Shown: positions 1 through 64,000 of the stretch, piece after piece
How positions within the stretch are numbered: the stretch's first letter is position 1
Layout of the letters: every line of letters begins with the position of its first letter
DNA from: Escherichia phage dw-ec
Reading direction: 5' to 3' (one strand)
Length of the DNA stretch: 64,000 nucleotides
Sequence record: OL739525.1
Made by a program: the position numbers and the translations under genes
The notes under the pieces: model-generated
The model's input: the letters and a program-made list of their open reading frames with translations, nothing else
Database searches by the model: none
What the model was told of the DNA's origin: nothing

Positions 1-45
1 CTTGGACACTGTGTACGTGAAGTTAACCTGGTTAAAACAGCAACC

Positions 46-321
46 ATGAAAATTGGTTCTATCCTGAAAGCTGACAACACTGAAGCTGCTAAAGCTGAAG
101 CTGCCGATGCTGCTAAAGTTCTGATTTGGACTGATGCTCTGTTCGGTATTGACGATGTAGCAGTAGGTGACACTTTCACCGCAGTCGTTGGCGTACGTGA
201 TCTTACTCTGAACCGCTTTGCAGTATACTACAAAGATGGCTCCCTGGTAGATGAAGCTGGCGTAGCAGCACTGGAAACACATGATCTGAAACTGACCGAA
301 AAAGTCGTTTTCACTTCTTAA
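46..321 (+). CDS. putative head decoration protein (lambda gpD-like position); may be 5' partial
   Basis: 91 aa from ATG at 46, but the frame is open back to position 1 with no obvious RBS, so the gene may start upstream of the window. Small Ala/Val-rich protein directly upstream of the capsid gene, as for lambda D. Sequence resemblance is weak. Confidence 0.4.
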   Translation: MKIGSILKADNTEAAKAEAADAAKVLIWTDALFGIDDVAVGDTFTAVVGVRDLTLNRFAVYYKDGSLVDEAGVAALETHDLKLTEKVVFTS

Positions 322-342
322 TTTTAATAGGAGATTAATATA

Positions 343-1344
343 ATGCCAGCAGTAATTTTAGATCAGGTTGTAGATTTCAGCCCTATGATCGAACTTCAGG
401 ATTCCCCTGATACACTGATTGCCAGCCTGAATCTGTTCAGTGTTGACTATCATTCAACTACCGCTATTGAAATCGGTAAAGAAAAAGCTGAAGATGCTCT
501 GATCTCCGCTCGTGAGCGTGGTGGTGAGCGTAACTTCCTGAGCATGAAAAATCCAGAACTGAAAGCGTTCCGCATTCCGTTCTTCCCTCTGGATAAAAAC
601 ATCAAAGCTCAAGATATTCAATCTTTCCGTAGCTTTGCAATGGCAGGAATCAATGACTCTCTGCGCACAGACGCTGAAGTTGTTAACCGCTATATGTCCC
701 AGATTCTGCGTGACGTAGCAAAAACCAAAGAGAAAATCTTTGCAGAAGCAGTTATGGGTCGTGCCTATAACGGCGTAGGTGGTGCAGCTAACTCTGCATA
801 CAACTGGTATACCGAATGGGGTGCTACCCAGAAATCTGTTGCTGTAGACTTTGCTTCTACCACTGTTTCTCCAGCAGCCACTATCGAGAAAGAAGCTCGT
901 GCTTACATCATCGATACTAAACAAGATGGTTCTACCGCTACTCGTATCGTAGCTCTGTGTTCTCGTGAATTTTTCGCATCTCTGGTTAACTCTCCATTTG
1001 TTCGCCAGGCATATCAGTATTTCCAGGGAACTCCTAACCTTCTGCGTGATCGCCTTAGCGGTAACATGGATGTTCAGGTGTTCGAATGGAACGGTGTAAC
1101 TTACATTGAAGATATCCACGGTAACATCCCTGCTGGTGAAGCATATGTTCTGCCTATGGGTATCGAAGGTATGTTCCAGGCGCACTACGCTCCTGCGGAT
1201 ACTCCAGAACTGGCTAACACCCAGGCTCGTGAACTGTATACCTTCATGATCAGCCAGCACCGCACTATTCAGCTTCAGTCTGAATTCTCGCTGCTCGCAG
1301 TTAACACCCGTCCAGAACTGGTAGTTAAACTGACTACGGCTTAA
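343..1344 (+). CDS. major capsid protein, lambda gpE-type
   Basis: 333 aa, RBS TAGGAGA. The C-terminal stretch NTQARELYTFMISQ resembles lambda E-type capsid proteins as I recall them (unverified). Highly expressed-type codon usage; followed by a hairpin terminator. Confidence 0.75.
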   Translation: MPAVILDQVVDFSPMIELQDSPDTLIASLNLFSVDYHSTTAIEIGKEKAEDALISARERGGERNFLSMKNPELKAFRIPFFPLDKNIKAQDIQSFRSFAMAGINDSLRTDAEVVNRYMSQILRDVAKTKEKIFAEAVMGRAYNGVGGAANSAYNWYTEWGATQKSVAVDFASTTVSPAATIEKEARAYIIDTKQDGSTATRIVALCSREFFASLVNSPFVRQAYQYFQGTPNLLRDRLSGNMDVQVFEWNGVTYIEDIHGNIPAGEAYVLPMGIEGMFQAHYAPADTPELANTQARELYTFMISQHRTIQLQSEFSLLAVNTRPELVVKLTTA

Positions 1345-1364
1345 TAGAACTCTGTTAAGATTAG

Positions 1365-1398
1365 AGGCTCGTCCGTGATGGGCGAGCCTTTTCTGTTT
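1365..1398 (+). terminator. hairpin plus T-run after capsid gene
   Basis: AGGCTCGTCC...GGGCGAGCCT stem followed by TTTTCTGTTT. Confidence 0.55.
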
Positions 1399-1428
1399 AC
1401 AATAAGAGTTTACAACGAGGAGATTGAT

Positions 1429-1773
1429 ATGTCAAACCCAGAATTGAAACGTTACTTTAGTTATCACGAAATGATTCGTGATTTCGAATCGCTTTCACCA
1501 CTGATCGATGCTGATAAAACATTAGTATCTGCGCCACCAATGTCTTTCTATCTGAAAGATGGTCGTATTGCATTAGGTGGAAACTTCATTCACTTCCTCA
1601 CGCGTTTGAGAGAAGAAACAGGTATTCTTGTGCATCCTTTTGCAAGTGAAGAACACATGGGTTACTATCTTGTAAGTTACGAAGACTATGCACCTGTAAA
1701 AATCAAAGAAGAAGTTTTAAAAGTAGAAGCGGTAGACACTCCAGCTAAAAAACGTTCCCTTCGTAAAAAATAA
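1429..1773 (+). CDS. hypothetical structural protein (head completion/neck candidate)
   Basis: The track ORF 1375-1773 begins inside the terminator hairpin; the internal ATG at 1429 has RBS GAGGAG. 114 aa. Confidence 0.5.
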   Translation: MSNPELKRYFSYHEMIRDFESLSPLIDADKTLVSAPPMSFYLKDGRIALGGNFIHFLTRLREETGILVHPFASEEHMGYYLVSYEDYAPVKIKEEVLKVEAVDTPAKKRSLRKK

Positions 1774-1782
1774 GGTGGGCTT

Positions 1783-2331
1783 ATGCTGAATGCGGTAGAG
1801 TTGGCACCACTGATCCGAATTCTTGTTTATAACCCTTCTCAAGAAGTATTGCCAGATGCAATGCTGATTCAGATCATCCAAACTTGGATTGATATTATAG
1901 GGAATGAAGATAAGGATAAGTGTGCAGTATTGTGGAACAGCTTGATTTCTGTTTTAGAGTATTTATGGAACAACGATGTTCTTAACAATAGTACTCAAAC
2001 AGGAGGAGCTATGTCCCGCAGAGAAAAGATGGGTGAAGTCGAAGTTGAAGTTAAATTTAACAACGGTCAAGTAACTTATAAGTCTCCGTGGGAAGATATC
2101 TATCATAACTATTTAAATGGTCTTATGGTCATTCCTGGGTGCACGGCAGGACGAGGGGCAACCAGTAAAGTTCTTATTGGCGGTGTTGATGCTCGTGAGA
2201 TTGATCGAGTAAACAGCGATCCTAACTCTGTGAATGGTCTTGGTAATGTTGCAAGTGTTGATCGTAATACCCGCAACGTTAATTATTTGCGAAATTACGG
2301 ACCTGTTTCTTTTTATCGTAGGGACAAATAA
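1783..2331 (+). CDS. hypothetical structural protein
   Basis: 182 aa ORF with RBS AAGGTGG, in the head-to-tail joining region. Confidence 0.5.
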   Translation: MLNAVELAPLIRILVYNPSQEVLPDAMLIQIIQTWIDIIGNEDKDKCAVLWNSLISVLEYLWNNDVLNNSTQTGGAMSRREKMGEVEVEVKFNNGQVTYKSPWEDIYHNYLNGLMVIPGCTAGRGATSKVLIGGVDAREIDRVNSDPNSVNGLGNVASVDRNTRNVNYLRNYGPVSFYRRDK

Positions 2332-2819
2332 TGGAAAGTGAGATCTTACCAGGTGATGATACAGATTGGGAAACCATTATCAAAAAGATGATGGATCTCG
2401 AACAAGTTCAAATCGAAGCTGGTTTTTTAACAAACAAAAGGCATCCTGAATCAGATCTCACTATTCCTGCAATAGCAGCTATTCAACAATATGGTAATGA
2501 AACAAATAACATACCTGCTCGTCCTTTTATAACAGATGGTGCTGTTATCTCACAGAACAATATCGCTAAAAAGATGAAGCAGGTTTTTGCAAATTACCTA
2601 ATGAACAATGTCGGATTAGCTGTTTTTGAGCCTATAGCGAGAGCCTCTAGAGAAGGAATAGCTCAAGCGATTGCAATGCAACGTTATCGTCCTTTATCTC
2701 CTGTGACAATTAAGATACGACAAGATAAAGGCAACTATTCTAATCATATCTTAATAGATACGGCATATATGATAAATGCAATCGAAACAAAAATCACAAA
2801 AAGCAAGTCTAAAAAATAA
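2331..2819 (+). CDS. hypothetical structural protein
   Basis: 162 aa; start overlaps the previous stop (TAATG), suggesting translational coupling. Confidence 0.5.
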   Translation: MESEILPGDDTDWETIIKKMMDLEQVQIEAGFLTNKRHPESDLTIPAIAAIQQYGNETNNIPARPFITDGAVISQNNIAKKMKQVFANYLMNNVGLAVFEPIARASREGIAQAIAMQRYRPLSPVTIKIRQDKGNYSNHILIDTAYMINAIETKITKSKSKK

Positions 2820-2864
2820 CTTGCATAAACTTTGTTTTTGATGTATACTAAAAAGGAGATACAA

Positions 2865-3281
2865 GTGTTACTAGATCAATTTACTCTCCTTGATCTAACT
2901 GAATACCAAGGTCGTAGACGAGTCTACAAAGAGGCAGTTGGTTCAGTTATTGCTAACTTAGAAAGTAGTGTAGAATATGAACCATTTACTATTGAAGCGG
3001 CAAGCTTACAACCGATATCTGGTAAAACACTGAATGCACTACCTGAAGGTTACAGATCTAAGGCTCAATATAGTTTCTGGACTAAAACAGAAATGAAGGG
3101 GTTACAACAAGGAACAGAACAGTTATCAGATCAGATATTGATAGATGGTAAATGGTATTCTGTTTATTCCCTTAAAGATTGGACCAGAACATCTTTCTTA
3201 GTCCATCATCACTGTGTTGCGATATTAGACGATCAAAACAACTCCTGGTCTTATGGAACAGAAGGAGGAAACTTTGGCTAA
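2865..3281 (+). CDS. hypothetical structural protein
   Basis: Track ORF 2832-3281. A GTG at 2865 follows RBS AAGGAG and is the more plausible start than the TTG at 2832. Confidence 0.4.
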   Translation: MLLDQFTLLDLTEYQGRRRVYKEAVGSVIANLESSVEYEPFTIEAASLQPISGKTLNALPEGYRSKAQYSFWTKTEMKGLQQGTEQLSDQILIDGKWYSVYSLKDWTRTSFLVHHHCVAILDDQNNSWSYGTEGGNFG

Positions 3282-3912
3282 TATTTACCAACAAATAGAA
3301 GCATACGAAAATGCCATCTACTTAAATATAGGTGGCTTCCTTCAAGAATTAGTGGGGTTGCCAGTCTATGTTATGGATAAGCCATTCATTAAACCGGATA
3401 CTCCTTACCTAGCACTACGTATTATCACTTCCAGCGATTCTGGAGGTTGGTCTTACCGAAGCTCTATTCAAAATGATATGTATTCCTACGAGATGGATAA
3501 TACCTACGAGATTGAACTTGTAGCCTATCGTGGAAGACCTACCACTTTGATGAGCTATGTTCTGGCTGCTCTCCGTGGTGCAGAGGAATTAAAATACAAA
3601 CATCTCTATTCTAAAGGTCTTGGTTTTTTAGGAGCCTCTAATATAGCTCAAGCCAATACAATTGTAGACGGAGATAAGACTGAATTAAGAGCGCGTATGG
3701 TTATGACGTTCAACACTCGTATGAGTATTGAAGATATTGCTACTACACCAATAGAAGCAATCAACATGCACATCCGTTCATTCAGAGATAGTTACAATGA
3801 TCCTATCCCTTTAGATTTAATTCTAAACAGGGTTTATGCAATTACTTTGGTTCCAGGCGAATACTCGTCAGTTAATCAAAATGGATCATTATTTAACAAC
3901 CCTACCGAATAA
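3274..3912 (+). CDS. hypothetical structural protein (tail completion candidate)
   Basis: Track start is 3253; an in-frame TTG at 3274 follows RBS AAGGAGG and overlaps the upstream stop by 8 nt. Confidence 0.45.
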   Translation: MANIYQQIEAYENAIYLNIGGFLQELVGLPVYVMDKPFIKPDTPYLALRIITSSDSGGWSYRSSIQNDMYSYEMDNTYEIELVAYRGRPTTLMSYVLAALRGAEELKYKHLYSKGLGFLGASNIAQANTIVDGDKTELRARMVMTFNTRMSIEDIATTPIEAINMHIRSFRDSYNDPIPLDLILNRVYAITLVPGEYSSVNQNGSLFNNPTE

Positions 3913-3946
3913 ACTCATTGGAATTAAGTTTCTAACAGGAGCATAA

Positions 3947-5320
3947 ATGGCAACTTTTCGTGAAAAGGTAGCAACCGTAACTTTACTGTATGGTGCTACA
4001 TCAATTCGTGAAACCCAGTTCGATATTCCCCTGATCCTTACAGGTCAGAACGTAACTGGCGAAGCGATTCAATATTACTCTTCTTCCGATGCACTTTTGG
4101 AAGCAGGTTATGGATTAAATGATCCAGCGTATATTATGGCAGTCAAACTGTTTAACGGTTTGTTCCCACCAGATCAAGTCATGGTTGGTAAGCGTGAAGT
4201 TACAAACTTTACTCTAACTCCAATCGTAGAAGATAGTGCAACTTACACAATTACCATCAAAAATGGTACCAAGAAAAAAGAATTTAAATTCATTGCTGAT
4301 GACACTGCAACTGCACAAGAGATTGTAGTTGGTCTGACTGAAATGATCAATGCAGATCTTGTTTATGGCCCACTGTTTACAGTAGCTAACAACGGCGCTG
4401 CAATGACTTTCACTCCAGTAGAAGGTAAGTTTGGTTCTATTGACAGCACAGGTTTCACTCAAGAAACTGTCTATGCTAATGCTATTACGGAAGATATTGC
4501 TGCTCTGCATGATATTGATAGTAGCTGGTTCTGGACCCTTTCAGATTCCCATGAAACAGAAGATGTTCTAGCTTTGGCTGCATGGGTAGAAGAGAATGAT
4601 AAAGTTTACTTCTTCTCTAGCTCTGAACCTGGAATTAAAACGAAAGCAGAAGATAACGTTCTGGAACGACTGAATGACCTCGGTTATAATAACACTTGCT
4701 TTGCTTTGTGGATGACCGATGCAGATTCTGTATTCCCAGAAGCAGCAGTTGTTGGTGCAATCTGTTCTCGTCAACCTGGTTTAACTACTCTTCACGGTAA
4801 AACACTGGTAGGTGTAGAGATCGAGAAACTGGATCAGACTTCGGAAAACAATATTGTTCAACAGAACGGCAACATCTATCGTAAAGAGCATGGAACTCTG
4901 TTCTATCGTGATGGATTGATGGTTAGCGGTTTCTTTGTTGACTATGTTGTTCATGCTTTGTGGTTTAAAGCTCGCACAGAAGAATCACTGTTTACACTGT
5001 TTAAACAACAGTCTATGCTGGGTGGTGGCGTTCGTGCTACTTCAAACGGTCTGGCTTTGATTCGACAAGCTGTTCTGGCTAACCCGATCCAAGTAGGTAT
5101 CCTCAACGGTTCCATCGCTAATGAAGTTGTTACTTCTGAAGAGACTGGTTTGCGTGTCGATCTGAAACCTATTGTTTATATTCCTTCTCGTGCTGATATG
5201 ACTGATGCGCAAATCAATGCTCGTCTGGTCGATGGGATGAAGATTGAATATGTTTACGCTGGCTTCTTCCATTACGTTAAAGTTCAGGTCAACGTCCTGA
5301 CTAACCGTACTGCAAACTAA
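3947..5320 (+). CDS. tail sheath protein (putative)
   Basis: 457 aa, RBS AGGAG. Conserved myovirus order sheath, tube, chaperone pair, tape measure. No motif verified. Confidence 0.55.
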   Translation: MATFREKVATVTLLYGATSIRETQFDIPLILTGQNVTGEAIQYYSSSDALLEAGYGLNDPAYIMAVKLFNGLFPPDQVMVGKREVTNFTLTPIVEDSATYTITIKNGTKKKEFKFIADDTATAQEIVVGLTEMINADLVYGPLFTVANNGAAMTFTPVEGKFGSIDSTGFTQETVYANAITEDIAALHDIDSSWFWTLSDSHETEDVLALAAWVEENDKVYFFSSSEPGIKTKAEDNVLERLNDLGYNNTCFALWMTDADSVFPEAAVVGAICSRQPGLTTLHGKTLVGVEIEKLDQTSENNIVQQNGNIYRKEHGTLFYRDGLMVSGFFVDYVVHALWFKARTEESLFTLFKQQSMLGGGVRATSNGLALIRQAVLANPIQVGILNGSIANEVVTSEETGLRVDLKPIVYIPSRADMTDAQINARLVDGMKIEYVYAGFFHYVKVQVNVLTNRTAN

Positions 5321-5323
5321 TAC

Positions 5324-5344
5324 GGCGGGGGTTAAGCCCCCGTT
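5324..5344 (+). other. stem-loop between sheath and tube genes
   Basis: CGGGGG-TTAAG-CCCCCG hairpin with no strong T-run; possible attenuator or processing site. Confidence 0.3.
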
Positions 5345-5366
5345 ATCAAAATAAAGAGGATCTATA

Positions 5367-5846
5367 ATGGATAAAATGCTTACTGGCGTAATGGCCTACG
5401 ACCCATCTCAAGTTATCCTTTCATTAGGTGGTTGGGAACCGTGGGGTTTTGCGGCTGATACTAAAATCGTTATTGCTAAATCTAACGATATTATCAACCC
5501 TTATTCAGGGACTGATGGTGACGTTTCACTAGCTTTGAGTCGTAACCGTTTGGGAACACTCACAATGTCTTTGCAACGCACATCTCCAGCTAACGAAGTA
5601 CTTGCAACATATGCACAAACAATGTATTCTACTCGTCAAGTAGCATTCAGCGTTTACTTGGAAGACCCACGTGGCTATTACATTAGCACGATTGGATGGA
5701 TTCAAAGTCAGCCTGAAGATACTATTGGCGAAATGATTACAGAGAACCAATGGGTTATTGGTCTTAAAGATGCAAGCCTTCTGCGTAATGAAGTTGGTGT
5801 AGGTTTGAGCACCCTTAACTCAATCTCTGCTCTGACAATTCAATAA
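5367..5846 (+). CDS. tail tube protein (putative)
   Basis: 159 aa ORF directly after the sheath gene; RBS AGAGGA. Confidence 0.5.
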   Translation: MDKMLTGVMAYDPSQVILSLGGWEPWGFAADTKIVIAKSNDIINPYSGTDGDVSLALSRNRLGTLTMSLQRTSPANEVLATYAQTMYSTRQVAFSVYLEDPRGYYISTIGWIQSQPEDTIGEMITENQWVIGLKDASLLRNEVGVGLSTLNSISALTIQ

Positions 5847-5852
5847 TAAATA

Positions 5853-5876
5853 AAGGGCAGAAATGCCCTTTTTATC
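5853..5876 (+). terminator. rho-independent terminator after tube gene
   Basis: AAGGGCA-GAAA-TGCCCTT stem with GAAA loop, then TTTTT. Confidence 0.6.
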
Positions 5877-5891
5877 ATTAGAGAGGAAAAT

Positions 5892-6374
5892 ATGTCACAA
5901 GAACAAGATAACACAATTCAAAAATATGCTCGACCAGAAGAAGTAGTTGAGATTCCGTTAGATGGAAACAGATCTGTTACTTTCCGTATTATGAAGTGGA
6001 GTCCATCTAAAGTGTTTGACAGGATTCCAGAATTAGGTAGTGTTCTGGTTGTTCCTATGACTATGTATAGCACAGCAACAATGTCCGCAGACGAAGACCT
6101 TGAGTCACGTATTGCTATGGCACTGATCCAACTTTTTGCAGGTTTGGAAGAAAAGAATTTAACTGTCTTTTTGCGTAAAATTTTAGATGAGGTTTATACT
6201 CAAGACGGTTATAACGTTGCAGAAAATTTTGATGAATTATTTATGGCTCACCCAGAACTAGTGTTAGATCTTACTGCTAAAGTTCTGGAGGTAAACTACG
6301 GCCCTTTTTTCAAACGAGGTTTCGGAAAACTGTTCACACAGCTTCAGGCGATGACGAGTTTAGCAGCAAATTAA
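5892..6374 (+). CDS. tail assembly chaperone (G-like, zero-frame product)
   Basis: 160 aa ORF directly upstream of the tape measure gene; contains the slippery heptamer T_TTT_TTC. Confidence 0.6.
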   Translation: MSQEQDNTIQKYARPEEVVEIPLDGNRSVTFRIMKWSPSKVFDRIPELGSVLVVPMTMYSTATMSADEDLESRIAMALIQLFAGLEEKNLTVFLRKILDEVYTQDGYNVAENFDELFMAHPELVLDLTAKVLEVNYGPFFKRGFGKLFTQLQAMTSLAAN

Positions 6375-6640
6375 CACCTGCGATTGAACATGCTATCGAC
6401 ACAGCAACGAAAACCCTTACTTTGAAGTGGTATGAGGTTATTCTTTGCAAAGTCGTTAAAGATACCTCGGAAACACTGAAAACATTGGATAACTACGGTG
6501 TAGATTATCTTTTAAAACTATATGAGTATTTAACATACGAAGAGTATGTTGAAGCCATGTATGTTAAAGACACTTCAATAAAGAGAAAACATCAAAACCA
6601 GACAAATAAAATGTCAGATTTGTTTAAGAAACTTGTTTAA
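5892..6640 (+). CDS. tail assembly chaperone, frameshift-extended form (G-T-like)
   Basis: The -1 frame after 6305-6311 is continuous with ORF 6422-6640, with no stop between 6311 and 6422. Fusion would be about 249 aa. Matches the conserved chaperone frameshift arrangement upstream of tape measure genes. Confidence 0.45.
6305..6311 (+). promoter_or_regulatory. predicted -1 ribosomal frameshift slippery site T_TTT_TTC
   Basis: Zero-frame codons CCT TTT TTC. The -1 frame from 6311 is open through to the stop at 6640. Confidence 0.5.
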
Positions 6641-6660
6641 TCCAACACGAGGAACATACT

Positions 6661-8649
6661 TTGTTAGAAATTAACGCCTCCAAAATTAGTAACGTGGTTA
6701 CGTTTAAGGTGGACAAGAACAGTCTCAAGGAAGCAAAAGATGCCGTGTTGAGTGTTCAGAAGTTTGCAAATAAAATGCAACCCACTATGAACATGACCAA
6801 GTTTAGACAACAAATGAAAGAGATTGAGCGTGAACTTAAGAAAGCTCAAACTCAAAGTCAAAAACCTATGCGAGCACCTACTCCCGCTGGAGCGGGTGCT
6901 CCTGTAGGTGGATCTGGCAGACCAAGAACTCCTAAAACCCCGCAAGGAAGAGAAGAAGAAAAAGCTCGTAAAGCGGCTGAACGCGAAGCTAAAGCAGCAG
7001 CACGTAGGGAAGACTTAGGTAATCTTCGTTTGCAAAACTTTAACTACCGAGCAAAAGCATTTAGTAAAGCCAGCCCTGGCGCTATGCAAGAAGCTAGAGA
7101 CGTTATGGGTAAAGCTGTAGAGCAATACAAAAAGGGTGAAATAACTCTTCAACGTATGAACCAAGCTCTTGCTCACCAGTTAGATGCCTTACGCAGATCT
7201 CATCGTGAAAAGAATGCTGAAATAGAAGACGAGGTTCGCGGTCGTCGCCGTATTCGTAGAGAGCTAGAAGCAGAAGCTAAAATGCGTATACGTATGCGAA
7301 ATCGTGAACTTAGAGATATAGAACGCAACCGTAAGCGTGAATTAGCTCAACAAAAACGTGATCGTGATCGTCGATATGGACAATTAAAAGAAGGTGCAGC
7401 AGGTCTTAATCCACGTATGATTGCATCCTCTTTGATAGGTGCTGGGCTGTTTGCAGGTGGTTCTGTAGTTGGTAACACGTTGATGAATACTAACGAAAGA
7501 ATTAAACTTGTAAGTCGTGGCGCTGAAAACGTTCAGACAAACGCCAACGCTATTTTGGCAATGACAGCTTGGGGTGAACAGAACGGTGTAGACTCTGCAA
7601 ATATTATTAAATCAATAGATAATATTAAAGACGTTCGTGAACGTCTTGGTAATACAGTTTTAGCCTCAAAATGGAATGAGAAAGAAGGGAAGTGGAAAGG
7701 CGGTGATAATGGCATAAATGACATTATGAACTTGTTTGGATGGAATCCAGAACAGCTTAAACCTTTACAGAACGACCCTTTAGCTTTTATTCAGGCTACT
7801 GTTAATGAAGGTGAGCGTCGAGGTATGAACTCTGCTCAAATCGGGCGACTTCTTGAAAACCTTGGTGACGACCTTATGCACTACCAGCGCATGTTTAGTA
7901 AAAACGGCGAAGGGTATAATGAGGTATTGAAAATGCTTCAAAGAACAGGTGCAACATTAACTCAAGAACAAATAGATGCTTCTAAAGAGTTTACTCGTTT
8001 TGCTGCAACAGTTCAGCTTGTAGGTCAAGGTATGCAGAACCATTTCTTAGAGGGTTTTGTGAAAGCCTTACCTAAAGATGATTCTTGGTTGGATAACGTT
8101 AAAGTGCTAGATCAGTTTGCCAAAGATTTAGGTGAAGAACTTGGTAAAACAACAGTTCAACTTGGTGGTTTTGCTAAAGAATTGGGAGATGGTTTCGGAT
8201 CTTTTACCAATTGGCTTAAAGAAACATTCCCAGATACCTTCGGAGACAACACAGATCCTAATAAATCTATGGCACAAAAAGCATACGAGGCAACGCAAAG
8301 TGGAGACAGTAACCCTGTAGCAGATTGGTTGTACAATTTAACAGGTATTGATACACAAGATATTGGTCGTATGTGGAGAGGAGAACAAACAAGGACACGT
8401 GCTTTTGGATTTGGTAATCCTCTTGAAGATTTACGTGAATCAGCCTATACACCTAACGTAAGTTTGGCTCGTAATCAACCTGTTGTTGAGAATACGGTAG
8501 CAATACCAAGTGATCTTATCAAAGTTACGATCAGCCCTTCTTCCGAGTTTGGAAATATTCTTGATGCAAGAATTCAAAATAGCGGAAATAGCATTTTCCA
8601 ACGTTTGTCTCTTTCAACTCTAAGTGGACAATCTAACACTGGTGGTTAA
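6661..8649 (+). CDS. tail tape measure protein
   Basis: 662 aa, TTG start after RBS GAGGAA. Long highly charged coiled-coil region (repeated R/E/K/A runs); located after the chaperone pair. Confidence 0.75.
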   Translation: MLEINASKISNVVTFKVDKNSLKEAKDAVLSVQKFANKMQPTMNMTKFRQQMKEIERELKKAQTQSQKPMRAPTPAGAGAPVGGSGRPRTPKTPQGREEEKARKAAEREAKAAARREDLGNLRLQNFNYRAKAFSKASPGAMQEARDVMGKAVEQYKKGEITLQRMNQALAHQLDALRRSHREKNAEIEDEVRGRRRIRRELEAEAKMRIRMRNRELRDIERNRKRELAQQKRDRDRRYGQLKEGAAGLNPRMIASSLIGAGLFAGGSVVGNTLMNTNERIKLVSRGAENVQTNANAILAMTAWGEQNGVDSANIIKSIDNIKDVRERLGNTVLASKWNEKEGKWKGGDNGINDIMNLFGWNPEQLKPLQNDPLAFIQATVNEGERRGMNSAQIGRLLENLGDDLMHYQRMFSKNGEGYNEVLKMLQRTGATLTQEQIDASKEFTRFAATVQLVGQGMQNHFLEGFVKALPKDDSWLDNVKVLDQFAKDLGEELGKTTVQLGGFAKELGDGFGSFTNWLKETFPDTFGDNTDPNKSMAQKAYEATQSGDSNPVADWLYNLTGIDTQDIGRMWRGEQTRTRAFGFGNPLEDLRESAYTPNVSLARNQPVVENTVAIPSDLIKVTISPSSEFGNILDARIQNSGNSIFQRLSLSTLSGQSNTGG

Positions 8650-8656
8650 TAAAATA

Positions 8657-8678
8657 CCTCGCTTCGGCGGGGTTTTTT
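8657..8678 (+). terminator. rho-independent terminator after tape measure gene
   Basis: CCTCGC-TTCG-GCGGGG stem with UUCG tetraloop, then TTTTTT. Confidence 0.7.
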
Positions 8679-8686
8679 CGTTTCCC

Positions 8687-8716
8687 TTGACACGAAGTTT
8701 CTATATGTGTTACAAT
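8687..8716 (+). promoter_or_regulatory. sigma70-like promoter (TTGACA-N18-TACAAT)
   Basis: -35 TTGACA at 8687-8692 and -10 TACAAT at 8711-8716, in the gap before the baseplate genes. Confidence 0.55.
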
Positions 8717-8726
8717 AATCAATATG

Positions 8727-8749
8727 GGAAGATCTTGCATCTTCCTTTT
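8727..8749 (+). promoter_or_regulatory. promoter-proximal hairpin plus U-run in 5' leader
   Basis: GGAAGAT-CTTGC-ATCTTCC followed by TTTT, just downstream of the predicted start site and upstream of the RBS at about 8765. Confidence 0.3.
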
Positions 8750-8775
8750 GGCATTATCATTACTACGAGGTTATC

Positions 8776-9477
8776 ATGGCAGCAATGACTCCACAACAGT
8801 CGGTGAGAGCCGTCTATAAGGCAGAACAGGAAATCAACTCTACCGAGAATAAAAATACCTCGGCATCTACTGTAAAGGGTGATAATGGTTTCTGCATTTT
8901 AGCAAGTGTTTATAATAGTTCAAGTGATCAATACATTCAAAACTTTAAAGCAATTACTTTCGATTCAGTCCCTGAAATAGGTGTAACTCGTGAGGCAGAT
9001 GTTACAAGTTTTCCAGTAGAATCAGGATCGGATGTAAGCGACCACGTTCAAATAAAAAACAACAGATTTAAACTTTCAGGTATAATTACCGAAACACCAA
9101 TTCGGCTTATGCGAGATCAATTATACAGTGCAGGTGTAAATGGGGCAAGGATTTCTCAAGCAATAGAATATCTAGATCAAATATTTGAGTCAAGACAACC
9201 AATAGTTCTTTTGACAGAACACAGAACTTTTGAAAATGTTATTCTCAAAGGTTATTCATATGATTATAAATCTGAATTTGCTATGCAATTTGATTTAGAG
9301 TTTGAACAAATCCGTCTCGTTTCTAAGGCCACTACTAACGCTATTGCTGTAAAAACAGCACCAAATAAGTCAACTGGTGGTGATGTGAAAGGTCAAGTTG
9401 CTTCTAATGGTCCTAAGTCAGATATTACAGTAAGAACTGCTGAAGCTACTAATACCCCAACAAACAATGGAGGTTAA
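8776..9477 (+). CDS. baseplate/tail assembly protein (hypothetical)
   Basis: 233 aa ORF with RBS, first gene after the tape measure. Confidence 0.4.
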   Translation: MAAMTPQQSVRAVYKAEQEINSTENKNTSASTVKGDNGFCILASVYNSSSDQYIQNFKAITFDSVPEIGVTREADVTSFPVESGSDVSDHVQIKNNRFKLSGIITETPIRLMRDQLYSAGVNGARISQAIEYLDQIFESRQPIVLLTEHRTFENVILKGYSYDYKSEFAMQFDLEFEQIRLVSKATTNAIAVKTAPNKSTGGDVKGQVASNGPKSDITVRTAEATNTPTNNGG

Positions 9478-9479
9478 TA

Positions 9480-9893
9480 GTGACAACTTATTCTAAAACA
9501 ACAAGGTCTACAAGTAATACTGGCTACAGTGCAGTTTATCTGGAGGACCATTCTACTTATTTTGCATGGTATCTGAAAACTGAAGAGTACCCCGATCAAA
9601 CATATACAGTTACATTGGATGGAGTTGATTATGACATTCGTTTAAGGTGGAACACTAGGGACGAATCTTGGCAATGTCAAATGGGATTATCTGGAGATGA
9701 TCCGAGTATAAGTTTCAAAGTTACAAATGGTTTAGATCTTCTTAAACCTTATAAATATCTTGAAAGTGTACCAGATGGTCAATTGTATATAGTAGATACA
9801 GTTAAGATTAATGGTCGTCCTGGGTATACAACTACAGGTCGAGATAAACGTTTTGTATTGGTTTATATTGATAACAAACCTAATCAGGCGTAA
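9480..9893 (+). CDS. hypothetical baseplate protein
   Basis: 137 aa, GTG start after RBS GGAGG. Confidence 0.4.
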   Translation: MTTYSKTTRSTSNTGYSAVYLEDHSTYFAWYLKTEEYPDQTYTVTLDGVDYDIRLRWNTRDESWQCQMGLSGDDPSISFKVTNGLDLLKPYKYLESVPDGQLYIVDTVKINGRPGYTTTGRDKRFVLVYIDNKPNQA

Positions 9894-9902
9894 GGAGATA
9901 AT

Positions 9903-10913
9903 ATGGCAGAAAGAGAGTATACAAAAGCTCCTGCCCCTAATTTAAACAGGGCATACAAATTATTAATTGGTTCTGCCACAAACACAATACAGAAGAGAAC
10001 TAAGAACTCGGCATTTAAATCTACAGTAGATTTGGATACCAAGTTAGGGACAACAGAAAAATCCTCTTCTAATTTGTATTTGTTGCAAGACCATCAAATA
10101 ACCTTCAGTATTAAGAAAGATAATAACAAAGATCCTAACCAAGCAGAGATTGTAGTTTATAACCTTTCAGATGATACTGTTAACTATATAAACCGTGGTA
10201 TCCGAAATAACTTGGCTGTTGCTTTAGCGGTAGGATACGAAGGTGAAGAGTTGGTTATGATCTTCAAAGGAACTATCCAGTGGGTTAGTGATACTTTTGA
10301 CTCGGTAGACAGGAAAACCACTTTACACTGTTTGGATGGTGGTATTAACATTGCAGAAGCAAGAACAAGCCGCAGTTACCCAAAAGGAACTAAAATCAAA
10401 CGTGTTGTGACAGATTTGGTAAAGGATTTAGGGACTACAGAAGGTAATATACATGTAGACAATGACCAAACCCTATCTTCAGCAACAGCTATGTGTGGGA
10501 ACACTTCACATTACCTAGAACATATTTGTAAGAGTATTGATCACAATGTGTCAATACAAGACGGATCTGTTTATGTTACTCCACGTTCCCAAATGTCTAG
10601 TGCACGTAGCGCCTACATTAGTCCTGAAACTGGTTTAATAGGAAGCCCAGAACCATTCCACAACGATATTAAACCTACTAAAAAAGTTACCAAATCCTCT
10701 AAGAAGGCAAAGAAACCTACAGATGGTGTTAAATTTAAATGCCAAATGAATGGTGCAATCTTACCAGAAAAAACAATCTGGTTAAAAAGCCGAGATTATG
10801 ATGGTCCATTTAAAGTAGTCTCTGTTTCCCACAATGGGGATAAAGAAGGTAAAGAGTGGGTTACTGAAGTGGAATGTGTATCCGTGTCTGAAATAATGAC
10901 TAAGGAGAAATAA
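9903..10913 (+). CDS. baseplate hub protein (putative)
   Basis: 336 aa, RBS AAGGAGA, directly upstream of the spike gene. Assignment by position only. Confidence 0.4.
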   Translation: MAEREYTKAPAPNLNRAYKLLIGSATNTIQKRTKNSAFKSTVDLDTKLGTTEKSSSNLYLLQDHQITFSIKKDNNKDPNQAEIVVYNLSDDTVNYINRGIRNNLAVALAVGYEGEELVMIFKGTIQWVSDTFDSVDRKTTLHCLDGGINIAEARTSRSYPKGTKIKRVVTDLVKDLGTTEGNIHVDNDQTLSSATAMCGNTSHYLEHICKSIDHNVSIQDGSVYVTPRSQMSSARSAYISPETGLIGSPEPFHNDIKPTKKVTKSSKKAKKPTDGVKFKCQMNGAILPEKTIWLKSRDYDGPFKVVSVSHNGDKEGKEWVTEVECVSVSEIMTKEK

Positions 10914-11647
10914 TGGACGCATTAAATTTTGTCACAGCAATGCGTGGCTTAATGACAGAACAATTGGCAGAAGTCCATACAGCCCTGCCAGTCCGTGTGA
11001 CTGGCGTTAATTATGGTGCTAAGACTGTCACCTTAGAATCTATTGTTAAAAACACCCGATCTAGCGAAGATGAAATAGATTACCCTACTTTTGAAGATGT
11101 TCCTTTTATGGTTAATGGCGGTGGGACAGGAAGAATCTCATTCCCTATTAAAGCTGGCGATTTAGGAACTGTTATATTTTCTGAAAGAGATCCTTCTAAT
11201 GCACTGCAAACTAGTGGGGAAACCTCTTCATCATCCACTTTTATGCAGCCTTGTGGATTATACCCTATTTGTTTTATTCCTAAAATAGCTACAGGAACAG
11301 ATTCAACAGAAGCTGTAGATTCTGAAAAGGTAGTTATTTCTAATAACAAAAACACGTACGCTTCTTTCGACCCTACAGGTAATATTTCAATATGGAATAG
11401 TCAAGGGATGAAAATAGATATTACTACCTCCGGTATTACTATTACAGACGGCACAGGGACTTTGGATCTAAAAGGTGGTAATTTAACTTTCAAAGGCGGC
11501 GTAGCAGATATCAATGGTCTTAAAATAGATCAGAACGGTTTGATGACAGATGGTAATGGCATCGGATTCCATACTCACACGCACACGGTTCGTAATATTC
11601 AGAGCGGTAGCTCAAGTGCCGAGTCCTTAAAACCAACAGGAGCCTAA
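10913..11647 (+). CDS. baseplate central spike protein (gpV/gp5-like)
   Basis: 244 aa. C-terminal Gly/Thr-rich repeats (TSGITITDGTGTLDLKGGNLTFKGG) ending in HTHTHT, resembling His-x-His tip motifs of membrane-piercing spikes. Confidence 0.5.
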   Translation: MDALNFVTAMRGLMTEQLAEVHTALPVRVTGVNYGAKTVTLESIVKNTRSSEDEIDYPTFEDVPFMVNGGGTGRISFPIKAGDLGTVIFSERDPSNALQTSGETSSSSTFMQPCGLYPICFIPKIATGTDSTEAVDSEKVVISNNKNTYASFDPTGNISIWNSQGMKIDITTSGITITDGTGTLDLKGGNLTFKGGVADINGLKIDQNGLMTDGNGIGFHTHTHTVRNIQSGSSSAESLKPTGA

Positions 11648-11648
11648 C

Positions 11649-12275
11649 ATGGGAATCCCTTTTGACTTAAAACTTGGACCAAACAACGACCTCATCATGG
11701 ACGATGGGGATTTGGTCCTTACCACAACCAGAACAGAAATTGCAGCACAAACTCTTGGGATAACTCTGAACACGTATCGTGGAGAGTGGTTTTTAAATAC
11801 TAACTTCGGTGTGCCTTATTTACAAGAGATTATTGGTGTTGCCAGAAAGAAAGATATTGTAGATAGAATATTTTTAGCAGAGATTGCCAAAAACGTTTAC
11901 GTAGATACAATAAACAGTTATAAATCTGCTTATGATATGGACCAACGTTATTACTCAATGACAGTTATGGTCACAGTTGGAGCAGATACAGTAACATCTA
12001 TATTCAATACTCAACCTTCTGAAGAGTTTATTTACCCTGAAGCTGGTGAAGACAATGCAGCGATCATTTGTGAAGCTTACAGTATTGTTGAGAATTCGAA
12101 TAGACTTTATCGCTTTATCAACTTTGTTGGTTTGCCACGTGATACCTACTCTACTTGGTGGAATGAATGGTCTACAGAGTCAGCAGTGGAAAGAATCATG
12201 GTTAACGAAAAAGGTGATGCATTAGCTACAAACAATGACTTCGGTATAACAGCTATGACAGGAGTAGAAGAGTAA
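11649..12275 (+). CDS. baseplate wedge protein, gp25/GpW-like (putative)
   Basis: 208 aa, directly after the spike gene. Resemblance to the gp25/GpW family is by eye only. Confidence 0.45.
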   Translation: MGIPFDLKLGPNNDLIMDDGDLVLTTTRTEIAAQTLGITLNTYRGEWFLNTNFGVPYLQEIIGVARKKDIVDRIFLAEIAKNVYVDTINSYKSAYDMDQRYYSMTVMVTVGADTVTSIFNTQPSEEFIYPEAGEDNAAIICEAYSIVENSNRLYRFINFVGLPRDTYSTWWNEWSTESAVERIMVNEKGDALATNNDFGITAMTGVEE

Positions 12276-12748
12276 TGGCAGATTTAACTACGATCAAAAT
12301 TTCTGATCTTACACAAACAACCTCTGTGTCTGATACAGATTTCTTTGTAACAGATCAGGCTGGAATAACAAAGAAAACTTCTTTGAAAGTGCTGTTGAGT
12401 GGTGCAGGGGTAACTAGAAACCGTCTGAATGCACGGGGAACAGTAACTAGCACCTTGGCATTAGATATTAGTTCAGCAGAATATTTTTCTGCAACTTTAT
12501 CTTCTGCAACGTGCACAATTAGTTTTACTAATATTCCAGTAGCAACAAATGCAGTTTTAAACTTTACTTTAGCTTTGCGTCAAGGAAGTGGTGCAAATAA
12601 AGTCGTATGGCCTTCTTCTGTAAAATGGAGTTTTGGTCGCCCCCCAGTTTTGAGTTATCGTCAAGGTGCAACAGACACTTTTGAGTTTATCAGTTATGAT
12701 AATGGAGCAACTTGGACAGGTAGCTTAGTTTTAGCAGGAGTTATTTAA
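12275..12748 (+). CDS. hypothetical baseplate or fibre-associated protein
   Basis: 157 aa; N-terminus (ISDLTQTTSVSDTDFFVTDQAG...KTSLKVLL) is of the type seen at the baseplate-attachment ends of fibre proteins. Confidence 0.4.
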   Translation: MADLTTIKISDLTQTTSVSDTDFFVTDQAGITKKTSLKVLLSGAGVTRNRLNARGTVTSTLALDISSAEYFSATLSSATCTISFTNIPVATNAVLNFTLALRQGSGANKVVWPSSVKWSFGRPPVLSYRQGATDTFEFISYDNGATWTGSLVLAGVI

Positions 12749-15624
12749 TGTCAAGAGTTAAGCACAATATTGACAACACGTTTCAGTTGATTGAAGGGTT
12801 GGTTCAGTTTTTGGAAAGAAATACTGGTCTTACCATAGATCCTACGGTTCAGCACTACATTATCAACCCACAAAACGTATTGGCGAACAACAGACACTTT
12901 ATTAACTGGACAGCGCAGGAAGGGCAACCAAACGGTGACGCTACTACCGAAGGTCAATCTGTGCTTATCACTGGTTTTGCTTATGCATATTTGGCTACAG
13001 GAGATAAAAAATATCTTGAATCTGCCGAGAAGTATTGGCAAGCCTATATAGATCACTTCTTCGGGGGCCAACCTATTCCTGATCCTCCAGCTAAGTATCG
13101 TCCCAACTGGATCATCAATGGTAAAGAACCACGTTTAGCACACTACCCTCTCACAGATGATGGGTATCCTACGCACGGTGGGTTCAAAGGTAGCATGATG
13201 ACTTGGATTAACGGAAGGACTGTTATTCCTAAAGGTGCGCCACATTGGGGAGAATACTTAGATAAAGCTTGGTTTGCTTTCAATGGTAATCTTGGTTGGA
13301 ACTCTGTTAACGCAACAGTGTATGCAACTAACCCAGATGGTTCAACCAACTGGAAAGAATATGGAGATCAGTGGGACGTTGAATGGATTATAGATCGTCT
13401 AGGACGTAAAGTTGATTGGGATGGTAACATTTTATCCACTGGGCATAGCTTTGCAGAATATGGAACAGTGCAACTTAAAAACGCTTCTGTGAACGGAGAC
13501 TATAAATTCAACTACGCTACATGCAATCCTGTAGAACACGGTGGATATCTGCTTAAGCGTAATGAGATGTGGCATAACCGTCCTGTAAACGTTCCGGTAG
13601 AGTTAGGTTATCAAGACAATGCTTCCGATGCTGAAACGTGGTGGTGTGATGCAAACTACTTAATGTATCAGATCACAGGAGAGAGAAAATACTGGCTTTG
13701 CTGGCAATCTTCTTTATTGTTGTGTCAAGACTACTCAAACATCGATATGTTTGATAAATTCTTCCGTAGATCTACGACAGCAATAATTCCTTTTACAGAT
13801 GGTATCTCGTATGATTACTCATACCCATCTACAGCAATACCTAAATATTCTCGTGACGAGTTAGGATACACAGTAATTCGCCAAGATGTTGCAGCACAAA
13901 CAACTCTAGAACAACAGGCAGTTTGGTTCAGAGTGGATCAGAATTCAAAACTGCGTATTGAGTTTCAAGGCGTAGATGATGCAGGGGAAGGTGTTCTTTT
14001 CCGTCCAGAGTTAGAATTAAGCAAGACTAAGAGTGAAACAGACACAGTGACATATCGTTGTGGCTTACCTCTTGGTGCAGCTAATATGACTAAGATGGAT
14101 ATACCTTTATCCAGTTTTATGCGCACTGAACCTCCTGGAGGTGGTGTATATATTATTGCCGAACCTAGAATCATTGTTGACTGGGGAAGCAATACTGTGA
14201 TACAATATAAATATGCAACTGGTATTGCTGGGACAAATAGTGATCAGATAGTTTCTGCTAATATGGATTCAGATGGTGGTTTTACTATTGGGTTTTGGTT
14301 AACACCAACTAAAACAACCAATTTAAAATCTATTACGTATCGTTCATACGCAGATGATTTTAACATCACTATTACGGATTCCGCAGGTTGGAGATGGTGG
14401 GCCATGTTAGAAAAAACAAATTCTGCATGGGTTACTAAAGCTTTAAGTCCTGCTGATTTCAAATTAAGTACTTGGCAACCTAATCACAATGACACAGAGA
14501 CAAAACCTTCGTCAATAAACCTGACTGCTGTTGATCAGATGAACATTGCATTGGATTCTGAACCTGCAAATGGCTTGACAGGGGCAATCGACTTTTATTG
14601 CGTTAACGATATCCCATCTTTGTATTCTTCAGCCGCTGGTGATGATTACACAATGTATTTCAGGGTTACAGTTTCATCTGAAAATCCTTATACAGCAAAA
14701 CTTGGAGATTGTACAATACTGGACTACAAACTTGACAGTTTGAATTATACTCCAGGAATCATCCCATTTTCCAATATTAGTGATCCTAATACAGCATTAT
14801 ATGACGGTTGGCGTGGTATTCCTTACCCAGGTTATCAATACCCATCCTTATATTGTTTTAAAGGGAGAGATATTGACTGGGTTCGTATGAACAACAGTAT
14901 AGACTTTTTATATGATTCACAAATGTGGTTTTATAATAAGTTTGCCCCTGTAATGCCTGGGCCAATGGCACAAGCTTATGTTTGGGATCGTTGGGATGCT
15001 CATAAATATGGAAACAAAAATGAGTTCACAATGTATCATTGGAACGATAAAGCTTGGGATGGTTATGAAGCAAGAGCATTCTTCTGTGCGTGTCATACGG
15101 TATACGAACTAAAGCGACGAGGAGCCGAAGTTCCTGAAAAACTTTTAACAGTTTGTAAAAACTGGATCAACTACCTGAAGTGGTTCCAAGATAACAACGA
15201 AGGAAGAACACCAACAATATTTTATCCCAACGGAGAAGTGGCTGCGCCTGTAGATGACTTTACAAGTCACATGTCTGCGCTCTTTATGGCGGGATGTGCT
15301 ATAATGGGGATGGCTGGATATGATTCAGAAATTCCTAACATTAAAATAGTAGCAGATCGCTGTTTTGAACTTATTCAGGAAAATTATATTGTTCTTGGTC
15401 CTAATCACGTTATGAATGGTTGTTGGAGTGCTGCTCCTAGACCAGACAGTGATAACGGAGTCTTCTTTGGCTTCCACGCTGGAGAGTTGTTACGTGGTTT
15501 TGGGTTGTATGCTTTATACAAAAAACTTAATCCCCAAAATGCATTACCTGTTTTGGATTCGAGCAATATTCCTGCACTTACTGTTTTGACAATGGCAAAC
15601 ATTAGTGTGGACGTTACCGAGTAA
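12748..15624 (+). CDS. large tail-associated protein, putative polysaccharide-degrading tailspike (alpha/alpha-barrel hydrolase-like)
   Basis: 958 aa. Segments such as ITGFAYAYLATGDKKYLESAEKYWQAY and FFCACHTVYELKRRG...MSALFMAGCAIMGMAGY resemble alpha/alpha-toroid glycosidase or lyase folds. Unverified. Confidence 0.4.
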   Translation: MSRVKHNIDNTFQLIEGLVQFLERNTGLTIDPTVQHYIINPQNVLANNRHFINWTAQEGQPNGDATTEGQSVLITGFAYAYLATGDKKYLESAEKYWQAYIDHFFGGQPIPDPPAKYRPNWIINGKEPRLAHYPLTDDGYPTHGGFKGSMMTWINGRTVIPKGAPHWGEYLDKAWFAFNGNLGWNSVNATVYATNPDGSTNWKEYGDQWDVEWIIDRLGRKVDWDGNILSTGHSFAEYGTVQLKNASVNGDYKFNYATCNPVEHGGYLLKRNEMWHNRPVNVPVELGYQDNASDAETWWCDANYLMYQITGERKYWLCWQSSLLLCQDYSNIDMFDKFFRRSTTAIIPFTDGISYDYSYPSTAIPKYSRDELGYTVIRQDVAAQTTLEQQAVWFRVDQNSKLRIEFQGVDDAGEGVLFRPELELSKTKSETDTVTYRCGLPLGAANMTKMDIPLSSFMRTEPPGGGVYIIAEPRIIVDWGSNTVIQYKYATGIAGTNSDQIVSANMDSDGGFTIGFWLTPTKTTNLKSITYRSYADDFNITITDSAGWRWWAMLEKTNSAWVTKALSPADFKLSTWQPNHNDTETKPSSINLTAVDQMNIALDSEPANGLTGAIDFYCVNDIPSLYSSAAGDDYTMYFRVTVSSENPYTAKLGDCTILDYKLDSLNYTPGIIPFSNISDPNTALYDGWRGIPYPGYQYPSLYCFKGRDIDWVRMNNSIDFLYDSQMWFYNKFAPVMPGPMAQAYVWDRWDAHKYGNKNEFTMYHWNDKAWDGYEARAFFCACHTVYELKRRGAEVPEKLLTVCKNWINYLKWFQDNNEGRTPTIFYPNGEVAAPVDDFTSHMSALFMAGCAIMGMAGYDSEIPNIKIVADRCFELIQENYIVLGPNHVMNGCWSAAPRPDSDNGVFFGFHAGELLRGFGLYALYKKLNPQNALPVLDSSNIPALTVLTMANISVDVTE

Positions 15625-15632
15625 GGGGTAAA

Positions 15633-17786
15633 ATGAAACAAGCTATATTTACTGTCACGCGAGACAAGAGAGTAAATGCGAGTTCATTTAACTACACGAC
15701 TGTTGACGGAACAGCAGTCGCTGGTAGAGATTATATTGCAAAATCGGGAACACTTGTGTTCCCTGATGATGCTGATTCTGCTACTATTGTGGTTGAAGTA
15801 TTTGAACGACCAAAGAACTCAATAGATCTTAACTTCTCCCTCCAAGTTTCAGGGATTAGTCAAAATAACATGATGGTTGAAACAACCATCAATTGTATTA
15901 TAACTACTATCCAAGAAAATACTACTCCAATAACTTGGACTACAAAAGACGTTAAAATGTTCTCTCCTATGTATTGGACAATAGACTCTCAAGCAACGGA
16001 AAGTTGTTCTATTGTATCTCATGGAGACTCTTTTACTGCAAGATTTGTAAACAGAACAACAGCAGGTTTGGCAGGGGTTATCTGGAGCACAGTTGACAAA
16101 TATGATCACAAAGGTGTTGGGTATTTACCACACACAGATTTAAGTTCAGATAAACTTTGGTTTAAAATGGAAATTAGTCAAAACATGCCAGGTTTTAAAG
16201 AAGAACCTTTGGTGCCGACTTTGACTGTAACTCTCCTGGATAAAAGTGTTCATTATGTCAGTTTAGGATTCTACGCTTCGGATATTTCAGAAGATGGTAA
16301 AACAGCTACAATCAAGTTAGATTTTGGTAATATCTTTTCTGGCCCTAATAATGATATTCCTTTGGATATGAGTGCTGTAGATAATATTTTCTTCTCTTTG
16401 ATTACAGCAAGGTATGAAGAAATAGAAGAGGTTGTACCTATTGACAGTCAAGAGGCTTGGTTTACTTTCACTCTTCTTGAACCTACCTCTGGTTATAGTA
16501 TGATGAAAGTCAGCAACCTTGTCCAGCCTGAACATGATATTCGCATGTGCACATCTTATGATGATATGTATAACCTGACTCCAGAAAGAGTTATTTATAA
16601 TACATATGCGCTAGGTTATCGTGGAATGATTAACCATTACAACGGAATGTCTCACTATTATGAGTTCTCATGGAACGGAACATCTTGGGCTTTAAATAGA
16701 TCTGTTTTCCTGAATCCGGCTACAGAAGCTTGGCTAAATAGTTTCCATTCTATAGCAAACGAGAAGGGCTACACGATAATGAACTCTTTAAGTTTTGAAT
16801 TGATGAGCACAGTTTGTCCTGTAGAATGGGTCCAGCATGATTGGAACGATGCTCTTGCAGCAACAGGGTATGAACCTCCTAGTTATGTGTTGTCTCCAAC
16901 TATTGACGAAGGTATGGAATATTTGCAAAATGTTATTAATAAAATAGCATCTATTTCGCAAGCTAATAATATTCCAGTTGTCATTCAAATTGGTGAGCCT
17001 TGGTGGTGGTATAATACAGCAAGTAAAATGCCTTGCATATATGATTACACTACCAAACTGGCATTCAACACAGAAACAGGTTTATTTGCACAAGATGCAG
17101 GAACAATAGATAATTATAAAACAGGAACGCCGTTTGACGAATACTATGCATTTTTGTCTCGTAAACTAGGATTAAGAGTTACAAAGTTTGCAACAGATAC
17201 TAGAGCAACTTACCCAGGAGCCAAGGTAACATTGCTTCCGTTCTTGCCATCAATTATCGGCAACGGTTTGATGGAGAAAGTTAACTTCCCGTCTGATTAC
17301 TACATTCCTGAAGCTTTTGATTTTTACTGTTCAGAGTGTTATGACTGGCTTCTGGAAGGTAAGATGATGAAAGCATTTGATGCAATTACCATACCACATG
17401 AAAAATTAGGTTTTGAATATTCTGATATTCACTACCTTTCAGGTTTTGTTCCAGATGCTACTCTTGCACCTTTGTATGGCTTTGATCCTAAATCAAACTA
17501 CCGCACATATCTTTGGAAGATGATTATAGGTAACATAGTGTTGAACGCCAATAAGTTTGACGGACTTACACAATATATATGGGCCTATCCTCAAATAATG
17601 CATGATTCTATCACGGTAGTTAATTCTCAATCCCAAGTTTTCTATATGGGTAACGTGCCTTTGAACGTTTATTTACAGGATATCACTCTTAAACAGGTAA
17701 ATGTTGAGATTGCCACCATAAGTGGAATTACATTAGCCACTAAATCTGGAGAAGATTTAGTAACAACACAAAAATTTTATATATAG
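15633..17786 (+). CDS. tail-associated protein with N-terminal Calx-beta-like motif
   Basis: 717 aa. N-terminal NYTTVDGTAVAGRDYIAKSGTLVFPDDADSATIVVEV looks like a Calx-beta signature; the remainder could be an enzymatic domain. Confidence 0.4.
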   Translation: MKQAIFTVTRDKRVNASSFNYTTVDGTAVAGRDYIAKSGTLVFPDDADSATIVVEVFERPKNSIDLNFSLQVSGISQNNMMVETTINCIITTIQENTTPITWTTKDVKMFSPMYWTIDSQATESCSIVSHGDSFTARFVNRTTAGLAGVIWSTVDKYDHKGVGYLPHTDLSSDKLWFKMEISQNMPGFKEEPLVPTLTVTLLDKSVHYVSLGFYASDISEDGKTATIKLDFGNIFSGPNNDIPLDMSAVDNIFFSLITARYEEIEEVVPIDSQEAWFTFTLLEPTSGYSMMKVSNLVQPEHDIRMCTSYDDMYNLTPERVIYNTYALGYRGMINHYNGMSHYYEFSWNGTSWALNRSVFLNPATEAWLNSFHSIANEKGYTIMNSLSFELMSTVCPVEWVQHDWNDALAATGYEPPSYVLSPTIDEGMEYLQNVINKIASISQANNIPVVIQIGEPWWWYNTASKMPCIYDYTTKLAFNTETGLFAQDAGTIDNYKTGTPFDEYYAFLSRKLGLRVTKFATDTRATYPGAKVTLLPFLPSIIGNGLMEKVNFPSDYYIPEAFDFYCSECYDWLLEGKMMKAFDAITIPHEKLGFEYSDIHYLSGFVPDATLAPLYGFDPKSNYRTYLWKMIIGNIVLNANKFDGLTQYIWAYPQIMHDSITVVNSQSQVFYMGNVPLNVYLQDITLKQVNVEIATISGITLATKSGEDLVTTQKFYI

Positions 17787-17794
17787 GAGTAAAA

Positions 17795-19693
17795 ATGTCA
17801 ACTACAATTACTAATTTACCCGAAACATCAAAAGTTAATGGTTCAGATTACCTGGTTTTAGATCAACCTGATAAAACTGTTAAAAGCACAGTTTCCAACT
17901 TTCTTACTGACACTGGGGTGGTTTTAGCCACCCAGTTGAAAGATACAAATGGAGCAGATTTAATACAATCCTCAAATGGTAATACTGTTCAGGAAGAGTT
18001 GAATAACAATCTTCTTAATGATCGTGAACAGTGGCGTCGTAGTCTTGCCGAGGCTGGGTTAACTCTTGTTGATGGTAGTTTTGAAGAAGGGGCTACAGTG
18101 GGCAGTGTAACTGATGCTGTTTGGCACATTTCTGTTGGACAGTGTTATACATGGCATGGCGCTTTCCCTAAAACTGTTCCTGCTGACTCAACCCCTGAAG
18201 CATCTGGTGGTGTTGGTATTGGTGCATGGGTTAGTGTTGGAGATGCATCTTTGAGAAGCAATCTTGCATCTGATGATGGCGCGGGTCTGGTCGGATTTAA
18301 GTCGCCTCTGGCCAACTCTATTAAGCGAGCACTACATGATAAAAATAATGACCTGGTGTCAGTCAAGGACTTTGGAGTTGTTGGCGACGGTGTGACCGAC
18401 GATACCGCCGCATTTCAGGCAGCAATAGATTCGAAAAAGAGTTTATACATACCGGATGGTATTTATCTTATAAGCTCTACTTTAATCATAACTGCCACTG
18501 ATAGTTTATGTATTGTTGGTAATAGTTTTGGACATGTTAATGACCAAACAACAGGTTCAGTAATTAAGTTTACTGGGTTAGCGTCACCCGCCATTCGGGT
18601 TCAAGGTGGTGCGATAGGAGCTAAGATTTCTGGACTTTTTCTGGATATCCAGGATTCATCATCTGATGGCTTTGATTTCGGTGGGGCTTGGTATTTAAAA
18701 CTTCAAGATTGCGTTGTCAGAAACGCTCGATATGGGGTCTATTTACATTACGATAGCCCAGACTATTTTTCCGGAGTAGCTGAGCTAACTTCGTGCTATT
18801 TCGCTAAATGCGCAAATGGCGTAAAAACGTCAAAAGTAGATATCAACGTAGTTAAAGTTGATAATTGCACCTTCTTTGACGGAGTTAACGGTGTTCTTAT
18901 TGGTGACTCAGGTGCTGCAAGTAGTGTGCGAAATTTCATAGTCAGAGACTCTCTATTCGAAGCGAACACAGGTTATGACGTAGGCGTCGTCGCTGGGGGT
19001 GCGCAGCAGTTACTGGTAGATGGTAACTATTTCGAAGAGAATACCGCTTCCTCTTTAGCGAGGGTATATGTTGCAGATGATGTTCGCTCTCCGCGTTCTT
19101 CCTCGGTTTCAATAACTAACAACACGTTTAGTAAAGATACGACAGGCGACCTTGTTTTCTTGTCCGGTGTTTCCGGCGTTCTTGTTAAACAAAACTGGTC
19201 TGCGTTCGGAGGTATAGGTTTTGTACGGGCGATTAATATTGACAATTATGAGATAGATAGATGCTCCACAGTATCAGGTGCGGCTCCATGTAATGTTGTC
19301 ATAGACAACATCTTACAAGTACCGGACACTTCTGTTAATAAGATTTCTATTAACAAGGCCCAAGAATACTCGTTTATTGGGACTACTGTCGTAAAAAGGT
19401 CTAGTGCATGTACACGGGCTATGATTCAATTTAATGGAATTTCTGGGTCGTTAGTGTATGCAGACGGAGCAACTGTATCTAAAACCGGGACCGGTAAATA
19501 TACCATCAACCTATCTAATGCTTTACCCTCTTCCGCATACGCTGTTTCGTGTAGTGTCGGCAATACTACAGGCGGAGAGAAATTAGCAATTAATGTTGTA
19601 AGTACATCCGCTGGTTCTTTTAACCTTGAAGTTTTCGACCTTTCAGGGGCGTATCAGGATTCTGGATACATATCTGCCGCAGTTATTATGTAA
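17795..19693 (+). CDS. tailspike with pectate-lyase-type beta-helix
   Basis: 632 aa. Motif VKDFGVVGDGVTDDTAAFQAAIDS is typical of right-handed beta-helix depolymerases. N-terminus is of the attachment type. Confidence 0.6.
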   Translation: MSTTITNLPETSKVNGSDYLVLDQPDKTVKSTVSNFLTDTGVVLATQLKDTNGADLIQSSNGNTVQEELNNNLLNDREQWRRSLAEAGLTLVDGSFEEGATVGSVTDAVWHISVGQCYTWHGAFPKTVPADSTPEASGGVGIGAWVSVGDASLRSNLASDDGAGLVGFKSPLANSIKRALHDKNNDLVSVKDFGVVGDGVTDDTAAFQAAIDSKKSLYIPDGIYLISSTLIITATDSLCIVGNSFGHVNDQTTGSVIKFTGLASPAIRVQGGAIGAKISGLFLDIQDSSSDGFDFGGAWYLKLQDCVVRNARYGVYLHYDSPDYFSGVAELTSCYFAKCANGVKTSKVDINVVKVDNCTFFDGVNGVLIGDSGAASSVRNFIVRDSLFEANTGYDVGVVAGGAQQLLVDGNYFEENTASSLARVYVADDVRSPRSSSVSITNNTFSKDTTGDLVFLSGVSGVLVKQNWSAFGGIGFVRAINIDNYEIDRCSTVSGAAPCNVVIDNILQVPDTSVNKISINKAQEYSFIGTTVVKRSSACTRAMIQFNGISGSLVYADGATVSKTGTGKYTINLSNALPSSAYAVSCSVGNTTGGEKLAINVVSTSAGSFNLEVFDLSGAYQDSGYISAAVIM

Positions 19694-19728
19694 ATAATGC
19701 TCACTCCAGATATCCATCATGTAAAAAA

Positions 19729-19747
19729 CCCCTCTTCGGAGGGGTTT
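19729..19747 (+). terminator. hairpin terminator after tailspike gene
   Basis: CCCCTC-TTCG-GAGGGG with UUCG tetraloop, then TTTCC (weak U-run). Confidence 0.5.
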
Positions 19748-19770
19748 CCTAGAAAAACAATGAGGTTTAT

Positions 19771-20079
19771 ATGAACGAAATGTTCTCACAAGGTGGTAAG
19801 GGTTCAACTGGAATCTTAACCAACAAACAAGCAGTAGCCCGTCACTTTGGGGTTAAGCAATCTGAGGTTGTTTACTTCTCAGTTGGTGTGGATTTGGGTG
19901 GGTATAAGGTTATCTATGATAAGGAGACGCAAAGGGCGTATTCCCTACCTGCTGATATTGCCCCAGGTACTACTGCCATTAGTCTTAGTGCTGCTGTACT
20001 TGTGCATTCAGCGGGTTCTGTAGACCTTGGGGAATTAGCTGTATCTCGTGATTTAAAAAGTAATGAGAATGCACTATGA
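19771..20079 (+). CDS. hypothetical protein sharing a segment with tailspike 24403-27456
   Basis: 102 aa. Segment YSLPADIAPGTTAISLSAAVLVHSAGSVDLGELAVSRD aligns with YTLPPNITGTLTSLSVSGVMTYSGGSVDLSALAVERG in the 1017-aa tailspike. Confidence 0.4.
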   Translation: MNEMFSQGGKGSTGILTNKQAVARHFGVKQSEVVYFSVGVDLGGYKVIYDKETQRAYSLPADIAPGTTAISLSAAVLVHSAGSVDLGELAVSRDLKSNENAL

Positions 20080-20318
20080 GAAAATTTTTAATAGGTATGT
20101 TCTGTACATATCCTGATAATAAAGTCAGTTCTACGAAAGTCTGGAACGCTGTAGGCATGTCGGTTATGACAGGCATGTTTATCTTTTTAGGAATAGAAAA
20201 AGAAATTCCTGAATGGATGGGTTGGGCTTTTGTTTTCATGATAACTCCTTCTCGCCTCATGAAAAATCTTATTGATTTACGCTGGGGCAGATCACAATCT
20301 ACCAAAGAGGATGACTAA
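20076..20318 (+). CDS. small membrane protein (two predicted TM helices)
   Basis: 80 aa with two hydrophobic segments and a charged C-terminus; holin-like topology but not adjacent to a lysin. Confidence 0.4.
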   Translation: MRKFLIGMFCTYPDNKVSSTKVWNAVGMSVMTGMFIFLGIEKEIPEWMGWAFVFMITPSRLMKNLIDLRWGRSQSTKEDD

Positions 20319-21805
20319 TGGACGAATATGGTTTGACAGATGCGGGATTTGTAATCCCGACTTTTGACGATGTTTTAAACAACTACATGACAGCAGTAAA
20401 AAACACATTTGGTGCAGATGCAGCCACTTCGGAAGATACTGTGATCGGACAACTGTTTAGAATAATTGCATACACAGATTACACATTGTGGGAAGGTATG
20501 CAAGGTGTTTATAATACTCAAACACTGGATGGTGCAGAAGGTATTTATCTTGATGAAATCTTTTCTAAACGCGGTTTCTATCGAGCAGGTGCAGCAGCAA
20601 GTACAGGTTATGCATATGTTAAGAGTAATAACAAAGCAGCTTGGACTTATGAGCTAGGCACGGATATTTACTTCAACTCTGACAGCGATATGAACTACTA
20701 TGTTAGCACACCAACTATGTTGAATGCTAAGATTGCAGCTTATCAAATCTCTCGTGCTAATGCAACTGCTACAGGTGTTCCAAATATTACTTTTTATGCA
20801 CAAAGTGCGGTCGATGGAGGACTAAACAGTAAAACACTTGCACCTGGTTCTTCTACATTTATAACCGATCTTGAAACTTTTATCAAGGCAAATTTAACAG
20901 AAGCTGATCGTAGTCTTGTATTTTCTGATTCAGGTAACTTATCAATTGGTTTTACTTCTTTAACCAGTGATACTCCAGTGGGGCTGGTAACTCCTATTAA
21001 ATTTTATGCTAGTGTTCCGGTTGGAACTAAATGGAGTGAGATTCCGGTAGTTGCAGCAGAGAAAGGATACAATCCTGTTGGTGTGGAGTCTATTACAGGG
21101 ATATCTTCTACCTTTACAGGTTATCTTGACAGTGGTAACTTCTATTCATTTTCTCCTGGTCGAGATGTTGAGACAGACGCAGAATTCCGCTCTCGTTTCA
21201 ATGACAACGTTGATGAAGCTAACGCAGGGACACGAGCAGCTATTGTGAAAGCTCTGTTGCTTACAGATGGTGTTACTAAGGTGAAGATTTATGATAACCC
21301 TACGTTACATGATCAAGAACACGCTCCAGCTATGACTTTCCAGACTATAGTTTATGGTGGCAGTGCAGAAGAAATTGCAAATGTTATCTATAAAACCAAA
21401 CCAATCAACACTTTGACACACGGAACAACTAACATAACAGTTACAACAGAAGATGGAGGACAAGAAATTATTCGCTTCTCCCCTGGTGCTTCTGCTATGT
21501 ATTCTGTAAAACTTGTTTATCAAACTGTCAACGGAACAACTTTAAGTGGAACAGAAAAACAAAACATCGTAGAAGCTTTACAAAACCTGCAAGCTTACTT
21601 TGAGTTAGGTTCTTCAGTAACGAACGATCAAATCAAAGGTGTTATTTATGCAGCACTTGCTTTTGGACGCTTGACTTCTCTTCGTGTTTATGTTAAACTT
21701 AATACTGAGGATGACAGTAAATATACAGAGAATAATATAGTTCCTGCTTATAATGTTGTCCCTTCTTTTGACCTTGATAACATTTCTTACGAGTATGGAG
21801 TGTAA
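20318..21805 (+). CDS. baseplate J-like protein (putative)
   Basis: 495 aa, RBS AGAGGA. Assignment by size and position; resemblance to the J-like family is by eye. Confidence 0.45.
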   Translation: MDEYGLTDAGFVIPTFDDVLNNYMTAVKNTFGADAATSEDTVIGQLFRIIAYTDYTLWEGMQGVYNTQTLDGAEGIYLDEIFSKRGFYRAGAAASTGYAYVKSNNKAAWTYELGTDIYFNSDSDMNYYVSTPTMLNAKIAAYQISRANATATGVPNITFYAQSAVDGGLNSKTLAPGSSTFITDLETFIKANLTEADRSLVFSDSGNLSIGFTSLTSDTPVGLVTPIKFYASVPVGTKWSEIPVVAAEKGYNPVGVESITGISSTFTGYLDSGNFYSFSPGRDVETDAEFRSRFNDNVDEANAGTRAAIVKALLLTDGVTKVKIYDNPTLHDQEHAPAMTFQTIVYGGSAEEIANVIYKTKPINTLTHGTTNITVTTEDGGQEIIRFSPGASAMYSVKLVYQTVNGTTLSGTEKQNIVEALQNLQAYFELGSSVTNDQIKGVIYAALAFGRLTSLRVYVKLNTEDDSKYTENNIVPAYNVVPSFDLDNISYEYGV

Positions 21806-21807
21806 AA

Positions 21808-22437
21808 ATGGCAGTGAGTGTTGACCATGTAACAACTTGGGCCAGTATCAATGAAGACGTTAAAAACCTTCTGATTGAAGATTTTAAATCTTCTCCTAAC
21901 ATTGTCAAGCTCCTCTACATCGTATCCAGTGAAAAGCAAAAGATAGATCAGGCAATGATCTATCTTGCTAAACACCGCTTGATCTCTACAGCTACAGGCA
22001 AATACCTAGATATTCTAGGGGAAGAAATGGGGATCGAACGTAATGGCTCTGATGATGAAGAGTATAGAACAATATTAAAAATCAGGGCTTACCGCGTAGC
22101 CTCATCGGGGACTCGTGGTGACATAATTGATATCTTCGCCCGTTTCACAGGAACAGAGCGTGAAACGCTTAATACTTACGTAGGTTTGAATAAAACCTTT
22201 GATGTGTTTTTCTACAACCTGTGTCTTCAATCTGATCAAGCTTTAGAGCAGTTGCTAAGTGTTTTCCCTATTATTAGTAGCTACCGTCTTGGAGCAAAAG
22301 CAGGATCAGCTTTTGGTTTTAGTTCTTATTATGCTACCAAACCGCCTCATGGTATTGGTGGTTTAGGTTCCCTGTACATGGAATCTACTGGGGATGAAAC
22401 AGGACGCATGTGTACGCTTCTCAAGCAAATAGATTAA
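21808..22437 (+). CDS. baseplate protein (hypothetical)
   Basis: 209 aa ORF coupled to the J-like gene. Confidence 0.4.
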   Translation: MAVSVDHVTTWASINEDVKNLLIEDFKSSPNIVKLLYIVSSEKQKIDQAMIYLAKHRLISTATGKYLDILGEEMGIERNGSDDEEYRTILKIRAYRVASSGTRGDIIDIFARFTGTERETLNTYVGLNKTFDVFFYNLCLQSDQALEQLLSVFPIISSYRLGAKAGSAFGFSSYYATKPPHGIGGLGSLYMESTGDETGRMCTLLKQID

Positions 22438-22446
22438 GGAGTTTAA

Positions 22447-23508
22447 ATGGCGAAGCCAATATATTATCCTGACTGGGCTACACAAACTGTAACGCTCCCA
22501 GGAACTTTAAACACAAACAAAATTAGACCTAAAGAAACCATCCGCACAGTTGGTATGGATTATGGTCAAATCATGACTTGCGAAGAAATGAACTGGATTC
22601 TTAATAATATCGGTTTATGGATTCGCTATTTGGTGGATGACTTTCTTCCAACTTTACCTAATACCTACTTGCCTTTAGTGGGAACTAAGATTACAATGGC
22701 AGGTGATGCTACTGGTGAGGCTACTTGGAACGGTAACAAAGAAGTTACTTTATCTATCCAGGTTCAAGATAACAGTCATAATCACTTGTCGGCAAACATT
22801 ACAGATGCCACTAGTTCAACAGTAACACCAAACGTGCTGGTAAAACGTGATGCGGGTGGTGCTATTTATGGTGGCGATGTTTATGTTAACGGTACTTCCA
22901 CAACAGATCCTGCAACACTGTTCTTCAAAAACTTTGCAGGACAAACAAATGGTGAGATTTCTGCCGAGTATCAAAGCGGAGGTCAGCTTTATATTTATCG
23001 TAGAAATCCTAGCACAGGTAGTGTATCGGCAGGTGTTCGTTTATATGATGCAGGTTATGTTCTAATAGATAGTCCAAGATCAAACAGTGGACAAGATACT
23101 TCTAACGGAAATGCTTTAGTTCGTTTAGATTATCTGAACTCTCGTTTGACTTCCCTTCAGAACACATTGCAGACGAATATTAACACTGTTCAAAACAACT
23201 TGAATAATGTTAACAACAACCTCTCTTCTCGTATAAACAATGTAGAAAGTAATCATCAAAGTCAGATTACAAATAACTACAACTATGCTAACGGAACCTT
23301 TGTAAGAGATATTCGTTATACTAGCCAAGGTGTGTATTATCCACCAGGGAACGAGGTTTCTTGGACTTATATCTGTTCTTCTGGTTATGTTCTTTCTGGT
23401 ATTATCGTACAGGAAACAGGACGTAGCTCTGCGGATAACATCGGTGGGGTTTACTTCAAACGCCTCCAGCGCAACGTTAACGGAAACTGGTACGATATTG
23501 GAGGCTAA
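22447..23508 (+). CDS. tail fibre protein
   Basis: 353 aa with an Asn/Gln-rich periodic shaft segment (NALVRLDYLNSRLTSLQNTLQTNINTVQNNLNNVNNNL); followed by a fibre-assembly gene. Confidence 0.55.
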   Translation: MAKPIYYPDWATQTVTLPGTLNTNKIRPKETIRTVGMDYGQIMTCEEMNWILNNIGLWIRYLVDDFLPTLPNTYLPLVGTKITMAGDATGEATWNGNKEVTLSIQVQDNSHNHLSANITDATSSTVTPNVLVKRDAGGAIYGGDVYVNGTSTTDPATLFFKNFAGQTNGEISAEYQSGGQLYIYRRNPSTGSVSAGVRLYDAGYVLIDSPRSNSGQDTSNGNALVRLDYLNSRLTSLQNTLQTNINTVQNNLNNVNNNLSSRINNVESNHQSQITNNYNYANGTFVRDIRYTSQGVYYPPGNEVSWTYICSSGYVLSGIIVQETGRSSADNIGGVYFKRLQRNVNGNWYDIGG

Positions 23509-24054
23509 ATGATATTTACAAACTTTAAAAAATATATTCCTGAAGACCCTGAACTAAAAGAATTGGTAGAAGCAGAGAACATTCTTTTTCTTCGTTGCGA
23601 TCAAGGTTACGATTGGTATGATTTACGTAGCACAGAATTCAATAACGATAAAATGAAAGTCGTTTTTGATGATCAAAATCGTATTGTGTTTTGGAATACT
23701 GATCCTACACTACTTTGCCCTGAAGATCTTTCTATAGCACAAGTAGACTTTAATATAGATACTTTTGAGGATATTAGGAACAAGGTTCTGGATTTAGAAA
23801 CCTTAACTCTTAAGGATAAAGAGTATTCCCGTGAAGAGTTGATGACACAAGCTAGTGCAAAAATTCGCTCTTTACAAGAAACAGCGGTAGCACTTATAAC
23901 ACCTTTACAGTATGCTAAAGATTTAGAAATGGCTACTGAAGACGAATTAGCTTATCTTAAAAATCTTCAAGTTTATGTAGTTAAACTAAATCGTGTTCCG
24001 CTTCAAAAAGACTATCCTTACGCTATAGATTGGCCTACATTACCGACAGAATAA
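23509..24054 (+). CDS. tail fibre assembly protein (Tfa-like chaperone)
   Basis: 181 aa, immediately downstream of the fibre gene. C-terminal ...YPYAIDWPTLPTE resembles the conserved Tfa C-terminus as I recall it. Confidence 0.55.
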   Translation: MIFTNFKKYIPEDPELKELVEAENILFLRCDQGYDWYDLRSTEFNNDKMKVVFDDQNRIVFWNTDPTLLCPEDLSIAQVDFNIDTFEDIRNKVLDLETLTLKDKEYSREELMTQASAKIRSLQETAVALITPLQYAKDLEMATEDELAYLKNLQVYVVKLNRVPLQKDYPYAIDWPTLPTE

Positions 24055-24063
24055 GGGATCACT

Positions 24064-24399
24064 ATGGAATTTCAAGAAGCATGGGGACTTGCAAAGGATG
24101 CAATAATCCCTTTAATCGGAGTCATCTGGTTCTTTTTCAAACAAAAAATGGATAAATTCGGCTCTGATCTTGAGGAAATGGAGGAGAAAAGTCGAGAGCT
24201 AGAGAAGAAGTTGGTCTTTGTTGAATCAACTTACGCAACTAAAGCCGAACTTACCCAGATGCTAAATCAAATTAACTCTACATTAATGGCAAATAACAAC
24301 ACCCTTGAGCAAAAAATTGAAAAGATTATGGACCTCAAGAATGCGACTATCCAAATGATGCTAGATGACATAGTTAAACGTACACAGAATAAGGGGTAA
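24064..24399 (+). CDS. membrane-anchored coiled-coil protein
   Basis: 111 aa with an N-terminal TM segment (IIPLIGVIWFFF) then a charged helical region; i-spanin-like architecture but no lysis neighbours. Confidence 0.35.
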   Translation: MEFQEAWGLAKDAIIPLIGVIWFFFKQKMDKFGSDLEEMEEKSRELEKKLVFVESTYATKAELTQMLNQINSTLMANNNTLEQKIEKIMDLKNATIQMMLDDIVKRTQNKG

Positions 24400-24402
24400 T
24401 TA

Positions 24403-27400
24403 ATGGCAACATTCCCAACATATCCAGCAACGTCTCTCGAACAGGGCGTAGACCTGGTTATTTTCTCATCTAACCAACTCCATGATGTTATTAATGGAAG
24501 TGCTACAGAGAGTATTGAAACAGAATCAGGGTTGATACCAACCCTGAGAAAAGCCCTTGTTGACAACTTTTTCTTTAAAAGCCCATTGGATTGGGCGCAA
24601 GGCACAAACGAAACAGTTTTTAACCAACTTCGTTATTTCCAGAATGGAGTATTGAGCGGTTATTACTATGCTCCTAACGCTACATTGGTTAACCCAATCC
24701 CTATGCAAGGGACTCCAGTAGGAGATAACAACTGGGTATTGTGGGGACTGAAAACAGAACAATTAGCAACAGAAGTCACCCCGTGGGTATACTCTGGTGC
24801 AACTGGTTATGAAACAGTAATTAGTCCTCCTTACATCTTTGATAGTGCTATTGTTACGATCAATGGTGTTATTCAGGTTCTGGGGGAAGCTTTCCGTATA
24901 GAAGACAGTAAGATCATCTTATCTGAACCTTTGGGACACGATCCTGCAACAGGACTGCCAAACAAGCTTTTTGCTTATATTGGTAAAATCGTAGCTTCAG
25001 CAGATACAGATCCTAATCTAGAGAACCGTCTTGTTAGTTTAGAAACAAAAACGGAAGAACTAACAGAAAGCATGGATAAAGTCCCTCTGCAAACTATTGC
25101 TCGTAAGTATGGTTTGTTAGATGATGAGGTGGCTTACGCAACAGCAGGTCAATCGTTAACAGGGATTAAAGCTCTGTACGATCCGGTAGCACAGTCTTCC
25201 TACACATTACCTCCTAACATCACAGGAACTTTAACATCCTTATCTGTTTCTGGAGTAATGACTTATTCTGGAGGATCTGTAGACCTTTCTGCACTGGCTG
25301 TTGAGCGTGGACAGTTTGTTCATTTGCCTACAAGCTTTGGTAATAACGTAACTCTGACAGCTAAAAATCAGACGATTGGACGTGGTGCTGGTCGTTATCG
25401 TTGGGCTGGAAGTTTACCAAAAAGTATTTTGGCCTCTGATACATTGGAGACAAGCGGAGGATTAGGTCCAAATGCATGGGTTCTGACTAATACAGAAGGA
25501 CTGTTAACCCCTCGTGGTGGAACATACAACGATCTATTCGATGTTGTCTACTTGTCAGAATTTGCTAACAATACAACTACCTATACCACACCAGAAGCAG
25601 CTTTCCAGGCGGCACTGTTAGCAGCAAAAGCTTCGAAAAGCAAGATTCTCGATGCTTACGGTTGCGACATGACTTTCACGACAAGCTCTTTTGATATTCA
25701 AGATATCACTTTGCGTGGTGGTGTGTTCCGTGGTCAACGCGACTATCGTGTGCAGAATGCTACAGTAGAAGGCACAACTTTCCGTAACTCTCGTGTTATG
25801 TATTGGGGTGGTGCTGTGCGCATGTTCGATTGTTTGTGGGACGGTGCTCCTCGCGCAGGTCAAGTTGGTAGCTTGGTATTCCAAGGCAACCCAATATCAG
25901 GTACTTTTGAAATTGATAATTGTACTTTTAAAAACGGGTTATATGGTATTCTTCAACAAGGAACAGGGGAACCAGTAACACGCGGTGTCTTCCGTAACCT
26001 TACCTTCATGGACATGCAAGGTGATGCAATAGAACTGAACGTCATCAATAAACATTATGACGATGGTTGTGTGATTGAGAATATTTACCTGTCTAATATC
26101 GATGGGACTAACGCTCCTATTCCTCTGTCCAACTGGGGTATCGGTATCGGTGTAGCTGGTAAAGGACCATATGGTTACGGAATCCCTGATGATCAATATT
26201 GTAAGAACATTACAATTCGTAACGTTTTTGCAAAACGTTGTCGTCAGATTGTCCACGTAGAAGTTGGTCGTAATATCTCTATCGAAAACATTCATGGCGA
26301 TCCAGATCAAACCGTATCTGTTGGGACAGGTTTGGCAACTGGCGCAGTTGTAATGTATGGAAGTAAAGACTTTACGATTGATGGTGTTTATGGAGAGCCT
26401 AAAACAGACGGTAGCACACTTGCAAGTAATATCCGTATGATTTACTTGGAGTGGGGAACTAACGCAGTTCTGGATGAAGAGGGTAATCCGGTAGTTCCGG
26501 CACAGGGCAGACCTTCAAACCCATGCTTTAACTATTCTGTTCGTAACGTTCACACCAAAACTGGGCGTGTTTTTGCGGGAGTTTCCGCTGGGCCAGGTTA
26601 TGAAAACAGAGTTAGCTTTGAAAATATTCGTTGCGCTGCCTTGCAGTTGTTCGGTATAGCTTCTTGGCTTTCAATGTCTAACATCACCTGTAATATCTTC
26701 GATTGTGTTGGTCAACCTGAATCTGGTCCAGGGACATTTTATGATGGATTCTTCCGTAGAGAAAAATCTGTTCTTGAAATGGTTAACGTAAACTGTTACC
26801 CAGATGGCAAGACGATGGTTACTGGTCGTCCACAGTGGAGCCGTTGCCGTTACTCGGATATTCATCGTGTCAACTGTAATGTTGAAGCTAATATGTATAC
26901 CAATATCGCAGGTGGTATTGGAGCTATTGTAGGGACAACGGGCAAAGTTTATTACTTAGAGCCTAATCCTAGTCGAAACATTGATGGAATGCATTTCCCA
27001 ACAGGGAAAGAGTTTGACAAAGGGGATATGATAGTCAAGGCGGATAATACGTTCTTCCTTGTAACAACAAGTGGGGCATATATTCCAGATATCCCAGCTT
27101 TCGGTATTCGAGCTACACAGGCAGGAGATACCTTCCTGACACAGAACTTGACTCCTAACGGGACAGCAACAAATGCTTCTTGGTTGTATCATTACCCTCT
27201 GTCAGCAGGGACACGTATCCGTATTCCTGGCGCTGGTGTAGGTGGAGCAGATTTGGACACAGTTATTACTCGTGCACCTTATCAAGATAATGATACGTGG
27301 ACTAACCCAGTTAAAATAGACATTGCAGATCCAATTGTAACGCCTACAAGTGCTGGAGTTAGAATTAAAACCATACCTAATGATTCCAGTAATGTTTCTG

Positions 27401-27456
27401 TAGGTAATACTGCGGTTATTCGCCCAACGCCAGTAGTAGATGTGCCAACAACCTAA
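24403..27456 (+). CDS. tailspike or tail fibre (large)
   Basis: 1017 aa. Shares the W-G-x-PK...STP..GG..AW motif with two other fibre proteins; Gly/Asn-rich beta-helix-like repeats. Confidence 0.5.
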   Translation: MATFPTYPATSLEQGVDLVIFSSNQLHDVINGSATESIETESGLIPTLRKALVDNFFFKSPLDWAQGTNETVFNQLRYFQNGVLSGYYYAPNATLVNPIPMQGTPVGDNNWVLWGLKTEQLATEVTPWVYSGATGYETVISPPYIFDSAIVTINGVIQVLGEAFRIEDSKIILSEPLGHDPATGLPNKLFAYIGKIVASADTDPNLENRLVSLETKTEELTESMDKVPLQTIARKYGLLDDEVAYATAGQSLTGIKALYDPVAQSSYTLPPNITGTLTSLSVSGVMTYSGGSVDLSALAVERGQFVHLPTSFGNNVTLTAKNQTIGRGAGRYRWAGSLPKSILASDTLETSGGLGPNAWVLTNTEGLLTPRGGTYNDLFDVVYLSEFANNTTTYTTPEAAFQAALLAAKASKSKILDAYGCDMTFTTSSFDIQDITLRGGVFRGQRDYRVQNATVEGTTFRNSRVMYWGGAVRMFDCLWDGAPRAGQVGSLVFQGNPISGTFEIDNCTFKNGLYGILQQGTGEPVTRGVFRNLTFMDMQGDAIELNVINKHYDDGCVIENIYLSNIDGTNAPIPLSNWGIGIGVAGKGPYGYGIPDDQYCKNITIRNVFAKRCRQIVHVEVGRNISIENIHGDPDQTVSVGTGLATGAVVMYGSKDFTIDGVYGEPKTDGSTLASNIRMIYLEWGTNAVLDEEGNPVVPAQGRPSNPCFNYSVRNVHTKTGRVFAGVSAGPGYENRVSFENIRCAALQLFGIASWLSMSNITCNIFDCVGQPESGPGTFYDGFFRREKSVLEMVNVNCYPDGKTMVTGRPQWSRCRYSDIHRVNCNVEANMYTNIAGGIGAIVGTTGKVYYLEPNPSRNIDGMHFPTGKEFDKGDMIVKADNTFFLVTTSGAYIPDIPAFGIRATQAGDTFLTQNLTPNGTATNASWLYHYPLSAGTRIRIPGAGVGGADLDTVITRAPYQDNDTWTNPVKIDIADPIVTPTSAGVRIKTIPNDSSNVSVGNTAVIRPTPVVDVPTT

Positions 27457-27462
27457 TGGAAT

Positions 27463-27481
27463 AGAGGGGGATTCCCCCTCT
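27463..27481 (+). other. GC-rich hairpin after tailspike gene
   Basis: AGAGGGGG...CCCCCTCT inverted repeat with no clear U-run. Confidence 0.3.
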
Positions 27482-27517
27482 TCTTCCAATAGAATGGTCT
27501 AATGATAGGAGAGATAA

Positions 27518-29542
27518 ATGAATTTAACAAGACCTAATAGTGCGATAGCCGATCTGGTAGAAGCTACTTATCGAAAACGTCGCAGCTTTGAGGCAGGTTT
27601 TACATTACGTAATTCCCGTGAAGTTTTGCTGTTAGCAGCAGAAGGGAATTATTACCAATGGAAAGGAACTTTTCCTAAAGTTGTTCCAGCAAACTCTACG
27701 CCAGCCACCACAGGTGGTATTTCTTCCCTTGCATGGCAAAGTGTTGGGACCGCTGATGATATAGCAATTATCAATGCCAAGTTTACGGCAATGCAGCAAC
27801 AGATTGATGATCTGTCGGAAACAATACCTGAAGCTGGTAAATCGGCTTATCAGATCGCACTTGATAATGGTTTTGTTGGAACAGAAGCACAATGGCTTGC
27901 TTCTTTGAAAGGGGATACTGGTGCTCAACTTAATATTAAAGGATCATTAGCAAACACTAGTGAACTACCATCCACAGGTAACGTTGCAGGGGATGGTTAT
28001 ATCGTAGGTGATGTAATCTACGCTTGGGACGGTTCTGTTTGGAAACTTATTTCTTCTCTTGGGCCAGAAGGTAAATCAGCTTACGAGGTATGGTTGGCAG
28101 ATGGTAATACAGGATCTGTTTATGATTTTCTTACCTCTATAAAAGGTGATAAAGGTGATGTTGGTCCTACAGGGCCACAGGGAGCACCTGGTGTTAACGC
28201 CAACGGTTTTGATTATCGTGGGGATTTGCCTTCTACAAGTAACTTACCACAACCAAACTCTGAAAACGTAAGTCAAGCTTATTCTATCAATGGTAATCTT
28301 TATGTCTCTAATGGGACAGCTTGGGTCAACATGGGTAATATTGTTGGTCCTCAAGGTCCACAAGGTGAGGCAGGTAAAGACGGTCTTGATGGAACAGATG
28401 GAGATGAAGGGAAATCTGCATATCAAAGTTGGCTGGATGCTGGTAATGAAGGGACAGAAGTAGATTTTATTGCCTCACTTAAAGGTCCAAAAGGAGACAA
28501 AGGTGATCAAGGAGAGCGAGGTCCACAAGGTGAACTAGGTCCACAAGGACCAGTGGGTGCAACAGGATCAGGCTTAGATATTATCGGGGTTCTGAACAGT
28601 GAAGCTGAACTTCCTCCTACCGGAGAAGTAGGTGATGCATATAAAATTAATAATGATTTATATGTTTGGGTTCAAGATGCTACGGAATGGATGAATGTTG
28701 GCAGTCTTGGAGGAACATCAATTACAGCTAAAGGTCATGTTCCGAACAGTGAAGCTCTCCCTGTTTATAATAACTATGGCGATGCCTACTTAACTGAAGA
28801 CACTAGTAATCTTTACATCTATACCTACGATCAAGACACCAATTCCGCATCTTTTGTTGACATGGGAAGTATTAAAGGCGACAAAGGTGAAAAAGGGGAT
28901 AAAGGAGATAAGGGTGATCCTGGAACAAACGGAACCAACGGTACTGATGGGACCAACGGTAAGGACGGCGCACAGTGGTTTGTAGCAACAACTAATCCAG
29001 TTGCAGGAGACGGTGTTATCAATGATTACGCCTTCAATACTACCACTGGAGCAGTGTTTAAGAAAACAGATTCTTCTACGTGGACGCTTATAGGCACTCT
29101 TCCTAGTATACCAGAAGCCCCTCAAGACGGCTTGACGTATGGTCGGTCTGATGGAAACTGGATCGAAATATCAGGATCAGATCCTACGGAAGCTATAACA
29201 CCAACTAGAGTTACAGCAGGTTTCATGGAACTTGAAACAACTGCTGCCAACTCTGGAGCATCTTGGACTCCTTCTGGAACTTCCAATATGTATGTTGTTA
29301 CAGTAACTGATGCTCTGACAGTTGGAGCATGGCCTGGTGTCACTGGCTCTACAAAACCTAAAGCGTTTTCAGCAATGATTTATTTGATTCAAGATACAAC
29401 GGGACACACGGTTACACTAGATGCGTCTTATGGAGCACTAAATGATACAGAAATAGCAACTGCTGCTAACGCAGTAACAATTTTGCAATTAACGTATCCT
29501 GGTGTGGGTGATATCGTGGACATGGTTGTTGTAACACGATAA
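27518..29542 (+). CDS. tail fibre with collagen-like and phage-fibre repeats
   Basis: 674 aa. Gly-X-Y runs (GDKGDVGPTGPQGAPG; GPKGDKGDQGERGPQGELGPQGPVGATG; GDKGEKGDKGDKGDPGTNGTNGTDGTNGKDG) and a thrice-repeated GKSAY...W(L)...LKG unit. Confidence 0.75.
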   Translation: MNLTRPNSAIADLVEATYRKRRSFEAGFTLRNSREVLLLAAEGNYYQWKGTFPKVVPANSTPATTGGISSLAWQSVGTADDIAIINAKFTAMQQQIDDLSETIPEAGKSAYQIALDNGFVGTEAQWLASLKGDTGAQLNIKGSLANTSELPSTGNVAGDGYIVGDVIYAWDGSVWKLISSLGPEGKSAYEVWLADGNTGSVYDFLTSIKGDKGDVGPTGPQGAPGVNANGFDYRGDLPSTSNLPQPNSENVSQAYSINGNLYVSNGTAWVNMGNIVGPQGPQGEAGKDGLDGTDGDEGKSAYQSWLDAGNEGTEVDFIASLKGPKGDKGDQGERGPQGELGPQGPVGATGSGLDIIGVLNSEAELPPTGEVGDAYKINNDLYVWVQDATEWMNVGSLGGTSITAKGHVPNSEALPVYNNYGDAYLTEDTSNLYIYTYDQDTNSASFVDMGSIKGDKGEKGDKGDKGDPGTNGTNGTDGTNGKDGAQWFVATTNPVAGDGVINDYAFNTTTGAVFKKTDSSTWTLIGTLPSIPEAPQDGLTYGRSDGNWIEISGSDPTEAITPTRVTAGFMELETTAANSGASWTPSGTSNMYVVTVTDALTVGAWPGVTGSTKPKAFSAMIYLIQDTTGHTVTLDASYGALNDTEIATAANAVTILQLTYPGVGDIVDMVVVTR

Positions 29543-29544
29543 CA

Positions 29545-29570
29545 GAAGCCCCGAAAGGGGCTTTCTTTTT
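29545..29570 (+). terminator. rho-independent terminator
   Basis: GAAGCCCC-GAAA-GGGGCTT stem then CTTTTT. Confidence 0.6.
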
Positions 29571-29583
29571 ATGGAGGGTTTAA

Positions 29584-32256
29584 ATGTTTCCAATTCCAAT
29601 ATTTACTATTATGACCAGCACTGGTGTCGTTCCTCTGCCAGCGGGTATTGTTAAAAAAGTAATCACTTTAGATTACCCAGATAATGCTGGTAATTCTAAC
29701 AGCAGTTTAGCAATTTTGCTTAATGATGGTAGATTGTTTACTCAAGGCGCAAACCTTTTTGGTGAGATTGCAGATGGAACTCGTAGTGCACGATTCAATA
29801 ATTTCCACTTAGCTTCTACTGTAGTAGCGGATGTGTTTACCGCAGATCGTTGTTTTGTTATTAAAACTAACAGCGGGGGATGGCAATATTCAGGATTGAC
29901 AGCAGGGTTGGTAGGATCTATAGCAGCAGGTGGTACGGATGCATGTGTAACTACTTGGACCAGCTTTCCATCTGTAATAACAGGGACTATCTCTTTAGCC
30001 AATCTTAAAGAGGTTAAAGGAGGGTATAACAATACTCTTTGGTTAATGAATAGCGGTGTTCTTTATGGATCGGGTCAAAACACAGTAGGCAGTTTAGGTG
30101 CAAGCACTACTAACGAAGTTTCTACTCCCCGTCAGATAACAAGTTCAGCAGTTGCTTTTGATGCAGGTTATAACCAATGCTCTTATGTCAACAATGCGGG
30201 AACCTTGCGTGTTTGTGGAGCTAGTAAAGGTTTAGCAGGTAATAATAACACAACAACCGCTTTTGTCAATGCCACGATATCCACTACTGAAACAGTGTAT
30301 GTCAAAGATTACATCAATACAGTTTCCCAGACAATAGTTGTAGGAGATACCTCCGGTGGCGCGGGTACAGTAAACTACTTATATGTTAGATCTAATACAG
30401 AAACAACCTACACTAAACTGGACACCTTTGCAGCAGGTTTCTCAACATGGAAATTTCCACCAAGCCGCCACTCTTTTTTCGTTGGGATCAATAATTCCTT
30501 GTGGGCTATTGGTAAGAACTACACTGCAAACTTAGGTTTGGGATATGATTCTGCGAGCGGAGATCCACTCCAAGTGGGAAAACCAGTTAAACCTGAAGGA
30601 GTGGGTTCCTGGGATATAAACAAGCTCACAAGCGTTCATACGTTGAATATGGATATTACTAACCAATTAGGTTATCAAGGAACCTTTTTCGTTTATAACG
30701 GGGATATGTATTATTCCGGTATTTGGAAAGATGGGAAAGCCTCGTATCTGTTCAATAGTGGTCTAAACTATAATAAATTCACACCAATAGCAAGCTCCGT
30801 GATTACGGGGGATGTTCTGGCAACTGGCTTAACTACAGATTCTTTAGGAATTTGTATTGTAGGTGGAACTAAACAGTTGACACATTCTGTTAGCCCAGAA
30901 GGAGGTAAACTTTTCAATATTAAATACACTTCTTCTGCCCCTGCAAACATGACAATATCATCTACTGGTTTAATGACTTTCCATGCAGAAGGTGGTTTTG
31001 ATGCAGGTATGACAGCCTTAAACGCTGAAGGAACAACTTTATCAGATACCTCTGGAGGATATGCTTCAACATTGAGTGTTTACACCCCTAGCTTATCTGC
31101 GATGGATGTAGGAACAACACAAACAATGGTAGCAGAAATAACGCCAACAGGAGCAGCAAGCTTACCTGGTATGGTTGTTGAGTATACAACTACAGATCCT
31201 AATGTTGCTACAGTAGATCCTACAACTGGTGTAATAACTGGTGTTGGTGATGGTGGTTGTAGAATTGGTTGCACAGCTACATATCAAGGTGTTGTTACCG
31301 CTTCTGATAGTTCTTATTTAACGGTGAACGCTGTTGCGGGAAAGGAGTTAGCTCCATCTCCGAGTAGTAGTTTAACGGTTCTAAACGGATATTTCAACCA
31401 CTCGGCAGATGGGGCAATTACGTTCCCAATTTTATCGGGTACTGTCACACCAGCTAACTTTGTAGTTAAGGTGGATGACGTTGTAATACCTTCAAATAAA
31501 GTAATATTTAGAAATAAAGCTTTCTCTACAGTGGATAGTTATCCAGCAGGAGAATATAGACTGGCTATTGAATTTGCAAGTGCTTCAGTAGTGAATAGTG
31601 TTGATGTGTCTATGGAAGCAAATCCAGATCTTTTAGAATTATGGGGCGGCAACAGAATTGGTTATTCTACAAGCCCAGCCTCACAATTCTTAAAAGGTTG
31701 TGCTAACTTAAGACGAATAACTTCTGATTGTTTTAGTAACACATCTTACACCGGAACATCTATAAGTGGTATCTTCTCTGGCTGTACAAGTTTGACAGCT
31801 ATCCCTGAAGGATTATTCAGTGATGCTTTATTTCCTTCAATGACAACAATGTCAAGCACGTTTGAAGGTTGTACATCTTTAACATCTATTCCTTCAGATT
31901 TATTTAAAAATCTATCAAAAGTTACAAGATATTCTTACACCTTTAAAGATTGCACCTCTCTTGCAGAAGTTCCAGCAGGAATGTTTGATAATATTCCAAC
32001 GAAAGTGACCTCTTTAACAGCTACATTCCAAGGTTGTTTAGCACTTACAGATTTTAATAAAATCTTTAATGACAACCCAGGGTTAACTGTTTGTGGTAAA
32101 CGTGGAGCATTATCTTCTTTCTTTAGTGGATGCACAAATCTTACAGGAACAGGAACAACATTAACAAATACATTAGGCGGAGTAGCTAATAGTTACCTAT
32201 TCAGGTATTGCACAAAACTTTCTGATTATAACAATATTCCTTCGGGTTATAAATAA
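29584..32256 (+). CDS. tail fibre/adhesin with Ig-like and BspA-type leucine-rich-repeat C-terminus
   Basis: 890 aa. Big_2-like segment (PNVATVDPTTGVITGVGDGGCRIGCTATYQGVVTAS). C-terminal repeats of the form F.GCTSLT.IP..LF (FSGCTSLTAIPEGLF, FEGCTSLTSIPSDLF, FKDCTSLAEVPAGMF, FQGCLALTDF, FSGCTNLTG). Confidence 0.55.
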   Translation: MFPIPIFTIMTSTGVVPLPAGIVKKVITLDYPDNAGNSNSSLAILLNDGRLFTQGANLFGEIADGTRSARFNNFHLASTVVADVFTADRCFVIKTNSGGWQYSGLTAGLVGSIAAGGTDACVTTWTSFPSVITGTISLANLKEVKGGYNNTLWLMNSGVLYGSGQNTVGSLGASTTNEVSTPRQITSSAVAFDAGYNQCSYVNNAGTLRVCGASKGLAGNNNTTTAFVNATISTTETVYVKDYINTVSQTIVVGDTSGGAGTVNYLYVRSNTETTYTKLDTFAAGFSTWKFPPSRHSFFVGINNSLWAIGKNYTANLGLGYDSASGDPLQVGKPVKPEGVGSWDINKLTSVHTLNMDITNQLGYQGTFFVYNGDMYYSGIWKDGKASYLFNSGLNYNKFTPIASSVITGDVLATGLTTDSLGICIVGGTKQLTHSVSPEGGKLFNIKYTSSAPANMTISSTGLMTFHAEGGFDAGMTALNAEGTTLSDTSGGYASTLSVYTPSLSAMDVGTTQTMVAEITPTGAASLPGMVVEYTTTDPNVATVDPTTGVITGVGDGGCRIGCTATYQGVVTASDSSYLTVNAVAGKELAPSPSSSLTVLNGYFNHSADGAITFPILSGTVTPANFVVKVDDVVIPSNKVIFRNKAFSTVDSYPAGEYRLAIEFASASVVNSVDVSMEANPDLLELWGGNRIGYSTSPASQFLKGCANLRRITSDCFSNTSYTGTSISGIFSGCTSLTAIPEGLFSDALFPSMTTMSSTFEGCTSLTSIPSDLFKNLSKVTRYSYTFKDCTSLAEVPAGMFDNIPTKVTSLTATFQGCLALTDFNKIFNDNPGLTVCGKRGALSSFFSGCTNLTGTGTTLTNTLGGVANSYLFRYCTKLSDYNNIPSGYK

Positions 32257-32257
32257 G

Positions 32258-32287
32258 AAAAGGAGCCATTTGGCTCCTTTCTTTTAT
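32258..32287. terminator. bidirectional hairpin terminator at the convergence point
   Basis: AAAGGAGCC-ATTT-GGCTCCTTT with A-run upstream and T-run downstream, so it reads as hairpin plus U-tract on both strands. Confidence 0.6.
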
Positions 32288-32322
32288 AAAGTTAACTCTT
32301 CCCATGTTCTTGTGCCGCTTCT

Positions 32323-32345
32323 GGGGGGCCCCCCCCCCCCCCCCC
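32323..32345. repeat. homopolymer tract G6C17
   Basis: GGGGGGCCCCCCCCCCCCCCCCC read directly, in the 3' region of ssb between the convergent gene blocks. Confidence 0.9.
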
Positions 32346-32360
32346 TATAGATCAATAAGA

Positions 32361-33248
32361 TCAGAATGGAATATCATCATCGAAGTCCATTGGAGGTTCT
32401 TCTTGATTACTTGGAGTTGGTTCTGGTTGTGGTTCAGGTTTTTTAACTTCTTTCTTCTCTTCTTTCTTAGGTTGTTCTGCGGAACCACGAATGGCAGCAG
32501 CAACTTTATCAGACAAAGCTAGAACTTTACGAGCAGAGTCAATCAAATCTTCTACAGATACAGTCTTAATGGTATGGTCTTTACAAGCATTGAGGATAGC
32601 GTGACCAACAGATGCCCCAAGATCATAATCATTAATGTCAACGCCACGAGATTCAGCAATTTCCGATTTCAGCGTGACAGTTGCAGATTGAACAACCCCA
32701 GCGATATCGAAAGCATCACCTTTAACACCATTACGAATCAGTTCCAGTGCACCATTTACTGCGTGACCAGTTTCCAGACCTACAGTATCACGTTTTTTAT
32801 AGGACTGCTTAGGAGCAGCATCGTTGGAACCTTTATTGCCAGAAGATTTGTTAGACTTCTGAACACCATCGGTAGACAATACTGTAATACGAGATTTTTT
32901 AGTATTGTAGTAAGTTTTACCGCCTTTATTATCAACGCGATCAATATCAATACTTACTTCTACACCTTTTTCAATAGTGATCCAATTATCACCTTCTTTG
33001 ACTTGCAGGTTTTCATAACCTTCTTTCAGTTCAATGTCACCAAGAGAAATCCAAACACCTTTCTCATCTGGTTTAGCACCTTTCTCTTTCAGAACAAGAG
33101 AAGCTCGGTGAGTTGAAACAATCGTTTTTCCTTCCCAATGAAAAGTTTTAGGTTCAGCGAATTTATCCAGTTTAACGTAGTCTACGATACCAGTTGCATA
33201 AGTTACGGTTTTGCCTTTACGATCAGTTTCAGTATTAATTACGGACAT
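32361..33248 (-). CDS. ssb: single-stranded DNA-binding protein
   Basis: 295 aa ending in the SSB-type acidic tail ...PPMDFDDDIPF, preceded by a Pro/Glu/Lys-rich linker. Confidence 0.8.
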   Translation of the reverse strand: MSVINTETDRKGKTVTYATGIVDYVKLDKFAEPKTFHWEGKTIVSTHRASLVLKEKGAKPDEKGVWISLGDIELKEGYENLQVKEGDNWITIEKGVEVSIDIDRVDNKGGKTYYNTKKSRITVLSTDGVQKSNKSSGNKGSNDAAPKQSYKKRDTVGLETGHAVNGALELIRNGVKGDAFDIAGVVQSATVTLKSEIAESRGVDINDYDLGASVGHAILNACKDHTIKTVSVEDLIDSARKVLALSDKVAAAIRGSAEQPKKEEKKEVKKPEPQPEPTPSNQEEPPMDFDDDIPF

Positions 33249-33264
33249 TATTATCTCCTCTACA

Positions 33265-33657
33265 TTACATTAATTTTGCACAGAAAGAGCGGAGTCTTTC
33301 CATATCATCTTGCTCTAACAGGTATTTACCTTTACCTATTCCAACTCCAATTTCACCATTAGGGAAATGAACTATTTGCACTGGAAAACCTCCGAGTTTA
33401 ATTGTGGCAGCTTTGCCTTCTTCGTCTATAACGTTTCGGATTGTATCTTGCAGTGAAATGAATTCTTTGTTTGTAACAGTGGTTTCAATTATTTCAGATG
33501 TTTCAACACGAGCAGTTAGCTTCTTGTTTCCACCTTGAATAACCAAAATTTGAAAATAAAAAGAGTTGTCAAGACCTACAACATTTTTCTCAACTAGTGT
33601 CAAACTGGTATAGTTTCCATAAACAGTTTCAACAGCTATCTTAGAACGTTCAGTCAT
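33265..33657 (-). CDS. hypothetical protein
   Basis: 130 aa ORF directly upstream of ssb. Confidence 0.45.
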   Translation of the reverse strand: MTERSKIAVETVYGNYTSLTLVEKNVVGLDNSFYFQILVIQGGNKKLTARVETSEIIETTVTNKEFISLQDTIRNVIDEEGKAATIKLGGFPVQIVHFPNGEIGVGIGKGKYLLEQDDMERLRSFCAKLM

Positions 33658-33702
33658 TGAATGCTATCCTATCATAAAATGTTTAATATTGTCAAGCTTT
33701 AA

Positions 33703-34296
33703 TTACCAAGGAATATCCTCTTCTTCCAATCTGGTATCTACTTGAGGTGGACGTGGAACCTTAACCTCTTTCACAAAACGAAGATATGGGAAACGTGTAG
33801 CAATTTTAATAACGTGTTTGGCATCTTCTCTAACGTCTTTGTGCAAGAAGCAGATCCCTGTTTCCAAGGTTGTTTCAAAATCTTTAGAATAATAACAATC
33901 CTTCCCATCAAATGCAGCCTGGCAGATGGACAGATCGAACTCATTTAGAAAGGTTGTCATTACGCTTGGTTCCATAATCATAAGGTTGCAAAGCTGACCA
34001 TCACGTTCAAACTCAAAAACGTGTTTAAGACCAGTAACACCTTCATAATTGTCAGAAGCCTCTTTGTTTCCTAGTTTACGAATATTGGTTCCCATTAAAG
34101 CAGATGCAATTAATCCTTGTATTTGTTCTTCAGTCCGATGTGCAGGAAGGGATGTATAGAAATCAAGATCACGTCCAGCAATATCAAGAATACGCCAATC
34201 ACGAACAGCACCGCCAGCCAAGACAGAATTAGGATCAGCGATCTTTAATACGGTAAGAATTTCTTTGGCAATATTGATTTGTTTTGATTTAGTCAT
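33703..34296 (-). CDS. nucleotidyltransferase-fold protein (CCA-adding-enzyme head-like)
   Basis: 197 aa. Motif VLAGGAVRDWRILDIAGRDLDF matches the pol-beta-type GGxVRD...DxD signature of class II tRNA nucleotidyltransferases. C-terminus ends EEEDIPW. Confidence 0.45.
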   Translation of the reverse strand: MTKSKQINIAKEILTVLKIADPNSVLAGGAVRDWRILDIAGRDLDFYTSLPAHRTEEQIQGLIASALMGTNIRKLGNKEASDNYEGVTGLKHVFEFERDGQLCNLMIMEPSVMTTFLNEFDLSICQAAFDGKDCYYSKDFETTLETGICFLHKDVREDAKHVIKIATRFPYLRFVKEVKVPRPPQVDTRLEEEDIPW

Positions 34297-34507
34297 TGAT
34301 ACGCTCCACAGTTACTTTTACAACATCATCCATATTAATCTCATCCCCCAAGACCTCAATAACACCTTCCTCATAAAGTCGAGCACATTCTTCCCACACT
34401 TCAGCTTCCGTCATTCCACCTGCAATCTTATTTGCAAGACCTTTAATAACATCTTCATTTTGTTCATCAACAAGAATTGAAACATTAAAGCTCACTAATT
34501 TACGCAT
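34289..34507 (-). CDS. hypothetical protein
   Basis: 72 aa acidic protein, RBS AAGGAGAA. Confidence 0.4.
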   Translation of the reverse strand: MRKLVSFNVSILVDEQNEDVIKGLANKIAGGMTEAEVWEECARLYEEGVIEVLGDEINMDDVVKVTVERIND

Positions 34508-34517
34508 TGTTTTCTCC

Positions 34518-34685
34518 TTATACTTCTAAACGGAAAGTTTCTTTAGATACAAAATCGTATCCACCTTTTTCAAGCCAGTCATTGTAAACCTCATCGGCTT
34601 GAGACTCTATCATAAAATACCGAGTGGTAATTTCGTCTCCGACAATACGCACAATTTTATAGCAAATCATGATACCATTTCCCAT
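34518..34685 (-). CDS. small hypothetical protein (55 aa, not in ORF track)
   Basis: ATG overlaps the upstream stop (TAATG); the ORF ends at a TAA embedded in the next gene's RBS. Fills an otherwise empty 170-nt gap. Confidence 0.35.
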   Translation of the reverse strand: MGNGIMICYKIVRIVGDEITTRYFMIESQADEVYNDWLEKGGYDFVSKETFRLEV

Positions 34686-34876
34686 TAATCTTCCTCCAGA
34701 TCAATTTCATTATAACAATGTATGCAGAAACCATCATTGTGCATATGTTGTTCATAAGACATATCTTTACCACAAGACCAACAACGGATATCCCCATCGT
34801 CCCATTCACGTTCTTCTTCACCTTCAAATTCATCTGGTAGGTAAGGCATACCAAAATAATCTAAATCGTAACTCAT
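34685..34876 (-). CDS. small zinc-ribbon-like protein
   Basis: Track ORF 34685-34981 overlaps the polymerase gene. The internal ATG at 34876 has RBS AGGAGAAG and gives a protein with CWSCG...CIHC. Confidence 0.45.
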   Translation of the reverse strand: MSYDLDYFGMPYLPDEFEGEEEREWDDGDIRCWSCGKDMSYEQHMHNDGFCIHCYNEIDLEED

Positions 34877-34889
34877 ATCTTCTCCTATA

Positions 34890-34907
34890 AAGGGGCAGAA
34901 GCCCCTT
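34890..34907 (-). other. hairpin between polymerase gene and small gene
   Basis: AAGGGGC-AGAA-GCCCCTT with no U-run; possible processing or stability element. Confidence 0.3.
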
Positions 34908-34925
34908 ATAAAACAATACGTTAGA

Positions 34926-37523
34926 TCAATGACAGGATGCCCAAGAATTCCCCACATCATATCCAGCAGTAAGCTGAACATTAAGATTGTAAAATTCTCC
35001 AGCCTTAGTAACAGCTAAAGCAGCAAGTTCACCTGCCCGACTATAAGCTGTAAACCATCCACCTTTGGGAGATTCATGAATGTTAGCCCAAATTTGCCCT
35101 GTCTCTTTTTCCTTATTATGCTTCCATTCTTCGACTTTAGCAAGGCATTCTTTATCAATTTTCTTTTGTTCTTCAGGATCGTCTACTTTCTTCCAACCTA
35201 ATGATTCAGGTGAAAACCATTTGAATTCTACAAGGTTACGAGAAACTTCAAGCTGGGCTTCATCGTGATATGCAATCATTTGTTGCACGAAGTCTTTATT
35301 CTTCCAGTCATCTTTAAAGAAGTCAACACTTAGCCCTTCTTCTTCGATCATGTCATCATAAATAACCATTGCACGTTTAGCACAGATAACCCCACCGCTT
35401 TGGAACAGAGAGTTAAGAATCGCGTGAGCAGAACGAGTAGGAACCTTACGACCGTCAATACCCAAAACATATTGTTTACCAGTCTTAACCCAGAAATCAT
35501 TTAAACGTTCTTTAAGACGCGCCAATGGGAATGCAGCTTCCCAGAAAGCATCGAACACCAATTGACCTGTAAACTTGTCGCTACCAATTGTTTTAGCAAC
35601 CTTGTCGGCTTGTGCACCATAGGTAATACCATACTTAACAGATTTAGCAGGACTACGTTCAAATTTACGTCCAATAGTTTCAGTGATACGTTTTGCCATC
35701 ATTGTGTGAACATCGTTAGGTTTCTCTAACAACAGAGCGTTACAATATTCGTGTGGCTCTGGCTCGTACCGCCAACAGTAGTGTGATTCAATTTTTGCTT
35801 CCAAAGAGTCGAAGTCGTAGCCAATCTGGAAGTACTTAGGAACCTCTACACCAAACAAGTTACGCATCTCCCATCCAAACAAAGATGTGACACGAGGAAT
35901 ATTAGCTACAGACCTATGCTTCATACGAGAGGTTGCAGCATCACATGTAGCTGCTGGGGTAGGAATACGACCATCCGCCCTTACTGCGGCTAAGAAACCT
36001 TTATCATATTCTTGATCTTCCTCATCTTCTTCCCAATCAGCACCACCGCCTAAAATAGAGTTCCTACGATGCTTATACGTTAAGTATTCTACAATCTGTG
36101 TAGCATAAGGGAATTTCTCACCTAAAGCTTGCAGGTTAGGACAGATTTCTTTTTCCTGACCTTTGGTAAAACATGGGTTAGTCAATACTTTAAGACCGCG
36201 ACCCTTACCTTTTGCTATACGCTCTTGAATCTTCCTCTCCAAGGTTTCCGGTGTGCACTCCAGATGATCACAACGATCCTGACAAAAATTAGAAGACAGA
36301 GTTTGCTCAACGTAAGCTCGAATACCTTTCTGAAGTTCTTCCTCGCTCTTTTTAATCTTGGTGCCAGATTTAAGAGTCAAGTCTTTATCTTTATATTCAG
36401 ACGGTACCCAACCTAATCCTACAAGCCAGTTTTTAATATGGGTAGTATCGTTCAATGTTGCAGGGATATTAGGATCACACAAAGGCTCATCTGCTGCAAC
36501 TGGCAGTTTCCATTCTTTCCCCAACATCACTAACCACCAATCTCCATCCCTCTCTTCCAAATGACCATCATGTTTCTTAGCAAAATTGATCATATGGTTA
36601 GTTGGCTCTAAGTTCTTTTTAATTTGCAACTTAGGTGGAATAAAAGCCTTAAGATAACCTTTTGTTGCTGGTTTAGGTGGCAAAATAGGCTCAACGAGTA
36701 AACGAAGACGCTCCATTTCTGCATCCAAAAAAGCAAGGTTCTCTTCTGCTTGTTTCATGTTAAAAGCAAACCCACGGTGTTCCTGGCGTGTAATAATGTC
36801 TGCTACACGTTGTTCAAGTTCAAATGGACCTTCCCATTTATCATAATCACCCCATTCTTCCATAAGGTAATTATATACGCTCGTATTGGCTTTGTTGTCA
36901 TAGATACAGTAATAAAGCATATCCGCAGCAAAAGTCTTAAATCGATCTTCTTCTGGAATCTCTTTACGGAAATCTATTTTTACATCACCCCCTGCCTTTC
37001 GAGAAAGTGCTGCCAAGCTATGTCCTGATTTGCCCTCAATCTTTCGATCTGGGTTTAACACTTTACTCAAAATCAAGGAGTCAATAAGTTTTACCTTATT
37101 TTTGCCCCACGTATTATATTTAACACTGTAATCTAAACCATAAAACAGTTTTGTAGCCAACCAGTCATAGTTGATACCGTTGTGAGCCACAGCTATTTCA
37201 ACCAGATATTCAGGCTTATCTTTAAAATAACCTTCATGATTAATAAAGTCTGGGAAATCTTTTAGTTGAAAATGTGTGTAATCTTGCGCCACATACTCTT
37301 TAAGAACATATGTGTATTTACCATCTGACTCTTCATAAGAACGCCCATCAAAGATGTATTTAGGGCCATCGTGGAAAGCTACTATTTCTCCTGTTTCATG
37401 GTTCTCTAAGACAATACAGTGCATTTGAAATGTGTCTTTGAGACGATAAGGACTAGCTAAATAATCGATAGTGTCATTATTCAACAATCCGTTTGCTTCA
37501 ATATCCCATGTAAACTTACTCAC
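34926..37523 (-). CDS. DNA polymerase, family A, with 3'-5' exonuclease domain
   Basis: 865 aa. N-terminal WDIEANGL (exonuclease motif) and KYGITYGAQ (motif B-like). Unsegmented. Confidence 0.85.
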   Translation of the reverse strand: MSKFTWDIEANGLLNNDTIDYLASPYRLKDTFQMHCIVLENHETGEIVAFHDGPKYIFDGRSYEESDGKYTYVLKEYVAQDYTHFQLKDFPDFINHEGYFKDKPEYLVEIAVAHNGINYDWLATKLFYGLDYSVKYNTWGKNKVKLIDSLILSKVLNPDRKIEGKSGHSLAALSRKAGGDVKIDFRKEIPEEDRFKTFAADMLYYCIYDNKANTSVYNYLMEEWGDYDKWEGPFELEQRVADIITRQEHRGFAFNMKQAEENLAFLDAEMERLRLLVEPILPPKPATKGYLKAFIPPKLQIKKNLEPTNHMINFAKKHDGHLEERDGDWWLVMLGKEWKLPVAADEPLCDPNIPATLNDTTHIKNWLVGLGWVPSEYKDKDLTLKSGTKIKKSEEELQKGIRAYVEQTLSSNFCQDRCDHLECTPETLERKIQERIAKGKGRGLKVLTNPCFTKGQEKEICPNLQALGEKFPYATQIVEYLTYKHRRNSILGGGADWEEDEEDQEYDKGFLAAVRADGRIPTPAATCDAATSRMKHRSVANIPRVTSLFGWEMRNLFGVEVPKYFQIGYDFDSLEAKIESHYCWRYEPEPHEYCNALLLEKPNDVHTMMAKRITETIGRKFERSPAKSVKYGITYGAQADKVAKTIGSDKFTGQLVFDAFWEAAFPLARLKERLNDFWVKTGKQYVLGIDGRKVPTRSAHAILNSLFQSGGVICAKRAMVIYDDMIEEEGLSVDFFKDDWKNKDFVQQMIAYHDEAQLEVSRNLVEFKWFSPESLGWKKVDDPEEQKKIDKECLAKVEEWKHNKEKETGQIWANIHESPKGGWFTAYSRAGELAALAVTKAGEFYNLNVQLTAGYDVGNSWASCH

Positions 37524-38317
37524 TATTCCTCCTTTCTAATGTTCTCCAGAACCCACTGAAGTTCTTTTAAACTTAAACTTCTTACTCCCGCAGTTTTACT
37601 AGCTTCAGCTTTAAGTAACGGGTAAGCCTCAATGATACGCGTTTTAAGATCAGAAGTCAAGGCTTTTAAAAAATAGGTAGATGCTTCAGATAAAGAATCT
37701 TCTTCTGATAACACTTTACCTGCACTTGCTCCCGCTCTCCTAACGGCTATATCGTAGTCTTTACTGTTACCTAATACGAATAGTCGATTCTCTCCTAAAA
37801 CAACGGGAGAACGCTTCTCGTTGCGTTTAATCCATATCTGGAATACACAAGGAACATCCCAAGGTTCTCCATGAAGAATAAAAGATCCTTTTGGACATTC
37901 TTCTTCGTAAAAAAGATGCATGTGGGGATTTAGTTTGTGTGCAAAAAAGATTTTTTGAAATGTGCGAGGCAAGATAAAACAAATACCACCTTCGTTATCC
38001 AACATTTCAGCACAATGGTTAAAGAACTTAATGGCAAGACTGGCATTTTTTCCAAACGGAGGATTACCGACAAAAGCAGTTACACTACCAACAGACTCAA
38101 CAGATTGAGCTAAAAAATCTGCCTCAATACAATCTTCAAACTTAGGGTCAATATCAAAAGAAGTTATGTTTTTAAAACAAGAAGAGAAAGCTCCTTCTCC
38201 CGCAGATGGTTCTACGTAGTTAGCTTCCTCTCCAAAAATTTCTTTGATCTTATCACATAAGAACCCCGCATAAGCGGGGTTAGTGTAATATTGATCAAGT
38301 ATGTTCAACTTGCTCAA
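37523..38317 (-). CDS. DNA N6-adenine methyltransferase (NPPF type)
   Basis: 264 aa, TTG start after RBS AAGGAGG. Motif I-like VEPSAGEGAF and motif IV NPPFG. Confidence 0.65.
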   Translation of the reverse strand: MSKLNILDQYYTNPAYAGFLCDKIKEIFGEEANYVEPSAGEGAFSSCFKNITSFDIDPKFEDCIEADFLAQSVESVGSVTAFVGNPPFGKNASLAIKFFNHCAEMLDNEGGICFILPRTFQKIFFAHKLNPHMHLFYEEECPKGSFILHGEPWDVPCVFQIWIKRNEKRSPVVLGENRLFVLGNSKDYDIAVRRAGASAGKVLSEEDSLSEASTYFLKALTSDLKTRIIEAYPLLKAEASKTAGVRSLSLKELQWVLENIRKEE

Positions 38318-38326
38318 TAGTCCTCC

Positions 38327-38758
38327 TTAGTTGTTAGCGAACTCAATAGTGAGGTCAACTTTACCATCATCAGAAATAACCATGTTTTTAGTATTTTTAA
38401 AGATGATGTCTACTTTACCTTCACTTACACGACAGAATGCAACACCATCTGCAACTTTATCGATATAATATTTGTAAGAAAGAATACCCACTTTACTACG
38501 ACCAGCACCTTTTGTGAAAGAAGGGCTTACATCGAAACGGAAACCTTTAGAAGAAACAACACGGTAAGAACGTCCAGTTGGGATATGTTCAATAACAGAA
38601 ACATTGTTCTCAACAACTTTTACAGCAAACTCTTCAGGATGATCCTCAACAATCATATGTGGGATGGCAAATGCCAACGCTTGTTTGTGTTTAATAACAC
38701 CAGCACCTAGAGCACCAGCAGCTTTAACTTTTGCATTCAGATCGATTGTCATACGCAT
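38327..38758 (-). CDS. hypothetical protein
   Basis: 143 aa, RBS GAGGAG; first gene after the predicted promoter at 38792-38820. Confidence 0.45.
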   Translation of the reverse strand: MRMTIDLNAKVKAAGALGAGVIKHKQALAFAIPHMIVEDHPEEFAVKVVENNVSVIEHIPTGRSYRVVSSKGFRFDVSPSFTKGAGRSKVGILSYKYYIDKVADGVAFCRVSEGKVDIIFKNTKNMVISDDGKVDLTIEFANN

Positions 38759-38791
38759 TTTTACTTCTCCTCTTGTTTGGTTGATGAGACA

Positions 38792-38820
38792 AGTATAAGT
38801 CCCTTCCGCAAAGTTGTCAA
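38792..38820 (-). promoter_or_regulatory. sigma70-like promoter (TTGACA-N17-TATACT)
   Basis: On the minus strand, -35 TTGACA at 38820-38815 and -10 TATACT at 38797-38792. Confidence 0.55.
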
Positions 38821-38825
38821 CAGGT

Positions 38826-38852
38826 ATTTTTAATAAAAGGGCCGAAGCCCTT
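38826..38852 (-). terminator. rho-independent terminator overlapping primase-helicase stop
   Basis: AAGGGC-TTCG-GCCCTT (UUCG tetraloop) then UUAUUAAAAAU on the minus strand. Confidence 0.55.
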
Positions 38853-40629
38853 AATAGTTGCTATCCGTAGGCAAATTAGCAGGATTGTTGAAATACTGCT
38901 CTTTGTCATGCAGAGTTGCAGTTCTAATGTCATAGTAAAACTGCCCTGCCGGACCAGTTTCCGAGAACTCACGGTTTTTTAGGATAAAGCAATGAGTCGT
39001 ATTGCGTTCTACAGGGTCTTCAGCGGCTTTATCTCGTTCCAAAGCCAAGGTAATACCAGCACCTTTAGCCAAAAAACTACTACCCATTGCATCGTCCTCT
39101 GTTAAGTGTTCATTGCCACCATTAGCCGATTTCTTAACGTGTGAGATGACGATAATAGTTATAGCGTACTCTTTCATGATGCGCTTCAACCATGTTGCTA
39201 ACTCTTCCTGGGCTTGAACATCCATACCAGAAAGCAAATCAGAATAAGGGTCGATAACAAGAATTGTTACTCCAAAATAGATGATCATCTCCAAAACTTT
39301 TTCTTTGATAGACTCCACATCTGCTCCACGATCATCACACACATAAAAACGTGGTGATCCATCTTCTCTTTCGTAAAAATCTAGGATTTTTTCTTTATTC
39401 TCTTCCAAGATTTGAAATTTCTCTTCCGGTGTTTTCCTGTGTAGAGGAATATGCAGGAACGAGGACAACAGGTTACGAGAATATTTCTTATAAGTTGCTT
39501 CCAAGGACAGAATACCCAAGGTATGTTCTGGGTGAGCAACAATAATATGTTTGGTGATCTCGTTCACCATCAAAGTTTTACCGATACTGGTCTTTGCCAG
39601 GATCACTGTAATCTCTTCCTCTACTAAACCACCACCCAGCATATTTGCAGCAACACGCATAAAAGGAGGCAAGGTAATCATCTTGGATTCCAAGCATTCT
39701 AATGCAGCTTCATACAAGACATTAGAAGCATAAACACCTGCTGGGGTGTATAGACGAGCACTCCAAAAAGCTTTTACGAAATCTTTTGCACGACCTTCTT
39801 CCAGATACTGATTGGCATCCTTAAGATCCATCTGCATACGGTAGACTTTGTTACGGGGCAGCACCTTAACAATATTTTCAAATGCCTCATTACCTGCTTT
39901 GTCATTATCCATGCAAACAATAATCTTCTTAAATTTTTCAAAGAAAGGATATTGTGCCTGAACTTGTTTATACATACTGGTTTCACCAGTTGTGCCACTA
40001 ACTACTGCTGGAAGTTCATATTTGTTGTCCAAGTTTTCAGACAACATTTGATAAGCTGCCAGAGCATCGTGTTCACCACCTGTAATTACCACAGTATGAG
40101 AACGGTCTGCAAAACGAATTTGTCCAAAAAGATCTACATCTTTACCTACTTGACCAATAGGTTTACTGAAATCTTTAGGATGGATACGACGCTTAAAACC
40201 AACCAATTCTTTACCGATGGTAGTTGGATATAAACAACTTTCTACTACCATCTGATCCCCTTCCTGACGGTATTCATAACGAACACCATAGAAAGATGAA
40301 ACTTTTTCTTTAATGCCTCGATAACCACGTGGGTTGGTTGATGTTTCTTGAACAATTTTACGATGAATCTGTTTATTAAATTCCGAACCCACAATCTCCT
40401 CCTCTTCTTCTAAAACTTCACCATTTTCTCGTAACCATTCTACGCTAGGAATAGTGTATTCACACGCAAAGCACTTAGCACCTTTATGCTCTCCATTAGA
40501 ATCTAATCCATAAACCATCAGGTTATTACGAGAGCGATCCTTGCCATTTTTCATGCAGCGCGGACAACCTGTATGCCCTTCCTTGCTAAGATCAACATCA
40601 AATCCATATTTAGTTATAATGTGCGACAC
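38851..40629 (-). CDS. DNA primase/helicase (T7 gp4-like)
   Basis: 592 aa. N-terminal Cys4 zinc ribbon (CPRCMKNG...CFACEY) and a C-terminal DnaB-like Walker A (ILAKTSIGKT). Confidence 0.8.
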   Translation of the reverse strand: MSHIITKYGFDVDLSKEGHTGCPRCMKNGKDRSRNNLMVYGLDSNGEHKGAKCFACEYTIPSVEWLRENGEVLEEEEEIVGSEFNKQIHRKIVQETSTNPRGYRGIKEKVSSFYGVRYEYRQEGDQMVVESCLYPTTIGKELVGFKRRIHPKDFSKPIGQVGKDVDLFGQIRFADRSHTVVITGGEHDALAAYQMLSENLDNKYELPAVVSGTTGETSMYKQVQAQYPFFEKFKKIIVCMDNDKAGNEAFENIVKVLPRNKVYRMQMDLKDANQYLEEGRAKDFVKAFWSARLYTPAGVYASNVLYEAALECLESKMITLPPFMRVAANMLGGGLVEEEITVILAKTSIGKTLMVNEITKHIIVAHPEHTLGILSLEATYKKYSRNLLSSFLHIPLHRKTPEEKFQILEENKEKILDFYEREDGSPRFYVCDDRGADVESIKEKVLEMIIYFGVTILVIDPYSDLLSGMDVQAQEELATWLKRIMKEYAITIIVISHVKKSANGGNEHLTEDDAMGSSFLAKGAGITLALERDKAAEDPVERNTTHCFILKNREFSETGPAGQFYYDIRTATLHDKEQYFNNPANLPTDSNY

Positions 40630-40641
40630 TTTGTTCTCCTG

Positions 40642-40920
40642 TTAAAATGGTTCGTTAGTCTCCATCATATATTCTGCTTCTAGTTCTTCCATGTGCTTTC
40701 TAAATTGGAAAGCAATTTCTGCTACAGTTACATTTAAATCTTTTTCAAAAACTTCTGTAGAGCCTTCGTAAAAACGAATACCGTCAATTAAAAGCCCTCC
40801 GTGGTAATCCCAATCACTTTCACGAGAAAGCGGGTTAGGCTCTTCATAATAGTAATCCACCTCCACGACTAAAGCTTTCCCGTTACGAGTGGTGTATTCA
40901 AAATCAAAAGTGTTAATCAT
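40642..40920 (-). CDS. hypothetical protein
   Basis: 92 aa acidic protein. Confidence 0.4.
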   Translation of the reverse strand: MINTFDFEYTTRNGKALVVEVDYYYEEPNPLSRESDWDYHGGLLIDGIRFYEGSTEVFEKDLNVTVAEIAFQFRKHMEELEAEYMMETNEPF

Positions 40921-41864
40921 TATAGCTCCTCAAATAAAAGTCTACGACGCTCATTCAACACATCAATGTGATAATGAGTCCTGACATACTTAGCTAATGC
41001 TAATCCTTTCTCCATGCAAACATCGGGAGCACTTAATAAGTATTCCGTAATATCTTTCCACTCGGAAGGTGTTTCAGCAAAGAATAACAAATCTTTAAAC
41101 TCTTGCGTATGATAATTCTCACGAGGAGAACAGATCAAAGGTAAACCCTTAGCACCTGCCTCAAGAATTTTAAGATTGCTTTTTGCATTATTAAACACGT
41201 TATCAATCAATGGCGCAAGACTGATTTGATGACCATCGTAAGATTCCATGTAGTTGGCATATGGTCTTACACCTTCATAAACACAAGTTGGTGCTACATT
41301 TTCTCTGATTACAGACCATTCACGACTACTTAAAACTTCAGAATCCCTACGAAAACCACATATTGTAAGATCTTTACCAAAATCGGGCAAGATAGCCAAA
41401 TCTTGTTTATGTGTTTCACTTCCAGCCCAGACTAATGGAGTTTTGGAGTAGCGATCACGGGTCAACACAAATTGACCTTCATCGTAAGGAAGTCCATTAG
41501 GGATTATGTGCACATTATCATTGTATTGTGAAAGTTCAACTTGCAAAGCAGGTGTCGTAGTTGTGACAAGATCGCTGTGCTCTAAAAACCATTTTAAATG
41601 TTCACGAATACCTGATTCAAAAATACCTTCTAACATGTGTCCTTTTGGAATAACTAAAGAGTCATCCAAATCCATAACCATTTTAAAGCCTAGGTTTTTA
41701 AGGGCTAAAAAGCCCTGTTTACCTTTTGTTGGCACCCCGTTAAAAACGAAAACGTTGTGTTTAGGTTGTGAAGAGAACTGCCTTGAGTAAGGCAGCACTA
41801 CCCTATGGAAATCGCAGACACTATAATTGATTCCGTTACGATTGTCAAGAATTATTTGTCCCAT
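40920..41864 (-). CDS. glycosyltransferase, GT-B fold (putative)
   Basis: 314 aa, paralogous to the next gene. Motif SNLKILEAGAKGLPLICS resembles the GT4-type nucleotide-sugar binding motif. Confidence 0.5.
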   Translation of the reverse strand: MGQIILDNRNGINYSVCDFHRVVLPYSRQFSSQPKHNVFVFNGVPTKGKQGFLALKNLGFKMVMDLDDSLVIPKGHMLEGIFESGIREHLKWFLEHSDLVTTTTPALQVELSQYNDNVHIIPNGLPYDEGQFVLTRDRYSKTPLVWAGSETHKQDLAILPDFGKDLTICGFRRDSEVLSSREWSVIRENVAPTCVYEGVRPYANYMESYDGHQISLAPLIDNVFNNAKSNLKILEAGAKGLPLICSPRENYHTQEFKDLLFFAETPSEWKDITEYLLSAPDVCMEKGLALAKYVRTHYHIDVLNERRRLLFEEL

Positions 41865-41871
41865 ACTTCAC

Positions 41872-42819
41872 CTACAAACTTTCAATAACCTGGCGTCGCA
41901 ACTCGTTTGCATCTGCCAGATTATAATGTGTTCGAACATGTTCCGCCAAGAACAAACCACGATCTTCCCGATAGTTTGGATTGCGAAGAAGCTTAACAAT
42001 TTCGTAATGCCATTCTGCTTTATTCTCTGCGTAAGCAACAGCGCGAGCATCTACAGGGTTAAAATAAGGTAATACCTTAGAACAAACAATTGGAATACCT
42101 TTTGCTCCAGCTTCCAGGATTTTGAGATTACTTTTACAATTATTAAAATCATTATCTACCAAAGGAGCTATAGCAATAGCATGACTTTCGTAAACACTCA
42201 TGTAATTATCTAAATCTTTTACAGCGGCTTTATATTTGGCATTTGGTAAATTTCTGCGAATCTTAATCCACTCTTGTCCCGTGATGCTTTGTGATGCTTC
42301 ATATCCCGCAATAGTAAGAAGTTCATCATCGAAAGTATTAGAGACTAGTCGTAAATCTGGTTCGTGACTAGCACCGCCAGCCCATACAACAGGGGTACCG
42401 GATGAACGATCATTTGACAAAGTGAATTGTCCACTATCAAAAGGAAGTGCATTTCGGATCACAACAACATTCCTATTTAAGTGACGGATCTTATATGCCA
42501 AATATTCTGTAGTCACAATAACCACATCAGCAAGCTTAACCATAGCTACAATAGCATGAGTGTTTGACTCGTATAGACTTGCTAAATAATGTTCTGGATT
42601 AAGTTGGTAGAAATCATCTAAATCTACAACAATCTTAACACCTTGACGTTTCAAAGATAAAACGTATTCTGCACCTTTAGAGTGGATACGGTTAAACACA
42701 ACAACATCTTTCTTAGGTTGAAGATTATGGTTGTTAAATGGCATAACAATACGATGATAGTCACAACCGCTGTGAGGTTTTGCATCAATTTTTAGTTTAG
42801 ACCATTTTTTATTTGACAT
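41872..42819 (-). CDS. glycosyltransferase, GT-B fold (putative; paralog of 40920-41864)
   Basis: 315 aa. Shares CD(F/Y)HR(V/I)V(L/M)P...SNLKILEAGAKG(L/I)P with the neighbouring gene. Confidence 0.5.
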   Translation of the reverse strand: MSNKKWSKLKIDAKPHSGCDYHRIVMPFNNHNLQPKKDVVVFNRIHSKGAEYVLSLKRQGVKIVVDLDDFYQLNPEHYLASLYESNTHAIVAMVKLADVVIVTTEYLAYKIRHLNRNVVVIRNALPFDSGQFTLSNDRSSGTPVVWAGGASHEPDLRLVSNTFDDELLTIAGYEASQSITGQEWIKIRRNLPNAKYKAAVKDLDNYMSVYESHAIAIAPLVDNDFNNCKSNLKILEAGAKGIPIVCSKVLPYFNPVDARAVAYAENKAEWHYEIVKLLRNPNYREDRGLFLAEHVRTHYNLADANELRRQVIESL

Positions 42820-43492
42820 GTGCTAGTGCCTCCTCATAGGAAATTCGGATTTTCCCATTTTTAATATCCTCTAAAGATGCTTTATATTCTTCCCAGTTAA
42901 TCCCGATAGCAGCTTCTTTCTCTTCTTTTGTCAGATTAGCAAAAGGCATAGGATTGTTTCCAAAAACATCGTCTGGGTGGATATAAGCCATGATACGAAG
43001 TGGACAAGGTGTTGCCTGAATACCATGATTCAAACCAGCAGCTTGTAAACGGTGTCCCCATTCAGCATCTTCAAAACCATAACCATGAGTGTAAGGACGG
43101 AAATAACCCATCTTCTCAACAACGGCACGAGAATACATTGCAAATTGACACATTGCAAGTTCCCAGAGAATAACTTCTCCTTTGCTTCCAACAACTTTAT
43201 CTTTGAAGTACTCCGGCATACCAAAGAAATCCCATCCTCCAGAGACAGCTTGATCTACAAAATATGTTTCCCATCCCTCCATGACTGGGTAGCAATCGTC
43301 GTCAAAAATAAACCAATAATCATAACCTTCTTCATAAAACTGGTGCATAAGTTCATTCCTGGCATAAGCTACACCTTTACGGTCTGGATCGTTGAATACT
43401 CGAAAATCTGCACGTGGATCTGTTACAAGGTAGTCTTTAAGTGGACGGACACCTACAGTGATAACACCCACTCCGATTTTAATATTTTCCAT
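42809..43492 (-). CDS. glycosyltransferase, GT-A fold (putative)
   Basis: 227 aa with DxD-type FIFDDDCYP and HGYGFEDAEWG motifs. Confidence 0.5.
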   Translation of the reverse strand: MENIKIGVGVITVGVRPLKDYLVTDPRADFRVFNDPDRKGVAYARNELMHQFYEEGYDYWFIFDDDCYPVMEGWETYFVDQAVSGGWDFFGMPEYFKDKVVGSKGEVILWELAMCQFAMYSRAVVEKMGYFRPYTHGYGFEDAEWGHRLQAAGLNHGIQATPCPLRIMAYIHPDDVFGNNPMPFANLTKEEKEAAIGINWEEYKASLEDIKNGKIRISYEEALAHVK

Positions 43493-43500
43493 TTTCTCTC

Positions 43501-44064
43501 CTAAATAGTTTTACTGTGATCATGACAGTGTAATAAATGATGTATAGACCGTTGAGGATTTGTTTGACCTAATCTGTAAATGTGAAACAGATACATTCCC
43601 CGCATCAATCCTAACCTCTTCCCTTTTTCATGTAAAGTGCGAGAGAAAATTAAGTCGAATTGGATAGATTTTTCTTCGAAAGGAATTTCATTCCACAAGG
43701 ATTTTCTAAAAAGCAAAAAGAAACCTGCTAGAGGTGTTCCGAAAGGAACTTCTTCAACACTCACTTTATGATATTCTCTTGCAATCTTAGCATATTCTAT
43801 ATGGTTTAGAATATCTGGATCATCGTTAATTTGGTTAGAGAAAAGCTGATAACCACTGCCTAACCTGTTACAAGTTGCACCTATTACATCAAAAGGTGGG
43901 TTTGACATAACAAGCTCTTCAAGCATAGATGGTTGATCAGGTAGGAGGAACATTGTATCGGTATCTCTTAAACACACCCAACTATCATCTGGAAGAACGG
44001 CAATGGCTTCATTGATAGCCTTGCCGATATTTCCTGTCAGATAGGGAGTAATATAATAAATCAT
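43501..44064 (-). CDS. possible glycosyltransferase (GT-A-like)
   Basis: 187 aa. N-terminal YYITPY...LRDTDTMF could be a Rossmann-type strand plus DxD; weak. Confidence 0.3.
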   Translation of the reverse strand: MIYYITPYLTGNIGKAINEAIAVLPDDSWVCLRDTDTMFLLPDQPSMLEELVMSNPPFDVIGATCNRLGSGYQLFSNQINDDPDILNHIEYAKIAREYHKVSVEEVPFGTPLAGFFLLFRKSLWNEIPFEEKSIQFDLIFSRTLHEKGKRLGLMRGMYLFHIYRLGQTNPQRSIHHLLHCHDHSKTI

Positions 44065-44080
44065 TCTCCCCTCCGTTATA

Positions 44081-44272
44081 TTAACTGTCGGCTACAATCC
44101 CGCGTTTAATCATTTCCTGTTGGATTTGGATGACACGATCTCGTGCTTCCATGTATTCTTTAAAAGATTCTTGAAGATGGTCACGAGCTACGTCTCGTAG
44201 CTTAATCAGTTTGTCGTTTGTCACTTCTTGAAGAGAGATTTCGCCAGTTTCATTGGTCCCAAGCGTTTTCAT
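44081..44272 (-). CDS. hypothetical small helical protein
   Basis: 63 aa ORF. Confidence 0.4.
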   Translation of the reverse strand: MKTLGTNETGEISLQEVTNDKLIKLRDVARDHLQESFKEYMEARDRVIQIQQEMIKRGIVADS

Positions 44273-44480
44273 TTACAACCTCCTTAATAGCTACTGCACA
44301 GTTCTTACAAATACATTGACCTTTGTTCTTAGAAATTTCAATGTAAGGTTCATTTTCGTTTTCTCCGCGTCGTGAGTCGTATATTACCGTATTGAAGCAG
44401 ACAACGCAAATGTTTTTAATAACGACATATTTTTGCACTTTCTGTTTAGTGCGAAAATTGACTTCAATGACTTCTCCCAT
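44250..44480 (-). CDS. small zinc-ribbon protein
   Basis: Track ORF 44250-44528. The ATG at 44480 (RBS GGAGA) overlaps the upstream stop as TGATG; protein has CVVC...CICKNC. Confidence 0.4.
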   Translation of the reverse strand: MGEVIEVNFRTKQKVQKYVVIKNICVVCFNTVIYDSRRGENENEPYIEISKNKGQCICKNCAVAIKEVVNENAWDQ

Positions 44481-44764
44481 CAGTGAATCTCCCCTAAAAT
44501 GTTGTTTTGAGACATTACTGCGGAGCATTCTACAGCATCATGAGTCCTTGCAAAACGCTCCCACAACACAGCATCTACTTTAAGAACCATACAAGGATAA
44601 ATACTGTCGTTGATCATGTCAATGCTATATTTATCTACATCCTTTTCACCTTCCATAAACAAAGTAGCATATGCTTCTAAATGCTTACGGGTGTAGTATA
44701 CATCCTCTTCAGTAAGACCGACAACCAGGTAACTTGCTACAACAACAGTATTATCTTCTTGCAT
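44480..44764 (-). CDS. hypothetical protein
   Basis: Track ORF 44480-44827. The internal ATG at 44764 has RBS AAGGGGAG and avoids overlap with the lysin gene. Confidence 0.4.
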   Translation of the reverse strand: MQEDNTVVVASYLVVGLTEEDVYYTRKHLEAYATLFMEGEKDVDKYSIDMINDSIYPCMVLKVDAVLWERFARTHDAVECSAVMSQNNILGEIH

Positions 44765-44765
44765 T

Positions 44766-45287
44766 TTAACTCCCCTTTGGTAGATAGAAACCATGCACTT
44801 TATCTCGATAAACAAGACGCATATCACGTTCCCAGTGTGTCCTTATATTCCGTTTCTTGAAGTATAGAGCACCTTTAGTAACATCTAAAACAGACCGCAA
44901 TTCAGGAAAATGTTTCTCTAAATAAAGTAAACGCTCCGCTATTGCTTTTGCTTCCTGCCACTTATCTTTCTCTGTTACGTTAAAAGTTTTCGCATATGAG
45001 AATTGCCCTTTCTGGAACAAGACTCCTCTGACCGTGTTAGGGAAGTAGGTATCATTTCTTCTGTTGATTACCACATTCCCAACGGCATTCATTCCTTTTT
45101 TACCCAGACCTCGACCTTCTGCGTAAATTGCACAAGCTAATAGAATTTTATCATTATATTGCTTTGTACATTTGTGAACTACTTTAGCGGTTTTTACGTT
45201 TGCAGCTTCGGCTTTCGCCACAACAGGTGTAAATGTAAAAGCAGTTAAGGATAGTAACGCAACTGTTACAAAGTTTTTTATCAGCAA
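44766..45287 (-). CDS. SleB-type cell-wall hydrolase with N-terminal signal sequence (putative endolysin)
   Basis: 173 aa, TTG start after RBS AGGAGG. N-terminal hydrophobic signal (FVTVALLSLTAFTFTPVVAKA). Motif AIYAEGRG...GMNAVGNVVINRRND..YFPNTVRGVLFQKGQFS is typical of the SleB hydrolase family. Confidence 0.6.
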   Translation of the reverse strand: MLIKNFVTVALLSLTAFTFTPVVAKAEAANVKTAKVVHKCTKQYNDKILLACAIYAEGRGLGKKGMNAVGNVVINRRNDTYFPNTVRGVLFQKGQFSYAKTFNVTEKDKWQEAKAIAERLLYLEKHFPELRSVLDVTKGALYFKKRNIRTHWERDMRLVYRDKVHGFYLPKGS

Positions 45288-45319
45288 ATTTTGCCTCCTT
45301 TTTAAGTTAACGAATTTCT

Positions 45320-45348
45320 AGTATAACACGATAGAGGCTTTATTGCAA
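45320..45348 (-). promoter_or_regulatory. sigma70-like promoter (TTGCAA-N17-TATACT)
   Basis: On the minus strand, -35 TTGCAA at 45348-45343 and -10 TATACT at 45325-45320, upstream of the lysin gene. Confidence 0.5.
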
Positions 45349-45368
45349 GAGGGGGATTTCTCCCCCTC
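45349..45368 (-). other. GC-rich hairpin after the TerD-like gene
   Basis: GAGGGGGA-TTTC-TCCCCCTC abutting the -35 element; no U-run. Confidence 0.35.
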
Positions 45369-45386
45369 AAAATCATTTGTTAATTA

Positions 45387-45989
45387 TTATGGACATTCAT
45401 ACCATTCTTTTTTACCACCGAAGGCCATCACCACATCGCAAATATCCAGACCGGCTTTACCTACACCATATGCTTTCAGCTTCCATTCCCCATCTTCACG
45501 AACCAAGGAAGCCACGTGGCAGATTGTGTTACCAGCTACTTCAGGAGCCAGGAAGTCAAAATCCAGAATTTCCACATTACGTTCGGAGTCAAAGATTTTA
45601 AGCATACCTTCAGAAGCATGACCAAAACGTTTCAGACCTGTATCATCATCAATGGTCAGAACAAAGGCAATCTCTTGTGCATCAGGAGAGATTTTAGCCA
45701 GAGTAATATCAATCTGCTCCATGCTGCCAGTCCCATCACGAACATCGTCACCAGCGAAGGTAGAACGTTCAGGATCAAACTTGTTAGCGTAGCAAACCAG
45801 ATGACGTGCAGACAGCATTTCAGGATTGCCAGCGGCATTATGACGACAAACCAGTGCACTTACATCCAGATCCAGTTTAGAATCAGATTTCCAAGAGAAT
45901 TCCAGGCGCAGTTCTTTCAGAGCCGGAGCAACTTTCTTCAGGGAAATTTTTTCGCTAGAGCCTTTTTTCAGGGAAATTTTATCAGTCAT
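45387..45989 (-). CDS. TerD-family protein
   Basis: 200 aa. Aligns by eye along its length to E. coli TerD recalled from memory: N-terminal ISLKKG..ISLKK, DLDVSALV, GDDVRDGTG, FVLTIDD, GEWKLKAYGVG. Confidence 0.7.
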   Translation of the reverse strand: MTDKISLKKGSSEKISLKKVAPALKELRLEFSWKSDSKLDLDVSALVCRHNAAGNPEMLSARHLVCYANKFDPERSTFAGDDVRDGTGSMEQIDITLAKISPDAQEIAFVLTIDDDTGLKRFGHASEGMLKIFDSERNVEILDFDFLAPEVAGNTICHVASLVREDGEWKLKAYGVGKAGLDICDVVMAFGGKKEWYECP

Positions 45990-46004
45990 CTTTTGTCTCC
46001 TCTA

Positions 46005-46274
46005 TTATTTAAGTGTAATACCAGTTACAGTCAATTCTACTTCCAAAAGCTTAGATGTGTTTTGGATTGATACTAATTGTGCATGATGGTTTAGTTCTAC
46101 AGCGGAATAATCATTCTCCCCATCGTCTACTTTTAAATAAACAATGATTTCACTAAGGTCTAAACCATTTTCGTCAAATGCATTTTCATAGACGAAAGTA
46201 TCTCCTACATCCAAATCTTTAATGGTAAGGCATCGTTTATTTACTTTTTGCTCATCAATTTCGAAGTTTAACAC
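46005..46274 (-). CDS. hypothetical protein (paralog of 47296-47574)
   Basis: 89 aa. Shares DLDVGDTFVYENAFDENGLD and a C-terminal TVTGITLK-type motif with the gene downstream of the vWA gene. Confidence 0.45.
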   Translation of the reverse strand: MLNFEIDEQKVNKRCLTIKDLDVGDTFVYENAFDENGLDLSEIIVYLKVDDGENDYSAVELNHHAQLVSIQNTSKLLEVELTVTGITLK

Positions 46275-46503
46275 TTCTTCCTCCTAATGTTATCTCCGGT
46301 TTGTATATACGAAGAATTATAGCATTTTCATTTTCTTTGTCAACCCATTCTTCATAATCGGGCCATACATGAATCTCTACTCTACTTACAATATCTTCCA
46401 TTCGCACAGTCCCAATGAAATACTCTTTGAGACTGCGCATAATGAAAGCTTCTCTCTCGCGCCAATAATTTTCTACGACTTGAGAGGCAAGCTCGTCGAT
46501 CAT
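46255..46503 (-). CDS. hypothetical protein
   Basis: 82 aa ORF coupled to its neighbours. Confidence 0.4.
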   Translation of the reverse strand: MIDELASQVVENYWREREAFIMRSLKEYFIGTVRMEDIVSRVEIHVWPDYEEWVDKENENAIILRIYKPEITLGGRSVKLRN

Positions 46504-47294
46504 TTTTTAGCACCTACTTTAACAACCCACTCTCCGAACTCTTCAGATAAGAGTTTGTCATAAAGCTCTGAATCTGTCAAGTCTAAATCTTTAATGCCAA
46601 TAAAACCAACATTATCATAAGCATTTGCCAGTTCTTTCAGGAAGCCAAACTTCTCATTACCAACGCCAACCATGAACCAATAAATAGGTTTATTCTTATT
46701 CTCTTCAATAAGACGACGAACAGCACTAGGATCACCATTCTCACCATCCGTCTGGAAGAATACAACACCAGGGGTAACGTCAGCACCTGGTTCAGATACA
46801 GCTACAACTTTTTCACGCTCTACAGACACTGTTTCAGTTTTACCAAGCAGACGATTAAAGAAGCCTTTCTTTGGAGCCTCCTCTTGTACCACTTGTTTAG
46901 TGGTAATATATTTGGTAACAGTGCCAAAATACTCATCGTAGATATCTGCCATTACAGGGGCGTAATTTGTTCCACCTCCGATACGAACATTACGCATACA
47001 TTTACCAACATAGTCATCGTAAACGTCTGCTGTTGCTGGAGTAAGCTCTTGGGAACTCGTATTGAAGGCCCACATATCAATTTGTTGATTATCGTCGAAC
47101 AGCATACCAAAAGGAAGCAGTTTACCTACAAAATCACTCACTACCCCACTAGAATATAGACCATGCATACTACCAGAAATATCTAGAGCACATGCTACAC
47201 GAAGAACAATCTTACCTTCATTCAGGTTCTTATTCTTTTTCAGAGAGAAAGCAAGGTTTTCTTGACGTTTTTTCAGGCTGATTTTCTCGGACAT
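46500..47294 (-). CDS. von Willebrand factor A domain protein (TerY-like)
   Basis: 264 aa with MIDAS-type motif DISGSM. N-terminus MSEKISLKK resembles the TerD-like N-terminus. Confidence 0.55.
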   Translation of the reverse strand: MSEKISLKKRQENLAFSLKKNKNLNEGKIVLRVACALDISGSMHGLYSSGVVSDFVGKLLPFGMLFDDNQQIDMWAFNTSSQELTPATADVYDDYVGKCMRNVRIGGGTNYAPVMADIYDEYFGTVTKYITTKQVVQEEAPKKGFFNRLLGKTETVSVEREKVVAVSEPGADVTPGVVFFQTDGENGDPSAVRRLIEENKNKPIYWFMVGVGNEKFGFLKELANAYDNVGFIGIKDLDLTDSELYDKLLSEEFGEWVVKVGAKK

Positions 47295-47295
47295 A

Positions 47296-47574
47296 TTATT
47301 TCTCCTTCTTAAGTGTAATATTGGTAACTTCTAAATCTACTTCCACCATATTTGTATCTGGTGGGATGCAATGAGTATAGCCTCGTTGTGCTAGTGATCC
47401 ATTAATACAAATCGCACTGTTTGTGGAATTTTTAATGAACACCAAGTTACGGTAGGTATCCAACCCTGCGTCTTCATAGGCATCATAATACATGAATGTG
47501 GCCCCTACATCAAGATCTTCGAAAGCAATAGGTAAATCCTGACTTTTTTCTTCTTGAATATTGAATCTAAACAC
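47296..47574 (-). CDS. hypothetical protein (paralog of 46005-46274)
   Basis: Track ORF 47296-47640. A GTG at 47574 after RBS GAGGAGG avoids overlap with the upstream gene. Shares DLDVGATFMYYDAYEDAGLD...VTNITLKK. Confidence 0.4.
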   Translation of the reverse strand: MFRFNIQEEKSQDLPIAFEDLDVGATFMYYDAYEDAGLDTYRNLVFIKNSTNSAICINGSLAQRGYTHCIPPDTNMVEVDLEVTNITLKKEK

Positions 47575-48130
47575 GCATACCTCCTCTACCAATTTTGAAG
47601 CCCAAATCGTAAGCTTCCTTAGTGATCTTTTGTAACTCACTTATAGGAAGTGTTACAAGAGGATCATCTTCTTCAATTTCCATCTTGTCATCTTCTGTTT
47701 CAATGAGAGTATTATGCACTTTGTGATAAGGGTTGTCAACACGTTTAAACTTATTCTTTTCTGTGCTGAAAAAACAATCTGGATCTTCTTCACCATCACC
47801 CCAACCTTGGTTAGGATCTCCGTCAGATTGTTCTGTAGGGATTTCACCTGTAAAGTACTCTTCCAGCACCATAGCGATACCGTCCCTTGGATTTGAGGAA
47901 TGCATCAAATCACAAACCTTACTCCAATCCATAGCCCATTCAAATCGTTCACGAACACCATTTTCATCCTCCTTTCCAGAGAAAACACAACCATAACTAT
48001 CATAGTTGCCATACATCTCTTCAATAACAACACCGTCCTTCAAAAGAAAGAGGTAGCAAGGTGATCCGTCGAAAGAAGTAGAAAGGGCAGCTTTGCCCGA
48101 TTCTTTGCACAAAAAGCTAAAACAACCCAT
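47567..48130 (-). CDS. hypothetical acidic protein
   Basis: 187 aa ORF. Confidence 0.45.
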   Translation of the reverse strand: MGCFSFLCKESGKAALSTSFDGSPCYLFLLKDGVVIEEMYGNYDSYGCVFSGKEDENGVRERFEWAMDWSKVCDLMHSSNPRDGIAMVLEEYFTGEIPTEQSDGDPNQGWGDGEEDPDCFFSTEKNKFKRVDNPYHKVHNTLIETEDDKMEIEEDDPLVTLPISELQKITKEAYDLGFKIGRGGMRV

Positions 48131-48528
48131 TACAAACCCTCCTTCAGATTATCAAGAGCTACAGTGGTTTCACAAAATTCTCCATAAGCTTTATGATGTT
48201 CCAGAAAAGCTTCGGGTCCACCCCAGTCATTATCTTGTGTATTCCAGCCATCTATAAAAGCATCTTCAATGATTGTGATCAGTTCCTGTCGAGTCAACGT
48301 AATGGTATCAGGTTTCTGCGTAGTTTCCACACGGAACCCTGGTTCTTCATAAAAACCTTTAGTTATAATGGATTCTAACTCTTCTGCATCACAGAGGAAG
48401 TAGCCACAAAGATAACACCAACCGTCATCATCTTTCATTACTTCATAAACTTCACCACTTGCCAAATTAGTGAAAAGAGTAGGGTCTGTTACTGTAAGTT
48501 TTAAAAGAATACCTGTTGGATTATACAT
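48130..48528 (-). CDS. hypothetical protein
   Basis: 132 aa ORF with overlapping start and stop. Confidence 0.45.
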   Translation of the reverse strand: MYNPTGILLKLTVTDPTLFTNLASGEVYEVMKDDDGWCYLCGYFLCDAEELESIITKGFYEEPGFRVETTQKPDTITLTRQELITIIEDAFIDGWNTQDNDWGGPEAFLEHHKAYGEFCETTVALDNLKEGL

Positions 48529-48693
48529 CTTCTTCCTCCTCTAAAATATGGAACCCGTAATTACAATAATCCTGAAAGGTTTCGTGTGCAAGATCTTCTA
48601 TATCCTCTTGAGACATATCATCTTCAATTTCGATATCCACAACCTCATTGCATCCACACCAAGCAGTTTCAATATTCACTCGTAGTATTTTCA

Positions 48694-48891
48694 TTACTCC
48701 TCCTCCTCATTGAAGTCAATATCTGCAAGGAGTTCGAATTTACGGAAGTTACGACAACCTTCATAAATATAACAATCACGACAAACTGCTAGAACACTTG
48801 GGGGATATATACCTCCCATCGGCGCGAATCGTTTTTCGTCATCATAACGGACACCAATGTCCTCATCAATTATATAGATACGGATTCTCAT
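48694..48891 (-). CDS. hypothetical small protein
   Basis: 65 aa ORF. Confidence 0.35.
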   Translation of the reverse strand: MRIRIYIIDEDIGVRYDDEKRFAPMGGIYPPSVLAVCRDCYIYEGCRNFRKFELLADIDFNEEEE

Positions 48892-50000
48892 TTACCAAGC
48901 CCTCGTTTCACAGCAGCTACCATCCCGTCTTCCAGAGATTGAACTTCATTAATATAATCAACACGAGCAGCACGGGCTTCCGTATTGATGCGGTTAGTTT
49001 CTTCCAACATCTTAACCAAGTTTTCCTGATCGTGACGCAGAGTTTCAATATCCAACACTTGACGGTTAGCCAGTGCTGCTGCTTCGATCTGATTCTGTGT
49101 GGCAAGATCGCTACCCAGTTTAATTGCCAGGTTAAATTCATCAAGAACGTTATTCTGCGTCTCTGCTGCTTTCATTTGACGTAAGCTCTCGATATACATT
49201 GAGAAGTTAGCAGAGTAAGCAGGAATAACATTATTTACTATGTTACGCGCAGATCGCATTAAGCTTGCAGAAACTTTTTGCATACCTTGTACACGCGGTC
49301 CCATTTGGACACACAGTAGGCGCAATGCTTTTAAATCTGCAATACGAATCTCCAGAAGATCCAAAGTATCTCGGATCACTTGTCGCTGTTCTACTGCATC
49401 TTCTGGAAGAGCAGCCAAAGCTTGTTCTTCTTTTTCATAGGTTGCTGTTAGAAGCTGCATATCTCGGTTCAAACTTGCAGCATATTGTCCAATAGCTTGA
49501 TGTAGCTTTTCAAGATATACCAAGGAATCTTCTTCTTTGCGAATATCCATTTGAAGGTTCTTTACCAACTCTTCAATACGGTTATTAACATTATCAAACT
49601 CCCCGAACAGGTCTTCTTTCATACCCATAACTTTTTTAATGAGTTTAGTAATACCCTTGCTTTGTTTAATAGAGTTTGGATCAAGTTGTTTTGCCTGTTT
49701 AATCAAAGCTGTAAGTCGTTCACTCATCTGATCGCCTTGATTACTACGTTGATGTTTTAACACCTCGGCATTCAAGGAACGCAAGGTTGTTCCTGCCTCT
49801 GCCCCAATCTCTTCAATCTCTTGTCGGGTCATAGAAGGCAAAACTGGAACTTCTTGCGGTGCCGCTGGTGCATAAACAGGACTGGCATCTAACACGCTTG
49901 GAGCGAATACAGATTTACTTGCATCTGTTGTTGCAGCGAATACACTCATTTCAGACTTCTTCTGACCACCAGTAGCTGCTTTTAAAAATGGACTTGTCAT
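48888..50000 (-). CDS. TelA-like (toxic anion resistance family) coiled-coil protein, tentative
   Basis: 370 aa, largely helical, of the size expected for TelA/KlaB-type proteins and flanked by TerD, vWA and TerC genes. No diagnostic motif verified. Confidence 0.4.
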   Translation of the reverse strand: MTSPFLKAATGGQKKSEMSVFAATTDASKSVFAPSVLDASPVYAPAAPQEVPVLPSMTRQEIEEIGAEAGTTLRSLNAEVLKHQRSNQGDQMSERLTALIKQAKQLDPNSIKQSKGITKLIKKVMGMKEDLFGEFDNVNNRIEELVKNLQMDIRKEEDSLVYLEKLHQAIGQYAASLNRDMQLLTATYEKEEQALAALPEDAVEQRQVIRDTLDLLEIRIADLKALRLLCVQMGPRVQGMQKVSASLMRSARNIVNNVIPAYSANFSMYIESLRQMKAAETQNNVLDEFNLAIKLGSDLATQNQIEAAALANRQVLDIETLRHDQENLVKMLEETNRINTEARAARVDYINEVQSLEDGMVAAVKRGLGK

Positions 50001-50587
50001 TCTTCATTCTCCTCTTCTGCATCTCTTATATATGGTGAAACACCGTACTCTTTAGCTACTTTAACCCAATCATCCCATTTATACAACCATAATTTTCCTT
50101 CAGTTCCTTCTTTATCTGATTTCAACCACATGTTAGGTTGCTTGCCTGGGTACATGCGATTAGGTTTACGATTATAACCTCTAACACATCTTGTCGCAAA
50201 CCTATCTACCAGAACAAGAACATATTTATACTCGTGGTTCAACGGCTCTTTGGAAGTGGCTTTAGGATTAGCCCCTAACTCTGCTGCCAGTTTTTGCCAA
50301 TGAGCACCGTGCCTACTAAACTTACCCATACAACCATCAATAGCGTGAGCAATTTCGTGCTTCATTGTATCCACGATCATATCTCTTGTAGAGTTCTTAT
50401 GCAAGTGCCAATTTACAACAACAATTTTATCTCGGTAGTTGCACCAACCGAAAGAGTTATTCACTTTGTTTCTAACACAAGCTTTATATCCTGCTTCACG
50501 TAACATGTTGTAGTAAACAGGAAAATCTTCTTTTATTTCCTGCATCACTTCCCACCACAAGAGTTGCAAGTCTCTCTCGGTATGCAT
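49997..50587 (-). CDS. SprT-like zinc metallopeptidase (putative)
   Basis: 196 aa with HExxH in TMKHEIAHAIDG...HGAHW, arranged as in SprT-family proteins. Confidence 0.5.
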   Translation of the reverse strand: MHTERDLQLLWWEVMQEIKEDFPVYYNMLREAGYKACVRNKVNNSFGWCNYRDKIVVVNWHLHKNSTRDMIVDTMKHEIAHAIDGCMGKFSRHGAHWQKLAAELGANPKATSKEPLNHEYKYVLVLVDRFATRCVRGYNRKPNRMYPGKQPNMWLKSDKEGTEGKLWLYKWDDWVKVAKEYGVSPYIRDAEEENEE

Positions 50588-50589
50588 AC

Positions 50590-51183
50590 TTACACCTTAA
50601 AAGCGAAATGCGTGGTCGTGGCTTCAAAATCAGGGCCAGATAAACTTGCACTGAAATCTGAAATATTTGTAATTAAAAAGCTTTTATGCATACCTAACAC
50701 AGCCACGCTTTCAATATCTTCTACTAACATTTCAATCATGTTAGAAACATGGCTGAACGTATAGTTTTGTTTTTTGATGGTGTAGAAAGAAAGACTCTCA
50801 CCTGCTGTATAAGATACTTCTTCAAAATCTTTAATCGTATACTGTGTCCCATCAGTAAAGAAAATGGTAGCTTTATTAGTAGCACGTTTCTTGTTTTTTG
50901 GTCCTTTTTTACGTTTACTGCGAGTAGGCAAACCGTTTGGAAATACCGTAGCTACAAATTCTTCAGGAGAAACCTCCTTACCGAAATCATAACCGTAAGA
51001 AACAGCGTCTATAAACTCGTCGTCTTCATTTTTAAAATAATGAAAATAGGGCCAATTTGAGAGATTATCGAGCATCTTATGCTCATCCACAGCAGAGAAC
51101 GTATCCCTCAAAGCACGTGTGATTTGCAAAGCATTAGGCAAACTTTTAACACCTGTAATGGAAGTACGGATAGAAATTGTCAT
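50590..51183 (-). CDS. hypothetical protein
   Basis: 197 aa ORF. Confidence 0.45.
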   Translation of the reverse strand: MTISIRTSITGVKSLPNALQITRALRDTFSAVDEHKMLDNLSNWPYFHYFKNEDDEFIDAVSYGYDFGKEVSPEEFVATVFPNGLPTRSKRKKGPKNKKRATNKATIFFTDGTQYTIKDFEEVSYTAGESLSFYTIKKQNYTFSHVSNMIEMLVEDIESVAVLGMHKSFLITNISDFSASLSGPDFEATTTHFAFKV

Positions 51184-51197
51184 TGTTTTTCTCCTTA

Positions 51198-51635
51198 TTA
51201 ACGTCGCTTGCTACGAGATGAACTCTTTTTACTTAAAGGGCTATTGTAAGATTTACGAGTTGTATAGCTACTATTTGTTTTAAAAGTTTGTCTCGGCTTT
51301 TCATAAGTTTTTATCTCTTGTTTAGGCTTACCATAAAAATTAGTTTTCGGTTTAGGTGTATTATAATGCTTATTAATAATCGTTCTGTTATCGTTATAAT
51401 CCCCACTGCTACGATTACTACCGCCACTCATCATATGCCCTAACAACATACCTGTAGCAAACTCACCAACACCGCTACTACTAGAACCGCCACCATTGTT
51501 GATAATAGTTGTATCTCCGTCAGATCCTTGTTGAGCGTATTGTTGAGGAGGTTGTTGGTATTGTGCAGGATTTGTTTCATCCTCGCAAGCTGTTAAAAAG
51601 ATACAACCAATTAAAATCAGGGCTAGTTTTTTCAT
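51198..51635 (-). CDS. lipoprotein (putative)
   Basis: Track ORF 51198-51710. The internal ATG at 51635 (RBS GAGGAAAG) gives MKKLALILIGCIFLTAC with lipobox LTAC, followed by a Gly/Ser-rich region and a basic C-terminus. Confidence 0.5.
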   Translation of the reverse strand: MKKLALILIGCIFLTACEDETNPAQYQQPPQQYAQQGSDGDTTIINNGGGSSSSGVGEFATGMLLGHMMSGGSNRSSGDYNDNRTIINKHYNTPKPKTNFYGKPKQEIKTYEKPRQTFKTNSSYTTRKSYNSPLSKKSSSRSKRR

Positions 51636-51822
51636 ATTTGCTTTCCTCGTTTTGGCTATTAATACATCTGTGTTTGAAATCTCCAGAGAAGCAATAAAGT
51701 TGCTCTCCATCTCGGTATAAACTCACTTTACTGCCGTTGATTACGCTTGTCAATACAAAAATTACAACAAACAACCCTATTGCAAAACAGATATTTTCAA
51801 ACACAACCAACAAGTATTTCAT
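51577..51822 (-). CDS. small membrane protein
   Basis: 81 aa with an N-terminal hydrophobic helix; its 3' end overlaps the lipoprotein gene start. Confidence 0.35.
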   Translation of the reverse strand: MKYLLVVFENICFAIGLFVVIFVLTSVINGSKVSLYRDGEQLYCFSGDFKHRCINSQNEESKYEKTSPDFNWLYLFNSLRG

Positions 51823-52169
51823 TTTAAAAATACCTCATCATCAGTTTCATTATCCCAGAAGAACAAATCCCAACCATTCGGATCATTCCATTTGGCTGCT
51901 GGAGAAGTCCATATTTGTTCAATATCAATATTCAAAACTTCACCGTTTCGTTTTGAAACAGCTTTAGTTAATTCCCAACGAGATACAGGCTCTACTTCTC
52001 CTGAACCACTTCCACAACAAGCTACCACATTAGGAGGCAAATTAATCGGATCTTTGGTCACAATCATAACGCTTACCCCAGGGTAAACTTTTGAAAGATA
52101 ATCTGAAATGTAATCCACATCACCAGGTAAATCCCAAACAAGTTCTTGAATTTCATCAAAATTATTCAT
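51819..52169 (-). CDS. hypothetical protein
   Basis: 116 aa, RBS AGGAGAG. Confidence 0.45.
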   Translation of the reverse strand: MNNFDEIQELVWDLPGDVDYISDYLSKVYPGVSVMIVTKDPINLPPNVVACCGSGSGEVEPVSRWELTKAVSKRNGEVLNIDIEQIWTSPAAKWNDPNGWDLFFWDNETDDEVFLK

Positions 52170-52187
52170 AAGTCTCTCCTATAAAAT

Positions 52188-52205
52188 AGCCTCCCGAAGG
52201 AGGCT
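52188..52205 (-). terminator. hairpin terminator after TerC gene
   Basis: AGCCTCC-TTCG-GGAGGCT on the minus strand, then AUUUUAU. Confidence 0.5.
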
Positions 52206-52211
52206 CATCTA

Positions 52212-53186
52212 TTAAATAGCAGCTTCTTCTTTTTCAGGGAAGATAAAGCTTGCAATAACACCAAGAGCTAATGTGCCTAGAACAATCATCAGACTTACGT
52301 TAGGGGAAATATCATGCGGGAGGAATGACCACTTGGCATGAAGTGTTTCACCGAACGGGTGGTACATAAGTTTAGCACCAACAAACACCAGAACCACAGC
52401 AACAGCTTTCTCTAAGTGAACCAGATATTTCACAGCTACACTCAACACAAAGAAAAGTGCACGTAAACCAAGAACAGCCATCAGCATTGCAGAATAAACT
52501 AGCAGAGGTTCTTGTGTCACACCGATCACAGCCGGAACTGAATCAAAAGAGAAGACAATATCTGTAAGCTCAATAACAAACACACAAAGAAGAGCAGGAG
52601 TTGCATATTTAATACCATTCTTAATGGTGATGAACTTTTCACCATCCAGTGCATTGTGCACAGGCAGAACTTTACCTACTAAACGAACAGCCCAATGCTT
52701 AGAGTAATCAATATCCTCTTCTTCGTCACCACCTTTGATGATAGCCACGGCAGACCAAGCTACAATCAAACCGAACAACACTTGGACCGACCAATGAAGG
52801 TTAAACAAAGCGGTCCCTGCTGCAACAAAAATACCTCGGAAGACAATGGCTCCTGCAATCCCCCAAAGTAGAATCTTATGTTGGAGATGTGTGCTCTTAA
52901 TTCCAAAGCTTGCAAAAATCGCCATGAACACCATCAGGTTATCTACAGAAAGACTCTTTTCCAACACATAGCCACTTAGGAAAAGCGCGGCAAACTCTTT
53001 ACCATGTTCTACCCAAATGAATGCGTAATATCCTAAAGCTAAAGCAATCCAAAAAACAGACCAAAGCAAAGCAGATTTAATTCCAATTTCTTTATTCTCT
53101 TTATGACCAAAGAAATCGATACCAATAGACAATGCCAAAATACCAACTAAAACAACTACATCAATAATTGGGAAACCGAGTTGCAT
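52212..53186 (-). CDS. TerC-family integral membrane protein
   Basis: 324 aa, multiple TM helices. Characteristic GYVLEKSLSVDN and ELTDIVFSFDSVPAV motifs. Confidence 0.7.
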   Translation of the reverse strand: MQLGFPIIDVVVLVGILALSIGIDFFGHKENKEIGIKSALLWSVFWIALALGYYAFIWVEHGKEFAALFLSGYVLEKSLSVDNLMVFMAIFASFGIKSTHLQHKILLWGIAGAIVFRGIFVAAGTALFNLHWSVQVLFGLIVAWSAVAIIKGGDEEEDIDYSKHWAVRLVGKVLPVHNALDGEKFITIKNGIKYATPALLCVFVIELTDIVFSFDSVPAVIGVTQEPLLVYSAMLMAVLGLRALFFVLSVAVKYLVHLEKAVAVVLVFVGAKLMYHPFGETLHAKWSFLPHDISPNVSLMIVLGTLALGVIASFIFPEKEEAAI

Positions 53187-53203
53187 TCTTTTCTCCTCTC
53201 TTT

Positions 53204-53222
53204 GCGGGGAACTATTCCCCGC
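53204..53222 (-). promoter_or_regulatory. 5' leader hairpin upstream of TerC gene
   Basis: GCGGGGA-ACTAT-TCCCCGC between the putative promoter and the RBS AGAGGAGAA. Confidence 0.35.
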
Positions 53223-53234
53223 TTCATGTGATAT

Positions 53235-53262
53235 ATCTTACTCTTTTTAAGAACTATGTCAA
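53235..53262 (-). promoter_or_regulatory. sigma70-like promoter candidate (TTGACA-N16-TAAGAT)
   Basis: On the minus strand, -35 TTGACA at 53262-53257 and -10 TAAGAT at 53240-53235. Confidence 0.4.
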
Positions 53263-53265
53263 CAC

Positions 53266-53487
53266 TTATTTTGTTGAATGAGAGGAAAAGATTCCTCGTA
53301 ATACCGCCAGAATAAACGAAACACAAACCACGGTCCAGAAGGTTACTGGGACAGTGATATCTGCATGACCCATAACTTCAGCAACATAGTTGTAAGCCAG
53401 CAACAGTAACCAAGCTGGAATCAAACTAAGCATAAAAGCAATAACAAAAAAGCTTACCACTGCAACAATACCTGCAAAAACACCCAT
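53266..53487 (-). CDS. small membrane protein (two TM helices)
   Basis: 73 aa, two hydrophobic segments. Confidence 0.4.
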   Translation of the reverse strand: MGVFAGIVAVVSFFVIAFMLSLIPAWLLLLAYNYVAEVMGHADITVPVTFWTVVCVSFILAVLRGIFSSHSTK

Positions 53488-53499
53488 ACTAATCTCCTC

Positions 53500-53973
53500 T
53501 TAAAGTTTATAAATAGTCACATCGTGACCTGTTTTTACTAAAGTTTCTTCAATCATCACTTGGATGATAGCCCAATTACCTCCAGCATATCCAGCGCCAA
53601 TCATAGGTAAGCCGATCTTACATTTTTGGTCACGGAGAAGCAAATCATTAGCCATAGCTATTAGTGCATCGTAAAGTGCATCATAGTCCAACTGACGACC
53701 TTTAGCATTGTATCCATAACGGTATTGCCCGTATAGATTATATACCAAAGGGTCTGATTGTTCGTCTGGCACCCCTAAACTAAAACAACCTAGTTTACTT
53801 TGATCACCAGCCATTGTGTCTAAGTCTGCTGCATATGCGTAAGGAAATGCTTGTTTGATTTGTGGGGCAATACCTGCCCCCATATTACACATACAGTTGC
53901 AACAATGAGCAATAACAGTTACTTCACCTGCTTTAGCGGCATCAATAAGATTACCTCTTTTCATTTTAAGCAT
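53500..53973 (-). CDS. macro-domain-like protein (tentative)
   Basis: Track ORF 53500-54078. The ATG at 53973 follows RBS AAGGAG. Segments VIAHCCNCMCNMGAGIA and KIGLPMIGAGYAGGNW resemble macro-domain motifs; a LOG-like fold is an alternative. Confidence 0.35.
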   Translation of the reverse strand: MLKMKRGNLIDAAKAGEVTVIAHCCNCMCNMGAGIAPQIKQAFPYAYAADLDTMAGDQSKLGCFSLGVPDEQSDPLVYNLYGQYRYGYNAKGRQLDYDALYDALIAMANDLLLRDQKCKIGLPMIGAGYAGGNWAIIQVMIEETLVKTGHDVTIYKL

Positions 53974-53986
53974 TTTTAGCTCCTTA

Positions 53987-54814
53987 TTACAGAATGTGTT
54001 GTTTTGTGTAACGATCCAAGAATTCAAAGTTTTCAGCATACTTTGAAATTCGGTTGTAACCTTCTCCCAAACATCCAAAGAAAAGTTGCTCTACATAGTA
54101 ATGTGGCAATTGGCTAAGAATGATTTTGAAGTCTTCATGATTTTGGCCCATAAGATACTTAATAGGACGAACAAGACACTGTGCATCACGTTCTTCATTA
54201 ATCATTTTAACAAACGCTTCTGGTGTATTAATGTAGTTAAAATTCAGTTTAGCTTCGGTATCTGCTTGATTACCTTCGTATTTTGCAAAATACAAGAAGT
54301 AAACATCATTTTTAACTTGATTTTCATCAAGGATCTCAATCAGTTTGTCTTCATGCGTTCCAGTGATATTTACATCATCAATGAATACAAGCTTCTTATC
54401 ACCCCAGAATTCTTTGTTGCAGTAGAATGTATCCCCATCAATAAGTTTCTTACGACTAGCTTTATCCAAGAAACCATAATCGTTGATATAGCTAACTTTA
54501 CGATGAATAATGTCCAGTTCTGCTGAACGACCTTGATCATATTGTGATTGCAACATATTAAAATAATTAATAAAATGATCTGTCATCATTGTTGCAGCAT
54601 TATGCACATGGTTATAAGGAGAAGGAATGATAACAAATTGTTCCCCAATATGTTTCATTGCCACTTGAGCAAAAAACTGAAGTGCCAATTCTTTACCCAT
54701 ACGACGCGCAGCTTGGTTACTACCAAATTTCAATTTTGAATAATCTTGGATATCAAAAGTAGCAGTTTCCAGGTCATCAAATTTATTTGCAAAAATTTGA
54801 GTTTGATTACGCAT
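53987..54814 (-). CDS. phosphoribosyltransferase-fold protein (PRTase or PRPP-synthetase-like)
   Basis: 275 aa. PRPP-binding-type motif KKLVFIDDVNITGTHEDK. Confidence 0.55.
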   Translation of the reverse strand: MRNQTQIFANKFDDLETATFDIQDYSKLKFGSNQAARRMGKELALQFFAQVAMKHIGEQFVIIPSPYNHVHNAATMMTDHFINYFNMLQSQYDQGRSAELDIIHRKVSYINDYGFLDKASRKKLIDGDTFYCNKEFWGDKKLVFIDDVNITGTHEDKLIEILDENQVKNDVYFLYFAKYEGNQADTEAKLNFNYINTPEAFVKMINEERDAQCLVRPIKYLMGQNHEDFKIILSQLPHYYVEQLFFGCLGEGYNRISKYAENFEFLDRYTKQHIL

Positions 54815-55463
54815 TTACAATTTCTCCTCTTTTAAGTTTCTCTAGTAAGTCGTTAGGGTTCTTAATATGACAGAAGTTAAATCCTAAGTCAACACATTTT
54901 CCATCATATTCTTCACTATCACCTACATGCAACACTTCGTGCCCTAACAGAGGGATCGGAGAATACGTGAGCGTGCGAGCAAAGAATCGCGGATCTGGTT
55001 TACAAAGTAAAGCTTCATCCGAGAAATGGGTGAACTCAAAACAATTCCAACTATCAAACTTACAAGCACGACGCAGGATATCCCCTGATATGAAGTTGGT
55101 ATTGCTCTTAATACTCAAATCATAACGCCCCGAAAGATACAGCAAGTACATCGGCAGATCCACGGCTACGTGTGGTGGAAACTTAAGGAACCACTGTTCA
55201 CACTCGAAACGAAGCTTTGCAGACTTCCAAGGCGTTATCCCAAGTTCAGAACCAAGTCTTTCCCAGGCGTATGCTGCACACTCGGCTTTGCCTTGAAGTG
55301 CTGCATTATCCAGTTCCTTTTTGATCTTTTTATAAGCTGCTCTTGCTTCCACTTCCGTAATATCTCCATATTTTGCGATAGTCCAGGCTCGCATGTCTGC
55401 GTAATTGGAGTTTGCTGTGATCAGTGTGTTCCATACATCAAAAGAGATATGTTTAATAGTCAT
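54807..55463 (-). CDS. HAD-superfamily hydrolase (putative)
   Basis: 218 aa. Motif I-like SFDVWNTLI, LCKPDPRFF and HVGDSEEYDG. Confidence 0.55.
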   Translation of the reverse strand: MTIKHISFDVWNTLITANSNYADMRAWTIAKYGDITEVEARAAYKKIKKELDNAALQGKAECAAYAWERLGSELGITPWKSAKLRFECEQWFLKFPPHVAVDLPMYLLYLSGRYDLSIKSNTNFISGDILRRACKFDSWNCFEFTHFSDEALLCKPDPRFFARTLTYSPIPLLGHEVLHVGDSEEYDGKCVDLGFNFCHIKNPNDLLEKLKRGEIVNA

Positions 55464-55464
55464 A

Positions 55465-56070
55465 TTAAGCCCACCATGCGTCTAAGTTAAGATTACTGTC
55501 CACTACCACTTGTTCTATGTGGTAGCCTTTTATCTGTATCCCACTATTCAAGAGCATATCATACGCTTCATTGAAACGCAACTTATCTTCTGCGGAATAT
55601 AAGCGAGCATTATAAAATCGGTAATCAACTTCTTCAGCATTAGAAGAAATACGGAAGAAGTTTGTTTCTACTTCGGGATCACTTGCTGAAGTCTTAATGT
55701 GAACTTCTCCGTAATTTTCTTTACTTAGATCCATGAAAAGAACACAGGCAACATGTTTAAACATTCGTTCCAGCTTGTAACGAACAACATTGAAACCTGC
55801 ATTCTCAAGTTTTTCTACACACTGCAACATTAAAGTAGTGTCGAGATCGCTTTGATACTTTGTTAACATACGATCACGTTGAGACTTTGTATCCCGATGT
55901 AAATCAATTGTTGTGCATTTGGCACCAATAATCTTAGCTGCTTTCATCAACTCTTCAGAACTAACGTTAGATAAAGTAAGATGAAAATGGGCTTTCCACA
56001 CTTTTTTAGCAGGGACACCAAAAGATTTATCCCCACTATTCGGCATGTTGACTACTACACTATGTTGCAT
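55465..56070 (-). CDS. hypothetical protein (possible divergent 2H phosphoesterase)
   Basis: 201 aa. One clear H-x-T-x motif (AHFHLTLSN); the second (VHIKTS) is poor. Confidence 0.4.
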   Translation of the reverse strand: MQHSVVVNMPNSGDKSFGVPAKKVWKAHFHLTLSNVSSEELMKAAKIIGAKCTTIDLHRDTKSQRDRMLTKYQSDLDTTLMLQCVEKLENAGFNVVRYKLERMFKHVACVLFMDLSKENYGEVHIKTSASDPEVETNFFRISSNAEEVDYRFYNARLYSAEDKLRFNEAYDMLLNSGIQIKGYHIEQVVVDSNLNLDAWWA

Positions 56071-56085
56071 TACTTATCTCCTCAC

Positions 56086-56310
56086 TTAAAATGGAAGTCT
56101 TTGAAGTTCATCTCCTCCGATATCAAGTAATTTAGCAACATCTCGATCAGAAAGCAACTCTTTTCTTTGTAAAATATCCACAAGGGTTGCAAGAATATCC
56201 TTAACGTCCCGATCACTGTTCTTCAAAAGTTCTCCTGCCGTCCCTACTCTATCTCCTACAGCAAAATATGTAACCATAAAACCTCCTAAGTTAATCTGAT
56301 TGCCAACCAC
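56086..56310 (-). CDS. hypothetical small protein
   Basis: 74 aa ORF overlapping the nrdG start region. Confidence 0.35.
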   Translation of the reverse strand: MVGNQINLGGFMVTYFAVGDRVGTAGELLKNSDRDVKDILATLVDILQRKELLSDRDVAKLLDIGGDELQRLPF

Positions 56311-56761
56311 TTGCCGTTTTGGTCCATAATCTTTGATTATCTGACCCTCTGAAAGGTTTTGTAGTTGGATTGTTTATTTCATACTTTCCGTCTACAATAA
56401 TGTCAACAAGATTTTTAATATACAAAGGCACTTCCTCAAAAGTATATCCTGTATACACCATTATATCTTTGCTTGACCCATAAACGTCTCTAACCTTTTC
56501 TATAAGGTTTTTAACATTGTAAATATTCTGCGGATCTAATGGCTCTCCTCCTAAAATTGTTAAACCTTTTACAAACGGTCTTGACAAATCTTTTAAAACT
56601 TGCTCTACATTTTCGTGAGTGAACGGTTTCCCATAAGAATAAGACCAGGCTTTTTGGTTAAAACAGCCACGACAACCGTGGCTACAACCACTAACCCAGA
56701 GGGAGCACCTAACTCCCTCACCATTAATAAGATCTACAGGTTCATATCCTGCAAAATTCAA
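56291..56761 (-). CDS. nrdG: anaerobic ribonucleotide reductase activating protein (radical SAM)
   Basis: 156 aa with CSHGCRGC radical-SAM cluster motif; coupled to nrdD by an ATGA overlap. Confidence 0.8.
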   Translation of the reverse strand: MNFAGYEPVDLINGEGVRCSLWVSGCSHGCRGCFNQKAWSYSYGKPFTHENVEQVLKDLSRPFVKGLTILGGEPLDPQNIYNVKNLIEKVRDVYGSSKDIMVYTGYTFEEVPLYIKNLVDIIVDGKYEINNPTTKPFRGSDNQRLWTKTASGWQSD

Positions 56762-58572
56762 AGATGTTTCTCCCTTTGCAAAACTTCCTGCATTTTACCT
56801 TTGTTGTAAGGCCGTGAATTAGGGGCAGAAAGATACCCTGATACACGTCTAACTACAGAAATAGTTTCTTCTTCATGGTTGCCACAATCAGGACACTCAA
56901 ACCCTTTAGCCGTTGCCTTAAATTCTCCATGAAAACCACACTTAAAGCATTGATCCACGGGCTGATTAATACCAAAATAGTGAATATGTTCATAAGCGTA
57001 GTCTACTAAAGTCTCCAAAGCTTCTAAGTTATTCTTTAAGTTTGGTGTTTCGACATAACTTATGTTACCACCATTGCTAATCTGTGCAAAACCTGCTTCA
57101 TAATCCCATTTTTCAAAAGGATTTGTTACCAACCATACAGGTTGGTGAAAAGAGTTGGTAAGATAGTCTCTTTCTACCAAACCTGGGTATTTTTCATTTA
57201 AAGCTGTTGCAAACTTATAACACAAGGATTCTGCTGGAGTTCCATAGAGACTAAACGCCAACTTAGATCGTTCTTTAAACACAGCACACACATCTTTCAT
57301 ATGTTGCAGAATGCTTTTACCAAGTTCCTTTTTATCTTTTTCTTCTGGATAAAGGATTTCCAAAGCTTCGGCAAGACCTACATAACCAATACTAATAGAA
57401 GCATAACCACCTTCAAACAAAACACCAATTTCATCATTGGCATTTAAACGCGCTAAAGCCCCTTCCATGAAAAGAATAGGGTTTTCAGATGCTTTGGTAT
57501 GTCTGATACGGTTTACACGTAACATGTGAGCATCGTAGGCTATCTCCATATGTTTATTAAGAAGATCGGTGAAAGATTCTCCTTTACTTCTCGCTTCCGC
57601 AGCGATCAGAGGTAAGTTGATAGAAACTACTCCAAGGTTGAATCGTCCATCGTATTTTTCTCCTTGTTCGGTGGCATAGTACGACAAAAAGGAACGACAA
57701 CCCATACTCGTAACAGTGCCATCTGCTGATCCCGTAACTTCTTTGTTCAAAGGAACAGAAATAAAATCTGGATAAATACGATCAGCACAACATGCCAAAG
57801 CTTGTTGCTTAAGGTCATAGTTAGGATCACTAGGTTTCATGTTAACACCTTCTTGTAAAAAGAAAATAACTTTAGGGAATACAGGTGTTACATGATCTTT
57901 GCCTAGACCGTTACTATGAACTTTAAGATAGTTAGCTGTGATCATTCTGCCAAAAACAGAGGTATCCAGACCCATACTGATTGTAATAAAAGGAGATTGT
58001 CCATTAACACTCATTAAAGTATTAACCTGATACAAGAGAGTTTGCATAGCATCATATACATCTTGTTCGGTCATTTCTAGTGCTTCTTTCCTTGCATAAC
58101 AACCGTAGCGACGTTTGGTTATCTCCATGTTTTTAAGGAAACTAGCTTCAACATAAGGACTAAGACCTTTATCAATGTGCGCACACGTCTGACCTCCATA
58201 CTGACTGGAGGCAACAGCTTGGATGATTTGAGTTAGCACTGTGGTAGCTACCCCAATAGATTTTGGTTTTTCTATCTGTGCGGCTCCGATCTTAAAGCCA
58301 TTCTCTAACATATCTTGATAATTAACAAGACAACAGTTTGTAAGAGGAGAGAGTAGATAATCTAAGTCGTGAATATGTCCAAAACCTTCTGTATGCCATT
58401 CTGACAAGTTTTTTGGCAGTATCTGTGTCATTGCCATATGTTTGCTTAAAATCCCCGCCAAGAGATCCCTATGCGTGTTAACGAGGTGGGAAGGTTTGTT
58501 TGCATTCTCTCTAGTGTATGTTTCTGAAGTGCGATCTAAAAAAGAAAAAACATCTTGGTACAAATCTTTCAT
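56758..58572 (-). CDS. nrdD: anaerobic ribonucleoside-triphosphate reductase (class III)
   Basis: 604 aa. C-terminal Cys4 zinc site (CFKCG...CPDCG) followed by the glycyl-radical motif RRVSGYL. Confidence 0.85.
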   Translation of the reverse strand: MKDLYQDVFSFLDRTSETYTRENANKPSHLVNTHRDLLAGILSKHMAMTQILPKNLSEWHTEGFGHIHDLDYLLSPLTNCCLVNYQDMLENGFKIGAAQIEKPKSIGVATTVLTQIIQAVASSQYGGQTCAHIDKGLSPYVEASFLKNMEITKRRYGCYARKEALEMTEQDVYDAMQTLLYQVNTLMSVNGQSPFITISMGLDTSVFGRMITANYLKVHSNGLGKDHVTPVFPKVIFFLQEGVNMKPSDPNYDLKQQALACCADRIYPDFISVPLNKEVTGSADGTVTSMGCRSFLSYYATEQGEKYDGRFNLGVVSINLPLIAAEARSKGESFTDLLNKHMEIAYDAHMLRVNRIRHTKASENPILFMEGALARLNANDEIGVLFEGGYASISIGYVGLAEALEILYPEEKDKKELGKSILQHMKDVCAVFKERSKLAFSLYGTPAESLCYKFATALNEKYPGLVERDYLTNSFHQPVWLVTNPFEKWDYEAGFAQISNGGNISYVETPNLKNNLEALETLVDYAYEHIHYFGINQPVDQCFKCGFHGEFKATAKGFECPDCGNHEEETISVVRRVSGYLSAPNSRPYNKGKMQEVLQREKHL

Positions 58573-58636
58573 TATTAATCCTTATTTTGTGAGTAGAACT
58601 ATTATTCTACCTCTTCCAACCGAAAAAAGCTTTGAG

Positions 58637-58667
58637 GAAAATCAAAAAAGGCGCAAAGTGCGCCTTT
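58637..58667 (-). terminator. rho-independent terminator
   Basis: AAAGGCGC-ACTTT-GCGCCTTT on the minus strand, then UUUUGAUUUU. Confidence 0.6.
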
Positions 58668-58672
58668 AAGTT

Positions 58673-60019
58673 TTATCGTTTGGAGAGGAATTGTCTTCCC
58701 ATGATCTTACCGTTCTTTACAGCGGTCCCATCGTGTCCATTATAATCCCAAGTTCCATCAATGTTACGCAAGAAGCTATCACGAACAGTGTAGGCTTTAC
58801 CGTTCTCTACTTTACTTTCTTCCACAATGATTGCCATAACAAGCTTATTTTCAATTTCGGTAGTAACCGATTCTTTAATACCCTCTGTAACTTCACGATC
58901 ATATTGGATATAAACTCGCTCCTCGGTCACTTGCACGTCTACCACATTTTTAAATGTGTATGTCTGCTGTGTAGTGTAAAGGACACGAACGACACTCTTC
59001 TTACCTACTGGCGGCTTCTGACGACGCTTGCGGTAACGTGGAGACGGGTTAAGTTGAATATAACCTACAATATCTGACCCATCTCCAGAGTGGCTCCAAT
59101 AAAACGTCTCTGCCAAACCTTTTCCTTTGTCCCCATTTCGAAAAAGGATATTAACAGGACCATCACAAGGGCGTCTACCTCCGATGTGGGCTTGGTATTT
59201 TGCTGTTCTTGGGAGAACAAAATATTCTTCAATCTGCCATTCACTGTCGTATTTCTCCCATTCGAAGTGGTTGGCTTTGCATACTTCTAAAACACCATTT
59301 TTGTAACGGACTTGAACAAAGTCCTCACAAGGTTGAATACCTGTATTAGGAATATAGGTAGGCTCTGTGTCTTCTGGTTCAAAAGTCTCTTTTTGTTGTT
59401 CTACATCTTCCACTTTTCTTACATGCTTAGTATAAAACATATCTTTAAACTCCTGTGCTTCAACCTCAACTGCAAATTCATGTTCTCTAACAGCCGGAGG
59501 CACAAGGCTTCCACACTCAAGATGTAGAGCATCCAGACCTGCCATTTTATCGTAAAAGATAACTTTTCGATACTTCTTACCGTCTTCTGGAATAGCAGGG
59601 TCTACTCGTTTAAGACGGGAAGCATCGTTTTTAGTCCAAAAACTCTTCCCTGTTGTATTATTGAAAGTAGTAATCATTTCTCCAATTTCTTCTTCAGAAA
59701 GGTTACTAGTGTCTGTGTAAACATCTTCAATTTTTAGCATTTTAGTTTTCTTAAAAATTAAATCTAGCATTGCATCTCCTGTAAAACGTAGTTCATTATC
59801 TCCTACTGTCGGCTCTCCAGAAAATTCATCAGTCCCGACTGTGTGACAGATGTATGGAAAATTTGTGCAACCGTGTAAAAGAGCATATTGTCCTGTAAGT
59901 TTAGGATCTGTCTCTTTAGTCCAACCATATGCAATCTCAATAGCTTTGCAAAGCCTATCGAACAAGCCCCGATTGTTTGCCGCTGTTACCAAATCTTGCT
60001 TATGTGCATATACATTCAT
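58673..60019 (-). CDS. hypothetical protein
   Basis: 448 aa ORF; no family recognised by eye. Confidence 0.5.
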   Translation of the reverse strand: MNVYAHKQDLVTAANNRGLFDRLCKAIEIAYGWTKETDPKLTGQYALLHGCTNFPYICHTVGTDEFSGEPTVGDNELRFTGDAMLDLIFKKTKMLKIEDVYTDTSNLSEEEIGEMITTFNNTTGKSFWTKNDASRLKRVDPAIPEDGKKYRKVIFYDKMAGLDALHLECGSLVPPAVREHEFAVEVEAQEFKDMFYTKHVRKVEDVEQQKETFEPEDTEPTYIPNTGIQPCEDFVQVRYKNGVLEVCKANHFEWEKYDSEWQIEEYFVLPRTAKYQAHIGGRRPCDGPVNILFRNGDKGKGLAETFYWSHSGDGSDIVGYIQLNPSPRYRKRRQKPPVGKKSVVRVLYTTQQTYTFKNVVDVQVTEERVYIQYDREVTEGIKESVTTEIENKLVMAIIVEESKVENGKAYTVRDSFLRNIDGTWDYNGHDGTAVKNGKIMGRQFLSKR

Positions 60020-60570
60020 AATAATCCTCCCCGTTTTATTGCAATAGATGCCCTAGGCTCTGCGATACCAGTGGCGTATAAATATGGATGACCTTGTGGA
60101 GAAGTTCTCATCCCAAACGAACCTAATTCTAACCCATACATATCTTCCACGTCAAGACCAATATCTGTCTCTATGATTTGAGTTTGAACTTTGTAATACG
60201 TCCAAAAGAAATAGCGCATAGTTTCGGCATATTCTTTGACGGACGCTCCTGGATAAAACTCAATAATTTCCAACTTTAAGAAAATGTTAAAATGAGCATC
60301 ATCCAACTCTTCTTCTGTTCGGTAGCAAGGTGTTAGAGCCATATAAGGATGATCTGTTGAAAATTCAAACCCATCTTTCTCCATCTGGAGGAAAGACTGC
60401 TCTGCACTGGCTACGTAGAACTTACCATTAGGATGCCCCAAGGGGCGATCCTCTTTACCTTCTGGTAATGTATATGCAAGGATATCCGCATCTACAAGAT
60501 AAGGGACTTCCAACATCTCCGCAAATCGCCCGTAGTAATCAATAGCTTGAGCAATAACAGCTACGTTCAT
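60016..60570 (-). CDS. hypothetical protein
   Basis: 184 aa ORF. Confidence 0.45.
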   Translation of the reverse strand: MNVAVIAQAIDYYGRFAEMLEVPYLVDADILAYTLPEGKEDRPLGHPNGKFYVASAEQSFLQMEKDGFEFSTDHPYMALTPCYRTEEELDDAHFNIFLKLEIIEFYPGASVKEYAETMRYFFWTYYKVQTQIIETDIGLDVEDMYGLELGSFGMRTSPQGHPYLYATGIAEPRASIAIKRGGLL

Positions 60571-60818
60571 GATCTTCCTCCTGTGCGGAAAGCGCGTTTA
60601 GTAATGTTGGACATAATGATTAAGTCTTGTAAAGTCATATCTGGGAACTGTTGTTCTAAAACTCCCTCAACAGCACCTATAATATCTGATAATTCAACAA
60701 GTTGCATTATTTTGCAATCCTGTTCAACAGCATCAAAAAGTTCTTCTACTTCCTCTTTAATCTTTTCTATGCTGCCATAAGGTTGTTTCTTAATGTCTGT
60801 TATGTGATACCCTGCCAT
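60567..60818 (-). CDS. small all-helical protein, possibly MazG-like NTP pyrophosphohydrolase
   Basis: 83 aa with acidic helical motifs (EKIKEEVEELFDAVEQD...). Tentative. Confidence 0.3.
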   Translation of the reverse strand: MAGYHITDIKKQPYGSIEKIKEEVEELFDAVEQDCKIMQLVELSDIIGAVEGVLEQQFPDMTLQDLIIMSNITKRAFRTGGRS

Positions 60819-62411
60819 TTAACGATCCTCTCTGATTTGATTAATCTTACGAGCAAGGGCAGCTATAAGCTTATCTTCTTCAGACACAGGAGCCGTGCTC
60901 TTACCTAAACGATGCATGTCTAAAATCTCTTGAACAGTTCGGTTCCATTGTAGACATTTAATACAACGTGTATGTGCAACATACAGAAGATTTCGTTCTG
61001 ATTCTTCAAGACCTACCCACTCACCCTTCTTATCATAATTAGAAGGAAAGTCATTTGCAACAATAACCTGATCCCATTCCAAACCTTTTGATTTGTGGGC
61101 TGTAGTTAAAGTAACTTTAGCCGTTGGAGAGTTACGGTGCATACGTAAAGTGTATGCAATATTATTAGCTTTACCAGAAACAACAATGTTTAAAAGTCGT
61201 TTTGCATCAGGATCTGATTCTGCACACTCTACAAATTCTTCCCAAGAAGTGTAAGGGAGAACTGTCTCATGCTTAACTTTGTCCAAATCACCTCTACGTA
61301 AAGCATTAACACTATCAACCATAGAAATGAAATCTTTGGTATCTACGTTAATAATAATCTCTTCTCCGTTAGCGATTCGGTCCATAGCTTCGAGCAACAG
61401 AGTCAAATTTTTACGGAAAATAATGGTGTAAGGTTTACTATAATCTACCACATCAGAATGAAAACTTCCAGTGACAGTATCATAACCTTTGCCTACCAGC
61501 GGATGCTTCAGAGGTGAGCGATCAGAAAGGATCGCATTAGCAATGTCCGCAACTTTAGGACCAAAGCGAAAACAAGCTGTCAGAGGCAACTCAACCCCAT
61601 ATGTAGCCGTTTGCTTCATCATGTTCTGGCTTCCACGGAACTGATAAATACTCTGAAATTCATCACCCACAACAACAATACGTTTAGCTGATTTAGCATT
61701 GCGAAGGATAGACAGGAATGCAGGGTTAACATCCTGGAATTCATCTCCAAAAATAATATCGTATCCTAAGTCTTCTTTGCTCAATTCAAAGAGTTTCACA
61801 TAGGTGTCATGAGTCATAATGGTTTCTGATTTAGGATCAATACGCTCACGCCAAAGTTGCTTCGCATATTTAACAACTTCGTTAATAAGTTTTTGTTCGT
61901 TGATGTTCTTACGTTTAAGATCTGACATATGCACTTTAGGAAAATGTTTATGTCCGATATGTTCATCGTCAGAAAACTCATATTTAGCTAAAGTTTGTTT
62001 TACCATTAACCCGATCATTGCACGAGTCAGTAGCACTTTACCATTCTTATCAATCAAGTTCTGAATCTTGAATTTTTTGGCAATCTCACTACCAGTTCCA
62101 GCTACGTTAACATATTGACCTTCTGGACGAGACAATTTGTGTCGAAGGTTTTGTGGAAGACGCTGGTAACAGATTGAATGTAGCGTTCGGCACATAACGT
62201 TAGGCGGCATTTTACGTCGAGCTTCCTCTGCCATACTCTTGTTAAAGGCCAAGTATAGAATACTATCATTTGTGCCATTAGCCAACATATACAGTGTTGA
62301 CGTTTTACCTGATCCAGATTTAGCTTGAATTGTAACGAAACGATTTTCTTTATACCCGCTTTCAATAGCGTATTGTTCCTCGGTAGGTGTAAAACTCAAT
62401 TGTGTAGACAC
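60819..62411 (-). CDS. UvrD/Rep/PcrA-type superfamily 1 DNA helicase
   Basis: 530 aa. Walker A AKSGSGKTS, motif II FGDEFQDVNP, motif III VVGDEFQSIYQFRGS, and a C-terminal TAHKSKGLEWDQV motif. Confidence 0.75.
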   Translation of the reverse strand: MSTQLSFTPTEEQYAIESGYKENRFVTIQAKSGSGKTSTLYMLANGTNDSILYLAFNKSMAEEARRKMPPNVMCRTLHSICYQRLPQNLRHKLSRPEGQYVNVAGTGSEIAKKFKIQNLIDKNGKVLLTRAMIGLMVKQTLAKYEFSDDEHIGHKHFPKVHMSDLKRKNINEQKLINEVVKYAKQLWRERIDPKSETIMTHDTYVKLFELSKEDLGYDIIFGDEFQDVNPAFLSILRNAKSAKRIVVVGDEFQSIYQFRGSQNMMKQTATYGVELPLTACFRFGPKVADIANAILSDRSPLKHPLVGKGYDTVTGSFHSDVVDYSKPYTIIFRKNLTLLLEAMDRIANGEEIIINVDTKDFISMVDSVNALRRGDLDKVKHETVLPYTSWEEFVECAESDPDAKRLLNIVVSGKANNIAYTLRMHRNSPTAKVTLTTAHKSKGLEWDQVIVANDFPSNYDKKGEWVGLEESERNLLYVAHTRCIKCLQWNRTVQEILDMHRLGKSTAPVSEEDKLIAALARKINQIREDR

Positions 62412-62425
62412 GTATTTCTCCTCTC

Positions 62426-62941
62426 TTAATAAAAACTCTTGACAATCCTCATCATTTCCTTAGCTCTGCTGGCATAAGGTTCTTTTAGATTAGGTGGCAA
62501 ATGTGCATTAATGTACCCCATTTGTTTTTCCCATGTCCACTTATCTTTAAATCTTGGCATGGTGTCTCCTGCTAAACTGTTTTCTTTTCGTGTTTGAATA
62601 ATCCAATTACATGGAAAATGCACACCACCTTTACGGAAGGGAATATAATGTCCCAATGTGAATGCCTTATTATTCTTTAAACGTCCAGCTAAATTAAGAT
62701 TAACAATAAGACTACGAAACACGTAGTATTGATAAAGATTGTCAACAGTATATACAGAGTAGTATGCTCTAAGTGCATTATCTCTACTAAGATTACCAAC
62801 ATCCAAACTGCACCAGTTTAAATTACTTGGATCGTAGTTGTGATTATCAATCCATTCTTCTCTTTCCTCAAATTCTGCATTAACAGCAGACTGCCCTGCT
62901 GTAGATACAAAAAGAGAATTTGCATCAAAGAACATACTCAC
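62426..62941 (-). CDS. hypothetical protein
   Basis: 171 aa ORF. Confidence 0.45.
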   Translation of the reverse strand: MSMFFDANSLFVSTAGQSAVNAEFEEREEWIDNHNYDPSNLNWCSLDVGNLSRDNALRAYYSVYTVDNLYQYYVFRSLIVNLNLAGRLKNNKAFTLGHYIPFRKGGVHFPCNWIIQTRKENSLAGDTMPRFKDKWTWEKQMGYINAHLPPNLKEPYASRAKEMMRIVKSFY

Positions 62942-62948
62942 TCCCCCT

Positions 62949-63359
62949 TTAGTTTACATCGTTTAGAGCATTACCAATCTTTAAGATAATAGCATCATTA
63001 AGAGCGTCTTCTCCATTAAGGCCAGAGAAAGCAGGAGTAACGAAAGTTACCATATAATAATGGTCTTCTTGTAGGATTGCGATAACGCCGTCTAGTTTAA
63101 CATCTCCTGTGAAACGAAAAACTTTCAACTTTTGTTCTAAAGGAAGATCTCCTTCAACATTTAAAACCATATCTCCGACACCAAACTTTTCTGCCCCGAT
63201 GTAGATGTAAGCTTGGTCCTCTTTTTTATGGTAATACAATGTTGCTTGTTTGTCTTGTAGTGTTGTGATACCAAACACATCCACATCAATAATATTTTTC
63301 AAAAATTCTCCTCCCAAATCCAATAATTGTCTACATAAGTAGGATGCCTTTTGTCCCAC
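62949..63359 (-). CDS. hypothetical protein
   Basis: 136 aa ORF. Confidence 0.45.
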   Translation of the reverse strand: MGQKASYLCRQLLDLGGEFLKNIIDVDVFGITTLQDKQATLYYHKKEDQAYIYIGAEKFGVGDMVLNVEGDLPLEQKLKVFRFTGDVKLDGVIAILQEDHYYMVTFVTPAFSGLNGEDALNDAIILKIGNALNDVN

Positions 63360-63667
63360 TCTTTTCTAGCCCAAGCTACGGCTGCTACCAATACATCTCC
63401 ATGACAAGGTTGAGGTGAGCAGAAGCAAACTAAATCTTTCCCTTCTAACTCTAATAAATCTTCAAGAGTGATCTTACCACAACGAATTTGCTCCCACAAC
63501 CACTCTTTATACCTTTGTATAGTTGATCCTCGTGGCTCATCATCTTTTAACTTAAAAGGGTTTGCAAACTTAGAGGCTTTTAGTCCCATGTGTGGCATTG
63601 CTCTACCAATATAAACAGCACCTTCTGGGATTGTTTTGCCTAAATGGTAAAAGTTTAATACCTTCAT
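63299..63667 (-). CDS. hypothetical protein, DUF4326-like
   Basis: 122 aa with CFCSPQPCHGDVL; resembles a phage-associated domain of unknown function as I recall it. Confidence 0.35.
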   Translation of the reverse strand: MKVLNFYHLGKTIPEGAVYIGRAMPHMGLKASKFANPFKLKDDEPRGSTIQRYKEWLWEQIRCGKITLEDLLELEGKDLVCFCSPQPCHGDVLVAAVAWARKEWDKRHPTYVDNYWIWEENF

Positions 63668-63668
63668 A

Positions 63669-63986
63669 TTAACCTAAACACATACGTGCGATCAGACCCT
63701 GGATGAGTTTATCTGCTTCTTCCCGATCATAGTCGGTATCTTCTATACCACCATCTTCGTCACGATAAACTTTACCTTCCAGGTACCCAGCATCGATCAA
63801 ACCAATAATCAAATCGAACTGCCAGCAAGAGTTACCGAAAGGGCGTTTTCCACTGAAACTATCTTCTTCTTCCCAAAGTGTAGAGAGTAGTCGTCTGAAA
63901 TATTCACGCACAGTAACAGTGCCAAGATCATCGTCTTCAAAAACAACATCTAAAGCATCTGGTTCAGCTTTCTCTACAACAGGCAC
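63669..63986 (-). CDS. hypothetical acidic protein, possibly 5' partial
   Basis: 105 aa from a GTG at 63986; the frame stays open to the window end at 64000. Confidence 0.35.
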   Translation of the reverse strand: MPVVEKAEPDALDVVFEDDDLGTVTVREYFRRLLSTLWEEEDSFSGKRPFGNSCWQFDLIIGLIDAGYLEGKVYRDEDGGIEDTDYDREEADKLIQGLIARMCLG

Positions 63987-64000
63987 ATAACGTTGACCAT

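Follow-up and report, generated by a model that had tools for sequence, protein, structure and literature searches.

A four-gene glycosyltransferase operon in a phAPEC8-like coliphage as a candidate module for virion-protein glycosylation

Four consecutive glycosyltransferase-like genes occupy positions 40920–44064 on the minus strand of the 64,000-nucleotide stretch of Escherichia phage dw-ec DNA analysed here (OL739525.1; the window), and raise the question of which molecule their products modify. The initial annotation favoured sugar modification of phage DNA in the manner of the T-even phages, and named glycosylation of virion proteins as an alternative. The window belongs to a Phapecoctavirus (phAPEC8-like E. 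coli phage) and is approximately 99% identical to phage ETEC-TG; in RefSeq the four genes already carry a glycosyltransferase annotation. All four ORFs were found where the initial annotation had placed them: the first gene encodes GT4 (43501..44064, 187 aa) and is followed by those for GT3 (42809..43492, 227 aa), GT2 (41872..42819, 315 aa), and GT1 (40920..41864, 314 aa), all on the minus strand. A further minus-strand ORF (40642..40920, 92 aa) has a start that shares 1 nt with the GT1 stop (ATGA). The intergenic spacings in this order are 8, −11, 7, and −1 nt, i.e. GT3 and GT2 overlap by 11 nt, a Shine-Dalgarno sequence is present upstream of each gene, and across 40300–45500 no terminator was detected on the minus strand. 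GT4, GT3, GT2, and GT1 form a single operon, to which the 92-aa ORF possibly belongs; this ORF has no Pfam match, and an ORF of ~89 aa is present in the matching place (between the second GT-B-type gene and the primase-helicase gene) in phage Bas60 and two metagenomic relatives. The flanking genes named in the initial annotation are also present, i.e. those for the primase-helicase (38851–40629), a 92-aa CxxC...CxCxxC protein (44250–44528), and a 264-aa protein with an NPPF motif (37523–38317), the last with no match in Pfam or NCBIfam.

The identity of GT1–GT4 as glycosyltransferases is far beyond chance, with matches to PHROGs glycosyltransferase families at E = 1e-78 to 1e-148. GT1 and GT2 are 41% identical, have the motif KSNLKILEAGAKG in common, and both match phrog_7162 (E = 2.5e-145 and 1.1e-148, respectively). 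They are predicted to be GT-B-type glycosyltransferases, GT1 being a diverged paralogue of GT2. GT1 barely passes Pfam Glyco_trans_1_2 (25.2 bits, gathering cut-off 25), GT2 is just under the Pfam cut-offs for Glyco_trans_1_4 and Glyco_trans_1_2 (scores of 22.8 and 20.4 bits), and many GT2 homologues carry PF13524 or PF13692. Residues and motifs invariant across the GT-B family include C19, H22, R23, D66, D68, D69, H152, and KSNLKxLEAG (GT2 numbering). GT2 is 41–51% identical to prophage and Burkholderia/Trinickia homologues, always above the value for GT1, and on this measure appears to be the copy nearest to homologues outside the phage subfamily. GT3 and GT4 have the Rossmann-like nucleotide-sugar-binding fold and the DxD metal-binding motif of GT-A enzymes: GT3 contains FIFDDDCYP (DDD at residues 64–66) and YGFEDAEWG, and GT4, a minimal GT-A-fold enzyme, contains CLRDTDTMF (DxD = D34-T-D36). 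This bears out the initial description of two GT-B paralogues with a common motif and a GT-A protein with DDD and YGFEDAEWG, and the protein there listed as a DTD-containing candidate proves to be a GT-A glycosyltransferase. All four lack a membrane segment: their highest Kyte-Doolittle means over 19 residues are 0.76–1.65, as against 2.56 for a TerC control.

Candidate genes for the supply of a sugar donor lie outside the 64-kb window. In ETEC-TG, RmlC and RmlD score 225 and 239 bits (NCBIfam equivalog cut-offs 156 and 224, respectively), and in phage tuntematon RmlB and RmlA score 431 and 464 bits (NCBIfam cut-offs 365 and 361). Across phages, rmlC and rmlD (in some relatives rmlBACD) co-occur with the glycosyltransferase cluster; at 60% identity or more, RmlC is found in 129 phage records and GT4 in 131. 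Because of this co-occurrence, L-rhamnose is a likely donor sugar.

The same four-gene cluster is present in Bas60 (66–76% protein identity), and the phi92-like Justusliebigvirus phages Bas60–62 of the BASEL collection carry it in the order GT4-GT3-GT-B-GT-B; phi92-like phages and more distant relatives retain the two GT-B genes in tandem. Viral contigs with GT4/GT3/GT-B number at least 572; the module is also found in prophages of Proteobacteria and Bacteroidota, and Streptomyces phages have distant relatives of it. The order GT4-GT3-GT-B is also observed in temperate prophages of Serratia, Enterobacter, and Paraburkholderia (34–51% identity), lying between the lysis genes and HNH/TerS/TerL in the former two and, in the last (J67), within the structural operon, where it follows the genes for the capsid and portal. 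In Pseudomonas prophages, a gene for a 143-aa Big_2 Ig-like protein is followed by GT3 and GT-B immediately before the small and large terminase genes, and TerL lies ~4 kb downstream of the glycosyltransferase locus in Chitinophaga prophages and in 36 of 75 viral-contig loci. The Streptomyces phage KimJongPhill has epimerase, methyltransferase, and glycosyltransferase genes (the last a distant GT-B relative) directly before TerL and the portal gene. In Cellulophaga phage phi18:1, a GT4 domain fused to a TOD1/MUCI70-like glycosyltransferase domain adjoins a Methyltransf_24 enzyme, with a head-morphogenesis gene on one side and the genes for the prohead protease and capsid on the other. The GT-B gene is often accompanied by sugar-tailoring genes, encoding a NeuD/PglB/VioB-like acyltransferase or a 4,6-dehydratase-like enzyme, and recurs beside genes for Ig-like-domain proteins. 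It is also found in a non-phage context: in Burkholderia dolosa and two Trinickia species, a 41–45% identical GT-B, part of a conserved operon, directly follows an intimin/invasin-type adhesin rich in Ig-like domains. GT4-GT3-GT-B is a mobile module, of which the window's operon is an expanded version with GT-B duplicated; the position in the replication region emphasised in the initial annotation is real in the phage's own lineage, but is not general for the module. The capsid families that accompany the module are unrelated (HK97-type, Major_capside PF09950, and others), an unexpected pattern for an enzyme with a single structural protein as its acceptor.

The comparative evidence points to, without proving, glycosylation of particle proteins; this alternative of the initial annotation fits the comparative data best, with the acceptor itself still putative. 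We assign a probability of roughly 45% to the operon being a soluble glycan-building module that acts on phage virion proteins. The four genes would encode a soluble cytoplasmic glycan-assembly line (the GT-A enzymes GT4 and GT3 and the GT-B enzymes GT2 and GT1), which would put a short O-linked glycan on virion proteins during assembly. The acceptor would most likely be protein, i.e. surface-exposed virion proteins, and one donor would be dTDP-L-rhamnose from phage RmlC/RmlD (RmlBACD in some relatives). Since the GT-B is universal to the module and recurs beside Ig-like proteins, it may be the best candidate for the acceptor-recognising enzyme, with GT3, GT4, and the second GT-B extending or branching the glycan. 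From these comparisons we infer the acceptor, order of action, sugars, and biological role, which might be e.g. shielding the particle or tuning its adhesion. As a counterpoint, the operon in the window is located in the leftward replication/nucleotide-metabolism arm, adjoining the primase-helicase and away from the terminase; no Ser/Thr-rich C-terminal tails were found on the capsid, sheath, and tube proteins in the window. Moron (accessory cargo) genes are classically found at the lysis-terminase junction, and a virion role is therefore not proved by location alone.

To our knowledge, there is no report of a glycosylated virion protein from a phage that infects Gram-negative bacteria, and the abstract of the 2023 study by Freeman and colleagues is said to find little evidence for virion glycosylation outside actinobacteriophages. 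We regard it as somewhat short of an even chance that the operon represents the first virion-protein glycosylation system in Gram-negative phages: a mobile module that would put a rhamnose-containing glycan on Ig-like or other particle surface proteins, present in the subfamily Stephanstirmvirinae with four enzymes and its own dTDP-rhamnose supply. Phapecoctavirus and phi92-like phages, frequently isolated coliphages with a broad host range, are components of therapeutic cocktails. Should a rhamnose glycan made by the phage be present on their particles, antibody recognition, clearance, mucus/surface adhesion, and stability would be affected, and such effects have been reported for glycosylated mycobacteriophages. 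Virion glycosylation would then be widespread in phages, spreading on a mobile gene module, rather than an actinobacteriophage peculiarity.

In mycobacteriophages, the virion O-glycosylation genes include Che8 gp108–110, Corndog gp38, and Myrna gp234 (Freeman et al. 2023). Virion glycosylation in Che8 was shown experimentally (Freeman 2023, as described in PMC12363180), and the glycosyltransferase shown to be essential is Che8 gp110/Corndog gp38. The mycobacteriophage system and the window's operon are alike in clustering several soluble phage glycosyltransferase genes, and modules related to the latter include sugar-tailoring enzymes (methyltransferases, epimerases). The three Che8 glycosyltransferase genes immediately precede the HNH gene that lies at the end of the genome, a position that matches GT4-GT3-GT-B in the Serratia and Enterobacter prophages, but differs from that of the window's operon in the replication arm. 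GT3 shows distant homology to the GT-A domains of Che8 gp108 and Myrna gp234 (23–28% identity, over a generic GT-A domain), and Che8 gp110 has no similarity to GT1–GT4 detectable by BLASTP (best E 0.43). The GT-B (phrog_7162) and GT4 (phrog_14179) families differ from the mycobacteriophage families. In contrast with the mycobacteriophage system, the hosts here are Gram-negative, and glycosylation of virion proteins is putative. Cytoplasmic glycosylation of adhesins is exemplified by AIDA-I/Aah, TibA/TibC, and HMW1/HMW1C. The Burkholderia dolosa/Trinickia GT-B, in following an adhesin, has the arrangement typical of adhesin-specific glycosyltransferases, the link to the adhesin being one of gene context; its fold family differs from the heptosyltransferases of adhesin systems and from GT41, and the phage module, unlike those systems, adds two GT-A enzymes.

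It is unlikely that the acceptor is instead found in the host envelope, with the soluble enzymes adding rhamnose-containing sugars to undecaprenyl-linked LPS, O-antigen, ECA, or capsule intermediates. Such an activity would, in a lytic phage, block adsorption of progeny or superinfecting phage to infected cells and debris, representing a new kind of superinfection control, and in prophages would amount to lysogenic conversion. Several observations are consistent with an envelope target. ECA or a related glycan, together with the LPS core, serves as receptor for Vequintavirinae and their relatives, so that a change in these glycans would matter to the phage; dTDP-rhamnose is a classic donor for O-antigen synthesis; the location of the module in prophages, with lysis genes on one side and the terminase on the other, is one where morons typically occur; and the closest structural matches include the polysaccharide-building GT-A enzymes GlfT2, K4CP, TarP/TarS, and RmlT. 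However, the module comprises no flippase, polymerase, acyltransferase, or bactoprenol-linked glycosyltransferase, GT1–GT4 have no membrane segment, and the module of Paraburkholderia J67 and that of Cellulophaga phi18:1 lie among virion morphogenesis genes. Slow surface remodelling would also be of little use to a strictly lytic 150-kb phage. The seroconversion modules GtrABC and Wzy/Iap are membrane systems, usually located near the attachment site, which likewise counts against an envelope role. A Gtr-type seroconversion module was considered and rejected, there being no membrane-helix-like segment in GT1–GT4 and no Gtr-like gene among the neighbours scanned.

Less likely again is a non-structural target, either a host or phage regulatory protein (in takeover or anti-defence) or a small molecule, e.g. 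the nucleoside-like compound that the neighbouring Ter/PRTase/HAD genes have been proposed to make. Host-factor protein rhamnosylation has a precedent in EarP and EF-P, and in Stephanstirmvirinae and more distant relatives the operon always adjoins the Ter cluster (TerD, a vWA TerF-like protein, TelA, TerC, a ComF-like PRTase, and a HAD-like hydrolase). Against this, no Ter genes are found near the module in the prophages or in its Chitinophaga, Streptomyces, and Cellulophaga forms, implying that the association with Ter is lineage-specific synteny, and no specific target can be named.

Least likely of all, and decidedly improbable, is the reading that the initial annotation put first, here taken to mean that phage DNA would receive rhamnose or a chain of several sugars, whether at a modified base or at specific sites that are rare; it would imply a new chemistry of DNA modification. 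The operon of this lineage does lie between primase-helicase/DNA polymerase genes and nucleotide-metabolism genes, the genome has several DNA methyltransferases, a MazG-like pyrophosphohydrolase, and a divergent ThyX-like protein, and GT2 is basic (pI 8.5). The rml genes were noted in the DNA-metabolism region, and rhamnosylation of hydroxymethylated nucleotides proposed, by Olsen et al. (2020). GT3 weakly matches Pfam TAGT (E 1e-3) and the PHROG of the T-even beta-glucosyl-HMC-alpha-glucosyltransferase (E 7.6e-6). The TAGT match (PF20691), at 19.5 bits, is however under the gathering cut-off of 27.5 and covers residues 32–68 only (37 residues), and the TAGT and phrog_842 matches are confined to ~38 residues around the DxD motif. 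Searches of the window and the rest of the ETEC-TG genome (tblastn, all E > 0.1; phmmer, nothing) revealed no homologues of the T4 glucosyltransferases a-gt and b-gt (best E = 0.79), of the gp42 hydroxymethylase (best E 0.8), or of the gp56 dCTPase (best E 0.13); the absence of a base hydroxymethylase, already remarked on for the window, thus extends to the whole genome of the closest relative. The sole thymidylate-synthase-like protein is ThyX-type (Pfam Thy1, 35 bits; TIGR02170, 31.6 bits, cut-off 87.9), and no TET/JBP dioxygenase or adjoining cytosine-C5 methyltransferase was found among 20 Pfam-scanned neighbours or in the ETEC-TG annotation. The BASEL study describes Bas60–62, which carry the same cluster, as exceptionally susceptible to restriction-modification systems “despite a putative dTDP glycosylation machinery”, in an assay that included no phapecoctavirus. 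The module is also present in small temperate prophages whose visible early region comprises a repressor, primase, and antiterminator only, with no base-modifying enzyme, and the 41–45% identical GT-B in the Burkholderia/Trinickia adhesin operon lies in a context unrelated to DNA. T-even-type multi-sugar hypermodification is therefore disfavoured, and a T4-type DNA glucosylation system was rejected given the missing T4 homologues and the reported restriction sensitivity of cluster-bearing relatives. The likeness to the T-even phages lies in the presence of phage glycosyltransferases, including GT-B folds, among the replication genes of a large virulent coliphage, and that to TAGT systems, which act on 5hmC in phage DNA, in GT3 being a small GT-A enzyme with a DxD motif; the T-even donor is UDP-glucose, whereas that of the window's operon is likely dTDP-rhamnose.

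The four glycosyltransferase-like genes GT4 (43501–44064, 187 residues), GT3 (42809–43492, 227 residues), GT2 (41872–42819, 315 residues), and GT1 (40920–41864, 314 residues) are arranged head to tail on the minus strand, with spacings of 8, −11, 7, and −1 nt along the operon, the last being an overlap with a downstream 92-residue ORF. A Shine-Dalgarno sequence precedes each gene, and no minus-strand terminator-like site was found in 40300–45500; GT4-GT3-GT2-GT1 is a single operon within a long leftward transcription arm. The four ORFs and all motifs quoted in the initial annotation are present in the window translations, including KSNLKILEAGAKG, common to the paralogues GT1 and GT2 (41% identity). 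The closest complete genome is that of Escherichia phage ETEC-TG (99.2% identity; window position 1 lies at approximately ETEC-TG position 76241). Besides phAPEC8 and anhysbys, about 60 further records match the region at ∼99% identity, and every one of these phages belongs to the genus Phapecoctavirus (subfamily Stephanstirmvirinae), in which RefSeq and Pharokka-style annotations already label all four genes “glycosyltransferase”.

All four proteins are glycosyltransferases. PHROGs profiles assign GT1 and GT2 to phrog_7162, GT3 to phrog_2456, and GT4 to phrog_14179 (E = 1e-78 to 1e-148). With Pfam, GT1 barely reaches the Glyco_trans_1_2 cut-off, GT2 falls slightly under the cut-offs, GT3 matches only in brief stretches at the DxD motif, all under threshold, and GT4 has no match; no NCBIfam model was found for any of the four, and sequence searches against PDB chains returned nothing useful. 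Fold searches confirmed GT-A folds for GT3 and GT4, with generic GT2-like neighbours only and no hint of the acceptor, while the GT-B fold of GT1 and GT2 is predicted from profile matches only. The DxD aspartates are invariant across both the GT3 and GT4 families. The latter is large (976 clusters at 50% identity with E ≤ 1e-3), lacks a Pfam model, and occurs either as stand-alone proteins of ∼180 residues or as the C-terminal half of two-domain proteins of ∼400 residues.

ETEC-TG encodes RmlC and RmlD beyond the window, both scoring over the NCBIfam equivalog cut-offs, and the phage records matched at ≥60% identity by RmlC (n = 129) and GT4 (n = 131) are essentially the same set, comprising Phapecoctavirus, Justusliebigvirus, and Klebsiella-phage records; dTDP-L-rhamnose therefore probably serves as a donor to one or more of the four enzymes. 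The pathway varies within the genus: phage tuntematon carries the full rmlB-rmlA-rmlC-rmlD set (121282–124560, locus L117), as does phAPEC8 according to annotation notes in the tuntematon record, and ETEC-TG has rmlC-rmlD only (44224–45626, locus L002). The short form would rely on dTDP-4-keto-6-deoxyglucose from the host, presumably supplied by the ECA/RffGH or O-antigen pathway.

GT2-family proteins (41%–51% identity) also occur in temperate prophages, where the genes upstream of the GT-B are orthologues of GT3 (36%–43% identical) and GT4 (41%–44% identical), arranged as they are in the window, defining a GT4-GT3-GT-B module of which the four-gene operon is a version with the GT-B doubled. 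In a Serratia M24T3 prophage the order is holins, endolysin, further genes, GT4, GT3, GT-B, HNH, TerS, TerL, and capsid; an Enterobacter huaxiensis prophage has this order with an inserted dTDP-glucose-4,6-dehydratase-like enzyme, and in the Paraburkholderia J67 prophage the module lies within the structural operon, behind the capsid and portal genes. Chitinophaga prophages have a like layout beside TerL or an SPP1-type portal gene. Streptomyces phage KimJongPhill encodes an epimerase, a methyltransferase, and a distant GT-B relative directly ahead of TerL and the portal gene. In Cellulophaga phage phi18:1, a GT4 domain fused to a TOD1/MUCI70-like glycosyltransferase domain adjoins a Methyltransf_24 enzyme, with a head-morphogenesis gene on one side and genes for the prohead protease and capsid on the other. 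A scan of IMG/VR gave at least 572 matches; 79 loci were kept, and the counts given here, over 75 loci, are not independent because many loci are related phages of ∼30–35 kb. A GT3-like gene accompanies the GT-B in 42/75 of these and a TerL family ∼4 kb downstream in 36/75, and a NeuD/PglB/VioB-like acyltransferase adjoins the GT-B in 14 loci.

The GT-B also recurs beside proteins with Ig-like domains. In prophages of three Pseudomonas species, a Thr/Ala/Ser-rich Big_2 Ig-like protein of 143 residues (8871–9302 in locus L005, with equivalent positions in L017 and L018) is conserved directly upstream of the GT3/GT-B pair, and genes for a phage metallopeptidase, TerS, and TerL come after the pair. 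This Big_2 protein is a candidate for the acceptor or for a decoration protein. A conserved chromosomal operon of Burkholderia dolosa and two Trinickia species, including T. symbiotica (approximately 5500–10900 in loci L020, L023, and L024), runs from an inverse autotransporter of the intimin/invasin type (IAT_beta, Big_1, and Invasin_D3 domains) through a ∼560-residue protein to a GT-B 41%–45% identical to GT2; the operon is a candidate adhesin-glycosylation system. As the sole universal component of the module, and one recurring in such settings, the GT-B is the best candidate for the acceptor-recognizing enzyme. No homologue of the Pseudomonas Big_2 protein or of the Burkholderia 571-residue protein was found in this phage genome; in cultured phages, similar Big_2 domains are carried by structural proteins, those of the tail among them, and one tail-fibre protein in the window has a Big_2 domain too. 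This fibre protein (29584–32256, 890 residues) also has RCC1-like repeats. A separate tail protein (15633–17786), whose domain make-up is likewise unusual, has Calx-beta together with two domains of a non-contractile-tail-sheath protein, the N-terminal one and the TIM barrel.

We propose that the module, in which no membrane-helix-like segment was found in GT1–GT4, is soluble and would build a short glycan onto a protein synthesized at a late stage of infection, with exposed virion proteins as the most plausible acceptor. Glycosylation of virion proteins had been the secondary suggestion of the initial annotation; the packaging and head neighbourhoods in prophages and contigs fit it, while the acceptor itself is inferred. 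Capsid and tail proteins are reported to be glycosylated in the mycobacteriophages Che8, Corndog, and Myrna, according to a passage in PMC12363180 describing Freeman 2023, which names Che8 gp110 and Corndog gp38 as essential. At the right end of the Che8 genome, three glycosyltransferase genes (gp108–110) immediately precede gp111 and an HNH gene, the position that the module takes in enterobacterial prophages. Beyond its own family, the only relatives of GT3 in sequenced phages are several hundred mycobacteriophage glycosyltransferases (pairwise E = 1.4e-10 with Myrna gp234 and 0.002 with Che8 gp108), but GT3 has no match to Che8 gp110; the likeness therefore lies in position and architecture, plus a single distant GT-A homology, and does not amount to family membership. 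Because mycobacteriophage glycans sit on C-termini, Ser/Thr-rich C-terminal tails were sought, and none stood out on the structural proteins in the window. In one study, glycoprotein staining was negative in ten phages, of unstated taxonomy.

We give the virion-protein reading a probability of roughly 45%, because the operon position gives no timing, the module travels with unrelated capsid types, and the lysis-terminase junction also hosts morons (accessory cargo genes). That same junction lends some plausibility to remodelling of the host envelope, which we nevertheless consider unlikely, and a non-structural protein or a metabolite as the target appears somewhat less probable still.

Modification of DNA is the least probable of these functions. 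Olsen et al. had noted the rhamnose pathway and proposed rhamnosylation of hydroxymethylated nucleotides, and the initial annotation favoured a T-even-like multi-sugar hypermodification while seeing no base hydroxymethylase in the window. The latter observation holds and extends to the remaining ETEC-TG genome: neither contains a homologue of T4 gp42 (dCMP hydroxymethylase), gp56 (dCTPase), a-gt, or b-gt. The sole thymidylate-synthase-like protein in the two (ETEC-TG 51281–52279, 1281–2279 in locus L003; 332 residues, annotated “thymidylate synthase”) is of a divergent ThyX type (Pfam Thy1, 35 bits; TIGR02170, 31.6 bits versus a cut-off of 87.9) and adjoins an NT5C-like nucleotidase; its true activity is uncertain. 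GT3 aligns with Pfam TAGT and with the PHROG of the T-even beta-glucosyl-HMC-alpha-glucosyltransferase over just ∼38 residues that surround its DxD motif. The Justusliebigvirus Bas60 (PaulScherrer) has the same GT4-GT3-GT-B-GT-B-89-residue ORF-primase arrangement, and the BASEL paper describes these phages, in an assay that included no phapecoctavirus, as exceptionally sensitive to restriction-modification, “despite a putative dTDP glycosylation machinery”. Taken together, these points make it unlikely that a glycosylated form replaces a base genome-wide, and the hypermodification idea is poorly supported; a rare or site-specific form is compatible with the evidence. Against any DNA target, the visible early regions of the prophages with the module encode only a repressor, primase, and antiterminator and no nucleotide-modifying enzyme, and the adhesin-operon setting of the Burkholderia/Trinickia GT-B is unrelated to DNA. 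For Stephanstirmvirinae, our literature search turned up no account of glycosylated virions or of DNA analysis; a collection of APEC phages including phapecoctaviruses was fingerprinted with HincII, with per-phage results absent from the text.

The genes and their annotation were known beforehand, and the DNA-rhamnosylation idea had been published. The poor support for that idea, the mobile three-gene module, which is associated in several bacterial phyla with packaging and head genes, and the contextual link of its GT-B core to Ig-like surface proteins are new here. If confirmed, virion glycosylation by the module would be a new variant outside actinobacteriophages, via different enzyme families.

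The four-gene version is invariably flanked, both in Stephanstirmvirinae and in more distant relatives, by the primase-helicase and, on the opposite side, by a Ter cluster that has a SleB-like hydrolase. In the window, the minus-strand Ter-type cluster (45387–56070) directly upstream of the operon encodes TerD (45387–45989), a vWA TerF-like protein (46500–47294), TelA (48888–50000), a SprT-like protein (49997–50587), TerC (52212–53186), a ComF-like PRTase (PF15610, 53987–54814), and a HAD-like hydrolase (54807–55463), which we take to resemble bacterial gene sets pairing a Ter stress response with a nucleoside-like metabolite. The cluster adjoins the glycosyltransferase operon in distant relatives too. 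A functional tie between the two was considered but not retained, since in other lineages the module is found with no Ter genes. Between the operon and the Ter genes, 44766–45287 encodes a cell-wall hydrolase of the SleB type (Pfam Hydrolase_2) whose N-terminus is hydrophobic; it is labelled endolysin in ETEC-TG, so the leftward arm is not purely for early replication. The putative adenine methyltransferase (37523–38317) is assigned from its NPPF motif (VGNPPFGKN) alone, since it has no Pfam or NCBIfam match. Host labels look doubtful for the records named Campylobacter phage B15 and C3, Acinetobacter phage vB_AbaM_ABPW7, and Dompiswa phage TSP7_1, whose sequences for these genes share 98%–100% identity with those of E. 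coli phapecoctaviruses or phi92-like phages. Upstream of its Ter cluster, a metagenomic distant relative encodes a poly-ADP-ribose-polymerase-like enzyme of 437 residues with WGR, PARP_reg, and PARP domains (1–493 in locus L013).

Follow-up and report, generated by a model that had tools for sequence, protein, structure and literature searches.

A Ter-type cluster in a coliphage

What does a virulent coliphage do with a cluster of Ter-type genes, and do these genes act as one system? We analysed a stretch of 64,000 nucleotides of Escherichia phage dw-ec (OL739525.1; the window), in which positions 45387-55463 of the minus strand encode TerD, a TerF-type vWA protein, TelA, TerC/Alx, a PRTase_3 phosphoribosyltransferase, a HAD hydrolase and a macro domain protein (Table 1). 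The original prediction, made from the letters alone, had named these seven ORFs, and all of them are present at their predicted positions on the minus strand. Each family is backed by profile or structure evidence, and the cluster is confirmed as real.

Table 1. Features of the Ter-type region of phage dw-ec, in window coordinates
Feature	Position	Strand	Evidence and remarks
TerD-domain protein, 200 aa	45387..45989	-	PF02342, E 3e-28; only TerD in the window
Small ORF orf89, 89 aa	46005..46274	-	Paralogue of orf114 (phmmer 3e-11); conserved in phi92
Small ORF, 82 aa	46255..46503	-	Conserved across Phapecoctavirus loci; no Pfam match
Sigma-70-type promoter consensus, TTGACA-16-TATAAT with TG	46316..46343	-	Upstream of orf89 and TerD
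vWA protein, TerF C-terminal type	46500..47294	-	PF10138 (vWA-TerF-like), E 1.6e-37
Small ORF orf114, 92-114 aa	47296..47640	-	Paralogue of orf89; phrog_11278
Conserved protein, 187 aa	47567..48130	-	phrog_14928; no Pfam match; phi92 copy E 1e-96
Three small overlapping ORFs, 132, 57 and 65 aa	48130..48891	-	
TelA, toxic-anion-resistance family, 370 aa	48888..50000	-	PF05816, E 3e-33, residues 59-361
SprT-like zinc metallopeptidase, HEIAH	49997..50587	-	PF10263, E 4e-9
Conserved protein, 197 aa	50590..51183	-	phrog_27550; weak homologue is phi92 gp179
Probable lipoprotein	51198..51710	-	Lipobox LTAC after internal Met start; Q/S/G-rich, basic tail
Two small ORFs, 81 aa with TM helix and 116 aa	51577..52169	-	phrog_27498
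Terminator-like GC hairpin, AGCCTCCTTCGGGAGGCT then T-run	52188..52205	-	7 nt past the TerC stop
TerC/Alx-family integral membrane protein, 324 aa	52212..53186	-	PF03741, E 3e-40
Promoter-like site, TTGACA-16-TAAGAT	53235..53262	-	Within the 79-nt gap before TerC
Small membrane protein, 73 aa	53266..53487	-	Conserved with the cluster; phi92 homologue E 2e-23
Macro domain protein, 157 aa, SCO6735/BT1257/TARG1 class	53500..53973	-	PF01661
Type I phosphoribosyltransferase, PRTase_3 (ComF-like), with C-terminal helical domain	53987..54814	-	
HAD-superfamily hydrolase, PH1421/HDHD3-like	54807..55463	-	8-nt overlap with the PRTase start
orf201, 201 aa	55465..56070	-	Invariant HxHxT and ExHxK motifs

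The TerD, TelA and TerC calls were borne out by Pfam, TerC also matching NCBIfam TIGR03718 (TerC/Alx) over its full length with 319 bits (cut-off 246), and the phosphoribosyltransferase falls in PF15610, the 'PRTase ComF-like' family. The vWA protein had been taken for a TerY-like one; it is a vWA protein, but of the TerF type. Its MIDAS reads as intact in the sequence (D38-x-S40-x-S42, with DISGSM as residues 38-43). The HAD assignment holds by family profile (structure 2om6, E 7e-21, motifs I-IV aligned; HDHD3, 1e-10), with a Pfam score of 21.2 that is under the gathering score of 26.4. Likewise the macro-like protein is recognised by SCO6735 (5e3b, E 2.5e-12) and phrog_335 (8e-54), while PF01661 stands just at the cut-off (22.3 versus 22.0 bits). 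TerD matches the Klebsiella TerD structure 2kxt (E 1.5e-15), and its Ca-binding motif GDNRTGEGDGDDE, aligned to GDD.VRDGTGSMEQ of 2kxt, is kept only in part. A Pfam scan of the ORFs did not find TerB in the cluster.

The cluster is located among replication and nucleotide-metabolism genes, and from NrdG to TerD there are 23 densely packed co-directional genes with only two internal gaps of more than 40 nt. The three small ORFs next to TelA are translationally coupled via overlaps of 1-8 nt, and the SprT-like gene shares 4 nt with the start of TelA. The promoter-type site upstream of orf89 and TerD is perfect at 12/12 positions, as a consensus match only.

The window belongs to Phapecoctavirus (phAPEC8 group) with 99.4% identity to Escherichia phage ETEC-TG. 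The order HAD-PRTase-macro-TerC-...-TelA-...-vWA-TerD is common to Phapecoctavirus, Justusliebigvirus phi92 and Klebsiella-type relatives, at protein identities of 63-79%. Since synteny is conserved in related phages, the genes are not the scattered, unlinked homologues that the original prediction had allowed for. The E-values exclude chance, and so does the gene order, which is conserved in phi92, of a second genus, and in uncultured contigs that are related. Small membrane proteins and the lipoprotein, an envelope-type set of neighbours, are conserved with the block (the probable lipoprotein at E 3e-21; its phi92 homologue gp180 carries a signal-peptide annotation). The SprT-like gene is a lineage-specific insert absent in phi92.

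GenBank records already label genes of the cluster, and 'four tellurite-resistance genes' were noted in Klebsiella phage ZCKP1 (PMC6141743), a near-identical Phapecoctavirus whose TerD and TelA are 100% identical to those of the window. Phage Ter systems that include PRTase and HAD enzymes were described by Iyer et al. (2021), who suggested a role in superinfection exclusion (PMC7824862), an idea likewise put forward for ZCKP1 (PMC6141743). The finding is thus real but already known. TerD, TerC, TerF-type vWA and TelA are similarly carried by Acinetobacter phage vB_AbaM_ME3, which also has the PRTase and HAD enzymes, Caulobacter jumbo phages (PMC7824862), Klebsiella phage phiKp34 (PMC8386662) and ZCKP1 (PMC6141743). 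These are virulent tailed phages like dw-ec, for which superinfection exclusion has been proposed too; dw-ec, at about 150 kb, is not a jumbo phage. Those reports stay at the level of annotation, and none takes apart the Phapecoctavirus block or deals with the macro neighbour, the separate TerC signals or the autonomy of the HAD-PRTase_3 pair; literature searches returned no experimental data on any phage Ter gene. What is added here is the near-invariance of the HAD-PRTase_3 pair and its occurrence without Ter genes, its Ter linkage in at least five lineages, the TerC signals, the macro class, and the absence of TerB with a single TerD.

The HAD-PRTase_3 pair and its linkage to Ter genes

HAD and PRTase_3 form a near-invariant gene pair, HAD lying immediately 5' of PRTase_3 in 44 of the 46 loci surveyed. 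Reportedly, Anantharaman, Iyer and Aravind described in 2012 a Ter-associated module for a nucleoside-like metabolite, with PRTase, HAD, ATP-grasp and C-C lyase genes linked to TerD. The phage PRTase (PF15610) is similarly paired with HAD and linked to TerD, but the phage has no more than this two-gene core, and the scanned ORFs include neither an ATP-grasp nor a lyase partner.

The association with Ter genes, which the original prediction had drawn from comparative genomics, holds in several unrelated phages. In unrelated viral contigs (L005/L025, L017/L021, L022 and L024), TerD, vWA, TelA and TerC or DUF475 are found a few kb or less from the pair, in differing orders, with compact arrangements such as DUF475-HAD-PRTase-TerD (L017/L021), TelA-YqeY-like ORF-HAD-PRTase-vWA (L022), vWA-HAD-...-PRTase (L025) and TelA-HAD-PRTase (L024). 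Two Bacteroidota MAG contigs have the linkage as well. Tight linkage of the pair to these genes in at least five separate phage lineages supports functional coupling. By tblastn against 50,697 phage records, TerD of this type was found in 148 and PRTase_3 in 156, and the two sets are nearly alike in their taxa (Escherichia 105/104, Brevundimonas 7/7, Caulobacter 4/4).

It could be argued that there is no single system, and that HAD-PRTase nucleotide metabolism (with or without the macro protein), TerC alone, and TelA...vWA-TerD stand side by side in a dense early region. T4-like and jumbo phages, and rhizobial plasmids too, do carry the pair in the absence of Ter genes: there is no Ter gene within 10 kb in XaC1-like T4-type phages, Rhizobium phages, plasmid pRL10 or CcrColossus, where TerD is 27 kb off. 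TelA on its own was found in 224 phage records, including some groups beyond those of the PRTase_3 search, and a crude NJ tree intermingles Ter-linked loci with pair-only ones. Within the cluster, TerC looks like a transcription unit of its own, bracketed by promoter-like and terminator-like signals, and about 14 unrelated small ORFs, the SprT-like protease and the lipoprotein are interspersed. However, the compact arrangements in independent lineages argue against separate modules, as does genome-level co-occurrence that persists when the genes are apart, as in CcrColossus, and we consider this explanation distinctly unlikely.

Possible envelope protection, exclusion or metal homeostasis

Tellurite resistance, phage inhibition and colicin resistance are the phenotypes of ter operons and form the basis of the function proposed for the phage cluster. 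For plasmid ter, PMC6141743 cites Taylor and Summers (1979) and Whelan et al. (1995) on phage inhibition and colicin resistance. The phage cluster shares TerC, the TerD domain and a vWA like the C-terminal part of TerF with plasmid and chromosomal terZABCDEF (IncHI2 R478, E. coli O157, Klebsiella), and TelA with telA/klaA-klaB of RK2. It differs from ter operons, which have four or five TerD paralogues (TerZ/A/D/E/F), in having one TerD and no TerB, in bringing TelA and Ter genes together and in its approximately 14 interspersed phage-specific small ORFs.

We tentatively read the region as a Ter-type membrane stress module of the phage that would serve envelope protection and superinfection exclusion, with a nucleoside-like product of the pair possibly tuning it. 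TerC/Alx would act in the inner membrane, with TelA and the TerF-type vWA positioned beneath it, the single TerD-domain protein serving as a ligand or metal sensor, and the small membrane proteins and lipoprotein accompanying these four. The co-inherited pair may supply the ligand: PRTase_3 would couple a base to PRPP, and HAD would then turn the product into a nucleoside-like molecule, by dephosphorylation or in some other way. Dephosphorylation is an assumption, since HAD motif I (FDVWNTL) keeps the nucleophile Asp but has Trp in place of the Asp+2 general acid typical of phosphatases. If expressed with the replication and nucleotide-metabolism genes, the module would most likely protect and remodel the envelope of the infected cell, so that later-arriving phages and pore-forming colicins would be excluded.

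The gene families with their intact catalytic and metal-binding motifs, the conserved order, the recurrent linkage of the pair, the matching taxa, the envelope-type neighbours and the published proposals make this exclusion module a possibility that we favour with reservation. Against it stand the absence of TerB and the single TerD, where bacterial ter operons have several paralogues, and the pair found elsewhere without a Ter gene within 10 kb. The partly conserved Ca-binding motif, the apparently separate transcription of TerC and the lack of the Asp+2 acid in HAD also weigh against it.

Alternatively, the genes could serve metal homeostasis, TerC/Alx exporting or delivering Mn2+ or other divalent cations while TerD and the MIDAS protein sense or buffer metals; the phage would then adjust metal pools or metalate envelope or secreted proteins of the infected cell instead of excluding competitors. 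We regard both this module and this use of it as unlikely. In its favour, TIGR03718 is named 'TerC/Alx family metal homeostasis membrane protein', TerC has signals of its own, the MIDAS is intact and TerD is homologous to the Ca-binding Klebsiella protein. TerC-family proteins are reported as metal chaperones or exporters (MeeY, PMC12096827), and K. pneumoniae terC is reported to contribute to zinc resistance (PMC12054061). However, TelA and the recurrent PRTase-HAD linkage would be left unexplained, the acidic Ca-binding motif is degenerate, and no obviously Mn-dependent phage enzyme was found nearby. Although the phage TerC, with its full-length TIGR03718 match, resembles the TerC-family proteins Alx of E. 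coli and MeeF/MeeY of B. subtilis, which export metals or act in metalation, a search upstream of the gene found no riboswitch, including the Mn-type yybP-ykoY. Its DNA had no match in E. coli genomes and does not resemble alx at the nucleotide level, so TerC was not captured recently from the host.

The macro domain and a possible role in counter-defence

The original prediction had suggested takeover or counter-defence. We found nothing that specifically supports either; what has been proposed in print for phage Ter genes is that they exclude superinfecting phages and confer resistance to colicins. Under counter-defence the cluster would neutralise host immunity, which we hold to be improbable, and the same applies to the conceivable routes: blocking membrane-acting abortive-infection effectors, reversal of ADP-ribosylation by the macro protein, or synthesis or breakdown of a nucleotide-type immune signal by PRTase-HAD. 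In its favour, the macro protein matches the PADLOC DarG macro model (5.6e-10), there is experimental precedent for orphan DarG-like antitoxin mimics in phages (PMC11481870, PMC13309987), and where phages have the pair alone, its neighbours are RNA-repair and NAD-type genes (Rnl, 2H, CCA-adding enzyme, Nudix/NMNAT). Yet no Ter protein matches any PADLOC defence or anti-defence model, and TerD, TerC, TelA and vWA have no tie to any known immune pathway.

SCO6735, BT1257, human TARG1 and DarG are the best solved-structure matches of the macro protein (2.5e-12 to 3e-6, full fold). It has Gly-Gln at the position of the catalytic Lys of DarG and TARG1, as in SCO6735 and BT1257, with which it groups, a point against counter-defence, and it lacks the DarT-binding C-terminal domain of DarG. 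Its place in the SCO6735/TARG1 class means that it may act separately in de-ADP-ribosylation and not as a Ter component. It adjoins the pair in this phage subfamily alone, which also speaks against counter-defence. The macro domain and the SprT-like protease were probably added within particular lineages, each with a role of its own. Finally, orf201, probably a neighbour outside the system, matches PADLOC 'AbiEi' models and has a distant homologue that adjoins Acb1, near NADAR genes, observations that counter-defence could count in its favour.

Ter proteins and structure of the block

The Ter cluster is real, well conserved and was correctly identified in the original prediction, yet it has been annotated and discussed before. 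All the predicted ORFs were found in place, and in a profile-HMM check TerD, vWA-TerF-like, TelA, TerC and PRTase_3 scored far above the Pfam gathering scores. TerD matched PF02342 (E 3e-28) and 2kxt (E 1.5e-15), with the acidic Ca-binding motif of Klebsiella TerD kept just partly, and TelA matched PF05816 (E 3e-33, 115.7 bits versus a cut-off of 30). The cluster observation was confirmed apart from the type of the vWA protein, which had been called TerY-like and is of the TerF C-terminal type (PF10138 vWA-TerF-like, E 1.6e-37, MIDAS DxSxS present). A Pfam scan of 20 ORFs of the block gave no TerB match, and when TerD was compared by phmmer with the ORFs in all six frames of the window, a single TerD copy and no additional paralogues (TerZ/A/D/E) were found.

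The 23 genes that run from NrdG to TerD all point the same way and are each preceded by a Shine-Dalgarno sequence; many overlap by 1-8 nt, and only two internal gaps are longer than 40 nt, one on each side of TerC. As promoter-like and hairpin/T-run signals flank TerC, it may form a separate transcription unit. Promoter-like sites in the region are all consensus matches only and are not more numerous than the shuffled expectation. TerC itself (PF03741, E 3e-40) belongs over its full length to NCBIfam TIGR03718 (TerC/Alx; 319 bits versus a cut-off of 246), and a role of the block in metal homeostasis with TerC/Alx at its centre is an alternative that we regard as unlikely. The yybP-ykoY Mn2+ riboswitch was absent from the TerC leader, and no Rfam family reached the gathering score anywhere in the window, and Mn riboswitch control of TerC was rejected. 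A recent capture of host alx was likewise rejected, with 0 blastn matches in 5,426 E. coli genomes.

A SprT-like metallopeptidase is encoded among the Ter genes, its stop overlapping the TelA start, and the other interspersed genes encode a probable lipoprotein, small membrane proteins and several small ORFs. The small ORFs orf89 and orf114 (named by length in amino acids) are paralogues (phmmer 3e-11), lying directly before TerD and the vWA gene, respectively; for the label 'RNA ligase' on orf89 in one GenBank record, this analysis found no support.

According to megablast of 45387-56070, 62 phage records match over at least 80% of the query. Since the best matches are Escherichia phage ETEC-TG (99.4%) and phAPEC8 (98.2%), the window is assigned on sequence grounds to Phapecoctavirus (Stephanstirmvirinae). 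Mapping onto ETEC-TG places the structural genes on the plus strand until about 32.3 kb, followed by a minus-strand block with DNA polymerase, primase/helicase, four glycosyltransferases and a SleB-type endolysin, and then the Ter region, NrdG/NrdD, more RNR-like genes and a UvrD-type helicase. The GC-skew changes sign at about 32 kb, in agreement with the strand switch.

Features discussed in the text (window unless a locus is given; L-numbers are fetched loci used for comparison)
Feature	Locus	Position	Strand	Remark
Four consecutive glycosyltransferase genes, then SleB-type cell-wall hydrolase (endolysin)		40919-45287	-	directly downstream of Ter block
orf89		46005-46274	-	
Perfect 12/12 sigma-70 consensus (TTGACA, 16 nt, TG-TATAAT)		46343-46316	-	upstream of orf89 and TerD; inside orf82/orf89 overlap
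orf114		47296-47640	-	
GC-rich UUCG hairpin, then T-run		52205-52188	-	within 42-nt gap downstream of TerC
Promoter-like TTGACA-16-TAAGAT		53262-53235	-	within 79-nt gap upstream of TerC; consensus match only
orf201		55465-56070	-	201 aa, just upstream of HAD
NrdD (anaerobic ribonucleotide reductase)		56758-58572	-	single intact 604-aa ORF
NrdD of phi92	L009	5218-7296		annotated split and joined, 'spliced variant'
DUF475 replacing TerC	L017	7749-8771		one small ORF between it and HAD
DUF475 replacing TerC	L021	8192-9190		directly upstream of HAD
DUF475 replacing TerC	L022	12756-13802		
NMN-adenylyltransferase (NadM)-type nucleotidyltransferase/Nudix gene	L011	6283-6855		adjoins pair
NMN-adenylyltransferase (NadM)-type nucleotidyltransferase/Nudix gene	L025	10835-11920		adjoins pair
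NMN-adenylyltransferase (NadM)-type nucleotidyltransferase/Nudix gene	L026	5863-6795		adjoins pair
Stand-alone HAD-PRTase_3	L047	11670-13143 (NC_008381.1 107669-109142)		symbiosis-type plasmid pRL10, next to repA
Locus for orf201 comparison	L048	10001-11021		
Locus for orf201 comparison	L049	10001-10549		

The HAD-PRTase_3 pair and its distribution

The fold of the PRTase_3 protein (Pfam E 2e-41) is that of a type I PRTase, and its PRPP-binding loop is intact. The Pfam score of its HAD partner stays under the cut-off (21.2 versus 26.4), and the assignment was strengthened by a profile built from 14 HAD homologues, which hit the HAD structure 2om6 (7e-21) and HDHD3 (1e-10). The homologues do not vary at the nucleophile Asp, at Ser of motif II, Lys of motif III or GDxxxxD of motif IV. 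A simple phosphatase step should not be taken for granted, because the general-acid position Asp+2 is Trp, as in PH1421 and HDHD3. While the bacterial Ter-linked PRTase-HAD module has ATP-grasp and C-C lyase partners, the Pfam scan found no such further tailoring enzymes among the ORFs of the phage block.

The window proteins were compared by phmmer with ORFs from 46 fetched loci, and in 44 of them the HAD gene directly preceded the PRTase on its 5' side. The order in this subfamily is NrdG-orf74-(orf201)-HAD-PRTase-macro-small membrane protein-TerC, continuing after TerC as ...-lipoprotein-...-(SprT)-TelA-...-vWA-TerD-...-endolysin. Phi92 (another genus), Klebsiella-type relatives and uncultured contigs all keep it, with PRTase identity of 63-79%; orf201 and SprT are lineage-specific, as they are absent from phi92.

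The association of PRTase/HAD with Ter genes, taken in the original prediction from bacterial genomes, agrees with the survey of these loci. The pair is linked to TerD-family genes in the window and in L005, L017, L021, L022, L024, L025, L045 and L046, and the Ter-embedded arrangements come from unrelated viral contigs with differing gene orders: TerC-TelA-like-...-TerD-...-vWA-...-HAD-PRTase (L005, L025), TelA-vWA-...-DUF475-HAD-PRTase-TerD (L017, L021), TelA-...-HAD-PRTase-vWA-...-DUF475-TerD (L022) and TerC-vWA-TerD-TerD-...-TelA-HAD-PRTase (L024). Two Bacteroidota MAG contigs have the order TerD-TerD-...-HAD-PRTase. DUF475, which replaces TerC in three phage lineages, is a TerC-superfamily protein with an SLSFDNA motif. 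Among 50,697 phage records searched by tblastn, the TerD type occurs in 148 and the PRTase in 156, with a nearly identical taxon make-up; TelA alone is commoner, with 224 records that extend to Pseudomonas Otagovirus-like phages and to the jumbo phages PBECO4 and RaK2. Proteins of about 300 aa adjoining TerD in L005/L025, L017/L021 and L024 were considered as a fifth conserved component and dropped, because their jackhmmer homology is confined to sub-lineages and includes none of the window ORFs.

In about half of the lineages no TerD-family gene was found within 10 kb of the pair. No Ter gene at all lies within that distance in XaC1-like T4-type phages, where the pair lies amid RNA ligase, 2H, CCA-adding enzyme, Nudix and PTH2 genes, in Rhizobium phages, where it adjoins an NMNAT/Nudix-type gene, and in CcrColossus, where TerD and PRTase are both present, 27 kb apart. 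In rhizobial replicons (L033-L044; Rhizobium, Sinorhizobium, Ensifer) the pair is a stand-alone two-gene unit with no Ter genes nearby. That independent modules are merely juxtaposed in the block would fit such loci, but given the recurrent linkage in differing gene orders we consider it quite improbable. In a crude NJ tree built from the PRTase sequences, Ter-linked and pair-only loci are interleaved, and we read the pair as a putatively autonomous two-enzyme module, coupled repeatedly, though not obligatorily, to Ter proteins. The NadM-type neighbours in three unrelated phage loci hint at a link with NAD-type nucleotide metabolism.

Possible function of the block

Tellurite resistance was first tied to phage inhibition in the late 1970s, and the mode of action of ter/telA has been a puzzle since then. 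The present cluster is an experimentally tractable instance of it: because this is a compact version in a virulent coliphage, and E. coli K-12 MG1655 supports the growth of many Phapecoctavirus isolates, the roles of TerD, TerC, TelA and the linked PRTase-HAD could be tested there. Examples of the genus that infect K-12 are anhysbys (MN850648) and tuntematon (MN850618). The families, motifs, synteny and linkage of these genes are direct observations. Our expectations of the product, its relation to TerD as a ligand, the timing and the phenotype draw on plasmid ter phenotypes and comparative genomics.

Tentatively, we favour the Ter block as a module for envelope protection and superinfection exclusion. 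TerC would act in the membrane with TelA and vWA beneath it, and TerD would be a sensor, for which the nucleoside-like product of PRTase-HAD is a possible ligand. It is rather doubtful, though conceivable, that in the infected cell the pair makes an uncharacterised nucleoside-like ligand of the single phage TerD and of vWA/TelA/TerC, which would hand the phage a chemical switch of its own making for remodelling the host envelope; such a switch would exclude competitors or blunt membrane-acting host defences. If this were true, the molecule might be a signal or effector that is widespread but has gone unrecognised, as the pair is also found by itself in other phages and on rhizobial plasmids.

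The GenBank record of SKA64 labels exactly these genes TerD, vWA-TerF-like, TelA, SprT-like, TerC, Macro_Poa1p-like, PRTase and REG-2-like HAD, and the labels found in further records are 'tellurite resistance', 'general stress protein 16U' and 'orotate phosphoribosyltransferase'. For phage ZCKP1, whose TerD and TelA are 100% identical to those of the window, four tellurite-resistance-related genes were described and colicin resistance and superinfection exclusion proposed (PMC6141743), and competition with superinfecting phages was proposed by Iyer et al. (PMC7824862). Other published phage cases are phiKp34 (PMC8386662) and the phiPsa phages, and recent Phapecoctavirus genome papers merely list 'tellurite resistance' genes. 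In the literature we found no publication in which a phage Ter gene was tested experimentally, and no transcriptome data for Phapecoctavirus. With the cluster already annotated and discussed, the value lies in a clean genetic and metabolomic experiment and not in discovery. Phapecoctavirus-type phages are candidates for therapy and biocontrol, and therefore it is a recurring regulatory question whether 'tellurite resistance' genes alter the phenotype of the host.

Macro protein, orf201 and other neighbours

Takeover or counter-defence was the function suggested for the block in the original prediction, and we hold counter-defence to be unlikely. The macro protein has a Pfam score just at the cut-off (22.3 versus 22.0), and its macro fold was confirmed by matches to the structure of SCO6735 (2.5e-12), BT1257, the Thermus DarG macro domain and human TARG1; it also matches phrog_335 at 8e-54. 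Phage orphan DarG-like anti-DarT factors are now established by experiment (PMC11481870, PMC13309987). However, in HMMER alignments the catalytic Lys is absent from the phage protein, its YGQY standing opposite PTKK of Thermus DarG and ITKK of TARG1. As Gly-Gln replaces the catalytic Lys, just as in SCO6735 and BT1257, the protein is not strictly of the DarG type and the reading as a true DarG mimic was rejected. It is probably an independent de-ADP-ribosylation or ADPR-metabolite hydrolase. The macro gene is next to the pair in this subfamily only, being 6-8 kb away or missing in other loci.

The orf201 product (phrog_22504) matches two PADLOC 'AbiEi' models over the full model length (~1e-13). 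It has no Pfam AbiEi match and no AbiEi-like fold, and AbiEi was not adopted, as Pfam and structure disagree with the PADLOC models. Its motifs HxHxT and ExHxK are invariant, and its structural relatives are found in phages ME3 (UniProt A0A172Q0B7) and phiM12 and in giant viruses. A homologue (36% identical) immediately precedes a gene for the anti-CBASS protein Acb1, and a NADAR gene lies 4 kb away. The orf201 product is a possible independent anti-defence candidate.

The SleB-type endolysin carries a signal-like segment at its N-terminus, and together the glycosyltransferase and SleB genes point to phage modification of surface polysaccharide. The coliphage cluster is also found in five records named Campylobacter phage B15, C3 and A110a, Acinetobacter phage ABPW7 and Pseudomonas phage PsgM04F (MG065650, MG065656, MG065689, OP562383 and OR584014; hits H24, H64, H173, H2 and H168). 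The DNA of B15 and ABPW7 is 98.4-98.9% identical to the coliphage cluster, and for C3, A110a and PsgM04F the protein identity is 65-91%; the host labels of these records look doubtful.

Follow-up and report, generated by a model that had tools for sequence, protein, structure and literature searches.

TerD and the TerF-type vWA protein have unrelated folds and share an N-terminal element of approximately 20 residues that contains two h-S-L-x-K motifs. Within one genome the two copies of this element change together in protein sequence, in phages as well as in bacteria, and they do so whether the small proteins encoded beside them in Escherichia phage dw-ec, here called S1 and S2 (together S), are present or absent. 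This co-variation seems to be undescribed: no mention of it was found in the Ter sources consulted, PMC7824862 and PMC8386662 among them, and a literature search returned no experimental work on the phage genes in question. The known parts of the locus are ordinary.

Ter systems occur widely, in bacteria and phages as well as on plasmids, and have for decades been tied to resistance to tellurite, colicins and phages. They were reportedly described by Anantharaman, Iyer & Aravind in 2012 as a stress-response/exclusion system comprising terZABCDEF and telA. A short co-evolving N-terminal element provides a concrete and cheap experimental handle on how the Ter proteins assemble and act.

The locus and its proteins

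The window, by which we mean the whole 64-kb stretch of DNA that was analysed, comes from a Phapecoctavirus (phAPEC8-like) genome, with 99.6% identity to Phapecoctavirus genomes. The locus is the last, downstream part of a Ter module carried by the phage, in which the genes run in the order PRTase_3, HAD-like hydrolase, TerC, SprT-like (also seen as a Pfam match), TelA, S2, vWA, X82, S1 and TerD (Table 1). TerD is accompanied by TerC, TelA, vWA and PRTase/HAD genes, as in the gene-neighbourhood definition of a Ter system, and the domain set is the same as that of Ter systems (TerD, TerF-type vWA, TelA, TerC, PRTase_3 and HAD-like hydrolase), all on one strand. PADLOC gave no match at E <= 0.01 for TerD, S1, X82, vWA, S2, TelA or a 187-aa protein. 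Abbreviated Ter operons of phages have been reported (Iyer et al, 2021, PMC7824862; phage phiKp34, PMC8386662), and phage versions with TerD, TerC, TerF-vWA and TelA were already known from these papers. Neither the S family (phrog_11278) nor X82 belongs to any described Ter system.

Table 1. Features of the cassette and of the wider Ter module, in window coordinates
Feature	Position	Strand	Details
TerD-domain protein, 200 aa	45387..45989	-	PF02342, 98.9 bits (cut-off 25.3)
TerD codons 1-19, MTDKISLKKGSSEKISLKK	45933..45989	-	first beta-hairpin of fold and shared element
S1, 89 aa, small and acidic (pI 4.3)	46005..46274	-	phrog_11278, S2 paralog
X82, 82-aa gene, no assigned function	46255..46503	-	phrog_22387
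Sigma-70 consensus promoter inside X82	46316..46343	-	TTGACA-16 nt-TATAAT, perfect, extended -10 TG
TerF-type vWA protein, 264 aa	46500..47294	-	PF10138, 130.1 bits (cut-off 29.4)
vWA codons 1-20, MSEKISLKKRQENLAFSLKK	47235..47294	-	shared element at N-terminus, h-S-L-K-K motif twice
S2, 92 aa, small and acidic (pI 4.4)	47296..47574	-	phrog_11278, GTG start
Sigma-70-like promoter 5' of S2	47711..47739	-	TTGACA-17 nt-CATAAT, 11/12
TelA	48888-50000	-	PF05816
TerC	52212-53186	-	PF03741
PRTase_3	53987-54814	-	PF15610
HAD-like hydrolase	54807-55463	-	under Pfam cut-off: E 4.3e-4, 21.2 bits vs 26.4

The coordinates of the reading frames in the initial annotation were confirmed, and TerD, S1, X82, vWA and S2 alike lie on the minus strand, being transcribed in the order S2, TerF-type vWA, the 82-aa gene, S1 and TerD. 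It had been proposed that each large gene is followed by a small paralog. The paralogy stands, but with transcription running along the minus strand it is the small gene that comes first, with S2 lying 5' of vWA and S1 lying 5' of TerD. The junctions within the cassette are tight or overlapping: the vWA ATG is 1 nt past the S2 stop and its Shine-Dalgarno sequence sits within the last S2 codons (K-K-E-K), X82 shares 4 nt with the end of vWA and 20 nt with the beginning of S1, and the S1 stop is 15 nt ahead of the TerD ATG. Each pair of a small and a large gene (S2-vWA and S1-TerD) has its own sigma-70-type promoter ahead of it in dw-ec. The promoter 5' of S2 ends 137 nt from that gene, a position that phi92 and PsgM04F share; that inside X82 ends 42 nt 5' of S1 and is kept in PsgM04F. 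The S2 reading frame extends to 47640. A GAGGAGG Shine-Dalgarno sequence lies 5 nt upstream of the GTG at 47574, which is at the position equivalent to that at which the phi92 and PsgM04F homologues begin. X82 is confined to phages that also have S1; that it is a diverged S paralog was ruled out, as the S profile does not match it. The labels 'RNA ligase' and 'RNA-binding protein', attached to genes here in two GenBank records, are unsupported by the present analysis.

TerD matches its Pfam profile over residues 5-179 (profile positions 3-177) and aligns over its full length in phmmer to the solved structures 2KXT (E 1.5e-15) and 3IBZ (E 2.9e-14). In solved TerD proteins the acidic residues of the Ca2+ site belong to DxD and GD..G..G/E motifs. 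D40, D42, D82 and E91 are invariant in an alignment of 11 phage and bacterial TerD sequences, and the putative Ca2+-site segments, LDLDVSA and GDDVRDGTGSMEQ, align to the corresponding segments of 2KXT. The vWA protein matches the vWA-TerF-like family in two stretches parted by an insert, a long beta-hairpin of ~40 residues at about residues 127-167. Its MIDAS metal-site motif is intact (D38-x-S40-x-S42, T109 and D183; sequence ALDISGSM), with D38, S42, T109 and D183 invariant, and S40 nearly so, in 30 homologues. The AlphaFold2 model of the protein has a vWA fold (pLDDT 89.7), matching integrin I-domains and copines.

TerF belongs to the same vWA family and carries the same hxLxK...hxLxKK element directly ahead of its vWA domain. 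TerF is, however, one chain, whereas here the vWA protein has no TerD domain and TerD is a separate gene with a separate promoter, so that this is not a TerF fusion. Unlike TerF, the dw-ec vWA starts with the element, the sequence of which tracks that of the neighbouring TerD. Besides integrin I-domains, copine-type vWA domains (BON1 and RGLG1/2) were among the best matches of the vWA model, with a Foldseek E of about 1e-5. A MIDAS metal site is common to the phage protein and to copines, which are eukaryotic and have C2 domains ahead of the vWA domain, and Pfam gives the phage protein a weak Copine match. Copines differ in having neither a TerD domain nor the hSLxK element, and in lacking the beta-hairpin insert of the phage vWA.

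Co-variation of the shared N-terminal element

As the initial annotation had noticed, TerD and vWA have a common KISLKK start. Local alignment of their first 25 residues scores 39 against 19.7 +/- 4.0 for shuffled sequences, 4 of 5000 shuffles reaching this value, and as a single comparison in BLASTP the two N-termini give an E of 0.013. A six-frame search of the window for I/F-SLKK found the four TerD/vWA motif sites, and the only other SLKK-type site was VSLKK on the plus strand at 4452-4466.

The peptide had been taken for a leader added to two different domains, an idea that has to be given up for both proteins. The Pfam match of TerD already begins at residue 5, and the TerD peptide aligns to strands 1-2 of 2KXT (VSLSKGG-NVSLSK) and to 3IBZ; KISLKK is strand 1, within the first beta-hairpin of the TerD fold. 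On the vWA side the element is a family-wide N-terminal extension of the stand-alone TerF-type proteins. A start of the hxLxK...hxLxK type is kept in all 57 of the 57 stand-alone homologues in which the N-terminus is included, with L7, K9, L18 and K20 nearly invariant, and the same element is present between the two domains of TerD-vWA fusions. Profile-profile alignment of the TerD and vWA families matches 31 N-terminal columns, with a P of 1.9e-4 and a probability of only 48%. AlphaFold2 gives residues 7-20 of vWA as an alpha-helix (pLDDT 81-93) rather than a hairpin; should this model be correct, the peptide does not copy the TerD hairpin in structure. To our reading, the i,i+2 hydrophobic pattern (I-S-L, F-S-L) would fit strands better than a helix.

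By comparing 27 dereplicated loci from phages and bacteria, we found that the first ~20 residues of vWA and of the neighbouring TerD are closer to one another within a genome than between genomes. The mean BLOSUM score was 15.67 for own-genome pairs against 10.99 for permuted pairs (z 5.2) and the identities were 4.26 against 3.10 (z 6.1), both z values being without full phylogenetic correction, and none of 20,000 permutations reached the own-genome value of either measure. When the window's 5 close relatives were dropped z was 4.3, and with permutation inside GC quartiles only it was 3.9. Residues 13-23 gave a z of 2.0-3.3, whereas the control segments, residues 24-34 and 30-40, gave -0.5 and 0.2, respectively. 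A composition bias behind the co-variation is ruled out by the GC-restricted permutations together with the flat controls. The vWA and TerD proteins begin, for example, with MAINLQK and MAINLEK in Gallionellaceae, MVAFNLEK and MATFNLEK in Uhrbacteria, LSVEK in both proteins of a Caulobacter phage, and MAVIDLEK and MSVIDLSK in a Brevundimonas phage; further pairs are MPLNLEK with MPLSLEK, and MAKVSLKK in both. A common targeting, assembly or regulatory mechanism had been suggested for the two proteins, and of this suggestion common assembly or targeting fits the co-variation across the 27 loci.

The small proteins S1 and S2

The similarity of the two small proteins is significant. S1 and S2 are identical at 29 of 89 positions (33%; BLASTP E 3e-13), and their Smith-Waterman score of 123 compares with 26.6 +/- 5.1 for 5000 shuffles (z 19), none of which reaches it. 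Both proteins contain the shared motifs DLDVG(D/A)TF, GLD and, towards the C-terminus, VT(G/N)ITLK. Both match phrog_11278 end to end, S1 with an E of 7e-45 (residues 1-89, 92-position profile) and S2 with an E of 4e-51 (residues 1-92 of 92), so that their paralogy could already be read from a public database. For this family, whose strict vWA/TerD linkage and variation in copy number are described here, PHROGs lists neither function nor context. The small ORFs are real genes under purifying selection: strong Shine-Dalgarno sites precede them and, with synonymous sites near saturation, their dN/dS against the phi92, PsgM04F and 05F01 homologues is 0.17-0.42.

That they are real genes is also supported by the confident single-chain AlphaFold2 model of the S protein (pLDDT 84.5), from which S1 and S2 are predicted to be small SH3-like barrels. 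Known SH3-like barrels (the ribosomal L2 C-terminal domain, KOW, Tudor, FeoA and EF-P domain I) have 4-21% identity to S, and the structural scores are too low for a function to be deduced. A Foldseek search of the model against BFVD returned its own family and otherwise only weak matches to small uncharacterised phage proteins, and no family match was found in Pfam, NCBIfam or PADLOC for S1, S2, X82 or the 187-aa protein. S is not a fragment or relative of TerD, which was ruled out with an hhalign probability of 0.3%. While a word-index search with S1 alone gave 2 clusters only, an exhaustive profile search covering 1.84 billion proteins gave 20, of which 17 are of 87-93 aa; the three exceptions are two fragments of 54-55 aa and a spurious 1191-aa repeat protein. 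No bacterial S homologues and no fusions of S to other domains were found among these 1.84 billion proteins.

S was confined to Stephanstirmvirinae-like phages, in which it invariably lay within the vWA/TerD cassette, beside vWA and/or TerD in 19 of 19 S-bearing loci. The number of copies per locus is 0, 1 or 2, and their position varies: in phi92 and 05F01 the order is S-vWA-TerD, in other phages vWA-S-TerD or vWA-S-S-TerD, and many phages have a single S gene for both large proteins. What the initial annotation had described as a duplicated two-gene unit is thus a cassette in which only the small gene is doubled. A private small partner for each large protein is likewise found in one phage lineage, but not with the other S layouts, nor in the close relatives L095 and L099, which are without S, nor in distant Ter carriers. 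S is absent from all of the latter, both phages and bacteria, and the shared peptide is kept there as in L095 and L099; FBKp34, Marchewka, L095 and L099 were searched for hidden S genes and have none. As S is missing from L095, L099 and all other Ter lineages, it is not essential to TerD/vWA function. It is an optional add-on and not a fixed partner of these proteins, and its link to their function is one of gene position only.

Possible roles of the element and of the S proteins

We would give an about even chance to the shared N-terminal element being a docking piece used in assembling the Ter complex, to which S would be an optional accessory. The vWA protein would carry a copy of the resident TerD hairpin, and both proteins would fit the same socket. 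A candidate for this socket is the TerD sandwich itself, through hairpin exchange or edge-strand pairing; alternatively it may be a shared Ter partner, e.g. TelA or TerC. The outcome would be a TerD-vWA unit without a covalent link, such as TerF has in one chain. S1 and S2 are lineage-specific and dispensable, and each of their genes is transcribed together with, and translationally coupled to, the gene for vWA or TerD; they may bind or modulate TerD/vWA as an adaptor or assembly helper. The duplication of S in Phapecoctavirus has provided each transcription unit with its own copy. The module itself may serve in stress or exclusion. The phage cassette, whose promoters are strong and whose S genes number 0, 1 or 2 among close relatives, is a compact natural system, and the range of S copy number lets the contribution of the accessory factor be tested directly.

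S could instead be central to the use of the peptide. The S proteins would then be putative readers, each acidic SH3-like barrel binding the basic KISLKK N-terminus of the adjoining protein and delivering or assembling it. SH3-like barrels are classic peptide binders, S is acidic and the peptide lysine-rich, S always adjoins vWA or TerD and is translationally coupled to it, and the S tails (FRFNI... and ...VTNITLKK), strand-like in appearance, lie outside the barrel in the monomer model. We nevertheless think this unlikely, since the peptide is shared and co-varies equally without S (in the Brevundimonas, Caulobacter and FBKp34 phages, in bacteria, and in L095 and L099) and many phages have one S for two large proteins. 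A related and similarly doubtful proposal is that the h-S-L-x-K hairpin acts as a portable, co-evolving docking tag for membership of the Ter complex, with the acidic SH3-like S proteins of Stephanstirmvirinae-like phages as tag-binding adaptors by which the phage would time or place assembly. The stand-alone vWA would in this case mimic the first hairpin of TerD and plug into TerD, or into a TerD receptor on TelA/TerC.

The N-terminal match might also have arisen by occasional gene conversion or recombination between neighbouring 5' ends, with no function beyond family constraint, which seems to us rather improbable. The vWA and TerD genes are neighbours with a short similar stretch, and the same codon is used at 60 of the 115 identical residues, where 50 would be expected; this slight excess leaves room for old gene conversion. 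Identical residues are, however, often in unrelated codons. Within the window's own phage group, one gene has AGC/AGT for serine where the other has TCC, in the window as well as in L002 and L004, and in L109 the two codons are AGC and TCA. Such differences argue for selection on the protein level, and an mRNA-level cause of the shared start is ruled out by them. More than 20 separate lineages moreover show the match, with peptides that differ, so that conversion would have had to affect a ~30-nt tract again and again; the match also stops sharply past about residue 23. If gene conversion does lie behind the co-variation, the locus is simply one more phage Ter operon of the usual type, with two small uncharacterised genes in it.

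It is very unlikely that the element is a relic, the stand-alone vWA having come from TerF-type fusions by loss of the TerD body, with the first hairpin kept and no function common to the two proteins now. TerD-vWA fusions are common, and the 31 N-terminal columns of the two families align as noted above. In the fusions, however, the element sits between the domains in addition to TerD's own N-terminus, and is therefore part of the vWA module rather than a deletion remnant; the ongoing co-variation with the neighbouring TerD would also be left unexplained.

Coincidence, with lysine/serine-rich low-complexity starts in two genes and the small ORFs as unrelated phage filler, is extremely improbable: though the single-pair statistics of the N-termini are modest and the S genes dispensable, it is already contradicted by the S1/S2 paralogy, by the presence of S in the cassette in every S-bearing locus, and by the co-variation, which no permutation reproduced and which is flat at the control positions.

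A shared N-terminal element in TerD and the vWA protein

TerD and the TerF-type vWA protein begin alike, as the initial annotation had noticed: MTDKISLKKGSSEKISLKK in TerD and MSEKISLKKRQENLAFSLKK in the vWA protein align with a score reached by 4 of 5000 composition-preserving shuffles (single-pair BLASTP E 0.013). The shared KISLKK peptide had been read as a leader placed on two different domains. In TerD, however, the peptide belongs to the fold: the Pfam match starts at residue 5, and ISLKKGSSEKISLKK lines up with VSLSKGG-NVSLSK, with which the solved structures 2KXT and 3IBZ begin. In the vWA protein the element is outside the Pfam core, yet it is conserved family-wide. Each of the 57 stand-alone homologues whose sequence reaches the N-terminus, bacterial ones among them and down to 25% identity, has an hxLxK...hxLxK-type start, with L7, K9, L18 and K20 nearly invariant. 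In bacterial TerF-type fusions the same element stands between the TerD domain and the vWA domain; one from Paenibacillus reads LNLTKIDLLKRKVTLSLEKK. Phages thus did not invent this element, nor is it a leader that could be detached. Profile–profile comparison of the two families aligned 31 N-terminal columns (P 1.9e-4, probability 48%). Residues 7–20 of the vWA protein are helical in the AlphaFold2 model (pLDDT 81–93), while both motifs have an i,i+2 hydrophobic spacing that seems to suit a strand better than a helix.

When listed side by side, the N-termini of vWA and TerD from the same genome match lineage by lineage and differ between lineages.

N-termini of vWA and TerD encoded by the same genome
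Source	vWA	TerD
This window	KISLKK	KISLKK
L010	KVSLKK	KVSLKK
L099	MAKVSLKK	MAKVSLKK
Gallionellaceae (L018)	MAINLQK	MAINLEK
Uhrbacteria (L019)	MVAFNLEK	MATFNLEK
L119	MPLNLEK	MPLSLEK
Caulobacter phage (L124)	LSVEK	LSVEK
Brevundimonas phage	MAVIDLEK...ISLAK	MSVIDLSK...INLAK

The sample comprised 78 bacterial and 80 viral loci (L-numbers) encoding TerF-type vWA proteins; 55 loci had a stand-alone vWA and a separate TerD gene, 27 after dereplication. Over residues 2–12 of these 27, own-genome pairs scored 15.67 by BLOSUM against 10.99 ± 0.89 for permuted pairs (z 5.2), and shared 4.26 identities against 3.10 (z 6.1). The match persisted when permutation was restricted to GC-content quartiles (z 3.9) and without five close relatives of the window (z 4.3). 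It was weaker over residues 13–23 (z 2.0–3.3) and absent from the control windows at residues 24–34 and 30–40 (z -0.5 and 0.2). The N-terminal element that co-evolves in the two proteins is a genuine feature and a directly testable one. It is apparently undescribed so far: the papers searched make no mention of the co-variation or of the S family, to which the small genes S1 and S2 belong; the 2012 Ter reference analysis may describe them.

In TerF the vWA domain is covalently joined to TerD, whereas in this phage the two are separate genes. The element may be a docking piece that fits the stand-alone vWA and TerD into one socket, which could be TerD itself or a Ter partner common to both, and docking would then stand in for the covalent link. 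The S proteins may be optional binders or modulators of vWA and TerD. It is possible that S reads the shared peptide, but the peptide also co-varies without S: S genes are missing from most of these lineages, which makes the match independent of S. Episodic gene conversion was considered as a source of the match. The same codon is used at 60 of 115 identical residues (about 50 expected), and serine codons differ between the two genes (AGC/AGT versus TCC/TCA) in four loci related to this phage (the window, L002, L004 and L109); these differences indicate that the match is maintained at the level of the protein, not by recent gene conversion. The resemblance was also considered as a relic of TerF truncation and as pure chance, though neither own-genome value was reached in any of 20,000 permutations.

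The vWA model has a long two-stranded beta-hairpin arm (residues ~127–167, pLDDT 67–88) inserted in the fold, which splits the Pfam match in two and is missing from the bacterial TerF aligned with it. The bacterial vWA genes recovered (L020–L092; Paenibacillus, Lysinibacillus, Cytobacillus and others) are mostly fusions; against the phage-based TerD profile, the match of their N-terminal TerD domain begins only at about position 38. On the opposite strand, some of these loci encode another TerD-domain protein, ~460 aa long.

The small proteins S1 and S2

Paralogy of the small proteins, also proposed initially, is clear from pairwise alignment (29 of 89 residues identical, E 3e-13, z 19 against shuffles). 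That the small ORFs are genes is supported by Shine–Dalgarno sites in all and by dN/dS of 0.17–0.42 against diverged homologues. They had been described as following the large genes; each actually precedes its large gene, and S2 starts at the GTG at 47574 rather than at 47640, with GAGGAGG 5 nt upstream and the same start point in homologues.

Both acidic proteins (pI 4.3–4.4) belong to phrog_11278, and the family alignment gave a confident AlphaFold2 model (pLDDT 84.5). When 1.84 billion representative proteins were searched exhaustively with a profile, only 20 clusters were found, all but three of 87–93 aa; the exceptions are two 54–55-aa fragments and a spurious 1191-aa repeat protein. Every S gene with readable context (19 S-bearing loci) is in a vWA/TerD cassette. 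The arrangement varies: S-vWA-X82-S-TerD in five loci (this phage, PsgM04F, phiWec179), S-vWA-TerD in four (phi92, 05F01), vWA-S-TerD in five, vWA-S-S-TerD in three and S-TerD in one, at a contig end. The nineteenth, Escherichia phage EF1-1 (L001, PQ571289.1), has this phage's arrangement with the S2 gene split in two: its S2 homologue matches the S profile as two separate ORF fragments and only a 198-nt CDS is annotated, which points to a frameshift or sequencing error. The record labels its S1 homologue 'RNA ligase', which nothing in the analysis supports.

No S gene was found in the close relatives L095 (vWA 69% identical) and L099, in FBKp34, in the Brevundimonas and Caulobacter phages or in any of the bacterial loci. 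This absence and the variable arrangement mark S as an accessory gene, specific to the cassette but dispensable, that duplicates and changes place. The mechanism first proposed is only partly right: the N-terminal match and the S paralogy stand; the leader and the duplicated two-gene unit do not, the latter because vWA and TerD have unrelated folds. In a rough neighbour-joining tree, S copies before vWA and before TerD form separate groups within this phage group. The S C-termini have a strand-like h-x-h-x-L-K tail (VTNITLKK, VTGITLK, VSSVKLK, VSDVSLK), outside the barrel predicted in the monomer model, that resembles the ISLKK of the next-encoded protein.

Transcription units and the surrounding Ter module

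Coordinates of the genes and sites
Feature	Position	Strand	Remark
132-aa gene	48130-48528	-	phrog_14200
187-aa gene	47567-48130	-	phrog_14928
Sigma-70-like site	47739 to 47711	-	11/12
S2	47574 to 47296	-	ORF, 92 aa
S2 C-terminal tail	47296-47330
vWA	47294 to 46500	-	ORF, 264 aa
vWA beta-hairpin arm	46794-46916
X82	46503 to 46255	-	ORF, 82 aa
Sigma-70 promoter	46343 to 46316	-	inside X82; perfect consensus TTGACA, 16 nt, TATAAT, extended -10 TG
S1	46274 to 46005	-	ORF, 89 aa
S1 C-terminal tail	46005-46030
TerD	45989 to 45387	-	ORF, 200 aa
GC-rich hairpin	45349-45368	-	GAGGGGGA-GAAA-TCCCCCTC
Promoter-like site	45320-45348	-	TTGCAA, 17 nt, TATACT, with TG
Genes beside TerC	53500-56070	-	PRTase_3, HAD-like, 201 aa

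The genes are transcribed in the order 187-aa gene, S2, vWA, X82, S1, TerD, cell-wall hydrolase. The promoter within X82, which ends 42 nt before S1, is also conserved in Pseudomonas phage PsgM04F; an estimated ~0.003 perfect 12/12 matches are expected by chance in the stretch. The site ahead of S2 ends 137 nt upstream of it, inside the 187-aa gene; phi92 and PsgM04F have it at the same place. Where no S directly precedes TerD (phi92, 05F01, L095, L099), a 10/12 site is found 38–101 nt upstream of TerD. With promoters before S2 and S1, S2-vWA(-X82) and S1-TerD each look like a separate transcription unit in this phage, and it is in this sense, not as a duplication, that the 'two units' of the initial annotation survive. 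The S2 stop and the vWA ATG are 1 nt apart, and the Shine–Dalgarno site of vWA falls within the K-K-E-K codons of S2; vWA and X82 overlap by 4 nt, X82 and S1 by 20 nt, and the TerD ATG is 15 nt beyond the S1 stop. Directly after the TerD stop is an 8-bp hairpin, uncalled by the terminator scan because it has no U-tract, followed directly by a promoter-like site for the cell-wall hydrolase gene.

Nucleotide comparison of 45300–47700 gave 99.6% identity to Escherichia phage ETEC-TG and 98.8–99.5% to the 29 further records listed, of 64 at ≥95%, mostly Phapecoctavirus (phAPEC8-like); Justusliebigvirus (phi92-like) and other Stephanstirmvirinae are at 60–80%. Same-strand upstream genes encode TelA, a SprT-like protein, TerC, a ComF-like PRTase (PF15610) and a HAD-like hydrolase, and by this predicted content the phage carries a Ter system that is fairly complete. 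Such operons are known from jumbo phages and 'related smaller tailed phages' (PMC7824862), and one of the same kind was described in Klebsiella phage phiKp34 (PMC8386662). The window genes are ordinary members of this known system, together with a catalogued small family of unknown function. The PRTase_3 (PF15610, E 2e-41) and HAD genes beside TerC would represent the 'nucleoside-like metabolite' branch of Ter systems. The 201-aa protein there had no Pfam match; a weak Macro-domain match in the region (E 2e-4, slightly under the cut-off) raises the possibility of an ADP-ribose-related twist in this branch. Both proteins encoded upstream of S2, of 187 and 132 aa, are strongly acidic; the phrog_14200 match covers only the C-terminal half of the latter, which the relative L095 represents solely by a 68-aa version.

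Anomalous database records

In Escherichia phage KKP 3954 (OR067838.1; P0031) the vWA is annotated as 158 aa and tblastn covers the query in two pieces; the gene is probably frameshifted. The host labels or sample purity of three records seem doubtful: 'Campylobacter phage B15' (MG065650.1; proteins 98.9% identical to E. coli Phapecoctavirus), 'Acinetobacter phage vB_AbaM_ABPW7' (OP562383.1; DNA 99% identical to the same) and 'Campylobacter phage' 'C3' (MG065656.1; 63% identical at the protein level, like Justusliebigvirus). The 18.6-kb contig L016 (JAEZZU010000159.1, 'MAG: Proteobacteria bacterium OH_PFB_59'), with a vWA 100% identical to that of the window and the same S-vWA-S-TerD arrangement, is a piece of a Phapecoctavirus genome that was wrongly binned as bacterial.
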